From contig CM082583.2 in the NCBI GenBank assembly GCA_040954595.2, positions 6,756,849-6,820,848 on the forward strand: a stretch of DNA of 64,000 nt. Reading direction: 5' to 3'. The position numbers and the translations under genes were made by a program. This DNA is from Balanoglossus misakiensis (lineage: Eukaryota; Animalia; Hemichordata). Each line of letters starts with the position of its first letter. Positions within the stretch are counted from its first letter, which is position 1. Shown in pieces: positions 1-64,000 of this stretch. The notes under the pieces are model-generated. The model was not told the DNA's origin, did no database searches, and saw only the letters and a program-made list of their open reading frames with translations.

Positions 1-129
1 TTAATTGTTCTGGGCTTTGGTAACGGGACATATTATGGATATAGCATACAGTGTCTGTCTGACAAATACTTTCAACGACACAGTAATAATGCATCATTTT
101 AAATACATTATTCTGCTACCAAGATGGCT

Positions 130-2385
130 TTACAGACTCTTGTTTACTGACTTTTTTGTGGCAACGGTACACACCTTCTTGTGAGTGGGGCGATGGGCCT
201 TCTGGCAAGGTACGCTGCAGTAGCGTACCAGTTTACATGGACACTGCTTTAGTTGTTTGCTATCCGGACCTTGACAGTCCGGGTTGTGACATACCTCAGT
301 AAAATATGTGTCATGCATAACTTCCAATTGTTTTTTTGTATGCCTATCCTCAGCATCAAAGAATGCAAGACGGTTTCTTTCAGCTTTGACACCTTGCTGA
401 TAGTGATAAAAGGCAAGCTGCTTGCATTCCTTTACAACATAGCAATAAGCGAGATCATAGTGGACATAAGCATACATTCGTTCACATTGAGGGGTTACTC
501 TCAAATACTTTTTGTACAGATTAATGGCAGATTCCTTATCACCAAGATAACGTTTCTCTTCAGCAACTCCACGTAGGGCACCATTATCATCATCCACAAT
601 TCCCTCCATGGCATAAGCCTTCTGAAAACAGTCCAATGCCCGATGATGTTGATCAGTATATGAATATGTGACAGCAAGCAGCAGCTCGTAGATATGGTGT
701 AGACTTTGTCGCCTTACATCATCTTTGTCATGACTTAAATTCTCAATCTTGTGGGCTAAGATTTCATTTTCACGAATTGTATCTGAATCTGTAATGTGGG
801 TAGTCAACGGCAGTGTGCGTACAAGGAAAATATGGGACAGGTAATCCTGCTCATTGGCAGAGACTGCATTTATAGCTACCTGACGAAAGTCTGTCATTCC
901 CCTAGTACGAATGGGGATCTCAAAATTCCGACACACGGTATTCTCGGTGATGTAACCTTTTGCAACAAGATGGACACCTTCTAACTGCTTCTCTGGATCG
1001 GATTCATTTGTCAAGAGTTCGAAACCATCTTTGAAGTATTTGTGTGCCTTTAAGAACCTCATTGCTGTTGGCGAGTCAGGATACCGCAGAAACATTCCCT
1101 CTTGGTAAATTTTAAGATTTTTAAATCTGATATCTTCCTTACTTACTCTCTTCGCTTCTTCCATGATTTTTTTTATTTGCCCTAACTTGATACTTTTTGA
1201 ACATGCTTCAGAAAAAGCCTGACATAATTTGTCTCTCTCATTATTTTGTCGAAAGACAAGTTCGAAAAAATCTGACTCACCAGAATCATCAACATATTTG
1301 TGATCGCCAGCCATGCCTGAGTCATGCACCCCTCTGTTACTTGCTGGGGGAGGGGAATTTTCATTATTTGAAGCTGTATTTACACTACTGGTCGCTGTTT
1401 CTTCTTTTGGAATGTTTTTTAAGAGTCTCTTTGCTTCAGCATCACCCTTTTCTGCTGCTTTAATAAGCCAAACCTTTGCTATCTCAACATCAACCTTAGA
1501 TTTGGATTTGTCTTGAAGGAAGAGCTTTCCATACTCTCTTTCTGCATCCACAAATCCCTCTTCTGCTGCAGCTTGAAGTTGTTCGACTGCCTTGTCACGA
1601 TCTGGTGCTCCACTTAGGTTCTCGTTAGTACTGTACATTTTCCAGAGTTCAAATCTTGCCCTACCTGGTTCAACTTGTACAATGCCAAAACATTTCGAAG
1701 CATTTGAAATTAATCTCCCATACTGGAGACTTGCACTTTGATCTTCAGTAACTTCACCTGCAGCAAGTCTATACCACTTTTCAGCTTCCTCTAGATTCAC
1801 CTCTACTTGGTCACCTATGCCATATCTATAAATTCCAGCAAGGTTGAACTGAGCCGAGGGATTTCCTAATTCAGCAGCTCTCTGGTAAAGGGGGAATGCT
1901 TTCAAAGGATTTGTGGGCTGAGGGTTCCCTGGTAAATTCTCAAACAAAAGTGCAAGGTCATTTAAATCGCTGGCAAAGCAATCGCCACTTTCGACGATAT
2001 TTAGCAGTAGATGTTTTGCTTTGTACAAGTCTTTCTTCAAACCCATCTTTCCGTAAGTATAGCATAAACTGGCATAACGCATGGCATCAACGTCTCCACT
2101 GTTTGCAGCCTTTAACACCCCTTCCATGCTGCCATACTGACTGGATTTTTTCTTTAGATACTGATTAAAATAATCTTCTCCTGCACAGTTTTTCCTTTCC
2201 ATTTTGCTCTAAAAAAAAGTAAATATGTTGTGTTAGTGGGAGCTAGTTTGAGGACTTCTTTGAGTTCATTTGATCAACGCTGAATTTTCACAGTACTGAT
2301 CAAACCATGGTAGACAGTGCTAGAAGCCCACACACCCACCCACTGCCTATTTCAATTTAAGCTGTGCCGAACTTCGACTCACCAT
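130..2385 (-). CDS. SEL1-like repeat / TPR / C-terminal MYND zinc finger protein (about 693 aa); coding exons 2385-2383 (ATG only) and 2208-130
   Basis: 690-aa ORF. SEL1-type repeats (YQRAAELGNPSAQFNLAGIYRYGIG, EAEKWYRLAA, AKVWLIKAAEKGDAEA), TPR-like helices (HHRALDCFQKAY, AINLYKKYL) and a MYND pattern CHNPDC..CPCKLVRYCSVPCQKAHRPTHKKVC. Upstream GCACCATG|GTGAGT donor and T-rich AG acceptor at 2210-2209 join in frame (M-S-K-M-E-R). Confidence 0.88.
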
Positions 2386-2769
2386 GGTGCACCAGTACGA
2401 CCCTCGCTTATCCAATAAGACGTATTTCCCACACTTGTTAGGATCTCAAGACTTTAAGACAGCGTTGCCTGTTTCGTACAGCTTTCTAATCGTTCGGCGA
2501 TTGAGCAATGGCGTCGACCGTCGCACTCAATGTTAGGGACCGTCCCAATGATGTCATTTCGAGGAAAATGTGACGCATGTAGTCCGCAGAAATGTGTCAA
2601 GTGGTTTGTACGTATTGTCATTGCTATGCCACATACGCCCCCTCCCACGGACCCGGACAAGGTCCTCATAACAACCATCTGCATAGACGCGGTCGTAGGC
2701 AGTCAGTCATGTCATTTTGTGTGCTTTGAACGAACTTCAAGGCGTTCAAATGTCATGGTACACATTTAG
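2386..2769. promoter_or_regulatory. Putative bidirectional promoter and 5' leaders of the two MYND genes
   Basis: CpG-rich patch with CCAAT near 2412. It lies between the minus-strand start codon (2385) and a plus-strand donor TAG|GTGAGT at 2769/2770. Confidence 0.5.
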
Positions 2770-3891
2770 GTGAGTTATAATCAAAATTTTAAATAGTATA
2801 GGCCTAGTACCAATTCTGGACAAATTTGAAAAATCCGAAAGCTTTATATTATTAGCCTTCATGTGTGTTTTTTCCCCGCTCTGCTTTTACAAAACAAAAC
2901 AGAACACGAAGGTTGAGTTCTAGACTAATCAGCCACTGCCAGTAGGCTTATTGTACTGGTAAAATCCCTCCAATGACAGGTATACTACGATATTTTAACC
3001 AGTTCACGACGTAACATATGTGCACGATTGCCAGCGAGTACATAGTTCAACTAGTCAAAATTGTGTACGTGCCGGAGGAGTTTGGGGACAATGTAGACTA
3101 GCCCACTAGTCGCTTGGTGATTTTTGAATCTCAATACTTTTTGTGTTTGCTGTGTTTTTTTGTCTTAATATATGATAATTATTGTTATATTGTATATGCC
3201 TATTTAGCAAAAATTCGAATATATACTTAACAGTTTATATAGTGAAATGGGCCCGGAGCACGATTATTTAATGTAAAATCATTCCATACCAGTGACCAGC
3301 TAGGAGAGTGATTTGATTTATCATGTTACTAAATGTTATTACGACAACCACCCCATAAGCTTACTGGAGATCGTCAGCTCTCACGCTGAGTGGCACTGTC
3401 ACGAGTTGCGCATTTTAGTTTGTTATTAATTATTAATGAAATCTGACCTCACAGTAATGGCGTGATTATAAATTTAAATACCAAAGCATTGTTCACACTG
3501 TTCAGGGATACCTAGTCTGGTCACCATTTTTACCACATTGCTGCTCTGTACTGCACGAAAACTGTCAGGTGCGAGCTATTGTAAATATGGCTATCATTTT
3601 TGACATGGTGCTCAGGCTAGCTTCGAAGTCGGCGTTTTTGCCCAACAGAATATGAGAAAGGCTCATCTCATTGACAATCACAGGCGAAACAATACGTTGA
3701 ATTTCAATGGTCAGTCATACGGTCCTAATAGACCAAAGAAAACGTCTGAATTTATTGACACAAGCCACGGTATTATAATGTAATAGCATTTCAATCAAGC
3801 GAGTTTATATATACCACATCGTGTAATGAAATTGTTTCTCCCTAACAGATTCATCATATGTACTATTGAGTAGTGGATCACTTAATTCAAT

Positions 3892-4000
3892 ATGGCTATA
3901 CCTGGAAACAAAATAATTGTCCAGATGCCAGACACAGGCCTTAAAGAAGTGAAACCTATATTGTTGGATTTAGCAGCCAGAGAGATTGGTGATGTATCAG
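3892..4000 (+). CDS. Candidate first coding exon A of the STAND gene (MAIPGNK...IGDVS)
   Basis: Acceptor CTAACAG at 3848, in-frame upstream stop, ATG in AATATGG context, phase-1 donor CAG|GTAACA matching the phase-1 acceptor at 4698. Confidence 0.55.
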
Positions 4001-7000
4001 GTAACAATTATTTCACATGAATTACAGATGACATAATAAATGAAAAGTCATGACACTTGAGGCCCATAATACAAAAAATAGAATGCGAATTGCATTTTTC
4101 TACAAAACTTAAAACCACTTGCTGATATAAAGTTCCATGTGTGAAACTCTGGCTGTTCTACGTCACAGCATGGAGCTACGTACACCAGGCACAGACACGC
4201 GCGTACGCGCCTATATCATCAAATCTGTGATTAGGTCTACGGAACTACTTTTGCGTCTTCAGAGTGATGTAAACAAACAAAATGGCGACCGCTCACTGTA
4301 CGTCTGCCCATGGTCTGTCCGATCCGTGGGTGGGTTTTAAAGATCTGGAAATGTGAAAAAAAATGACCTCCGAATAAACATTATATTTTCGTCAACCGGT
4401 AATATAGGATGGCCGTAGCCGAGTACACGTTGAGGGCAGCTCAGTTCCGTCAGTTCCATAGTAGTTTCATAATTTTATGGGTATTTTAAAAATGTTTTCC
4501 TGTTTTTTTGTTTACTTTTTTATTTTCCGTGGCAGCGTGGCAGGGCTGTGTGTCTTTACGGCGATCGATGCCCTGCCACGCAGAGCTAAGTCAGTAAATA
4601 GACCCTAGAGAAAGGGTCTACGGTCAGTTCATGTGTCCGGCTGGCTGGTGCGACACAACATGTGGTGTTACAATTTAAAATATATTTTTTCTTTCCAGAT
4701 TTGTTGTCACCTTCCCTGGCTCTTGATCAATCAGAAAAAAGGTGGCTTGTTGTTGGTGTCTGTATGAATAAAATAATCAATCCCCTGCTGAGAGACCATG
4801 TTGATTCAAAATTAAAGAACCTCTACACTTCGTTGCAAGCTTCTCATAGTATTGACAAGCAAGATTTTCAACATCACCTGAAGAAATATCCATCTAAACA
4901 TGGCAAAATGCTTATCTATGGAAACATCAACAACAACAAGAAAAACACAACGGCATTCAATTACAATATTTGCAGCCACATCGACTTTGCCAAGTTATTT
5001 CTTCTATCGAACTTGGCAAAGTTCACAGCATTTGATGAAACTTGTGATGCATCAGCTTTGCTTGGGCTGATATCTAACATAGGAGGGAAATGCTTTGACG
5101 CCATCCTGAGGAAAGAAGCAGAGACCATGCGGTCTAAAATCCGTAATCCCTGGGCTCACTGCAATTTCGCTGACTGGGATGAGCTGAAATACATGCAAAG
5201 TTTTCAAACCATGGATTCAGTTATCCAAAATCTACAATTACCAAAGGACAAAGAGAGTGCTGCGATAACAGAATTAAGAGACTGGGAAACCAAAGGTAAG
5301 TAGCCCATCCATTATTAGTTTGACATTTCCTTTGCCATTGTCTTCTTTTTTGGTCAAAAAATCTTATCTATAAAAAATACTTGCCCAACTCTTAAATTCG
5401 AAGCGGGTGTGTGGGGATGATCTGCCAACTGCGGCTAATAACCAGGTGATATTAGGAAATACCTTAAATCTGCTTTTTTCCATCCTCTGATTGGTGATAT
5501 ACAATGCGGTAGGCCAGTAAATTGTCTCTGGAAAATATATTTCGGTCATCCTAAACAGTCTAAATCATGAAATTAATAGCTACAATACCAAACACTTTTT
5601 ATGCAACTTTGTGTTTCATTTCAGGCTTAAAAATCATTCTTGGTTCATGTACAGATGTAAAAATCTTGACAGAACTTAAAGAAGAAACTTCAGCTCTTGC
5701 AAAGTATGTTTTGACGACACAGAGCATTCAGCAGGATGAAGTCAGATCAATCACAGAGCATCTTGAAATTCTTGACAAACAAATGGAAAGGTTACAGATA
5801 AGTATACAAACTTCAGTGCAAAGACCTGAGTTGGAAGATGTTAGAAAAGATGTTAAAGACTTGTCTCTTGACCAAGAACAACTTGAGGGTGAAGTCAGGC
5901 AAATTCAAAAGCAGTTTGAAGAAGATTTTGCCAATCTGACCGAAAGAGTTGATGAAGTTTATAGAAAGCATGATAAACTCTGTGAAGAGGTTAAGACACT
6001 GAAAACAGGGCCTAACAAAAGGCTTTACGGAGAGTCTGAGACTTTCATGACTCCCAGTAGAGTTCCCCATTTCACTGGCAGAACGAGTGAGCTAAGACAG
6101 CTTAAAGACAAGTTAGCTGCAATGAATGAACATAGAATTATGTCAATATGTGGGCTTGGGGGTTGTGGGAAGACATCATTAGCAATTGAGTACTCATGGT
6201 TGTTTCAGTCATTTTATCCAGGAGGAGTATTTTGGATATCTGCAGAAAGCAATGATACATTTGCCAATTCTGTCAATCAACTCTCTCGCGAAGTCGGAAT
6301 TTCAGGGAAAGATTTCACTGAAATTTACGAACAAATTTTAAATTGGCTAGCAACACTGGAGTCGAGATGGCTTCTTGTGATGGACAATATGGACCAGTAT
6401 GAAGTTTCTGACAACATCATGAAAATGCTACAAGAACCATGGCGCAGAAATTGCAAAGGGCATTTGCTAGTAACAACACGGAGAGATGTGGTTGAGATGA
6501 CTGAGATCTGCCCTGCAGCATTGAAATCTGAAGACTGTCTCAAAATCCACTGTTTGAGCATTGATGAAAGTGTTAGCTTCATGTTTCGGCGAACAGAGAA
6601 GGGAACATTTGAAGATCAAGAGGCAGTCACCACCCTTGCAACAGAACTTGGAGGCCTCCCACTTGCACTGGAACAGGCTGCAGCATATATCAAGAGACTA
6701 AACTGTTCATTCGCAGAATACTTGGAACAGTTTCGAATTCAGCGATTGAAACTGCTGAAAAAAAGAATAACATCAGCATCAAGTATGTCTAAAGAGAGAC
6801 TAACAGTGAGTACAACATGGTCAATGAACTTTGAATATGTAGCTGAAATGTCGGAAGAAGAGGGATACGGCAATGCTGCGGCTTTCATCATGGAAGTCTC
6901 AGCATTTTTATCACCAGACGACATTCCAATACAAGCTATAAACAGTGGATCTCCTGCAGTCAGCGACAACGATGTTGAGGAAACTCTGAACTTACCACTT

Positions 7001-9751
7001 GGAAGAAAACAGATTCTGGAAATTCTGACCAGATTCTCCCTATTTCAGAGTTATGGTAAAGAAACCTACAGTGTACATAGATTAGTTCAGGAAGTAATCA
7101 GAGGCCAGCTTGATAGGGAGACTACGAGTGAGAGACTTACAACGGGGATTCGTATGCTGCACAAGGCAATCAAAGAAACACCAACTCCAACAAAGATACT
7201 ATACAGCGGCAGAAGCACTGGGACAGCAAATGACCTAAGTAGGTTACACCTTTGGGGGAAACTCGCTAGTCAAATCTGTACACTGACAGAACACATAGAG
7301 AAGTTTGTCAATGACAAAAATGCTTCTGCTGGTGATTACATCAATTTAGAAATGGCCACCATTTTGCACGAGGCTTCGATCTACCATAGTGTCAACAGGA
7401 GACATGCCAAGGCACTGGATCTTCAGAACAAGAAAACTGGAATATTGGCAGCGGTGCATGATCTGGATAACTCAATCCTGAGTGAGCTGACAACAATTAA
7501 AATACCCCTTAATATAAGAGATCAGTCCAAAATCCAGAATTCAATGAAGTCTGCAGAAGAAATAGGTCTTGGGAAGAAGACAGCTGGAATTGGAATTGGA
7601 ATATCTGAAAACAAAACCAGTGTTGATGATCTTCGCGAACATGGAAACAACTCATTCAAAGATGGAAACCTACACGACGCCATTAAGTGGTACACAAATG
7701 CAATTTGTATGAATGAAAGTGATCCACGTCTGTTCAGCAACAGAAGTTTGTGCTATCTGAAACTGAATGATCTTGAAAGAGCTTTAAAAGATGCAGATCA
7801 GAGTATTGCACTTGACAGAGGCCAATACAAACCACACGCCCGGAGAGCATATGCTCTCTATGGACTTGCAAAGCAGACGTCTCCAGGAAGTAAGAAGATA
7901 TTTCTTGAGTGTTCAGGTCATGCCGCAGCTTCAACAGCTGCAAATCTGCATCCACCCTGTAATTTAGAATACCAAATGAAAATCGATTATCCTATTCTGG
8001 TTTTTAAAGAGATAAGAAATGACAACCAATTACTTAAAGCACTTATGAGTAAATTCACACAGCCTAAAACTACCCTTCTTCTCCATCCAGGAGAGTACAG
8101 ATTTGCTCTTGCAAGTTATCAAGATGTTCAGATAGTTGGCATAAAGAAAGGTGTCACCCTGAATTGCTTTCCAGAACGTCTTACATTACCAGACGACGTT
8201 GAACCATTTAATTGTCATTTTGAAAATGTAACCTTTACGGGGGTTTCACTCCTCTTCAAATCAAAGGGTCAGACGTGTTCATTCTATGATTGTACCTTTT
8301 CTACTGGCATTCCGGCTTGTGATGACTTCCCAAATTGTTTTGGTGGTCCTGGTTGTAGAAGTCCGAGCATCTGCTCGGAGGAAAAGCCTAAGGATCTAGT
8401 GGGATACTTTAACCATTCGTTTAGGAGTAAGTTACATGGTACAGGTGGCATTCCAGGTCTACAGATTTGCTCCAGCAGTACTGCCTATGTGAACCACTGT
8501 TCATTTGACCGTTGTGGTGGAGGAGGTGTGTTAGTGGATGGCAAAGATAGCGTAGCCTATCTGCACCATTGTATTGTCAGGCGAAACAGACAAGCAGGTC
8601 TTGAAGTTCGAAATCAAGGAAGAATGTACGTAGAAAATTGTGAAATTTATGGCAATCAGCTTCATGGAATTGGTGTGGGTCCAGAAGCTGAATACTGTTA
8701 TATTAATGATAACAGAATTACTGGAAACCATAAAGAAGGCATTTGGATAAATGGGTCATCTGTTATAATATTGAACAACGACATAGGTCAGAATTATGCA
8801 GGTGGAATATCTGTTGATCATCTCAATAAAGTGGCAGTGAAAGGCAACAGGATTTATGACAATTTCCACTGGGGACTTCTCATTCAAGGAGGCTCATCAG
8901 CATTTGTTCAGGCAAATGAAATATTCAGCAACAAATGTGGAGGAATACAGATTCGTCACAATGGAACCGCAAGAGTGTTTATTGATGCCAATACTGTAAG
9001 AGCACACACTGGACCAGCATTGTACATCACACCAGATGATGAATTAGTACAACAAAACCGGCCACTGGTAACCGAACATCTTAGAAAAGATTCAAGCTTA
9101 TTTGATGGTCGGTCGTATGACATCCAGAGCGCTTTTCAAAACTCATCACCACCAATCCTGACCAACAGGAATACAATTCTTCAAAACGACATGGGACAAC
9201 AACATCCCAAGGAGAAGAGCAAGTCGTTATTCCAAGTATGTTCTTATTGTTATGGGAGGCCTTCGGGCACGGGCAAACTACTGAGATGCAGTGATTGTAA
9301 GCACGCCCATTACTGTAGTGTGAAATGCTCCAAGTTATATTGGCCAAGGCATAAAAACTTCTGTCGCTTATTGCAAGGGCACAATTTCGTCACTGTTGAA
9401 ATACCTCGTGTAATGGATAATGAGGTTTCAATTCGCTCTATCAACCCAGGACTTGAAAGTGTTGGTAATACACCTCCCCCCAAAAGGGGGGAAGTATTTA
9501 TTGTTAAAATACAAGGAGGGATTGATCTCGTGACATATAATCCAAATATCCCCGTTTGTGTCTATGACCGCAGTATGGTCATTGATTTCTTCTTTGTTCA
9601 TCCTGAGATCTATCAATTGGTAATGGAATGTGGAGTTCTGGGACAGACCATGTTTTCTTCCAAGAAAATTTTCTGCTATGCAAGTTATGCAGAAAAGGGG
9701 AGGAGTATTCGTATTCAGACAAATGTGTTGGCGCCATTCCAGAAGTGGTAG
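3892..9751 (+). CDS. NLR-like STAND NTPase: HEPN-like domain, coiled coil, NB-ARC, TPR, right-handed beta-helix, MYND finger, C-terminal domain (about 1610 aa); exons 3892-4000 (or 4282-4312), 4699-5295, 5625-9751
   Basis: Walker A GLGGCGKT, Walker B WLLVMDN, LLVTTRR, GGLPLALEQAAAYI and VHRLVQ motifs. TPR LREHGNNSF..FSNRSLCYLKL; GxxI/N-rich PbH1-like repeats; MYND CSYC..CSDC..YCSVKC..HKNFC. All junctions are phase 1 with canonical GT/AG. Confidence 0.88.
4282..4312 (+). CDS. Candidate alternative first coding exon B of the STAND gene (MATAHCTSAH)
   Basis: AAAATGGCG start (YY1-like) after a CpG-rich patch at 4140-4290; phase-1 donor G|GTCTGT (weak). Confidence 0.4.
4699..5295 (+). CDS. STAND gene exon encoding the HEPN-like domain
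   Basis: TTTCCAG acceptor, AAG|GTAAGT donor; helical domain with DASALL and RNPWAH (5142-5159). Confidence 0.85.
5625..9751 (+). CDS. STAND gene terminal 4.1-kb exon (coiled coil, NB-ARC, TPR, beta-helix, MYND)
   Basis: TTTCAG acceptor at 5624; uninterrupted ORF to TAG at 9751. Confidence 0.92.
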
Positions 9752-10101
9752 CCCTTTTGTGATAGTGGCACAGTATGGTACAAAGTGGTCGTGATACATG
9801 CTACCTCCCATTATATTGGGAGCATATGTATCAGATGTTAAGTCAGTAAGAGTAATTTTACCCATGTACGTACCCCCACATTCCTAGTTGAAAAATCCAG
9901 TACTGGTCCTTACAAAGGTTATTCGCACACCACACTTTGTATTTTTGGTACAATACACAACATTGATTGTGTGGAAACTCATACCGATCCTCCTTTGGTT
10001 TCAAACCACATCACTTGCTTTCCGCCATGGTATCGTCATTGATGTACCGAAAACACTTATTTCTATTAAGTTGCAGGTTTAAGAAAATTAGGTTCATGCT
10101 G

Positions 10102-10107
10102 AATAAA
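10102..10107 (+). terminator. Candidate polyadenylation signal of the STAND gene
   Basis: AATAAA about 350 nt after the stop codon. Confidence 0.35.
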
Positions 10108-11824
10108 GGCCACAAAATTATAATTTGGCATACCTCCTAGTCTCAACTCTCAAAAATTATGTCTACCACACGCAACCCACAAGCTCACATTCTAATATAA
10201 GGGTCCCCTGTGTATTCTTGTGTATTTAAGCTTTCCTTTTTGGATGAAATTAGAGAGTAGTTTCAGATGTGACTATAGAAAACTCTTTCGGAAATAATGT
10301 ATGTACAGTTTGTATACTTAACTTGACCAATCCAAGTATTATCAGTACTATGGGTCTTTTCTAGAAGAGATTCTACAAAAGACATGTGCCACCTATGCAA
10401 ATTTGACCATCGTTACCATGAACAATTCCAGTGTAGCCACTCACAAATTTTCAGTGGGTGCCCTTTTACCTTTAATTGAAGAAACATGCCTACTTTGCTG
10501 AGGGATTTGTCGACTTTCAAAAATCAAGTTATATTTGACGAAGAATTAGTAATTCAATTTCTTAAACCGTTGTATGTTTTATCCCATAGGTCATATTTTC
10601 CTTTTGGATAAGTTTAATACACACCACAGTTTGAGAATTGTATGATTTTACTTCAACATGCTCTTATAGTTTATGAGAATGTTAATTCATGAAACTAGTA
10701 AGATTAATTAAAACCCATATCTGTTGACTTGGATATTACTATAGTTTCTGTTTCTTTATTCAAAATCGGGCCAACATGTTTCCAATCCCCACAACCCATT
10801 TTCTTTCGTTTCTTGCCATCACAAGCTTTTAAATTTTATCGACAACAATATAGGCCTAGGCCTGATTGGGCCTAGCTGTGCTGAGCCAAATTAATTTCGA
10901 TTTGACGAGTTTTTGGAGGGGGGGGGGCTAGAGAATGTATATTTATTTATAACAGTTTTATATGTATACATGCCAACATTTTGTTTAAAAGGGTATTTTT
11001 GACGGCCGAATTTTCACCAGTTCCGATCAAGTTTTATATAGGTTGGAGGGGGTATGAATGCACTGACAAATTCTGACATTTAAGAAACATTTGCAAAAAC
11101 ACTAGAGATCCCTTGCGGTTCGTCATTGCTTTTGGTTATTCAGTTATGATTTTCTTCTTGAAATTAATCTCATACCACTTGAGTCCGTGGCATATACTTT
11201 CATTGACTAGTGCGCCCTGAACTTGTCCATTTTATGCCACGCGTTCCGCTACCACGTGTTGAACAACTGGTCGCCAGAGGGCGTAACACCAACTCCCCCA
11301 AATTTCCCCCTCATCTAAACGACTTTCTACGTACGGTTCCCTCACAATTGACTAATAATATAGTCTAAACATACGCTGCCAGTGTACGACATGTGCTGCC
11401 TGAAGTGCTTGCGTGCCGGAAAGGTAATAAACATGTAATTGCGTCAACGTAGCGTTAGCTGAGTAGATGTAGTACTACAGTAGTAGCAGACGAACTGGAA
11501 GCTTATCAGGTTGAGTGGTTATTGGTATAGGCAGCTCGATACATTTCATTGGTCACTTTGAAGTGCTGGGGGATTTTTACGATATAGTGTCGATGTCGTA
11601 GGTAGTTGTCCGGGTCCTACGCGTACAAACCTGCAACATGCAGACGGAGAAGATTATGTGGTCGTCGAACGACCAAATTGCAGTGTGCCGAATCTATGAT
11701 TGATGGATTCTGAAGGACCTGGAAATCAGTGCCCGCCATGGAAAGTTTACAACTGGAGGCTTAGCTTAATGAGTCAGAGTGTTACTTGCAAGTACAATGG
11801 AAAGGAATCCCTGATCGATGCAAA

Positions 11825-12297
11825 ATGCCAATATCCGAAGACAATGCTTGTGAAATCTTAAGTCTTCTCCGAGAGGAGCAGAAGTCTGTCACAGTAAACA
11901 AGAAGAAGACCGGGAGAGCTTCTTGTGAGTTGCGATGTATTAATACCCTGATTTCGTATTTGAATGTTGTGGTTTCAAAGAGCAGGGACATTGCAGAGGA
12001 AACGCGAACTAAAACACAACGAACAGTATCGACCAAAGACCATTATGGAATACTAGTGGTCTCTTTTCGAGGCTGCCCAAAAAGTCTTGAAGGTTTCGGA
12101 TTGCAGGTGAAGGAAGGCGCCTTTTTTGAGGGAAAACGGAAAGAAACGAATACCACCGTCGGACCTTTTGGTGGTGTTTACGTTGGGAGTATCTCGACTG
12201 AAAGCCACGTGCACAAAGATGGGAGGTTGAAAGTTAACGACGAAGTTATTGTAATAAACGGACAAGTTCTTGAGAGATGTACCACAGCACAAGGAAG
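11825..12297 (+). CDS. PDZD2: PDZD2-like exon 1 (N-terminus, most of PDZ1)
   Basis: [30 protein letters not shown]; donor AG|GTGGGT. Confidence 0.85.
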
Positions 12298-15200
12298 GTG
12301 GGTCGATCTTTTAGGGGGACAGTGTGAGTTGAAGATTCGTTGAGAAATGTATTCCTATCAATCAAATTAATCAATATAGTCTAACTCAAATACATGTAGA
12401 AAGATAGAGAATGGTGAGTTCTCCATGGTGACAAGTGTTAGTGACCTATAATATTAACAATAATGGTGATATTAATGATGGTAACAATTTTTAAAACTCA
12501 ATTATTTAATATTAACTTGATTATAATCATATTTGTTTAAAACTAAATGTTAAAGTACAAATATAGCTGAATAGCAGCAATGGGCAGGTTTCAAAACTTC
12601 GGGAACATTGAATTCTATAAGGCAGTGAAGTGCTTTAAATATCCAACAGACTGCAGCTACTAGCAATTCACATTTATATGATATTTGGGTCAAATGTCAT
12701 CAAGTTCTTGTGACATGGCCAAGAAATTAAGCATTCCATGCTTAATTTCTGTTCATAAATCACCCCTCTAGCTCCATTGGTTTGCCTATGGTTAAAATTT
12801 GGTTGTTTGCTTTGGTCTCATTATACCAGAATGCCAGAAGAAGATGGCTGGTTCAAAGGTTATGAAAAAAAAGAAAGAAAAATAATACTTTGAAAATCTT
12901 CTCAAAATGGACTTGGCCTATTGACCTTGAAATTTGGCATGTGGCACCCTGGCCATATGGTCTACCAATTTCTGTAGAGAATTTTGATTGATCATTGTTT
13001 ATGCAAATGAGGTACATTTTAAAGTTTAAATCCAAGATGGCCACCAGGTCATGTGACCCATTGTTAAGGTCATGTGCAAGTCAATTGGTACCGTGCAGGT
13101 GTTTGAATGGCAGATAGTGAGTGACTGTGGAAAGGATAGATAGTAACCAGTGCTAACCATATAATCTGCCAAATCTCCTTGTTGATAAAATCCTACAAAA
13201 GTTCCCCTGAACTTAGAGCTCCTCTGAACTTGAAGCATACCAAACAAAATTTTAAAATGCAAAAACAAAATAAAGGTGCATAGTAACATGCGCATCAATG
13301 CAGTCCCCATCCTGTCAACTGTGTTTTATGGTGTGAAACAATTGCAACACTTGTTTAAGTTCTTTAAAACCAGTGACATTGTATGGGTCAAATTTCCTGG
13401 CAAAATTAAAAAAAGAACATATGAAAAATAGTCAAAAACACCAAGGAAAAAAGTTACATGACTCATAATATTTTTTTTTTCTACTTTACTGGACTGAATT
13501 CCTGGAGAGTCATTGTTCTGAGCTCTGACAGTGGCATTCCATTTCAGATTTAATAATATTCTTTTGAAAATATTGTTGTCAATTTCATTTTCTGACGCAC
13601 ATCACTCTGCGCCATTGTTGAAGGCTGGTTTAACTCTTTGTATCACCAAGTGTCAGCTGTGTTAGTAACTCTATCATCAAGAGTGATACGCCCCATGCAC
13701 GGTTATTCCATCATTGGAATGGCATGAGGTGTTAGATCAGACATAAATCCTTGCTTTGGAGTCAGGTAGGTCAGAATATAGTATTTATTTCGATACTGTA
13801 ATTTTCTGTGTTGTCGTGGTCAGCCCATCTCTCACATTCTGTCAGATAATGAGGTTGGATATTGATGAGAATAATTATAGCACAAATGCTATTGATTTGT
13901 GTTTGTTGATGTAAATGAATGGTCTGACAACTAGAGCAAAATTTCATGATAGGCTGTCGCTGAATGCTGATACATGTTTGAAAGAGCATGTCATCAAAAG
14001 TTACTATTATCTATTCAAATCTGTGAAAGACAAGTATCCCATACAGGTGTATATTAATTTATTGTGTAGTATACTCATAATTTTGTTAATGTACCACAAC
14101 GGTAGTGTGATTTGTGAAGAGACTAGCTCTTGCTTGCTAAAACTAAAAATAGTGACCAGCTCATGTGCATGGTTTGAAAATCTATAAAAATAGTCTCTTC
14201 CTATTTTTGTATCAAAAGTACCCTGTATATTGACATGCCCGAGTCTGTCTGACAAATGGGGACTGTGTCATCCGTGATAATTGCTGTGTTGAGTAGAACA
14301 AGGAACCGTCAGCCAAAGCCTCCTCCAGACCATGTCAGAATAGCCAGAGTCTGGCAAATTTCAATATTAAAGTTGATTTGAACAGAGACCGAGTTGAAAT
14401 CATGAAACATTCAACGTTGGAATGTGACATTAAAGCTGTGTATTTCCGATTTCACTCTATCTCCAGGAAATGACATGTTGTATGTCGTACAGGTGGATGG
14501 TGACTGTGTGTACATGTATGTGTCCTACAATTGTATGGAAATTTATGCATAATGCATCATATGCAGCATATGGACGCATATATACCAGCGACCCTGTGTT
14601 GTCATTAATATGGAATAATGACAAATTTGCTTTTCAAATAAAAACTGCAGCTCATTTCGCCATATGTCACCATAAATTTATCAACAAGTGTTTGTATGTT
14701 ACCTGACAATGACCATTATAAAGCAGTTGAATGCCACAAAACAAAGTCATAAAAATAGCCACATAGGCTTGACCTCACTAAGTCAATGACCCCCTCTTGC
14801 AGGTCATTGTATTTATATATACAAACATTGTAAATATCAATTCAGAGAGTTTGTGTATATACAAATTTTTTTCATCATAGAATTTACTATTTGTATATGG
14901 ACTGAAATATTTAAGGATCCATTATGACAGAATTATAATGTAGTCCCACACTATGCCGATATTGACCCATTTTACATACATCTCAAAAATAATTTTTCAA
15001 AGTTTCATAAATATATAGGCATTGGAATTTTAACAAGTTGACTATTTAGATACCCTGAGTGATATCCTCTTCACACTCTGTTGTCAATATTTATATACAG
15101 TTATTTGATGTAAGCAGTATTTGTTTCCACCATAATGGTTATTTGCAGGCCAGATGTATTCTATTGACCCTGTCATGTTTCATAAATGAACTGAGTATGG

Positions 15201-18200
15201 CATAAATTGGGCCTGAAGTTTATTTCTGAAAACACTATACCCACCACTACAACCACTCTTGCCACCACTGTGTTAATTTTGTAAATCTCCTCTTTGTGTC
15301 AGTGTGACTTGTGTCGTTCACTTCATAACTTCTTGAACTTTGACATTGTTTGGGTGACAGTCCTTTTGTATGTGTAGTAATCTAATCACCAGAATACATG
15401 TATGTCTTACAGGTATATTGCACACACTGCAACAGGTAGTGTTTTGTCCAGTGGTATGGATATTGTACGTGTCCGTGTACAGGTGCGATAGTCTCTCCTA
15501 TCGTTTCAGTTTCATCGCTTTCAACTATCAACAAAAATTACATATTTCTTCCCTCTATATTTCATCCCTCAGCTCCCAACTTTCTGGTTAATTGGTCCAG
15601 CCTTTTGTTGAAAACAATCGGATGAGACATTTTACCATGATGAACAGGTGGTCATGGGGGCCTAAGAAGTGAAATCTGAAAATGAAAGGTGCACTGATTT
15701 ACTTCTGCGGCCTTGTGGTATCCATGGCAACACCAAAGTGCTCGGGAATTTCAGGTTGCCCCCCAGGAATGTCTAAAGGCCTGTGAGGGGATTTGTATTG
15801 TTGAAATTGGAATAATGAGGATGTGTCTTGATTGAGTGATTCTATGCTTTATTGAGCTAGCCTGAACTTTAACAGTGTCACCATTATGAAGGTATCGATC
15901 CGTGGTGACCACACGTGTTCTGAAAAGGCTGTAATGTCATTGAATTTTCATGAAGCTGAGTGTGCACAACACCACATTACATTACAGCTACACCACCAGG
16001 GTTGCTCCCAATCTCAAGTGGCAATCATTTGAGATTACAGAATGTTAAGATGGACCTTTCCTTATCAGCCCGTCTATCTAAAATCAAATGGATTAACCTG
16101 ATAAATATTGCACTAGAAAACAAACGCTTAAATTTCCACCACATAAACAGCCAATGTCACCACAAAATCAAATTCCTACACCAGACATTGAAAATTGCTT
16201 CTCTTTTTTACGTCCATGATGAAACCTAGCTGAGTAAAATACTACAGTACTGGGACTGCTCATGTTGAGAGAGCATGCATTTCTAAGACCGAAAGTATAA
16301 ACACGATTTATGTTGCAGTGATTTGGCAGATGTCAGGGTCTTTGAAATCAGTTGCGTTCAAGTTTAGAATTTACAGTAAAATGAATTTGAGTACTTAAAA
16401 AACCATAGCTGTGAGGCGTGTAGTTTAGTATCTAGTCGCATTGTGTCCGCTTTGTTTTGTTAGTTTTGGTAGCAAAGAGGTAAAAACACGGCTAGATACT
16501 AGACCAGGAGGCGTGCTGCTGTGAAAAGAGAATGAATATGAATGTGTTGACTTTACAACTGTAGTATTGCCAGGGAGTGGCCCATACATGGTGGTGTTTA
16601 CTCAAATCTTTTTTGCCAAGTGCTTGACATAACAAGGGTGTTTACATGTACAGATACTGCATTTCAGTCAATCAAGGCAAGACAGGCACATGCAGTAATA
16701 GTACTATACAGGCCTTTAATTCCCTGCTGTATCACAGTCCCCCTGTCATCGTACAGTTTCTCATTCACAGTACTTTGATGGAGGGACTATGTACCATGGT
16801 TTTCCTTGAGCAATTATGGTTGTACATGTACACTGTTCCTTCGCCAGGAATGCTCCTGTGCCTCAGGTAACAATAAAGTGGCTATAGGAAAGCGCGACAC
16901 AATAGCAAGTAAAAATTCCAGCCCCATTGTTTGGATTCTGTTGTTTGCAACACTTTGCGCTCAAACACCGATACAATGCAACTGGAATCAGGGCTAAGTG
17001 ACCGACGTGTGCGGTTACTTACTGTGAAATTCATGAAAATCACATGCATTAACATAATCTGCAACTGGGCTTGGAGAAGTTGGCATCAAGAGCAGATTTA
17101 ACTGTGATCAAAGAATTCCAAACCAAATTTATGTAGGATGTATATATCCCCAACAAAAGCCATCGAAGAAATCAAAAGTTGCCAAAATTAAACTGCAGAT
17201 TCTTCGAATATTATGTACTGAGCTCTCTCTATGAGCTACCATCAGTTTCACTTGTGATGTAATTGGTTGCCAGACATCTTACTGTTTGTTTTGTTGATTT
17301 TGCCTGTGTCCAAGTCAATTGATGTTTGCAATGAACATGTATAATGTATTCTAGTATTAGCACAGTGGTTGGTGTTACCATGCTTCAGAAATGCTTCAGA
17401 AATCCATGAAACATAGAAATAATTAAAATAATGACAACATTTTGAATTGTCACTGTAGATGACCAGCTTATGGCACAGTGCTAATTCCCTTTTGGTAATA
17501 TTGTGTTAGCTTTCACACACCTTGACCTCAACTAAAATACCATGTCTTGCATGCTTTATAGACACTTAGCAACCAAACATCATAAACCTGCCATGTTTGT
17601 CTGCATAAACTCTTGACAAATAACTGTTCAGAATGTACATTGCATCCATAACATGTGTACACTAAATTACTTTGTGGAGTCCTTTGGTTTCAAACTGCAA
17701 TGATCTAGTTGGCCTTTGACAAGCCCACTTGTAATACCAATACAGCATGTAATATTGGAACCATCATCCCTAAACATCACGTTGTCTCTGTCTCTCTCTG
17801 CAAGTTTAGTGTTAGGGCACTCAGTTACGGCTTAACAAAATTCAGTGTTCTATAGTTGTGGGATATTGTCTTTTTCTTTCATCACTCAGCATTGACATAC
17901 AGTAAACTTTTCTTCACCATTCCTTTCATTACTGTTTCTTTTATATACCGAGGATTTATATAATGATAAAGTCTTTCAAGGAGTGAATAGGAGTCATTGT
18001 CGGCAGCAAAACAACCACAACAGAGTTAGAATTTGGTGTTTGGACCTGCATTCAGTGAAATGCTTCCCTGGGATTAGTTTGATTGGAATTCAGGATTTGG
18101 CGTTTGGCAAGTAGCACATCACAACAAGCTCTTACAGAATGTGCTGGGAGTGTTAATTTGAAAAAGCTGATTTATGAAGACCTTTATAAGGCATGCCCGG

Positions 18201-21200
18201 ACTTGAATGAGATTTACAGTAAATGTATACACACACACTCGAGCTGCAACCGTTGCAATCATTGACTCTGTCCTAGATTAATCTGTTGTCCACCAATGCC
18301 AGGTTTAATTTCTCAAGTTTTACAGAATGAGGATAAAAAATTATTCTTGGCCGGGGGAAAAAATTGATCACCACTGCACTACTTTTTGTTTAAAAGCAAT
18401 AAGTGCAGTTTATTGTTTGACTTGTAAACATTGTAAAATGCCCAGTATTTAGTGATTGTGATTTGTCAACACAGCAAATGTTATTGTTGAAAACCAAATT
18501 ACAGTTCAGTAGATTTGATGATCTTTACACATACACATGCATGTATGTCCAGGCGGAAGGACCACCAGTTGTTACTTATCATATTATTGTACATTCTTAT
18601 TCTGTGCTTCATCTCCAGCTTCTTGTTCTCTACTTCATATTGAAGCAATTGTGGCTTCTTGTCAACACGTCCTGCAAAAAGCAGTATGTGTTGGATTTTC
18701 AAATGTCCACTATGCATGAACAATGCCCAGGTGTTGTTATGGGGAAATGATGTGGGAATATACTGCACTGGTTTCCATGACACCATTTTGCTGGTTGGAC
18801 CGTGCAGTACCAGAAGACTGGTACACTCCGCACCCAGATGTGTCAGACTAGTGGTTGAATATTGAAACTCGCACAGCACATCACAGTAAAACTTGTGTAA
18901 GCAGTTAACAGCAATTAACACCAAGCTGTCTGCTGCATTAACATCCTCCTTTTGTTGGGGTTATTGTTATTCAAATTGTGGCTAGGTCTCTAATTTGGAG
19001 CTGGGGCATCAAATGGCAAGCTATTAGAGAGATAAGTCTGTACTCAACTGGAAAAACACCATCTACATGTACCTGGAATACGTAGAGACATTATAAGGTA
19101 CTTTGTTTGTAACTTTGTATTGGCAGTAGTCTAATAGTGGCCTTGCTAATTAACACTGCATATTTACTGAATAAGTTTTTGATGTACCTGTGATCAAAGG
19201 TCATGTTTCAGTGTCATGTGTCTATCAAAGCATGGGGATGATCAAAGGCCCTGAAATGTATAATACATGTATAACTAGGGGTCCATGCACATTAGCTCCA
19301 TGAACACTATATTTCTGTACCGTTTAATATAGTCTATTTTTAGCCTAATATATATCATTGGCATCACAGCAGGACAATATGATTATCGCTATAAAAGACA
19401 ATCTCGATTCTGTTGATGACCGGTCACATATCCACTTCTGTGTTGTCAAGTGTGTTTATATCTGAATGTGTTTCAGCGCATTGTTTGGCCATATAGTGCA
19501 TATGGTTTGGCAGACTGTGTTTGGGTCACTGCCACTGAGTGTCATTCAAGGTATTTAAAATGTAATATTGGGCTCGTTCCAGATAGTGTACAAGTTACAT
19601 GTTCCTCAGTTTTCAATTTAAATTATGCAGGACCATATAATTTGTAGCGCCCTCTAGTGTCAGTGTTGGAGTCTGAAAAACCTGGTTCTACAAAAAGGCA
19701 ACTATTGATGTAAATTCATGCATCCAAACGTTTCATGCCCTGTATATGAAATCCCTTCAAAGTTTTGTTTGTATATTGGGCCGATGGCCTGGAATTACTC
19801 AATAAAGACCAACAACAACATGAAATCACAGTTTTATACATTCTACAATCTAACAGATGACTGTGTAATGTTAAAAAAATTCTCTTTATGAATGAATAAA
19901 GGGTAGATGACTAGGAATATCTTGACAACTGACTATTTTACATCAAGCATCTTCACAATTATCCATCTTTTGATGTTTCCTACAGACAGCTTCTGAAGAA
20001 TGCGTTATCAAGTGGTGAGATATGTCTAATTGTGCTGAGGAGGATCAAGAGGCAAGCCCCAGCACCACCCATGAAACCAAAAAGACCCCCTCCACCACCC
20101 CCTGTGCAGCACGCACAACGGACACGCCCACAAGAAGAACACCTCCAGTACCAAGGTAGCTTTAACCATGATCAAGATGATACAGACCACATTCCGCCCA
20201 ATCGCCTGTCTTCAAGCCAACTCAAAGAATGGGTTCCCATGGAAACCAGTGTCACTCTGGATCATCACCAGTCGGGATTGGTGGATATTGCTATCAGCTC
20301 TGTTGTCAGGAGGAGTGATTCTAATCTCTCCGTGATTCTACCCCGAGCCTCACAGTGGGTAAGAATTGTTACTTGCTGTTTAAGGGGAATTTTTTGGATA
20401 TTTTTGACAAGCGTCTAATCAGTGACAAAGTGTTGTCCCAGAATGCACAAGCGGAATGAAATAAATGAGGTTAAAGGCATAGTACATACAATTGTATATT
20501 TATGGTTAAAAACATTTCAATTCAATTTTGTTCTTTGACTTTAGAATTAGATTCTGGACTTACCCTGGTACATGTACGGTACAGTTTCTGTAGCAGTATC
20601 TTGTAGCATGGCTGGACATTAGTATGGCAGACTGTGAAAAGTTTGAAATAATATTTGAATTTTGGGTACATTAAAAAAATTGAGAATTCTTGCTTGATGT
20701 CCCCAGAAAAGACAAGTCATCAAGATGCACATGGTTAAAGGAAAAGATGGATTGGGAATCCAAATAACCGGTGGAAAGGGATCCAGGAAAGGGGATGTTG
20801 GAATATTCATCGCAGGAATTGATCATGGAAAAGCAGCTTACAAGTAAGGATACTATTAGCACTATCATTTCATATTGATATGTGTTTAAAAGAATGACAG
20901 TAATTTACTACTCATTGTAAGTATAATTATCTCCATTGCACTGAAAAGTAAACATAGACATTTTGTCCATTTTAAAATCTTGTAAATTATAACTGTTGGT
21001 ATGGTGTCTAATTCGATCACTGCTGATAAAATGCTTGTTTTTCACTTTCACTCTGAAATACTTAGAGTTAGAAACATCACTGTTCAGTATCAGGACATGC
21101 ACCATTAATAGGGATGGAAGGAAGGTCAATATTTTCTACAAATCCACTCAATTACCACCAGATTTTCTCGAATGAGATTCATCAAAAGTCCATGAATACT

Positions 21201-24200
21201 GTCAGCACACATGTATCTGATGAATTTCAACAGTTCGAAAAATAATCGGCTATTTGGAAAAGAAATACATTCACACTGTTCCATTGTTGTCACACCTGAC
21301 AAATCTGTCGAAAAAGCAACAGTGCATCGGGAAATGACTGAAATGGAACATTGTTTATTTAATGATTGTAATTACATTTCTCAATTCAATGGAAGCCTCG
21401 CAGCGAGTGGAGGGTCATTTCCTGAACGTTTCAAGATGAATAATAAATCTAATACTCCATCCTGCTTGAAATGGGGTAATTAAGTTTAGAAATTTATCGT
21501 CATTATTTCACCTTATGATGTTCAATTTAAGTGTAATTTGGATCACCAGCAGGTTTTCCTGTCAAATTGATAGAGTATTTGGAACGGCCACACCGTCAGG
21601 ATATTCTGGTTGGAGTAGATTTTTGTCTAGAATCTAAATAAATGACACAGAGAAAATTTAATCCAGAAGATATCTAATGTGCAGATATGAAGACTAATAA
21701 ATTATTTTAATACAACTATTAAACATGCAATATGGTAGACTTCATTATTCGAATTAAGATGGTGGCATTGACTGAAGAAACTAATATATATTTTTTGCTT
21801 TCTAGTGAATTCTATTGATCATCCAAATAATTTCAACAATTCAAATTATATTGATTTTTTTTAGCAAAATTATTATTTTAGTTGATAAGGTCATCCATTG
21901 GTACATTTTTCATTCAAAACATTTTGTATGGTATTTCCAAATTCATGCTATGCTACATAGATTTTTTTCTGTGTGGCCAAAACATGTGACGTCAGAAAAT
22001 AAGTTTTTATAGGCTATTGAAAGACTATCTCAAAATCAGTCAGACACCATGTAGCAAAAGGGTCTACATCAGGGAAGGTAAGAGTATTCTTATTTTTATT
22101 ACAAAAAGGAAAAAAAAATACTGTGAATTCTTTAGCGGTCCCTGTTCATACAGTACACCATTTTCAACCTACCATGTTGCATTTTAATGTTATTTTTTCT
22201 GAAAATTAAACAGAATTTTATCTAAATATTAGGAAAACATGTACATTATGAATGGAACCATACGCTACCTTCAGAAATATCAAATATTAAGGTCATTTCA
22301 CTGCAATATGGTGCAATGTTTCTACGCTGTCGCATATACCTGTGTGTAGAAAAAATTGCAGACTTCTATCATCTAGGATTTGTGTTTGAGGTTCATATAT
22401 TCTGGGAAGCTATACTAAAGAGGAAAAATTATGAGAGATAGCATTGTAATCATTTAGACTGGGTTGTATAATTTACGTTTAATATGTGAAATTTAATATT
22501 TTTTTGTGAAATTGAATCATATCTGAGTTGTAATGTTTTAACAGTAAAAATGCAAATGTATAGCTAAAGTAATACAATTTCAGGTTATTTTAATACCAGT
22601 TTAAGTCTGTTAGCTGTGATAGCTATAGGTGTCCATAGATTAAAATTTTAATTAAACAAACATATTTTGTGCAAATACTGGCTGGTAGCTGTGGAAAGAC
22701 CAACCTTTTCCCCACTTTTTTATGTGTACATGTGCATGAAAATCTTTTGCTGTACCAGATGGAAAGAGATCAGACACCGGAAAACGGAATTTAAAAATCG
22801 TTTGTATTATTCAGGCTCTCTACTGGCTTCCACATGAAGTAATTTTATGTTCTGAAACTCAAAATTGAACACAATGGGTAGTCATAAAACTGAAAGTACA
22901 TGTATATATAATTCATTGAAACTACATTTCAGAACATGTTATTTCTTTTTCTGTATGTCACTTTTGGTTGAAATGCAGATTTGATCTGTAAATGTCGAGT
23001 TTGGAGGTGTTTTGATTATAATACTGATGCAACCACCAAACTGTCAGTAAGCTGTGTTGTTTTAAGTGTTGGTTAAACTTATCTGAAGTAATCATTCAAT
23101 CCAGGTCTGTTTCCATAAAGAGTGGTCATTGATAGTACAAAACACCAACTCTTGTCTGTTTTTTTCATTGTCACTTCTCACAACCAATAGATTATCATCT
23201 TAATTTCACAAGTACATGTATGTGACTGTATTGTTCATCACTTTTCATGCACTCTTCTATGAAAAATGTAGTTTAATATTTATTTAGATTTTTAATTTGC
23301 TTGTAATAATAATTTTTTTTCCGGCCGGCTGTTTTTGTGTGTCTGAATTTAATGCAAATCAGACAATATGGTTGATCTCTTCAAAACCATCAGTCTGAAA
23401 GTCTGGCCATAAATTATAGATTTCATTCGATCAGAAACTAAAGTTTTGCTTTAATTGTATGATGGATCAAATTTACAAATGAAGTATGTCACACAGACAG
23501 GTCTGATTGATATCCTATTAAAAGCTTTTTTGTGATACAAGACCTAGCTCATCAAAATGCAAAAGTGTTGTTACAGCCGTGGCATGCCACAAAGATCACT
23601 TTAAAAGATGACAAATAGTGTTGCCATAGCAACTATCATTGATGCCGTTTGTGACAATAGGCTGGTAGTGGTGTCAGAGAGAATTTAATATCGGCCATAT
23701 GGAAGTATTCAGAAATCTATTTTAGGCCATGTCAGATATTTGTGTTGTTTGCAAGTAATAGCTACATGTAATTAGAGGCTGAAAGTAAAAATAAAACAAT
23801 TTCTGTGTGGCAATTAATGTGGGCAATTAATAAACTATTATCGCAGATATTTGTCAAAGGTTAACAACCTTGAGTAATTTTCACAACCAAAAGAAAAACA
23901 AAACACCGAAAGTAAGATTAACTGAGCTTCAGAATGCATCCGTCACCAACAGCAAGAGCGTAATCTGGTTATATCTTTGTCTGATGACAGGGATGGTCGT
24001 CTGAAGAAGGGAGATGAGCTGTTAATGGTCAATGGACAGAGTTTGATCGGGGTGACCTACCAGCATGCAGTGGATCTACTCCGCAATGTTGGCAGTCTGA
24101 TACAACTTATTGTGGCCACTAAAGTCAAGGTCAGAGATTAAAACATTTCTCTTAGACGTAGTCTTTAATATGTTAGCAACTATTGTGTTGATAAGCATTA

Positions 24201-27200
24201 TTCACTTGCACACTGTAATGCCCTAAGAACTTCATGTGGGCTTTATGAGTGCATGCTCAGATATGGCAACAACATAGCATCTCTCATTTTAGTGGCACGT
24301 GAACTCTTATTTGTAAGAACACTAAAGGTAACCTCAGTATTGTGTGAACCTGATTAGACAAGATAAGATTTGTGTGTGTGTATATGTGTGTGTGGGCATG
24401 TATGCTTTGATCATGAGAAGCAAGTTTTCAAGTAAAACATAATTTCTTTTAAATGGTAGGAACATCATGAGAGCATAAGATCAGTGAATTCATTCTCGTC
24501 AACAATGGGTAACACAAGACAAAGAAGGCAACATTGGAATGCTGTGGAAAGAGAGTCTAATTCTCAGAAAGTGATTTCTGAGAGTGGAATCAGTGACAAC
24601 AGCAGACATGATGATCTGGAGACGTCGGAACAGAGTGAGCTTATGAGAGCTCTGCTATATAAGGTGAGTTATTGGGAGTGAAAAAATAAACATGAGTTAA
24701 TGAAATGGCTGTTTTGTTACAGTGTTTCTTGAGATTGTAATTTTTAATAGGTTAATTATCATGTTTTGTTTTTCTTTTCAATATGACATCATCGTTTGTC
24801 GATCACATTCAGTGGTATTTTAGGAGTGTAGCTTAGGGAGTCATCAGTTCTTTTTACTTGTAAATGTTATTGTTTGAAATAAATAAAAAAACTGCAAAGA
24901 GTTGACTCTGCTGGTACATGAAAGCAGAAGAGCAGTGAAAATCCATGCGTAGTCGATATGCCACATCCTGAGTTTGAACACTAGAGTGTGCTGTTTAAAG
25001 GTGCTTGATTGAAGACCCAGATGACTTGTACTGGTTGATGGAGAACTGTGTTGAAGGTTATTTCCAGTGATGGATGGTACAGATTAGGACTGAACTTATG
25101 ACATGAGACGGCAATATGCTGCTTTAATGAGAGAGGACAGAAACCTCATTTTTAATTTCACATGTGTTTGAGCAATCTTTCCGAAGGGCTTTGGTTTATT
25201 TGCATATTATGCTAATTTGACAGGGGCGCTCACGACATCTGTAACTATTGTCTATTTTTATACCACTTTTCCGCAACGCTTGAAATTGAGAATGCATAGA
25301 AATATGCATATTTAATGCTACTGGTAGGCTGGGCTGGTGTGCTTGTTTCAAGCGCTGTGATGTTTTAGCACCATGATGTAGAGTTCATAGTGGAACCCTC
25401 TTTAGTGAAAAAGCAGAGTTGGTGCTTTAGAAAAGGTTGATGTCACCATGGGATAGTGGTTTTCAGAGCGTATATAGGCGGATTAAATACAGGTACATTT
25501 CATCTGCAGGTTTTCTTGTGTGATTTTTTTGCAACAGATACATTTTAGGAGTAAGTGTTCTTTTTGGTGTCAGAAATAGTATGGTTTGGAAACACGAGGA
25601 CAAAAACATCCAGTGACCAAAAAATATTGGAATTTAGGAAAATATTGTCAGGAAAAATAGAAAATTATTGTCTGCCACAGAATAATGGAATGTGGTATGC
25701 GCATAAATTTTGACTTGCCATGCGATATCAAAATAAGTTCACACATTTGAATGTTATTTAATGTTGAGTGTATACACCATTGATATTTTATTCTGAAATT
25801 TTTGTTATAGTTTTGGTTGTAAATGTTTACTTAAATAAACACACTCATTTTTCTGATATGCAAATGCCATGCTTTTTATGCAAACGGTGATGACATGTTT
25901 GGAACATATGGAGTCAAACCTAAATAAAAATAGCATTTCAACATGAAAGATGATAGATGACTTAACAATGATTTCATCATATATAGTCATGCATTTGATA
26001 CATAATGGGCCATATTGTTTCTGCTAACATTGCTTGCTCTTATGTAGTTATGAAATGTCTTTTTATTGTTTTTGAACTTTCAATTACCAGCATAGTTGTT
26101 GCATCATCAGTAACATGGCTATCAAAGGATATTATCAACCATAGTCATCCACCAAGCTTTTTTATGTGTCACTGTATTTACTAACTGCAGCAGTTCTCTG
26201 TGAATTACATTGAGATAGGGGGTAACATAATTAGCATAGACTGGTAGTTTGAAAATGTCTGTTGTGTGTGTTTGACTTGAACATTATGACCCATATTTGG
26301 GGGAGAGGGGTTATGCAAGGCTATGGTTTTTGCTCCTTCTGTTGTCATGGCAATCATGGTTGTACATATATATCAGAACAGCATGAACCTATGCCTGAGT
26401 ATACACACCATTGGAGCACAGGGGGGATGAAGTACACTTTCAGCAATTTCTTTACTGACAGATAACTTTTCCGTATTTCTGTAGGACCAGGATGCCACCA
26501 TGTCTAAACTCAATGCCAGCACGAGAACCGTGAGCCGGTCACCCAGTCCATCGATCATTCAGCTCATATCCCTGGAGAAGGGCTCTGGTGGGAGGGGCCT
26601 GGGTTTCAGCATCGTCGGAGGGGAAGACTCCCACAAGGGCAGAATGGGTATCTTTGTGAAGACCATCTTTTCAGCAGGTGCTGCCGGTTTGGATGGGCGA
26701 CTCAAGGAAGGTTGGTTATGTTTTGTTCCTTCCTTGGGAATTTGTCAATACATATACTACACTCACTATGGTGAAAAGGTGAAAGTCACACTTTAACATA
26801 TTAGTCGACAAGAATTAAGTCTTGTGTGGAGTGCAATACCTGTACCTGGAAACAACTAGCAACTTCATTTTACCCGCTACATATATATTGTAAGCAAAGG
26901 TGCAGCTGATCATAACCTGATCATAACATATTGTCTATTGTCTTTTTTTTCTCATTGAAAGGTGATGAAATTTTAGAAGTCAACGGAGAATCATTGCAAG
27001 GATTCACTCACCAACAGGCCATCAACAAGTTCAAGGTGGGTCAGACTTTCTTGAGATTTCTCTCAAATCAATCCTAAACACTATAATAATTCTAAAACGT
27101 TTAAGATGTAGCTCAGAAGATGCAATCAAGTTATCCAGTACAGTCATATCAAAAAGGCAGCTTATTCCACAACATTGGGGAGGGGGGGGGGGAATCAGGT

Positions 27201-30200
27201 TTTGAATATATAAAATTATCACTCAGCGTACTCCTCCCCCCCCCCCCCCACCCCCCACCCCCCACTTCATATTGGTATCAACTGAATACCATTGGAAATA
27301 AAGGGATATATACAGACTCTTTGAGAATCTAGGGGTGGACAGGTCAACATGATTACAATAGGAACATTGAAGAAGGCATTTATCAACATATATTGACAGA
27401 TTGACAGGGGGTCTTGATCTTTTTTTCCTGTTGTGACCCCAGACCCTACTACAAGGTATAATTTAGAGAGAGCCCCGCAAAGGTCAGTATGCTGCTGCAC
27501 TTTTTCAAAAGCTGAGTAATTCATTTGACAAGTTGGGACAAAATGAGCAGAGGATGTGGTCTGTGTTACTGTTAGCTTGGTCTGTGCTTCACCGAAGTGT
27601 TTAGCATTGTGAACCCGGTTGACTTGGTTACGTAGGAATGTTTTGTAGATTCTGGAATAGGGTTGAACCGGGGACAGTTTTAGCCAGGGCAGGAAGTGTA
27701 TCACTCCACAGGTCATATGGTGGCTCAGTTTGAACTTCACATCTGAAATGACTGTTCTTGTGATTAATATCACCAGAAGGTAAATGTTGATGAGTTTATA
27801 TTATCACGATGTGGGCATTGCGTAAATCATGCGCCTTGTAATGTATGAATTAGTCAGGGTTCCTATTGGTGACATCAGCGTATGCTGTGATTTATGTTTT
27901 CAACACTGAAATACGGCTACCGCAGACACCGCCATGTAGAAACACCCCACCCATTGTGTTATTTCATCTTCTCACAAGTACTGTATAAGCAAAAAATCAA
28001 ATTAAACTCTTTTGAAAAAAATATATATATTAATCTTATACTGTATTCTCTAACTTCGTGAATATGGTTGGATTTATTTACATTAGATTGTCCGAGTATA
28101 CTATACTACAGTAGTCAGTCAGAAAACTAAAAATATTCCAATTACATTTCAGAGAAATTTGGTCCAAATTTCACATAATTAATTCTTGTCCAAGCTCAGT
28201 GAATCAAAGCTGTTTATTTCAGTAATTTTTGTGTCATATTTAGGAATTTTTATTTGTTGTGTTAACTGAAACATTGTTGAATGTGTTTACACTTCATATT
28301 AATGTTTGAGTTTATTTGTCATATGCAAACAGCATTGAATTCCGTTTATTATTGTGTAACTATGCAGCAGTTACAGGTACTTGTTAATAATGAATAAATT
28401 TAATTAACAATCTTGTGTTATTCCAAACACATTTCAGTGCTACCATAAACAAAGGTGTTGACACAACCTCTTCAGACTGATAACTGTGATCTTTTTTACA
28501 CTGATTTTGGCCCCAAATATTTTTTTTCTGAAGCTGTTTGTTTTATACCAAATGCAGACATGTAGATGAAAACTACAGTTTTGCCTCCTATTGTAGATCA
28601 AATCAAGGAAACCATTGAATGTTCATTAAATAGTTTTCTATTTTAAAATTTTCATAAATCTGTTTGATATGAATTGAGACTAGGTGAGATTTTTTGATGT
28701 AAAACCTAACTAGAAATGTGGAAGTGAGACGTTATTGGTCATGAGTGGGATTGAAACCTAGGCTATATTATTGGATTTTCTGAGTTTTGCTAATTAAAAC
28801 TTTATCCAGGATAATAAATTAAATTTTCCGATTTTTTTTTTAGGAGAGGGAGGTGTTTTAAATCCCAGTAAGAATTGGGTCTGAATCTTTGAAATAGCGC
28901 TATTTAAAAAGCTTTGTGTTACACGAAATGCCTTGTGAATGACTTCTAGTAATGTGATAGTTTGAGCATTCAGTTTCTGAGTGCACAGGCCTTCAGCAAG
29001 CTAAACAGTTATACTGCATTCACCAGACCTGATTAACACATAGGAACTTGCCCATGTGTTGATCTGGTGTCAAAAGCAAATGTGGTTTGGACAGAGTTGT
29101 GTGAAAATGATCATGGACCCATAACAGATAGTGGTGTATCATCACAGTGAGTTAGGTATTTTTCAACCAACTGCATCGCATCAGTCATGCAAACTTGCAT
29201 GGTTTTAATTCGATGTTTGTATCGATCCAGTGTTAGACAATGTTAGTCATTTCAAGACCTGTCTCAGTTCTAAAGTTTGCTCGCCAGTAAACAGTCCATG
29301 GGCATTGTACTGATTGTTGCTATCTGCCGGTCTCTGATAATGTCGGGGCATAAACAGATGTTTCCTGATAATTTCAAGTCTGCTAACCTTTAACAGAAGC
29401 TGTGTAAGATTACGGCATTCGACGTTGCCACTGGACTGGCATTACAGCGTTGTCACACGTCCATCACTGATTCTGCAAATTCATCCTTCATAATATTGAC
29501 TGGCGTTCTTTTACCTGTCATTGGCAGCAAACCAAGAAAGGATTTGTGACGTTGACCGTCAGGAGCCGAGAGACACCCATCCACTCCCCGAGACACAGCC
29601 CAGGACAATCACCGCTAAGCACCCGGTCAGGGACACCCAATCACACACCTGTAGGCACACTGAGGCAGTTCAACAACAGGTACAGTACATGTAGAAATCT
29701 AAGCTGTATTTCACGGCAATGTTTTGCCACCAAGTCATACATCTCATTCATTTGCATTTCCTCATCACCAACTCTAACTAAGAAATTGTTCTACAAAACT
29801 AATAACTAGGTGTAAATTGAGAAAGATAAAAACAAGTTTAAAATATTATCGCTCTAATTTGTCAAATTTCAAATAGCTTTCGGTTTAAAACACCAATCCT
29901 ATATTGCTATTTTGAAATATTTATCAAGTTAATCCATTTGCTTTTAGATAAACCTGATAAAAAATCTGCACACTTTAATATTTGCAGTTCATACCATGAA
30001 GGTCCGCCAGTAACACGTTTTCTCTCAGCAGTCATTTTCATAAATTGAAACAATTTCCCTTTATTTGTTGAAATTAGAAATAATCTTGGTGCTCAAGTTG
30101 TCATTTTAAGAAAAATAGATCTCCAGTGATGAATATCTGGAGTTCATATTGGCCAGTATAGAAACAAATAGATATAGGACCCCAGCTTGGAGTTAATTGT

Positions 30201-33200
30201 CATACGTGTGGGGGAGGGGGAGGGCATTGGTTAGGGTTTTCTTCTAGGCAGAGGAATGTCACCTTAGTTTGTGTGGAATGGAGGGTGAAGTCGCCGTGGC
30301 ATTGTCATGCAAATGATCCCCACTTTAAGCAAATCACTGGTGGGCATTCTGTGCTTTGCTCTGCCAGGTTACAAAGAGACGCCACACAACACAGTGGTAT
30401 TGTTTGGAACCTTTCTTTGGTTATAGACATCGGGAGAGAAATGATCGGCCAATCCAAATCATGTGTTTCAGTCATGTACGATTGGAATCGCAAATTGTAA
30501 GCTCCGGCTACGACCCGGACATGAAGATTGTTACGTCCACAGCCATGTGTGAGATTAGTGATTTCTGAAACGATTGTAGTGGGTTTTTGACTTCTACATT
30601 GAGAAGACTTGTATGGAATTTCTCAAATAGTGGGCAGACTGCCAAGAACGTACACAAGAAAAGTATGTAGCCCTTACAGATGGGCAAAGTAAGCTATAAA
30701 AATTGCAGTGTGTACTTAATTATAGCTCGTATCATTTGTGCCCCATTAGGAAATAATCTGTGTCACTTTAAAATGTATAGGTGCCAGTCACATAATTAAG
30801 CCAACAAATTTGCATATCTGAAATTCTCACAGACTGGTCCGATATTGTCTATAGAAGAATGCGGAAAATGGTCCCTACTGTTTATAAATTTCAGAATGTG
30901 GGCAAATCAGGCGTGCTTTCCTTTTGTTCCCACATGAATATCTTGGCCCGGATCCAGGTGACTTGGAGTCGTTGTCCCAAATCTCTGAATGCCACTTTTG
31001 TGTGTGCATTTCCATTTTGTTTACGCTGCCTTTGGTTTGCATATCAATCTGCAGATCGCCCGACGCAACAATAGGGGCGGACATGTCTGAGCCATTGCAA
31101 ACAGCCGTCGATATTACGTCAGGTGAAGTCAGCTTGGCAGCACCGGGAACTTCAGCTCTCCGGGACAATCCGACGACTACCCCAAGCAAATTGTATGATG
31201 TCACCCTCATTAAAGGTAAGGAGTCCCCCCCCCCCAAGTAATCTTCCATTGTTTGGAATGTTCTTGTGTCAATGTCATTACTTCCCTACTGCAGGCCGGA
31301 GCAGTATTTGCCAATCATGATTGATATCCCAGTTGGTATAATACTGCAGACTTATGGCAGGATTAAACTATACGAGAAAATCCTGTCAATGTCATCTACT
31401 GTTCTTCAGGTTGAATACCTTGTAATACTCTCTGCTGAAAAACGGAGGGTGATCATGACTGGAGTAAGATTATGATCCACAGCAGTATTTTAAAATATAT
31501 AGCAGTATGTGTCGAAACTTAGGGATTCTTATAATAAGAATTGTCACCATATTGGCTCCAGTGAGAATCAGCAAAACGTTTAGACCATATGTACCGTCAG
31601 CCATTTCTTACCTAAGCCCCTAAAGCATGCATGCCTTTATTTATCCCTCATGAAACAAAAAAAGGGTAGTGACCAACTGAAGTTTATACACTAACAGTAA
31701 CTTTGTTGCCATTCATTGGGTGTGTACAGTACTGGGTAGCTAGGATTCTGGATGACAACACTATTGACGAAGAATGCGGAGTGTCGTCTATTGTCAACAC
31801 AGCATACCCCAGAGTTTCATACTCTGTAACCTTGGTTTTGCCTCTATAAACTTGGTGGGGAGAACCTTGACTTTGTGTGACAGCGTCAATCAATTCGGTC
31901 CACATTTCATCCCAGCTAAATCTAAAATTTTGGTTTTACTCTGAATTATTTTTTAACAGAAAAAGGAATCAGCCTTGGTATTGGTGTCATCTGTCTAGAT
32001 CTGCCAGAGGGTGAAAAAGGAATATTTATTCAACATTTGGCCGATAATTCTCCCGCGAAACTTGATGGACATATAAAGTGAGTATGAGTGCATATAGTTC
32101 TTTTGTTACTCTGTCATAAATATCAAGATAGTTTGGTTACCATGGTAATAGCTTAATAACATAACTATTGGACCATGGCCGAGCTAACATTTTCGGTTGG
32201 TTCTTTTTGGTCGTAAATGTTGATCTGTTAACATTACGTGTGAGAAAAGTTTGTATATTCTGTTAACAACAGTGGTGAGTGACACACACCATTGTTTTCG
32301 ATGATATGAATATATCTGAATGCATGACAATGGGGTAAAAATAAATCTTTTCTTCTGTTATTCTTGAGGCTAGATTTATGACCTTACAAACCAAAAACAG
32401 TCTAATTGTCTGTCGACAAACATTTAATACAACATTCCTGGTTTGTGAGAACACAATTCAAAATGTCCACACTTAGCCGTGAACTACAGTATTAGGATTT
32501 TAAAAAAGTAGGATTGAAAAGAAATCCTTGAAAGAGAGATTGAACACGTAAACATACTTCAGGCAATGTACTTTAATGTAAAAACCTGGTGAAGGTGCGT
32601 TTTCTATTGAGAGAAAAGGGAGAGTATGAGGTGGTCGATTACAGCAACGTGAGGTCAGTGAGGAGGGGCGTGTTTGCTGTTTTCCGGATCAGACCCCAAT
32701 GGACAGGGTCTCCACATAGATTCTTTACACCCACAATGGTATGAGATCACAGAGACCGTTGCGACAAGGACACCTGTAGACTGCAGAGGCTGTTTTTCTT
32801 CTTCTCTGAATACGCCTGGCCATCAGAGTAATTCACATCAATTAATCAATAGGCCATGTCAAATTAAAGATTGCCACAATGTCGTAGACATCATCTTGAG
32901 GTCATCGGACAGTGTTGTCATTGTGTAATTTCAAGGAATAAAGTGCGTTTTGATGTTCTTTCATTACGACGACTTTTACCTGGTTGTTTTTATAGGTGTG
33001 TCCTTTTTTTGGCCTTTAATACTGTGGCCATTTATTTTAGGTATTGTGTACTTAACAGTTAGTCAGACCAGCTGTATGACTTGTTGGTTGGTAGTTTATT
33101 TTATCACTGCAATCAAGAATTTTCAACATTTGAATGTGTATTTTAAACAGTACAGTTATCAGTTTCTGTTGATTTGTTCATCAACTTCTTTTTTTCATCA

Positions 33201-36200
33201 TTTCAGTCGTGGCGACCAGATCCTTGCCGTTAATGGTCACAGCCTTGTTAATGTGTCGTTAACCGAAGCTCACCGAGTCTACGGCGCACTGCAACCAGGA
33301 CAGGTCCATCTGCAAATGATGGCGGATCCAAACCCTCAGGTACGGCATACACAGCTCTGTCAAAATCGTCAATGATTTACATTCAGTTCTGAATCAGGAG
33401 AGAGTGCAGTTGTAGTTTATTGACACCATTAGTGTATTTTCAAAAGGAAGGCATCACTGTCTATGTTATTTTGTTACTTTTTGTTTCGTGAGAAGTTCTT
33501 TTAAGTTTCAGTAAAACCCCAAAGACACTTGCATGGTGTTGAAAGCTAGGAGCATTAATTGCTCTCTAGTTGGTAGACTTACCAGTGATGTTTCATCTCC
33601 AAATGTCATTTCGTTGTCTGAATATAAAGTTTGAGCAGCATACGCTTTGTAAGTCTACTCACAGACTGTCTATGGTTTACTCAGTTATAGAAATTGTTAC
33701 AAGGAAATACTCCAAGTCATCAATTTTCAAGAATTTATTTCTATCTCCTCCCATCAACATGTTGCAGTTGTTCACAGAGATTTCTCTCATGTCATTTAAA
33801 TTTCTGCTTTTTTCAGGTTTTCAATGACAATTCATCTACGGCTGAAGTCAGAGGTCTTACACCATCACCTCACCCAGACAATGAAATGAATACCCCTCCA
33901 CAGGTACCAGATCAAGGTGTGTAGCGTTCCTCTTTTGAGAAGGATATACCCCACAAAGTTTAATGACAAACTGTTAAATGTGAGGATTTTCTTCATGACA
34001 AATATCGCTCCATAAAGATGACAGTATATGCTTCCCTATAATGTTTGGTTTCATTGAAAGGCGAATTGTTCAATAAATTGTCTGGAGATGAAATGGTACC
34101 GTAATGTTGTCAGGGTGTTTTTCCAGAGTAAATCAAAAAAAGTTTTTTTTATTGAACAATGGCTACTTTTTCCCTTGACAGATGAAACAGTCATAAGAAC
34201 AAGTTCACCAAGTCTTCTCAAGTCGAATTTGATTCAGTCACAGGTATGTACATGTGTGTGGGTTTCTGCAGAGAACTTCATCATTGTACATGAACAGTAT
34301 ATTGCTTTTACCATGTGATCATTCTAGAGTTACAGCCGAAATTATGAAAGGTCGCCGATTCAATATGTGATCTAGACGTCCTGTGTGCACTGAACACACG
34401 ATGTGTTTATCTAACACAAACAACAGAACCTCTCATAAAAGAGATGCGGTATCATTAGACTAATTACAGATGGTAGTCTGGAAACACGCTCCCCCTCAGA
34501 GAGAGTTGTTTACTTGGGTACACTCTCAACATAAAGCGTATACACTTTGAGATTAAACTTTGACATCCGTGTTGAGAGTGTACCCAAGTAAACAACTCTC
34601 TCTGAGGGGGAGCGTGTTTCCAGACTACCATCTGTAATTAGTCTAATGATACCGCATCTCTTTTATGAGAGGTTCTGTTGTTTGTGTTAGATAAACACAT
34701 CGTGTGTTCAGTGCACACAGGACGTCTAGATCACATATTGAATCGGCGACCTTTCATAATTTCGGCTGTATCAGTTAGTGTTCACATTGCTGAGATTATC
34801 TGTTACATGCTTTCTTCTTCGTTATAAATTTATGCAGCCTGTGCAATCAGTTAAACGTGTCAGATGGCTTCTACCGGTATGTTACGAGTTACGACATAAT
34901 TATCACCCAGCATGCATTTCAACAACTAGACCCGATTTTTATTCAAATCTTCCCAGCTTGCATTGATGTCCCAAGGAATGTGAGAGGTCGTTGAACCCCT
35001 CTTTCAAGTACAGCATGATAATTACCTTCATCCATGCATGCATGAGCACTTTTTGTAGTCTGCACCACGAAAATTAGAATTTGTGACAAACAGTTGCTCA
35101 AGGAATCATTTGAATTGACTGTTTTTTAAGAGCAAAGCAAGAATTAAAAAAAAACTTAAGGTGACACAGCAAAATCTTTAGATAACTGAGCTAAATTTCC
35201 AAATTCAACCAACCATTTTAATCAGAAGCTGGTACTTTCTTATCTATATCACAGCGGCCAATTTCGAAAACTTCACTTCATATTTTCTGGTTGAGTTTCC
35301 ATTGTACATGTACATGAATGTGAATTACACTTCACCTTGTTTGAACAATGCATGGTATTCCCAGCTGGGTGTAACCTGTCTCTATTGATATCCGTTCCCA
35401 TACTTGTCTATGGAGCTATTCTCTGGCGAAATCTCCTATCTACAAATATTCACCCTTTTGTTGTCTTTTACCTCTTTCAACTCCCATGTTATTTTAGTCC
35501 ACTGTAATCCCGTCAACATCTTCACACACTACAAAACTCAATCTCGTGGAGGGCTATGGGTGAAAGCTCTTGTAGTTTGAAAAAAATCTTCAAAAATCAA
35601 ATTTTTTACTGGTTTGTGTTTCCATAACAACTGCCAATGTCAGTCATAACTGATTTAGTCGTGTGATGCCTGTAATGTGCACACATTTCTGTGGACGTGC
35701 TGACCGATGGTAATATGTAATGGCTGTCTTTTATCAAAGAATAAACAAGATCAAAATCTGCCATTTATCAGATTCTAAAAAAACACAATATTATCGATGG
35801 TGCAATTTGTTACTTTTCATTGATTTTGTACATTGAAGTCAGATTCGGTGACCCTTCTTTGGGAAAAAGTCTTGAAACTGTAGAAAGAGAAATAACCTCT
35901 TTACATTGCTTTTGGATTGTCACAGTTCACAGGGCAAAGGTTCAGTAAATTAGATTTGTTGATTATATTTTGCTGTTTTTATCTTATTGAGGAAGTAGAA
36001 TTTTGGTTATCGCAGTTGACATGGTATATAATAGCTTGTGTAGTATGTTGTTTTTGCTTTATCATGACATTTTGCTGGATTTTCTGTTCATTTAGGACTA
36101 CCCCAGTACTGATTCAGAGCTGGCACAAATCAATGCCGACACGTCCAATCAGAGTCCATCCGTAGCTGTCAATCAGTCATCTCCAGCCAATCAGGTGCCA

Positions 36201-39200
36201 AGTCTCTCAGGATCACAGAAAGGATACTTCAGCAGTTCTGAAACCAGCGGGAGTGTGGAAGATGGAAAGAGGATCGACCCGGAGAAGCCGGAGTTCCTTG
36301 GAAGTGGAACGTATAGCAGCGGGAATGACGGATCTGGTTGGGAGCCTGGATATTTGCCGTCGGATGCCAGCACAGAAAACAGCGAAGACGAAGGAATAGA
36401 TCAGGAAAAGCCCCAAAGGAGCCTTTCCAGCAGTGGGTCTGGCAGAAGCACACCAGCTTCCTGTGCCAGCGGGTCTGGTAGGAGTACGCCGGCATCTTGT
36501 GCCAGCAATAAAAGTGACGTCAGTCTAGATTTGGCTGCTCAGTACGCAAGACAACTTAGTGCAATGGACGACAAAGTCAGTGATGATGACGGTGGTGGTG
36601 ATGATGATGTAACAGAAACTGACGAGTTTAGGCCGGTAGCGCATTTCAACGACGGTACAATCTCCACCAACGCCTCCACTTTGATGTCTCTTGGGGCGTC
36701 GTCGCACGAAGACAAAGTGATCAACCAGGGACCCATTGCCATCCTGGAACTGAAGCGGGATGAAGGTGAGAGGTTAGGAATGGGGCTCAAGATCAATGGC
36801 GAGCGCGGCAGTCCGGCGGTCGTCGATTCGGTTTTCGTGTCCTCGGTGACCCCGAACGGACCGGCCGACAGAGCGGAGGGAGGGCAGACTGGACTGACGG
36901 TGGGCGACGAGATACTTAATGTGAATGGGCATAACATCAAAGAACTGTGCTACGCTGAGGTGGTGAAACTCTTCCAGGATCTTCCTTTGTACTCTCAAAT
37001 CATATTAGCGCGGGGGGAGATGGTGCTGGAGGAAACGTTAGATCAAAATGGAGGAACGTTCGATCAGAATGAAGAAACGTTAGATCGGACCGAATCGTAC
37101 AGATCGTGGACGGGAACAGAGTCTCTTGAACAAACTATGGATGACGCTGACATTCAGGAAATCGTTTCCCCGGATGAAGGACAAGAAAGTCAAAGTTATG
37201 TGGAAAGTCTAGAGGAACAGGAACAGTGGGCCAAAGTGGAGGAAAAGCTGATAGAATCCGTCAATTCTCAGGAAAACACACCGTTGGATTGTGTCAGAAC
37301 ACCATTGAGTACGATGGAAGAATTGGAATGGCAAAAAGTGGACACCTCACCTAGAGCAAAGACATCAGACTTTCCAACACCAGAAGGATTTGAGATCGTT
37401 GAATGTGTCTTAAATAAACCTGCAGATGCAGTATTAGGACTTTGTATTGTCTCTAGCAAACCCCCAACAGATGGCTACGTTCAGGTTGGTATACTTTTCA
37501 TGAAAGTTAATTGAGCTTTTTTTGTAAGTGTTACTGTTTTGTTAATGTGTATAAGCTGCCACTCAGCAATGGTACATCACAAAACCTAGAGCTGAACCGA
37601 CCTTTCTTTGATACCATTGACCTTGTCTGGCTTCATCTGACCTTGAATGAACTGATCTCATGAAACAGTCATGTACCTTGACCTGACTTCGTTTGACCTA
37701 TATCGGTGCCTTGACCTGATCTAACCTCACTTGAGCCGATTGCTACCTCAAACTGACCCCATCTGACCCGACTGAACCTGACCCGAACAAATTGACCTGA
37801 TTCAGACAAAAAATAATCGATGCAGTGGAATGAGAATCCACTTTCTCCTCTTCATAAATAAGTATTTGTTATCCTTCCCTAATACTTTTTGGATAATCTA
37901 CTACAGGTTAGGCGCATACTGGCCGACAGTGTTTGCTCAAGGGACCCCAAAGTTCAAGTTGGAGATAGACTGGTCTCTATCAACGGACATGCGCTTTACA
38001 ACTCAACCATGACTAATGCTTTAGAACTACTTAAACAGAACACTGAACAGGTGAAAATTGTTTTACTGAGAGACACAGGGACCGGCAAACACAACGTCCC
38101 AGAAGACTCAAGCAGCCAAAGCAGTCTGCAGGACAAGGAAGGAACCGTGTCTGCTAGTCCGTCCCTGGAGCTGAACTTTGATGACGATGATGATGAAGAA
38201 GATATAGGAGATCTTTTGATGCTAGAGACAGAGGTTGATGATGAGAATATGGAGGAGAAAGAAGAGGAGGAGGAGGAGAGAGGGGACGAAGTCGTGAAAA
38301 GAAAAGAGGAGGCACTTGAAGAAGTAGGCCATGAAAATATTGAAAGAGAAGAACCTGTTTGTTTGATTCCAACACAGGCAACCCCAGTAAACACCGAGAA
38401 AGTGGAGGAAGCTGGAGATATTGACTTTGAAGCAGCAAACGAGAATTGGGATGTGCCGGTAACAGATATCGATGCGTTGTTGGCAGCTGATGAAGATATT
38501 GCACAACCGTCGTCATCACCGAGGCCGAAGAGTCCCGTGAAGGATGATTTAGACCAGGGTAGTGTTTCTGTATCTGCGAGCAGTTCAAGATCGGAAAGTC
38601 CAGTGAAAGTTCTGGATGAATTCGAGGATGGTGATGACGATGATATCTCAGCCCCGCCTCCTCTACCGGATGCTCCTGCACCGCCCCTGCCAGTAAGTCT
38701 GCCGCCGATGCTGTCTTCCGATGTGGACCCGGCAGAAGAGATCGCGGTGTCTGACATCTTGGAGGCCTTGTCTGATGAGACCCCAGCACCTCCGGATGCG
38801 TTTGGAACCGATGCTGTGGTGGACGGGACTGAATCTGTGCCATGCGCCGAGATCGCCGGCCGGGTATCGCCATCTGTGGAAACGGAACTGATGCTGTCCG
38901 ATGCGCAGGATGAACGGAAGACGCCTTTGAATGTTGAAGAAGTCCCGTTTGAAGTTGATGGTACGGTGCAAACAACGGAGCGTGGAAACCCACCACCATC
39001 CTTGCTGGATGAAACAATTCCCCCTTTGTCGGTTGAAGTGGCACCATTATTGACCGATGGAACGACACCATCACAGCTGAGTGAAGAGACTTCAGCTGTG
39101 AAAACTGAGGCAATAGCACCTTCAGCAGGCAGTGTGGAACCATCTTTGTTAGAAGATTTAATAACCCCGTCCCCACCAGATGAAGTGAAGCGATCTACAT

Positions 39201-42200
39201 CAGGTGAGCTGTCAATATCTGCACCCAGTGAAAAAGAAGTAGAGCCATCAAGAAAAGAAACGACGCCATCTCTACCAATTGACCTGCTTTTACAAATTGG
39301 CCAACCGCCAGAACTACCTGCCGTCCCTCCGCCACCGCTGCCCTCCGACTCCCTTCCAGAAGACGTGCCTCCTCCAGCACCGACAGAAGTGACCCACCGT
39401 GACCACGCCCCTGTCGACGCCCCTCCTGCAACTCCTCCCTCCCAAACAAAACAACCCTCCAGCAGTAACATTCCGCCAGTCCAACCGACCAAGCCTAGGT
39501 TTGTCATAAAGAAACCGTTGATGTCACCTCCCAGTCTGAAATCCAAGACATCTCCGCCCGTCCCACTGAAACCCAAACTGGCCGCTGCCAACAGAGGGAG
39601 TCTCGGGGCAGTGACACCCATTCACCCTTCAACACCTGTGTCGGCCATCAGCCCGCAGCAGTCATCACCCCCACCATCATCCAGCCCCCGACACTCTCCG
39701 CCGTCATCGCCCAAGAGCAGCCCCAACCAGAACGAAGTTTACCCCCGGGGCAGGTCCCCTCTGCGACTGTCCCCAGATGAACACATGAAACAGATTCCGA
39801 TCGGAGGAACCAAGCCGTGGACGGAGTTCGCCAAATCCAGTGGCAGGCTGATCGAAAGCAAAGTTGTAGCCAAGTAAGTGTAATGCGCAGCCATTGCATT
39901 CACTCACGTAATTGCCACAGAATTAATTTGAGTAAGTCACTCAGAAAAGTTGACAAACCAGTCACCCCAGGCTGGATGAGATTCACACTTATTTGAAGTA
40001 AAATGTTAAACATTTGTAACTTTTTTTGATGATTGGGCACAAGTGAACTGTGCATGATCTATGAGTGAGCTCACCAGACCGCATTACCCAAAAGGATGTG
40101 TACACATAAATGTTTTTGTTGTTGTGCTCCTGGTATTCATCCTGTGAATTATTAGTTGTTTTTTTTGTCTGGAACTCTATTGGTGAATTCGTGAGTGTCT
40201 TCAACCATGTGAAAACATGTCTGTATCTACGTTAAATTTTGGTAATTTGTTTGCCATAGGTACAAGAGATCTGAGGAGGGGCCATTCCTCATTCAACTCC
40301 TGAAGGGTTTTCGTGAACTTGGCATCAAGGTCTCGCTGGACGGGAGTGGTCGCACCGTAGTCACTGAATTGTCACCGGGCGGGGCCGCCGTGAGAGATGG
40401 TCATATCAGGTAAGCGCCTGACCTTCTGTTTAGAGTTTCACTCCAATTTGCAGCAAATGTGAACTGGAGTCGGGGAAAACAACACCCAGGAGGCAAGTGT
40501 GAAAATTTACCTGTGCAGCTGTGTCACACTTGGCAGAATCTCTATGGTAACAGATACAGGTTAATGTACAGGTTTTTTGACCTTATGATCCACAGAGCTA
40601 TAAGCCTGTGCATGGATGAATATATTATTACATTTTCCAGCTTTCTGCTCTTAAGTCATCCCAGGTCATTGAAAACCAACTGTGTATTTGTGAAGTGGCG
40701 TATCTCGTAAGATGCATTTGTTGGTAACTCAGTAAACCTGTCTGAACGACAAAGACAATTGAGAATTTGTCTTTGCCCTGGTCCCCCCCCCCCCCCCCAA
40801 TTTTTGGGGCTCTCTGTGATTATGGGGACAACAGTGTCCTGGCTGATCAACAATATTCTTGTAGGTGTTTTCTCTCTGCTGAACGTGCGGTGAGGACCAT
40901 AAAATGCAAGGAATGTAAAAGTTGAAAGATCAATGCAGGTTTGAATAGTTCTGATGTGTCCATGTCGACATCGCTGAGAGCCACCTTAGGGACACACCTG
41001 GTTGGCCAGAGGTGATTTTTTCTTAAATAGAACGTGAGACCATGACGAAGGACATCCTGGACGTCAGAGATCTCAATTTTCAGCTTGTTGGTTTTGCTGA
41101 CAGTCATGGCAATGATGCACTCGGAGAGAGAATGCAGTAGCCGTTCCCAACAGCTGTGCAAAAAACTCAAATGCTGGATTTAATTATCATGCTGTCCAGG
41201 TGAAAGCCTTCGTGAAACTTGTGAAATGTGGCTAATAAAAACTGATATCGGGGGCCGTTGTATTAAAGGGGGACTATGGTACTGCGTCATGGCATTAAAA
41301 GTAGACAATGCCGGTTAACTTCAACCCCGCATTGTTTGCTGTCTGCCGCATTGTTCATGAGGTCCCACCAGGCACATAAATCAGTGTGTTGTTCAACTGT
41401 AAACAAGGGACACACCTAGAAGTGTCTGTATGTGACCCTCACTTCACCAGCCGGCCGGCCGTAAGAGTTAATCAACCTAAAGGCATGTGGTTTTAAAGCT
41501 TCTCTGGTGAATTCCACAGGTGACTTTGCTTGTCGTGTCCTGAAAACCTAATTCTGCAATTTCAAATATGTTGTTGTTTGTTTTTGTTTTTGGGTGGGGC
41601 TATCATCATCCATACCAATGTAGTGTGTGCCACTAAGGAAAGGGGGAAGGAGGAGGGGAGGTGCGTTGTTTAGGAAAAACCCAGAAGCTCACCAGGCTAT
41701 CAACTGCATAAATGAAATCGTAGCAGCCTGATCCAATAAAACAAGATTAGAATCGTCTGCGCTTGCATGATGAGTCCAAAGATTCATATCACACCCTTTT
41801 CCAGACAAACAGGTACATGTACATTAATTTGTTGAAGTTGGAAGTGACATAGTCAAACTTTTATATGCTCAGGATATATGTTCCTGAACTGACTTGCCAA
41901 GAATAACGTTCATCTGAAATCTGGTATTTCATTCTTCGGGACTCCTTGAGTACCCTAATCCAGCCAATCCCCATATTGTTGATCGTAACATTGTTCTCGC
42001 TTAAAGTGGTGTGTTTTTCTTTTCCTGTCTGTGGTCAATGATGGCTAATTAGTGGGTCTTTTCATTCACTGATCTTTACACCAGAGTCAGTGGTGTGTGA
42101 TGGTAAAATCACAGTTCATGCTTTGCAGCACAGTGTTTGTTTCATCTCGGTCAAAATATTTTCACAAAGTCGGATTGCGGTATAATAAAAGCAAGCCAGA

Positions 42201-45200
42201 GAAAAGAATGCGGTAATTTTTGTTGTGTGATTAATTAAAGGGTAGGTATGTCAGGGGGAGACTTATGGGTTTGGGGTAATAGGCTTTAAAACAATGACTA
42301 TAGACTTTCAATGTCCTTTTATCGTCATCAATAATCTGCCTTTTATGCAGATTCTACAGCTCTGGGAAAACACTTTGAATACTTATTTAAAAGTTTGCTC
42401 GCTGGGGGAATCATTAAATTTCTGTAAACAAAAGTGCAAGTTTTAAACAATCTAGATTTTATTGACTCACATAGCATCCTTATCTTCATATCACATTATC
42501 TGAAATTCTCTACAGATTACAACCACCTGTTTGTTATCACCGACAGTCATTACACATCACTCTTTGAGCATTTCCTGATGGCTCCAACTCTGCTGTCCAA
42601 TTTTAACAACTTTTTGTAACTATCAAAAATATAACATTTTACTTCGAAATTAATTTGTCCAAAAAAATAATAACAATTATAATTTAATTTCTGGCACACA
42701 TCTTTTAAAATCGGACCAGAGACAGAATATTGTCCAAGTAGTTTCTTTTTCAATGTTTTGCAAAGCTGGTGATACGTTGATGATCAATCTGTATTTAATT
42801 TGTCTCACACCCATTTTTCTATGTAAAAGAAGAAGGTCAAAGGGAAGCGGTATATGACCTGTATTGGCGGGGTTGTAATTTACTCGGCCTCTTTTGTTTG
42901 GTAGGCAGCACAAAGGCCAGCTACTATGCATAATGAGGTATGTGTCATTGTAGAGCTTGTGAATAAGTGAATAGGTGAGTGTGTGTGTGTGCAGAGTAGC
43001 TCTCACATGGTGAGTGAGTGACAGACCAAGTCTATAGCGGGGAATTTGGCCTGACCATGGCGATACTAAACCCAGTGTCCTGAGGTCGTCGCTTCTTTCG
43101 TGGACTTGGACTTGCATCTCTGCGTGTTGTTTTAGGAGACATTATTCCTTCAGATGTTGTTTTCCGTGTTTTCAGACACTGCAGGTATGTGCGCATAATT
43201 TAGGCATTAGGTGAGGTGGCATTTTTCAGCCGTTGGTAGCTGGTAATTAACATGTCTGAAGAGTGTGTGTATGTGTTGATTGTCGGCTTATTAGTGTAAC
43301 TGTGTTAAAAAGGGAGAGCTGTATACGCACTCGCAGACAGACAAATGCAACAGCATGTGCCTCAGGCATCCAATGATCTAACCACTGCACCCATGATAGC
43401 CACCATTGCATCCGAAACTTAATTACCAAGTTGGTTTGGTCTGCTAAAAGTTTGTTTCAGAAGTTGGGATTTATGTATTCGCCACGGAAGTTTAGGCCTT
43501 CAACTGCAGGTGTACAGAACTGAGATGTTGTTAATTAATCAACCAATTTATACTTGAAACTTGCAATGATAAGTTTTTGCATAACTGTTCAGTTCATGAA
43601 TTCTAAGTTAAATAGTGATTGTGTGATGCATCCATTGGTACAAGTTTGAATGGACATGCCCCTTGTCACAAGGTCATAGCATAAAAGATAGAACCCAATT
43701 ACATCTCTACTCAGAAGATCTCAGTTTGTTCTAGAAAAAAAATCATTTGGGCACTGTGTATTGGATGCAGGGGAGTTGTTGGTTGCGATAAAATGTAGCT
43801 CTACAGTGGATGGGTTTGGTTCCAAAGTAGAGCTTGAAGTCCATTCATTCAAAATTTCTAAAATATGTGCGCAATACCTTGACGGTATCGGCAACACATT
43901 TGACAAGTTGAGTTCTCATGTCAACTTGTGCCAAGTTCAGTCAGTGTGTTGGAAGTGCCAGACATCTTGGCCCACAAATGAACATTTTTGTATTTGTGTT
44001 ATTTTCATGTGCCAGTGTAGAGTTATACAAAACAATTAAGCCTTGCAATTTTGTTTCTCTTTCTGAGGAGGAGGGGCTGCATTAACTTGTCCCGGTTTAT
44101 GTGAAAATTGATAATACACGGGAGATGCAATATGTTGTGGAAGTAAAGGGGTTGAGAGTGTGCCGGTCTTTTGGACAGAGGCAGATTTGGAACACAGGCA
44201 GAGCTGAATGGGAAGTATTGATTTGTCAATAACATTGAACAGAGTGAATGGTCCAGCGAGAGTTTTGACAGTGGTGCTAGTGTTTACGCTTCAGTGCATT
44301 ACAAGTGCCGAGACATTGACAAGCAAATGATGTTGGTTGGTGATAGTTCAGAAATGCTGGTACCCTTTCCACAGTCTTGCCCAGATTGTTTTTTCATCCA
44401 ACCACAGTCCCTCGATCCATACGGAGGGACCGTGATTCAACAAGAGTTGTTTTCAGCATTCGAGTTCTTATGCAATGTAATGTATTGTAAAAATAAACTG
44501 ACTGCGTGATTATGATACAAATTGTTCTGTAATATTATGACATACTTTTCCTGCAAAACTTAACCCAAGTCTTGCTGACGAGGGAAAACAAATTCACATT
44601 TTTGCTGCTTTTAAATTTATTCATTTTTGTCATCTTGAAATCCGTGGTAATGCAAACTCTTTATTGACATACCTGTTTTTCAGGTGTAGGCTATTGTATC
44701 ATTCAGTTTTACCGGTATACTGTTGTATCTTTCCAACTATCGTGCACGTAGCTACATTTAGAAGCTACAAATGTCTACACTTGAAAGATATAATAGTCTA
44801 CTTTTGATTTGTGATACATGGCTTGACATTTGTTGTGTTGTGACATGTGGTCAAGTGTTTTCTGGTTCATATAGCCCTAGTTTGATTCGATTGTCAGTTT
44901 TATACTCTTCAAATATTTCATCCAGTTGTAATTTATGCACTTGAAAACAACCCTGGTCTTAGAAATCCTGTGCACTTTAAACCAGTGTTTTAAATATTTT
45001 TAACATTCCCTGTGTCTGCATCTGTAGCCTTGGGTGACCCGACTTACAAATTTGAATAAATCCACAATTTGTGTACATGTGGCATCTAGTAATGATAAAT
45101 GAAATCTATAAGTATAAAAAAGGGGTATAAGGGAAAAAATACGGCTGTTTTAAAACTTTTGGTCATTACACCCGTAGAGTTGCAGTTGAAATTTGGTATG

Positions 45201-48200
45201 TAATCAGTACACTGAACAAACAACCACTCCCATGTATAGGGGCTTAATGTGGTAGCCGAGTTTCTGGTCAACTGTATATCATCCCAAAAGAATGTGTGAC
45301 TGACCGAGGCTAAACATAGGTCTTCATTTGGCTCCCATCTTCCACGTACAGGGTCGGTGACATATTGTTAGCTGTCAATGGTAAGGACCTTACCGAGAAT
45401 CCTGCCGGCACCAACCCCCAAGTGATCCTGGCAACTTTACCGAGGGGATCTGTACGATTGATTCTACAGTCTTCCAACAGCGTCATTGAAGGTAAGATTA
45501 CAAGTGTGTGTCTGGCTGTGGGAATGAGTTTTGGCATGTCAGAGTCTGAAGTCCAAATGTGTATATATGCTCAGTTTTTGAAAAGCAGCCCGCATCATTT
45601 CACCAAGATTTCCTGTCTTGGTCTTACATTTGCTTTTCTCAGCTTTCGTGTGGAGGCACATTTTTTGAGTGGGTCGATACATTATGTAAATTCTTCAACC
45701 ATCAACAACACTGATTCTGTAAACATTATCAAGTGGACTTGATTTATTCATACTGTGTATGTCTTTTTCCTGCGCCACATATTGCTGTAAAATTCTTCAT
45801 TTAATTAAAACTGCAGCCGTGAACAATCACCACAACCTGATGTTGACATCTTGTATTGACAGAGTTTTTGGTAGAATTCAAAAAGAATTCTGTCAGTGAC
45901 GTACACATGTCCACTGTATATGTATATACGCAACCACCTGTGGCCTTCAGTGAGTTGAAGGGGGGGGGGACTTTCTAGAAGTTTGTAGCAACAATTTTAC
46001 ATCAAAGAATATACCGGTATATCAGACAGAATTTAGTAAATTTAAGTCTGGCAAATAATAGCATGTGTGTGATAATTGTCAGAAGCTTAAATGTCACTGG
46101 CAACGTGGAACATGGCTACCGATGATAAGTGTGGTATGCAGTCTCAAGGCTGCGCTGCCAGCGTACTTAAATTCATCACCCACCTTTTTTACGGATGTGA
46201 AGTGGATTGTGCAAGCTGGGTTCAACAGTGAAACAAGTTTCAAATGAGTGAATGTGCAGATGTGAGAACGTTGAAATTCCTGGAATTTGGCAAGATTTGC
46301 AATGACGATCAAGGCACACCTCCATATGATGATAAAGATCTCAAACTGGGATCTTTTTATTTGTTTATAACCATAGTGAAATAACAGTACATGATAATCA
46401 GTGAACAAAACCTACAGTGGGGTGTGAAAAGAATAACTAGTATTAGCAAGTACTTGAATTGTTAGTAATGTTGCCAATTAAATTAACAAAAACATTTTTT
46501 CTGTTATGACTGATTACAAATTGTTATATAAATCATCACGCAGACCTGACGACAATAGTAACAGTAATAAAAAAAAAAATATTTCTGTGTGTTGCTATTT
46601 GTACTTTGTGCAGTAGGAATAGATGAGGTATTGAGTTTAGGTGGGGGTAATTATTAAAATATCGAACTGGATGGAATGCTAGGAATTTTTATTTGAACTA
46701 CTAGAAACGGGCGATAACGTGAAAACATTTTCTCATTGTCTGGTGATGATTATGCACTCTGTTTGTACAAGGTGATAACAATGTCTGGCCATGAATCATA
46801 GGAACTGAAATTGGGTATTTGTTGTCAAGTGCTGGTATCTTAATTGCGTTCAAGTTGTTTTCGAAGGTGTTGAACTTCCCCCTGTACAAAGAAGTCGAAA
46901 AGTTCAATTTTCATCAAACATTGGTCTAATCTTTAAAAATGCAGTAAAGATATTGTAATGTATGTTCAATAATTTTCGTTTTCAATGAAACATGTTTTGA
47001 AGGTACATGTGATGGAAAAAATGTTCACTTATGTATTGTTTATTAGGATGGATCCAAGTTTGATTGTTTCCCTGAAAAGTACCAGCAACAAACAACATGA
47101 ATCATTCTGAGGGCCCCGAGTGTTACGTATTTCAAATATTTAGAATCCTGATTATGAAATTCTGTAAATTACCAGACATTGTTGTATTAGATTCATCTCT
47201 TGGCCAAAAAAATTGCCCAATTGTCCATATCTGACGAGATCAAATCCAATATCAATATCCGGGTATTGAACGAAGTGGAAGTGATGACCCAAATACCATT
47301 GCTGATGGTCAGTCTGTGCAAGAATGAGGAAAAAAATTGCTGATTGCAAGTTTAAATTTCAAAGTACCACAGTGACCCAGTTTTCATAGACTTGTCATGG
47401 GCAGCTTGCAGACAGTGAAGTCTTTGATGGACCAAAACACAGGCGATGTCTTTTAATCCCTTGGTTTCTATTCAAAACAGCCCATGCAGCGTATCTGTGT
47501 TTAAACGGATCAACATTCTGGATTGTGTAAAAAGCAAGACTTGAAAGGCACACTTAGGTGCTGTCGGAATGTTGCATACCCATACTTGCAGCTGGTTGAA
47601 GTACCCAGATTGTTGGAGCTTTTAACTTTATTTATTGCAAGGAAATCGTGCAGAAGAACACCATTTTGATTTTATTGCAAAGGAACCCTCATGGCAGACC
47701 CACGTTTTGTTTGGTTGAAGGTATTACTATGCTAGACAGGCCTGACTTTTTTGTTGTTTCTTTTTTGCATCCATTTCTTTTCAATGTCAGCATCAAAATG
47801 AGTGTTGCTTCAGTCCCAGTTTGAAGTCTGAGAGGAGAGTTTGACTTATGGCAGGTATTTGGAGTGATGTGTTTACACAGGAGGAGGGGGTTGTTGGATG
47901 GGGGTTCGATTGACACAAAAAGATAACCCACAGAGCACTGTTTTGTGTCAATTTGATGTTTTTTTTTGGAGCACAATATATGCACTGTGAGTGTGACGTG
48001 GACTAATTCAGGTGACTTGTTGACCATTATGAACATCTGCAGAACAGCGCAGGTACTGCTTGTGTTCATTATATAGCAGGCACACCAAAGGAAATACTTC
48101 AACTTTTGGGTGGAACTGGTTACATTTTTTCTGTTTGTCTCGCCCGGTGTGTCTGTTACGGTGTTTCGTGTTTCAGCAAAAATTCAAAGAATGCCATTAA

Positions 48201-51200
48201 AGTTTAAAATAACCACGACAACAAAAGTTTGTCCTGTTTGCCTGGTTTCTCACAATTAATACTCGGTTGTGTTGACGCAAGTGTGGCGTGACGTTCTCAG
48301 TGTGTGCTGAATGCTGGTGATAAACAACCCAATCTTTCAATTTTTAAACCAGCCCTTCTACGTCAGTGGTCTTCCCAAAAACAGAGGTGGAAAGAATTGT
48401 CACCATTATTCCAGTGTCTGTAACCAACTTTGCCCTCTGAAAACTGTGGAGTTCACCATAGTGTGTGGAGGGACCCTGAGTTAACTAATTATGGGAATAT
48501 CCCAGTGATTTACCACCTGCATTATTTTGCTGCAGGTGATGCATGGATGTGTAACTGCTCTTATGTTTATCAAAAAATAAAAAAAATATCAAGGAAGTAC
48601 GTGACTGAATGCTTTTTACTAGCAAGATTGACATCCTGTCAACAGATCCTGTACTAATTATACCCTTGACCGAATGGTCTACTAATAACTTAGACTCTCT
48701 CACAGCCCCTCTCGCCGTCCATGCAGGCTTATGGTCTGATTGTATGTGTGCCCGGCGAGGTTCGCTACACAACACCAAACGGTGCTTCTCCCTTGCCAAA
48801 CGGTTGAGAGCGCGTCAGTGAAGAGCCTTGTAGCGAACTGTGGGCTGTGAGAGAGTCTACTAATAACTAAGGCTCCATGTGACATCTTTGATTTAATTCC
48901 TGAAAATAATTTCTGTCATTTTTTTCACGTCACAGATAAACCTCTAGTTCAAGAGACTGAACCAGAAATTACACACAAAATGCCTCCAGTCCGTGTTCCA
49001 CCACCTGTGCCTCCGAAGCCGCCATCGCCGTTGCGGAAGACAGCGCCCCCACTCCCCGACAAGCCACCTCCATCTGACGTGGAGTCATTCTACGTGGTTG
49101 ACCCAACTTCGAAAGAATCCACCCGTGATAACAGTGTGGATGCTGCATCTTTCTCCTCGGAAGACCCGGGCTCACCGATCAAACCGCCGGTGGGCTTCAG
49201 CGACGAGGACAGCCAGAGCACCGCGTCGGTTTCCGCGAGCACGGGCGACGCGGACGGTTTCTGGACGGAGGAGAGCAATAACCAGGGGCCGAAAGATGGA
49301 GCCCCGTATCACTATCACCAGAAGTCGGAATCCTTGGACAGTGATTCTACGCCGCTGTCGCCCAGAATGCCCCCCGACGGACACGAGTTCCCCGACCGGA
49401 GATGTCCCAGCGCGTCGCCCCCACCAGTTCCACCCGACATAGGCAAGACCGACGACAGAAGCGTGCCATCCCCAGCGGATATCCAAGTCGGCCACGTGAA
49501 ACAAGAAAAGAATAACAATGCCAGTATTTCTGAGCCCACTGGTGATCACCTGGTCACGCACCAACCAGACGCGTTCCATGTTTCCCCTGGTGAGCATACA
49601 CCGGACACTGCAACAACTGTTCGAACGTCACCGGGAAATCGATCCCAAGACTCTGACACGGAGATGGACGGAAGAGCACCTTGGGCAGAGAAACGGACAT
49701 TACCGACAACCCCGCCAAGAAAGGCACTCTTTCACCCTCACACCGGGCTGTCCAGAACGAAAAAGAAAGACGACGACCCCAGTGACCTCTCCGTGAAGGA
49801 CAAGGCATCCATATTTGGGAACGTTGTCATGCGACGGAAATTGCCCTCCATGCCTCACTTCAGAAAATCCAGGAACCTGGAAGAGGAGGACGTCAGCTCC
49901 GGCGCCAGTAGCCCGGAATCGAACGTGAAACCCAAACACAAGACTGTTATACAACGGTTGCCACTCAATCCTCACTTGCAGCCGAAGAGTCCCAGCTGGG
50001 AGTCGAAACCGCCCGAGCCCAAACCAAAACCAGCACCCAAACCCAAGTCAAGAATATATGAACGCCTTAGGCAAAGGGACGGTGTGTTCTACGCAACACC
50101 TACGTACAGCGTAACGGCGGAAACAAATGACCAGGAAATTGCTGAGGAACCTGTACCTCAAAGCCAAGAGAGTTCACAGATTTTGCCAAGTACTCCGCCA
50201 CCACAACCTCCACCTGCTGTGCCGGATAAAGAGAAAACAGTTCACACGGCTCTTATTACTGAAATCACGAATGATTTTGATCCGGATTCCGGCCTCTACG
50301 AAACTGAATCTTATGACTCCACTGAGCGTGAAACTTCCTTGCATGCTTATATTCCGTATGAAACTCCAACCCGTGATGGGCCTGGTCATGATGAAAGCCA
50401 GACACCCGATTCTCACTATGCAACCCCAGCCAGTGTAGGTGCTCCCGTCATCTCTCCGAGCTCGGATTTGTCGCAGTATGAAACTCCACCTCCTCCCCCT
50501 CCAGAATTTGAGACGCCGCCACCTGTGATGCAGGACCTGCAGGACGAAGAAGCAGCCACGCTCGAGAAAATAGTTCACAGCGAGATGCCCGCAGCCGAGG
50601 AAGTCAGGCACGAGTCTGTGCACCCAGTAGATATAGCTGACCAGTCCGCCGACACCAGTATGAGTGAACAGTCCTCTGTCACAGACGAGCAGCCGCAGAA
50701 TGAAGACGACAGTAAGCCAGACACAAGTGTTAGCGAAAGCACCTCCGAGGACGGCAGGGTTGAAGTGGTGGAAGAAGATGACACCAGAGTCAGCGGCGTG
50801 ACTTCAGAAAGTGAGGATCACCAAGGAAGTGTTGTGGCAGAGATGGTCGAAGTAGACCAAGAAAGGAGAGATTCCTTGTCGAGTGACTCGAGCAGCACGG
50901 CAACTTTAGAAGACCATGAGAACTTAGCCACGCCAGAGTCAATGTTATCTCAACAAGATGTGGAGATTGTGGTGCCTGATGTGGTCGATATCGTCTGTGG
51001 CGTTGACGCCAAGTATGCTGTCCCTAAGGATGACGAGATCAAAGCTATACCCGCGGATGATGAAATTGCAGCGCCCTCAACAGGCATCGTGGAGACAGTG
51101 GAGAGTCCACTGGAAAGTGTTCCACCACCACTTCCCATTGCTCTCGTTCCAGCTGAAGAGTTCCTACCTGAGACTGTTGATGTGGAAGTTTCCGCTGCTG

Positions 51201-54200
51201 TGGAGTTTGACCTTTCGGATGTCCCTCCACCGCTGCTTCCTACATCACCCGACGAATCAGTTGAGCCACCAGTATCTTCATCCGAAGTTGATGTAAGTGA
51301 AGCCCCTATAGTTCCTAGTCCAGTGCATGATGAAGATGTACCGGTAGATGAGGACGATGCCCCTCCATTGCCAGCCTGTCCACCACCGCCGATAATGGAC
51401 TCCCCTAGTGTGGATGTTGAGGAGCCCATCCTGGATTTGACTGACATGACGGAGCCAGTCAGCGACGATGCAGAAGCTCTGCATCCCAGTGAGCCAGATG
51501 ATGTGGAAATGGCTCTGGCCGACGCCAGTGAGCAGCTGACAGAACTGACCCAGGAGCAGATCTCTGAAGAAGTCGGAATGAAACACGGCACGAGTGATTC
51601 TGAAAGCGGAAGCAACCTGTCGTCCTCATCATCCAGTACACCAAGGTCATTCGCTCCACTATTGAAGACTGTAGATGCCAAGCCGCAGTCACACTCACCT
51701 CTTGATAAGCAATCGAGAACTGCAACTCCCGAGCCGAAGAGACTCTCCGTGCCGAACAGAACCACTCCAGGTCTTAGTTCTACACTCCCCAGAACCAAGA
51801 AGACCCCGCCCGCTTTGTTCCTCAAGAGCCCCAAGGAACCCTCGCCAACTTCATCCACCAGATTCAGTCTTAAATTCAGCCTCACAAGTTTGAAACCCGT
51901 GGAAAAGAAAAGGGACGATTCCAAGAAGACTGCTTCCAGATACCAGCCCAAAATGGAATTCCAAAAACTTACAGTACCGAAAAAAGAGAAAGAGAGAGAT
52001 GCTCCAAAACCAGTTGTTGAATCCAGTCGCACTGATGACGTGGCTAAACCTTCCTCCAGTACAGTTCAACCAGTGGATGTGGAATTACCGTTATCAGCTG
52101 CTCCGTCTGAAAGAAAGGCAGAGGTGAACGTGGAAAAGTTGGAACCAGAAAGTATTGAACCTGAAGCAGAAATCCAGCCATTGGTGGTTCATACTTATGT
52201 TGAAAGTATGCCTGAAAAAATTATGGATGAGCCAAAGACAGCGGAACCTGCACTGGCGATCACTGCTGAAGTTCAACAAGAAAGACTAGCACAGCCGGTT
52301 GAAGCAGCTCCTGAACAGAGCGCTGACAAAATGGACAGTACTGTCCACACCAAGCCCAGGGTGGACTCTGAAACAGTTGAAGTGAAAGAAGAAAAGAGTG
52401 AGATTGAGGTTTCTCCTGCGAGAGCGGAGACGAAACCAGATCTGCCTGTTAAAGCCAAGGAACAACAGACAGACTTGCCAGAACACAGGCAAAGCACTCC
52501 TCACAGAAAAGTACCACCGGTTGTGCCAGCAAAACCTGATCATGGAAGACGGAATGAATCCGAGGCAACAGTGCCGGCGCGAGCCCCGTCGCCGCAAAAG
52601 ACGGACAAGGAGACCGGCGGTCAGCCGAGAAGCGTCTCCGAGTCTCCAACATCAGCTGGGAAAATACCATCACCTCGCACGAAGAAAGGGTACCACTTCT
52701 TCCAGTCCAGCCGGACAGATAACACCGAATCACCACCTCCACCTCCACCACCCGCAGATGTCAAGGAAAGTCCCCCCGAGAAGGTCACCGCTGAGATGGC
52801 AGCGCAGAGGAGGGCAATGTTGAAGGAGAGCATGTCGCCCTCGGGTTCACAGGTGGAACGAGAGACAGAAACCGCGGCCTGGGTGTCCAAACCGGAAGAC
52901 GAAGAGGATCCCTACAAGCACATCACTCTGAGGAAAAAAGCGGAACCGGTCAGGGGTGTGTACTCTTCCCCGAGGGTCAGTGACCCAAGCAATTCAGACG
53001 TCGTGCGCCGACGATCTCCCAGGCAGTACACCACAGCCGCCAGCCAGAGGTGGTCCACTCCCAGCACTCTGGATTACAGGCAGGGAAGGCTGTCCACGGA
53101 CCCACCATTGTCGCACTCCGACAGGAGAACCGGCACCAGCCAGGAATCTCCGGCTACTGCCGGATACCGATCCAGCAGCATTTCCAGCGACGACGATGTT
53201 GCAGCCGCCACACCCCTGGAGCGCCGGTATCTCAGGACATCCGTCGAAACTCCAAAATCTCTGGAGAGGCCTACTTTTAGAGAAGCTCCGTTGGAACGTC
53301 GGCACGGAAGAGCTCCCAGGATATCGGAAAAGACTACTCCCGAGGAAACTCCGACTCAGCGCAGGTACGGAAGAAGTCCGTTGTCAGACAGAAAGTCTAG
53401 TTCTGAAGAATCTGTTGAAAAATCACCAGTACCCGGGGTGCAATACAGACATGGCAGGCCCTCGGGAAGATCACCAGCTTCGTCTTCTGAAAAGAGGTGG
53501 TCCACTCCTGTGGACTTACCAGTAAGATATGAAAGATTTTCATATTTACCACCAAGTCCGTCGTCGTCGTCATCCAAGCTAAGGGTCTCTTCCACCACTA
53601 GTCCTGCTCAACATGAGCCAGACGAGACAACAACCATCAAAACGTCAACACCTTTGGCGAACAGCCAACAGTCTCGGAGGTCAAGGGCAACAGAAGACAG
53701 TCCGACCTCTTCTCCCAGACTGCTGTCTTCAAGGCGTCTGCGACTGAGTGGAATTGGTTCAGGCAACGGTAGCGATTCAGATGGGGCGACTCTAGACGAC
53801 GACAGACCGAGATCATCACCAAGACCATTTGATTGGAAGAAGTCGCCCATGATCGGTAAGAACTAATATGCCATACTAAAGAATTTCTGTGTTTTGAGTC
53901 CATTCATTTCAAGTTTTTCATGGAATCTTTCAAAAGCCTATATGCTAGAGATCTCAAAACAATTTCATGAGTAGGAATCTAAGGTCGGATATATAATTTT
54001 TTTTGACATGTAACTATATTGTAGTGTTTCACTGTCTCTCTACAGTGTCCCCAACCCAGCAGATCTCAGAAGTGTAGACTGCCTATACTTTATACTAACA
54101 TCATTATACAAATCTAGTTTTTCTCCGTCTCAGATATTTTCCATTTTCTGCCTTTACTAATTTCAGTGCATTGTAAATTAAGTATCCCCAGGTAAAACAG

Positions 54201-57200
54201 AATATGGCATTGATTTTTCTACTAACACATCATTCATCATTGTGGACAATCTACCAAGTTCACAAAAAGTTATAACTTTATTACGAAACTCCTGCCCCCT
54301 TTTCCCTGTCGAGTTCATTGCCCAATCTCAGAAAATGTGTTTTTGTCCGTTGCATGATTGCCAAAGCGGGTTGGTTTGTAATAAGATTTCAGGTTAGAAT
54401 GTGCCTTTTGATGAGTGTAAATATGCAGGCGTAGTTTTCAGAAATTTGTGGATTTTTTCTTCTTGATAGATCACACATTATTCCCACCTCCAATATCCCC
54501 TCAACCCATCACAACATTTTTGACTGTCAATGTACAGTACTGAGTTGAGGGAGAATTTCCCATGAATATCTGGACACAACTGACCAAAGGTTCCAGACTC
54601 AAGTAATTTATTGCTTTCAGAATTTCCATGCATAGATGATCATAGAATGTAGTTCAGTTGTAACGGCACTACACGGAGATACGCCATATGCATCACGTCT
54701 GGTGAAAATTCTGACATTGCACCACCTGCACTCACAAAAGAATTAGCCAAAGTCTTCCGATCTTCTGAAAGTGCACCCCGGGTGACCTTTAACCCCTCAC
54801 TGTCCTTCAGCCACTTTTTAAAAAGACTTCCAAACTATTGTGGGATCTGGGTTGACATCATAAGGCACATTCTACCCATAATGCATCAGTCATTTTCACA
54901 TCAATTTTAATTGTCTGTGCTTGCTTTCGCATATTCCTATTTTTTCTCCAATGTAATATTTGCCACTGGTTTTTAATACCGAGCTGGGCTGGCTGGCTGG
55001 GTAGGGTGACACGTACAGAATGATATGCCTCTATTGCTCATGCCTGCTTCCATATGCCTCCATTCCACCCTCCTCCTCCCCCTGCAGATAGCCCAAGGAG
55101 TATAGACACTGACAATGACCATGAAAGTCGTCTTTCTGAGAGTTCAGGATCAACTGTGCTTCTGACAACAGGCGAGTTGGCTCAGCTCATCGAGGAGGCC
55201 AACCAGTCCATAGAGGAGATGGACGACGAGAGCCTGATTGTGGTGGTGCTTCACAAAGACGACGATCATCAAGTGCTGGGGTTGACCATAGCTGGTGGCT
55301 CTGACCAGGAAGTTAAAGACATCACAGTGAGTGTCAAAAGATGTGTGGATGCCATTGGATGGTGCAGGATCATTCCAAAGAATATACAATTCATGTATTA
55401 TATTTTCACTGTGTTATGGGCTTCTTTCCTGCAGACGACCACCTCCATTCACTACAAGCAGCATTGCCGATCGAGCCATGATCTCATTAACATGGTTTCG
55501 CGTGTTTGCAGACTCGAATATTTTCAGTGAATCATTGATGCCATAATCCTTGTGTTCTTCTAAAACCACTGAGATGGTTGAAGGAGAAATGTGTCTCTAT
55601 GTAGTGAGTTTTTATTCTATATGTCCATGCCAGTTGTTGATGTATATTTACACGACTGCATCTTGCCACTAGGTACACCGAGTTATCCACGGTGGTTTGG
55701 CCAGCAGGGAAGGTCGACTGCAGCCCGGTGACCGGCTTCTTTCCATCAACGGCAAATCACTGCAAGGTGTCACTCACTCACAGGCCCATGGCTACCTCAA
55801 AGTGGATCGCAGTTACTTCGTTCTGGTTGTGTCCAAGAAGTCGGCACCCAGAAAACCCGAAGGTATGGTTGATAATTACAGATAATCTTTTTGTTGGAAA
55901 ATCATAATTAGTGAAACCAATCTGACTATTGGGTTTATTTCTGTTTTTTCATAAAGTGGTGTTTTACTATTTTAGGTGGCAAGACAGATGGAGCCAAGTC
56001 CGTCACGGTAGAGTTGGTGAAAGGTTCTGCCGGTGTAGGGTTCAGTTTGGAAGGCGGGAAAAATTCTCCCAAAGGAGATGTTCCAATCACTGTCAAGAGA
56101 GTCTTCATAGGTGAGTAATATTGAAAACTAAGAAAATAAAAAAATATCCAAATTCCATCATATCCATGAAAGTGTGTATTCTTTTTTTTCAAAATGGCTG
56201 CATTCCTTCTTGTTTTGTGAAGGCCGTTTTACACTATGGCAAACCAAATGTGAAATTCTAAATGTTCTGTCTTCAATGCTTGCTTAAGTTTGCCAAGCTA
56301 TGGAACTCTATTAATGGGTTTCTTTGCACGGTTTGTTTCATTTGCTGCTGCTGCCAGATATTTGACGCGTTTGAGTAAGTCACATGATCTGTTGCTGTCA
56401 TGGTGATTAAAATGGTGACAATAATGCATGTCGGTTGTGTATGAGACACCAAAAGTTCTACCCAGTTGAGCCAACATATTTAACACTATCACCACCAAAT
56501 TGTTTCAACCAATTGGTTGAATTCGTGTACAGGGAAAGGTGGATGATGGGCTTAACATTGTGGTGTTTCAACAACGCTTCGTTGTGTCAAAATAGCTATC
56601 CCTAAATTGGAAAATTACGACAAGGGGGGGGGGGGGGGGGGGGGTTCTATAAAATCCAAGTCATTTACCGGTATGTGCTTTTTAATTTATGTATTGTGCT
56701 TGTATTTCATTCCCACTTTGATTGATACCTCTTTCAAAAGTAGCTGTGCTAAAATCACCTCAACTCTCCTTTTTTCTTCTTCTGGACTTTCCATAGACTC
56801 TTATCCTCTTATGGAAACTAATAATTGGTTATTCTCATTCCTTCATGATGTACCCTGTTTTTTTTTTTTAAAGTTAACAACTGTTAAGCTTTCTTGGAGT
56901 TAAAGAGTTTCAAATTTCACATTTCTTCTAGAAGTTATGGGTGGAAGGTTTTGTGAGGGTAATAAAGTGCGCCCTCTATCCTTGACACTCCCTTGCATGA
57001 GTTAGTGTGCCCTCAGTGTCTGAAATGATAAGTGAATGACAACCCTGGTTGATTTGGCTTTTTTGATGTTTTTGTGTGTTTTTCAGGAGGAGTTGCAGAG
57101 AAAAGTGGTGTAGTCCACGTCGGGGATATTCTTCTGAAGATAAACGGCCAGGATGTGAGTGAGAAGTCTCACTTTGAAGCTTGGGCGATCCTGAAAAACC

Positions 57201-57253
57201 TACCGCTTGAAAAAATCACCTTGGAAATTGTCAAAAAAGACAAGTCCAGTTGA
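11825..57253 (+). CDS. PDZD2: PDZD2 / pro-interleukin-16 family multi-PDZ scaffold (9 PDZ domains, about 3882 aa, 22 coding exons)
   Basis: Exons 11825-12297, 19986-20358, 20707-20843, 23991-24129, 24460-24663, 26485-26710, 26962-27035, 29528-29679, 31055-31215, 31960-32077, 33207-33339, 33817-33916, 34182-34243, 36096-37484, 37907-39873, 40260-40409, 45352-45491, 48936-53855, 55088-55326, 55673-55862, 55976-56110, 57087-57253 splice in frame (11649 nt). N-terminus MPISEDNA resembles PDZD2 MPITQDNA. C-terminal [22 protein letters not shown] and [12 protein letters not shown] match IL16/PDZD2. Adjacent to GOLPH3. Confidence 0.85.
16421..16506. mobile_element. 86-bp degenerate MITE-like element
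   Basis: Imperfect terminal inverted repeats TAGTTTAGTATCTAGTCG / CGGCTAGATACTAGACCA; flanking near-direct repeat TGAGGCGTG / GGAGGCGTG. Confidence 0.6.
19986..20843 (+). CDS. PDZD2: PDZD2-like exons 2-3 (19986-20358, 20707-20843): end of PDZ1, Pro-rich linker, start of PDZ2
   Basis: [19 protein letters not shown]; [25 protein letters not shown]; canonical sites with matching phases. Confidence 0.88.
23991..24663 (+). CDS. PDZD2: PDZD2-like exons 4-5 (23991-24129, 24460-24663)
   Basis: [31 protein letters not shown] completes PDZ2; exon 5 ends AAG|GTGAGT. Confidence 0.85.
26485..27035 (+). CDS. PDZD2: PDZD2-like exons 6-7 (26485-26710, 26962-27035): PDZ3
   Basis: [58 protein letters not shown]. 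Confidence 0.92.
29528..33339 (+). CDS. PDZD2: PDZD2-like exons 8-11 (29528-29679, 31055-31215, 31960-32077, 33207-33339): end of PDZ3, PDZ4
   Basis: KGFVTLTVR; [32 protein letters not shown]; consistent phases. Confidence 0.85.
33817..34243 (+). CDS. PDZD2: PDZD2-like exons 12-13 (33817-33916, 34182-34243)
   Basis: Good pyrimidine-rich acceptors and donors (G|GTGTGT, CAG|GTATGT); the frame bridges exon 11 to exon 14. Confidence 0.65.
34333..34768. mobile_element. 436-bp foldback MITE with 199-bp inverted arms and TA flanks (Tc1/mariner-type signature)
   Basis: 34331-34531 is the reverse complement of 34570-34770 with no mismatch seen; 38-nt spacer; ends TA|CAGCCG...CGGCTG|TA. Confidence 0.9.
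36096..37484 (+). CDS. PDZD2: PDZD2-like exon 14 (Ser/acidic region, PDZ5, start of PDZ6)
   Basis: Long ORF with [20 protein letters not shown]; TTTAG acceptor, CAG|GTTGGT donor. Confidence 0.9.
36432..36503 (+). repeat. Coding tandem duplication, 2 x 36 nt ([12 protein letters not shown])
   Basis: Identical 12-aa units that differ by 8 synonymous substitutions. Confidence 0.9.
37617..37802 (+). repeat. Degenerate TGACC-rich intronic tract
   Basis: About nine TGACC copies plus variants within about 185 bp. Confidence 0.7.
37907..39873 (+). CDS. PDZD2: PDZD2-like exon 15 (end of PDZ6, acidic/Pro-rich region)
   Basis: [18 protein letters not shown]; donor AA|GTAAGT. Confidence 0.9.
40260..45491 (+). 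CDS. PDZD2: PDZD2-like exons 16-17 (40260-40409, 45352-45491): PDZ7
   Basis: [23 protein letters not shown]|[10 protein letters not shown] joined across a phase-2 intron. Confidence 0.85.
48691..48859. mobile_element. 169-bp MITE with 18-bp TIR and 9-bp target-site duplication
   Basis: TAGACTCTCTCACAGCCC...GGGCTGTGAGAGAGTCTA flanked by CTAATAACT at 48682-48690 and 48860-48868. Confidence 0.82.
48936..53855 (+). CDS. PDZD2: PDZD2-like giant exon 18 (4920 nt, low-complexity S/P/E/T-rich)
   Basis: 1628-aa ORF, higher GC than the introns; CACAG acceptor and G|GTAAGA donor, both phase 1. Confidence 0.9.
55088..57253 (+). CDS. PDZD2: PDZD2-like exons 19-22 (55088-55326, 55673-55862, 55976-56110, 57087-57253): IL-16-like PDZ8 and PDZ9, stop codon
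   Basis: [35 protein letters not shown]; [38 protein letters not shown]; TGA at 57251-57253. Confidence 0.93.
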
Positions 57254-59900
57254 TGACTTTATACTGTTAACAGAGATGACCTTTTTTGGCCTGAAATCAA
57301 ATTAATTTACATCTTTTTTGTTGACTATGAAAAAGAATATATGTTGCCTGATTATATTGGAGTATTATACACTTTCTATCACCTTGACAGAAAATTCATT
57401 GAAAGCACTTTTTATTTGAAAATGATGTTTTTTGTCAGATATAAAATCCTCTGAGGTATGCATATCACTATATGAAAATATGGACACTGTTACTGTATTT
57501 ATTATAAAAACAAATTTTGCCAGATCTATATTGCAGTCTATAGTGTGAGCCCCATTTTGTGATTTTTTTCTGCTTTAGTGAGAAATTCATTATATTTGAA
57601 TAGGTAAGAGTACATTGATAAAACTATGCTTTGCCCTTTTCTTTCATCTAAAGAAATTTATTTTTCATAATTTCTATCATATTCACATATATTTGAGTTA
57701 CCGCTTAATATGAATCTAGGTGTTTATACATTTTTGTTTGATACTATATATGCACAATCTAATATTCTATACTGTGTGAGCAATAACTTATATTTCCTGA
57801 ATTCCTCAAGTAAATGACAGTTCATGTATGTCTAAAGTCCTATTACCAGCCATAGATTAATCAAGAAATGTAAAATTTTGTAAGTGCATCGACCACAAGA
57901 GAGCAGTATACAGTGAGAGTACCTGGTGAACAGGGTTGTAAGATGATATAACCCTGGGTGAAGTCAATCTACAGTATTATTGACTGACATCATGACAATG
58001 TATAGACCCTTATACTAAGGGTCTGTAGTCTGATTTGGTCATGTTCCATGAATTTTGTCAATCATGACTTTGATGAACTAAACTACATACAAGAGATTCC
58101 GAGATCAACAAATAATGGTGCTGAAGGAAGAAGAACGCTCATTAATTTATGCAAAAGAAGAGTACTAGTGTCTACAAGTTGGAAGTTGGCTGGCTAGCTG
58201 GATGCACATGTGCCTTACTTATGATTGGACACATTTATCACATGACTTAAAACTTGATCTCTGATTGGACACAGAGTGTGCCTTACTCATGGCAGTCGAT
58301 TGTTTGTCTCTGTGACACAAGACGTCACACTTCACCAATACATCTAGTCTCACCTTCCAATGAGATGGAGCCTTCCTGTATCGATCAAGAACGGGAGTAA
58401 GAAAAATCCAAAAGGGCGTAATTTGACCCTAGTAGTCCGTGCAGTGACCTCTGCCAATCAGTGGTTCATTTTCATCAACACATCGACTGCTTAAAGACAC
58501 AATTGATGACCATCAGCACCTTTCCGAACGGAGTAGAGTATATCCTGTATTATTATTGATTTTTTTTATGAGTATGCTGGCTTTGTCCCCCTTTCCACAC
58601 TTTCAAATAGTATCATCCAAAACAAAATGCATACAATTTGGATCATGCTACTTAAATCTGGAGGGAGTATATACTTTTATTTGATTTGCTGTGTATTTTA
58701 TGTATATATTGTTTGCTTGTATATATTCTTTGTTTCAATCATAGCACAAGATGTACATAATGTATTTGAAAATACTTTAACATATTTTTTTTAATTTGCC
58801 AACTTTTTTGAGGGATTGGTGGCTTTTGAGTTATTTACAGACATCAACAATGTGCTGAAAATTGGCACCATTGTCAAATCAAGAAGTACACTTTCCCAAT
58901 AGAAAACATTTGCCATTTCCAGTGTACTGGATATCAGTAAGAAGAATTGAGTAGCTGTTCATATAGAACAATGTGAAAATACCGGTGATTATTACAACCA
59001 GATTTGACAAATCAACTGACGACAATTCCCTCAAAAAGTTTGATTTGTATAGTTAACATTTTTTTTTACATCACAGAGGTCAGATTTGAACGTGGTGATG
59101 GTATAGGAAAGTTAAGGAACCAGAATTGACCACGAGCAGCTGATTTAAACTGCCTTCCAAAGTGGTCTACGACAAAATCACTTTTGTCTTCCATGTGAAT
59201 ATTTTGCCAAAACTTTTCAAGTGGCTGAATTTTTAAGTGCCTTCAATTACAGTTAGTAGAAGTGGGAGAGGGTTATTTGGTGTAGATCTAACTAGTGAAA
59301 AAACAGAGTGCCTTATGGAGGGTGGGGGGGGGGTAGTACTAGTTACCATGGATACATAGAACGTCAGTACGTGTAGTTGAGAAAGATTGTAAGGGTGGAA
59401 CCAAGTTACACCTTGCTTTTTTGCGTAATGCGTTCGGCGTTCGGGTCGCGCTACGTATTACAAAGACAGATGGCAACCAGCTTACATGTTTGTCGGAAAC
59501 AGTCTCCAAGTCTTGTAGTATTTCAAGTGGAAACCGGAACTTCATACACATAGCAATACATAAAAACCATGATTATATTAACAAGATTTCTCTCACGGTG
59601 TTGATGCCGACGGTATATGATAATTCAAACATTTCACTTCATAATGTCAGTTATTTTAGCAACAGTGCTAGTGTAACATTAATGAACATCAGATGTAATA
59701 ACTTTAACTACTGTATTTACGTTTGAAACTATTTTTTTTTAAGATTCAACTATTGGGAAGAGGGTATATACATTGAAATCTGGACAGAGAGCATTAACTA
59801 CTTTATATCAACAATTGTAACATGAATTTATAATTATTTATCCTTCAAAATAGGAAATGTTTACCCTTCAACACATAACGTATTAACTCCATATAATTGG

Positions 59901-59906
59901 AATAAA
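59901..59906 (+). terminator. Candidate polyadenylation signal of the PDZD2-like gene
   Basis: AATAAA followed by U/GU-rich sequence, about 2.65 kb after the stop codon. Confidence 0.4.
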
Positions 59907-60533
59907 AGCTTCAGATATTGAATGTACACCTGAAATTTGTTTTAATTTAGATGAATACCAGTTTTGTTTTACCAGTTAAATGCCAGAATAGTATACCTTG
60001 GGTAGATAATCTAATACGCGTTTTGCTTTGGGGAATTGCTAGCGTGGTTCTTGTGAAACACAGTACATTTTCTGAACATGGATGATTAATCATGTGTAAT
60101 TTCTGCATATTCAACCATAGACTGCATTTGATTTTGTGCATATAGAGGGCGATAAACATATTGAAATTGGTGGAAGATTGAGACTGCACACAGCGCCACC
60201 AGTGGTGGAAATGAGACGGGGGGGGGGGGCAAGATTACTGCCAGATGCCACATTGACAGGTCAATACATGTAACAGCATTGTGGGAGATCACAGTTACTG
60301 TACATGCTAATTTACTACACTTGCCCAATTCTGTTTTATCACATGACCTGCCTTAAATCTCCATCCAGTTGGTGCCATTGGCAGCACACAGATATATTCA
60401 GCTAATAGCATTGCATAGTCACGTCGGTATGGAACTTGGTCCGAAGGAATATGGCATTGGAGTAGCTGAAGGGCCGTCAGGGTCAAAAAGAGTAAGACGC
60501 ACATAAACATTTTTGTTTCAACCACTGTGACGC

Positions 60534-60539
60534 TTTATT
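60534..60539 (-). terminator. Candidate polyadenylation signal of GOLPH3
   Basis: TTTATT on the plus strand (AATAAA on minus) with GU-rich sequence downstream on the minus strand. Confidence 0.45.
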
Positions 60540-62549
60540 ATCAACATATGCAAACGTCCATTCATTACATATGCAAATGTCCAACTCCATACTTGTCTTC
60601 GAAGGGTCCCAGGTGGACTTTGCTAAATTAAAGAAACAAAAACAACTACCCAATCCTATTCCCCTGCATACTTAAATAAATCACTACTTTCCAATATCCA
60701 TGTACAATGGTTTTTTAAAAATGAAACGACATCCACGGCAACTGCGTGTTTCACAAATGTTATAAACAGGAAATGAAGATATCTTAAATAAAAAGCTAGA
60801 AACAAGAATTATGTTAGGGTAATGTTTTGTGACTAGTTACAGGCGTTTCATATGATCATGCAAAGTCAATTGTGAAAATCTACACCTAAATGTGGCTATC
60901 TTTCTTTGTTGTTGCCACAGGTCAGTTTAACAGTTTGGGGGGGGGAAAGGGGAAAAAAATAAAAATCCTTTGGGCAAACTAAATCTTGAGGCACTGTAGT
61001 ACAACACTAAAATACATGTACATGAAAAAAAAATTTACAATTTGAACATTTAAAAATGTAGCCATTCGTTTAGAATCATCTGTGAACTAGGATAATGAAA
61101 TTGTGACTATTTTTTTTTCTGTCGGAACCAAAATTATAGTTGGTTGAACCATACGGGGGGAAAAAACCTAGTACTACCCTGCTGATTTGTGGAACAACTC
61201 TTTAAGTATGTAATAACTTTACGTATGTAATGTAAGATTGAAAGCAAATTCAGCGCGAGTGTAGATGCATATATTCTTTCCCCTAACTATAATAATTATT
61301 TGTATCTGATAATAAATATATTAACATAAGCCAAATTAGATAAATGGAAATTGAGTATTCTAGTGCTCAACATTTCTGTGATTTGCAGATATTTCTTACC
61401 ATGTAAACAGAGTCTTTAAAATTATAACAGCTGAGAAACTAATATTAAAAAATAAAATAAAACCATAACAATTACACCTGAAGCTTGTGAAAGACCATGT
61501 GTCTGACATTGTACGAATATTGTAACATGCGAGAACTACTGTGATGTGCAGGATACAATTTCCGAAGAATTGAAAAAATAGGATGTAATTGTGGGACAGA
61601 AATCCGTATTCTTATAACACATCATTTCACTGACAAATGATGAATTTGTTTATGTACAGAAACACGTAGAGTTCATCTGTCATGTTGGTGTAGTGGAGAA
61701 AAAGCGGCTGTTCCCTCCATTCACTTGTTGGAAAGTTTTTTTGTCTTCCTATTAGTAGTAGTCGACCAGTTACTGTGCGCTATTTAACTCGAATCAGATG
61801 TCTCCACAGCCATCTTTATACAAAGATGGAACTCTATTCAGGTGAATCTTAATGCCTGTCGCTTCATATTAATAGAAACCACACTGAAAACAGCTTTGAT
61901 AAACACACCTTGTGGAAAACATGGCATTTATAAACATCTGCCACAAAAGAAATAATTAGTCTTTTGGTTGACCGACTCCGATCTGCCCTCCTAGCATGCA
62001 GTACATAATACAGAACCACACACTGAGTGGACTCATCATCCCAACATATTTATTTTCAATTTCTCCATATTTGCACTGACTAAAATCTACACCCTTTTAA
62101 TACAACGTCAATCTGACACCACCTCAACGTACACCGATGTCTACTTCTTCAAAAGAAAACTCCCCCTTAACAATACCCTCTGAACATAGTTATAAAGAAA
62201 CAAAAAAATATGACAGTGGTTAGGTTCAAACTAGAGACGTTATCAGAAAAAGCTGAGAAAATTTCCTATTTACAATACCCTTTCGAAATTCATGTTCTGT
62301 TCTGTTCTGTTCTGCGTTGGATTTGATGTGAATCTGAAAAGTCACTACAACTCCACAATAGAGGAATAATATGGAATGTCCTCTTTCGAAATTCCTAAAG
62401 TTTGAGCATGTAATTTTTTTTAATTTATTCATGAAAAGTCCGCTGCCCATGCTACCTTGGCCTCATGCCATACCCAATAAATGAAATAATGACAGTCTTT
62501 TTTATGTCATGTTCATGTCCAAAATTGTTTGTTCTTGTCGGTATGGCTA

Positions 62550-63269
<720 letters not shown>

Positions 63270-64000
63270 TCATGGCCAGAAAACGGCAGAAACAAGGCAT
63301 GTAGTATTTGCATACAGATGTGCATTTCAAGTCAGAAGAATGAAATGTACACGCATGTCACGCACAGATAAAAGCTCCCCATTTTTCACTATGGAAATAA
63401 ACATTTTCTCAGGACCACTTTTCAATTCTGGCAGATTTGCTGGTTGCCAGCTATTTTCCGAATTCCTGCTGGCACATAATTTAAAACACTGGTCAAAGTA
63501 TGTGAAGCTTTTATGTGCTTACACATATTGGGGAATATAAGCTGGAAAAATATGACAAAACAGGTGATTAAGTTATGCCACATTTTGCCAGGAACTCGTA
63601 TTTTTAAATTATTGATACATGTGTTGAAAATGTAAGATCAGTCGTAATATTTCATACTGATTTGCACCGTGCACCATTACAATGAAAATGCAACATTACA
63701 ATAGCAGTCATTGTTTCATGACAACATCTGTGAATTCCAAAAGCCCAACGGATTTGCCTCTGAAATCAACATAGCACACTAACACCTCTGTGAAAATTAA
63801 TTTCTCATATGTACACACAGTACATGTTTGTGATCGACCACTAATCTAAGTGTCTCACAAATTACGAGATTAAACGGCAAAAAAAACCCCGGCCATCTGA
63901 GATGCAACCTACTGGTGGAAATAATCTGGCTCGGTGTTGGCAATCCTGTTTGTCAAGATACAGAGCTATGAAAAACCCTAATCCCTGCTGTTTCTTCAGA

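Follow-up and report, generated by a model that had tools for sequence, protein, structure and literature searches.

A predicted HEPN-headed NB-ARC receptor with a Hop-type TPR, beta-helix and MYND tail in the hemichordate Balanoglossus misakiensis

The gene described here lies in a window of 64,000 nucleotides (the whole stretch of Balanoglossus misakiensis DNA that was analysed) and encodes a protein in which a HEPN-like head is joined to an NB-ARC STAND NTPase and to a tail of TPR, beta-helix, MYND finger and a further beta domain. At the level of sequence, its architecture, its intact NTPase motifs and its conserved R185, H190 and Asp153 are established. By analogy with known systems we consider it slightly better than an even bet (about 55%) that the protein is an oligomerisation-switched RNase of cell-autonomous immunity, working like SAMD9 or the bacterial Avs proteins. 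All positions below are those of the window, and all features lie on its plus strand.

Three exons (3892-4000, 4699-5295 and 5625-9751) give a single open frame of 1,610 aa; among 24 exon-boundary combinations tried, this was the only one with GT-AG at both introns. Exon 1 (3892..4000), which encodes an N-terminal leader of 36 aa, starts 9 nt downstream of an in-frame TAA, ends in a phase-1 donor (GT at 4001), and its product shares 45% identity over 31 aa with the N-terminal end of a Ptychodera flava model (P0124). Exon 2 (4699..5295) carries the predicted HEPN domain (aa 38-235), assigned from profile comparisons. The phase-1 intron that follows (5296..5624) interrupts a Gly codon after this domain at a position conserved in homologous loci, with codon and phase of the split (G/GT...AG/G) unchanged in two further animal loci (L001, L002), and 37/99 HEPN matches end no more than 45 aa from the intron Gly. 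Counts out of 120, here and below, refer to the best 120 of 441 homologues: 62 of these start at the exon-3 boundary, 35 also match the exon-2 product, and those that lack an exon-2 match are mostly models covering just the large exon. The window consists of intron-containing animal DNA; in its positions 1-12000 the repeats are chance-like and no element ends were seen.

That the HEPN exon is separate from the NB-ARC exon in B. misakiensis, leaving a head-less STAND protein and a HEPN gene, or a decaying locus, seems to us highly improbable. This alternative draws on Ptychodera flava, the closest relative, in which the annotation has two separate genes (of 352 aa and 1,216 aa), and on a Saccoglossus model that has no head. 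However, canonical splice sites yield one open frame, the P. flava 352-aa model (P0124) is itself continuous across both junctions and breaks only later, inside the coiled coil, the intron phase is conserved, and the full fusion is present elsewhere in intronless or spliced ORFs. Head and tail share one frame in a 1,622-aa ORF on a 5,070-base contig (P0013) and run uninterrupted in an intronless eukaryotic locus (L033), and they are fused in 33 of the 38 NCBI gene models among the matches listed; these fusions count in favour of the immune-RNase reading. The original prediction depended on a join of 5295 to 5625, and this join is supported by the homologues that read across it.

In a Pfam scan of the whole protein no HEPN family exceeded its cut-off: HEPN_Swt1 matched the head at E 0.01, under the cut-off, and PF15112 and PF18738 gave no match. 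Homologous heads matched HEPN_Swt1 in 30/76 cases, DUF4559 in 21/76 and HEPN_DZIP3 in 3/76 (DZIP3 at E<=0.05), and ESM clusters gave the head a value of 0.97. With hhalign the head aligned end to end (probability 96.7, E 3.5e-10) with a DUF4559 protein (L004) that itself matches DUF4559 at E 4.9e-26; RNPWAH of the head fell on RNHWAH of that protein, and we count this full-length profile match among the grounds for an immune RNase. The Cys-rich insert (Zn ribbon) of the DUF4559 protein has no counterpart in the head, which we file as a putative Zn-ribbon-less sister group of the CXorf38/DUF4559 HEPNs. Membership of the CXorf38/DUF4559 family proper was rejected on the absence of both the Zn ribbon and a PF15112 match, and membership among the DZIP3/hRUL138-like HEPNs on the unmatched PF18738 and on the small share of homologues (those 3/76) matching at E<=0.05. 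The AF2 model of the head is helical (pLDDT 96); a Foldseek search of the PDB with this model found nothing at E<=0.001, and a PDB sequence search with the head found nothing significant. A Swt1-family HEPN is the best Pfam match of the head and a top fold match, neither over threshold. It is the sequence profiles (Pfam on homologues, ESM clusters and hhalign) that support the HEPN head first proposed for this gene.

The RNPWAH highlighted by the original prediction is located at 5142..5159, where conservation points to an R-N-x-W-x-H motif (R185, N186, W188, H190) as the predicted RNase site. It fits R-phi-xxx-H, the HEPN consensus, whose active site is formed through dimerisation according to the TAMALE preprint. 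The motif is retained in 29/29 full-length homologues, and R and H are both kept in 116/125 rows that cover it, in line with the conservation expected of these two residues from the start. Asp153 (5046..5048), a candidate third active-site residue by its conservation, is found in 27/27 sequences of one alignment and in 136/149 of another; from spacing, not alignment, we infer that it is equivalent to CXorf38 D134. Mean pairwise identity is 51% in the HEPN domain and 49% in the NTPase core, so that the head is as conserved as the core. The fit to the consensus, the complete conservation among full-length homologues and this parity with the NTPase all argue for an immune RNase. A predicted complex of two head copies (score 0.12, mark 0.32) gave no evidence for or against pairing. 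A non-catalytic HEPN, which would bind RNA or nucleotides or dimerise as an adaptor and signal via partners like an ordinary NLR, appears decidedly unlikely. According to PMC3710099, eukaryotic HEPNs of the Swt1 family, the best Pfam match here, are inactive, and the literature found gives no demonstrated activity for the CXorf38 branch; yet the inactive Swt1 HEPNs of that account lack the motif, whereas R, N, H and D153 are retained here from cnidarians to hemichordates.

Exon 3 begins with a post-HEPN helix and coiled coil (5625..6052), a region of 24% mean identity between homologues. Weak coiled-coil Pfam matches and a heptad register that is hydrophobic at 48% of a/d positions agree with the coiled coil originally suggested. 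The NB-ARC STAND NTPase (6053..7138; PF00931 E 1e-15, DUF7779) contains Walker A GLGGCGKT (6152-6175), Walker B LLVMDN (6371-6388), sensor-1 TTRR (6470-6484), the GLPL motif as GLPLAL (6650-6670) and a winged helix with a VHR (MHD-like) motif (7073-7090). Among the listed homologues, Walker A, sensor-1 and VHR are kept in 120/120, Walker B in 118/120 and LPLAL in 116/120. Judged by these five motifs the switch is intact, as had been claimed. A canonical animal NLR (NACHT plus LRR) was considered and rejected, Pfam showing NB-ARC and no LRR. The region between winged helix and TPR (7139..7603; 36% mean identity among homologues) is presumed to be helical. The NTPase part matches FxSxx_TPR (NF040586) at E 9e-62, under that family's cut-off, and shares 27-37% identity with many NB-ARC proteins of prokaryotes; PADLOC returned weak coiled-coil or P-loop matches only, and locus scans with single-protein queries returned no match. 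In a quick NB-ARC tree, unrooted and with fungi left out, the animal sequences form one side of a branch with a support of 100, and the window protein groups with Ptychodera flava and Saccoglossus at 99% support.

Of 7,990 candidates scored in the homologue search, 441 proteins reached E<=0.001, the best 120 all at E<1e-206, and the architecture is therefore not a chance assembly. The large exon has its best matches in Ptychodera flava (69%) and Saccoglossus (47%), and the matches listed include molluscs and horseshoe crabs (Mytilus, Mercenaria, Mya, Ruditapes, Limulus, Tachypleus) as well as amphioxus and cnidarians (Branchiostoma, Nematostella, Exaiptasia, Actinia, Acropora, Oculina). Most of the named homologues listed have the same Pfam set. 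A metazoan architecture search had been proposed together with the original prediction, and by this measure cnidarians, bivalves, horseshoe crabs and amphioxus all have proteins predicted to be built in the same way.

The head is found on other proteins as well. Taking the best five Pfam families of each of 38 long head-bearing proteins, its partners were NB-ARC-type in 9, nSTAND3 in 6, ankyrin in 10 (three of them named nSTAND3 by UniRef), NACHT in 3, NPHP3-type in 2, Roc-COR in 2, AIG1 in 1 and kinase plus RNase 2-5A in 1; the remaining proteins had beta-helix/MYND (1), RRM (1) or none (2). Most of these partners are nucleotide switches or the repeat sensors that go with them. In amphioxus, two proteins with 243/331 N-terminal residues in common continue as NB-ARC/beta-helix/MYND in one case and NACHT-LRR in the other, indicating that heads are swapped. 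The head would thus be a mobile effector, as is expected if pairing is needed for its action, and since it is swapped and rides mostly on nucleotide switches we lean further towards an immune RNase. So do the signs of family expansion, namely 47 rows in a coral table discussed below and adjacent LOC numbers in Mercenaria, which hint at tandem copies. A regulated RNase serving routine RNA processing or development (Las1- or IRE1-like) rather than defence is, in our estimate, very unlikely. Such a role would suit the age of the family, its conserved exon structure and well conserved tail, and the single copy within the 64-kb window. However, the family has the tandem expansions, head swapping and broken or split copies (L009, L028) that immune genes typically show, a glycosyltransferase head occurs on the same tail in Porites (PMC10236652, in its gene table), and no vertebrate, insect or nematode name is present among the 120 matches listed, an immune-gene-like distribution.

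The sensor tail originally proposed, of TPR, beta-helix and MYND, holds for all three domains; the part that changes is the TPR, which may not be a pathogen sensor, since it is a three-repeat chaperone clamp of the Hop type (7616..7882, from PDB matches and a Hop TPR1 alignment). Its top PDB matches are STIP1/Hop, SPAG1, RPAP3, Tom71, PP5 and CHIP, which likewise have a three-repeat TPR with all five positions of the two-carboxylate clamp; in the present protein, by contrast, the clamp TPR sits between a STAND NTPase and a beta-helix. R906, N910, N941, K971 and R975 align without gaps on K8, N12, N43, K73 and R77 of Hop TPR1, which we take to be the clamp residues. In Hop, the EEVD peptide is held in place by five residues (PMC3105404). 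All five positions are present in 85/120 listed homologues; the first four are retained in 116, 120, 118 and 120 of 120 (K/R pooled), and the fifth Arg is substituted in 35/120, mostly by Trp. Hsp70/Hsp90 binding is accordingly a prediction from these residues. The MYND zinc finger (9239..9364; PF01753 E 8e-8) keeps seven Cys and one His, its presumed zinc ligands, in 120/120; its fold matches are the MYNDs of SMYD2, ETO2 and BS69, and a PDB structure search with the tail model gave matches in the MYND region only. MYND fingers bind PXL peptides, and the MYND of PHD2 binds the PXLE of the HSP90 co-chaperone p23 (PMC6916684). The Gln that contacts PXL is Ser in this protein and Gln in 87/120 homologues.

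With these features in mind, one may consider that the same RNase switch responds not to a foreign molecule bound by the beta-helix but to a loss or change in how the clamp TPR and MYND bind Hsp70/Hsp90, with heat, proteotoxic stress or a pathogen that hijacks chaperones as the triggers. We regard this, triggers included, as unlikely. The idea gains from the TPR, whose best solved relatives are all Hsp70/Hsp90 co-chaperones, with its gap-free fit to Hop TPR1, the near-complete retention of the first four clamp positions and the EEVD anchoring just mentioned, from the p23 interaction of the PHD2 MYND, and from a bacterial NLR that senses DnaJ perturbation, as covered in PMC13581612. It loses by the frequent replacement of the fifth clamp Arg, by an amphioxus model (P0155) that has no TPR but keeps all other parts, and by the Ser at the MYND peptide contact. 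Many paralogues with variable beta-helices, moreover, fit many ligands rather than one host chaperone.

The right-handed beta-helix (8009..9073; PF13229, Beta_helix, E 5e-23) has a conserved Cys/Gly-rich insert. We rejected a catalytic, AlgG-like role for it (E 0.004), as apart from the repeat that the two have in common nothing pointed that way. Close paralogues form four clusters; in three of them the NTPase core is 82-92% identical and the N-terminal half of the helix 65-77%, and the fourth shows no clear gap (83% as against 87%); this half is the least or near-least conserved folded part in 3/4 clusters. The comparison, which is of identity and not a test of selection, hints that it is the variable sensor. 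After the MYND follows a C-terminal beta domain of about 120 aa (9389..9751) with the pattern FIVKIQ ... YD ... Q-x-W end and a terminal W in 119/119. This domain was absent from the architecture first proposed. It matches no Pfam family and no PHROG, and the phage proteins that it resembles have no PHROG family either. Its top Foldseek match in BFVD is gp29 of phage Zuri (E 4e-3), and hhalign of animal-only against phage-only profiles gave probability 92.8 and E 4e-7. No phage match came from sequence, tblastn of the animal domain against phages finding none and a longer protein search finding Ptychodera flava only; the phage link thus rests on fold and profile comparison, which make a relationship with small phage proteins likely. 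In the PDB, Foldseek with the domain model gave nothing at E<=0.001 and a sequence search nothing significant. The domain may be OB-like, and no description of it was found in the literature searched (subscription journals being outside its scope).

From STAND and HEPN biology, one may picture the immune RNase at rest as an ADP-bound, self-inhibited monomer, probably docked on Hsp70/Hsp90 via its clamp TPR. According to this model, a foreign ligand would bind the variable beta-helix, with or without the MYND and last domain, and nucleotide exchange would lead to oligomerisation. In turn, the coiled coil would bring two heads together, so that a single composite active site arises from their two R-N-x-W-x-H motifs, and the active RNase would cut RNA (tRNA, rRNA, mRNA and viral RNA are candidates) and thereby halt the infected cell. 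For the last domain, which may be OB-like, nucleic acid is a conceivable partner, either as ligand or as substrate. A bolder version, which we put forward as doubtful, is that an overlooked group of animal immune RNases, spread from cnidarians to hemichordates, arrived at the SAMD9 design on its own: a HEPN exon invisible to Pfam was shuffled among NB-ARC, NACHT, nSTAND3, AIG1 and Roc-COR proteins, licensed by the Hsp70/Hsp90 clamp, with the phage-related, OB-like end sensing foreign nucleic acid or acting as a viral-protein decoy.

If the head is active, many marine invertebrates would possess, beside SAMD9, another class of STAND receptors that cut RNA by themselves, and Pfam-based counts of HEPN-NLRs would be too low because the head falls under the cut-offs. 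Members in Nematostella, Exaiptasia and amphioxus would make the RNase L-like HEPN-STAND proposal of 2013 directly testable in tractable models. The head also appears closely related to human CXorf38, itself uncharacterised; through the clamp TPR a connection from heat stress or chaperones to cell death in corals and bivalves could be tested, and the last domain connects an unnamed phage protein family with a likely related part of an animal immune receptor.

Among known systems, the closest in its tail is a set of coral genes. Additional file 16 of Noel et al. 2023 (PMC10236652) has 47 rows with NB-ARC plus beta-helix from five coral species, most with TPR and zinc finger and with ids beginning OG0000334 and OG0008058. 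The OG0000334-type genes have the tail order found here (NB-ARC, TPR, beta-helix, zinc finger), and many rows are about 1,550-1,620 long, if the digits after the OG id are lengths, which is our own reading. We made this comparison by domain order; Acropora and Oculina proteins are among our listed homologues. In contrast to the present gene, a HEPN head is given for 0/47 of these rows, a glycosyltransferase for one, and the last domain is unlisted; the word 'helix' does not occur in the paper's main text, and its table has HEPN-NB-ARC-TPR genes too.

The HEPN-STAND proteins of cnidarians, amphioxus and bivalves likewise carry an N-terminal R-x4-H HEPN on a STAND NTPase (PMC3710099; PMC9646362; PMC8260672). 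The 2013 proposal of an RNase L-like defence, an apoptotic or antiviral effector, concerned HEPNs of the CXorf38 and DZIP3 types that cnidarians and amphioxus carry in fusion with NACHT (PMC3710099), and large HEPN_DZIP3-NACHT sets have since been given in PMC9646362, PMC8260672 and bioRxiv 10.1101/2025.07.21.665930. The present head differs from these in lacking the CXorf38 Zn ribbon and in staying under every HEPN Pfam cut-off, and its tail of clamp TPR, beta-helix, MYND and new domain replaces their LRR, WD40 or long TPR arrays. The STAND protein SAMD9, a tRNase activated by viruses, has TPRs and an OB-fold; its nuclease domain is of the AlbA type, with a Sir2-like domain after it (PMC10246899; PMC5445408). 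This precedent is a further reason for our preferred reading. Membership of the SAMD9 family was rejected: AlbA and Sir2-like domains were undetected by Pfam here, the head is HEPN-like and the NTPase of NB-ARC type. The likeness to SAMD9/SAMD9L would be one of working mode only, with the OB-like last domain as a lead.

Prokaryotic NB-ARC-TPR STANDs and Avs (bacterial STAND sensors are covered in PMC13581612) have the same tripartite effector-NTPase-sensor plan, but the HEPN, beta-helix, MYND and last domain of this protein were absent from all 79 prokaryotic loci examined. The original prediction knew of no characterised protein with the full architecture. In the literature searched (again outside subscription journals) the joining of this head to this tail was indeed not found, and no paper turned up on HEPN, NB-ARC and TPR in invertebrates or on NB-ARC, MYND and beta helix, looser terms matching fungal or plant work; the HEPN-STAND defence concept and the tail architecture, however, are already in print. 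What appears to be new is the assignment of the head, its mobility, the recognition of the TPR as a clamp, and the last domain with its likely phage relationship.

The HEPN subfamily that heads the main-gene protein is also found in other protein fusions (homologues P0215, P0161, P0179, P0126 and P0247), and its R-N-x-W-x-H motif is intact in the four that were checked. It is combined with a kinase plus RNase 2-5A in Xenia, placed C-terminal to Roc-COR in anemones, and precedes an AIG1 GTPase in Mytilus. A version with a degraded motif is located after PARP14-like RRMs. At one further locus (L004:890-4099), a true DUF4559 (Zn-ribbon) HEPN is carried on the same NTPase clade as that of the main gene, and no intron follows this HEPN.

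The closest orthologue, in Ptychodera flava, is annotated as two adjoining genes (P0124, XP_070541956; and P0004, XP_070541948-51), with the break falling in the coiled coil; this annotation could reflect a natural split, a pseudogene or an assembly error. Two other animal copies (L009 and L028) are interrupted inside the NB-ARC region. A divergent full-length member of the family, running intronless from HEPN to MYND, was found on a eukaryote-like metagenome contig (L033:4403-9301), where it adjoins an ankyrin-like membrane-protein ORF; its C-terminus is hydrophobic and differs from that of the main-gene protein. Among the coral genes tabulated by Noel et al. 2023 (PMC10236652, Additional file 16), one joins a glycosyltransferase head to the kind of tail found in the main gene (Plob_00023269), and another gene model contains the whole tail twice (Pver_g1524).

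For the last domain, the likely phage relatives are proteins of 73-120 aa (L157:10502-10744, L158:1468-1701, L159:1486-1707 and L160:1354-1716) that form an unnamed family, with no PHROG or Pfam family found for these four; the L159 copy is flanked by thymidylate synthase and pyrimidine hydroxymethylase genes. The ESM neighbours of this domain (window 9368-9748) are basidiomycete MYND proteins (0.76-0.80), a lead suggesting that MYND plus the last domain may occur in fungi too.

Upstream in the window, an intronless minus-strand ORF of 692 codons (130-2208), whose product has a MYND finger at its C-terminus besides Sel1 repeats and TPRs, lies head-to-head with the main gene, with 1.7 kb between them. 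No MYND gene was seen upstream of the main-gene homologue in L001, L002 or L033. A pyrimidine-rich, acceptor-like site ending in AG (3830-3848, plus strand) stands 43 nt before the main-gene ATG and suggests a putative upstream non-coding exon. Downstream, a multi-exon plus-strand gene with multiple PDZ domains (about 11700-55500), which we take to be PDZD2/IL-16-like, has very long acidic/proline-rich exons at 36096-39877 and 48851-53866, and is followed by a minus-strand exon (62850-63269) that is presumably GOLPH3-like. This pair may be comparable to the PDZD2-GOLPH3 neighbourhood of the human genome.
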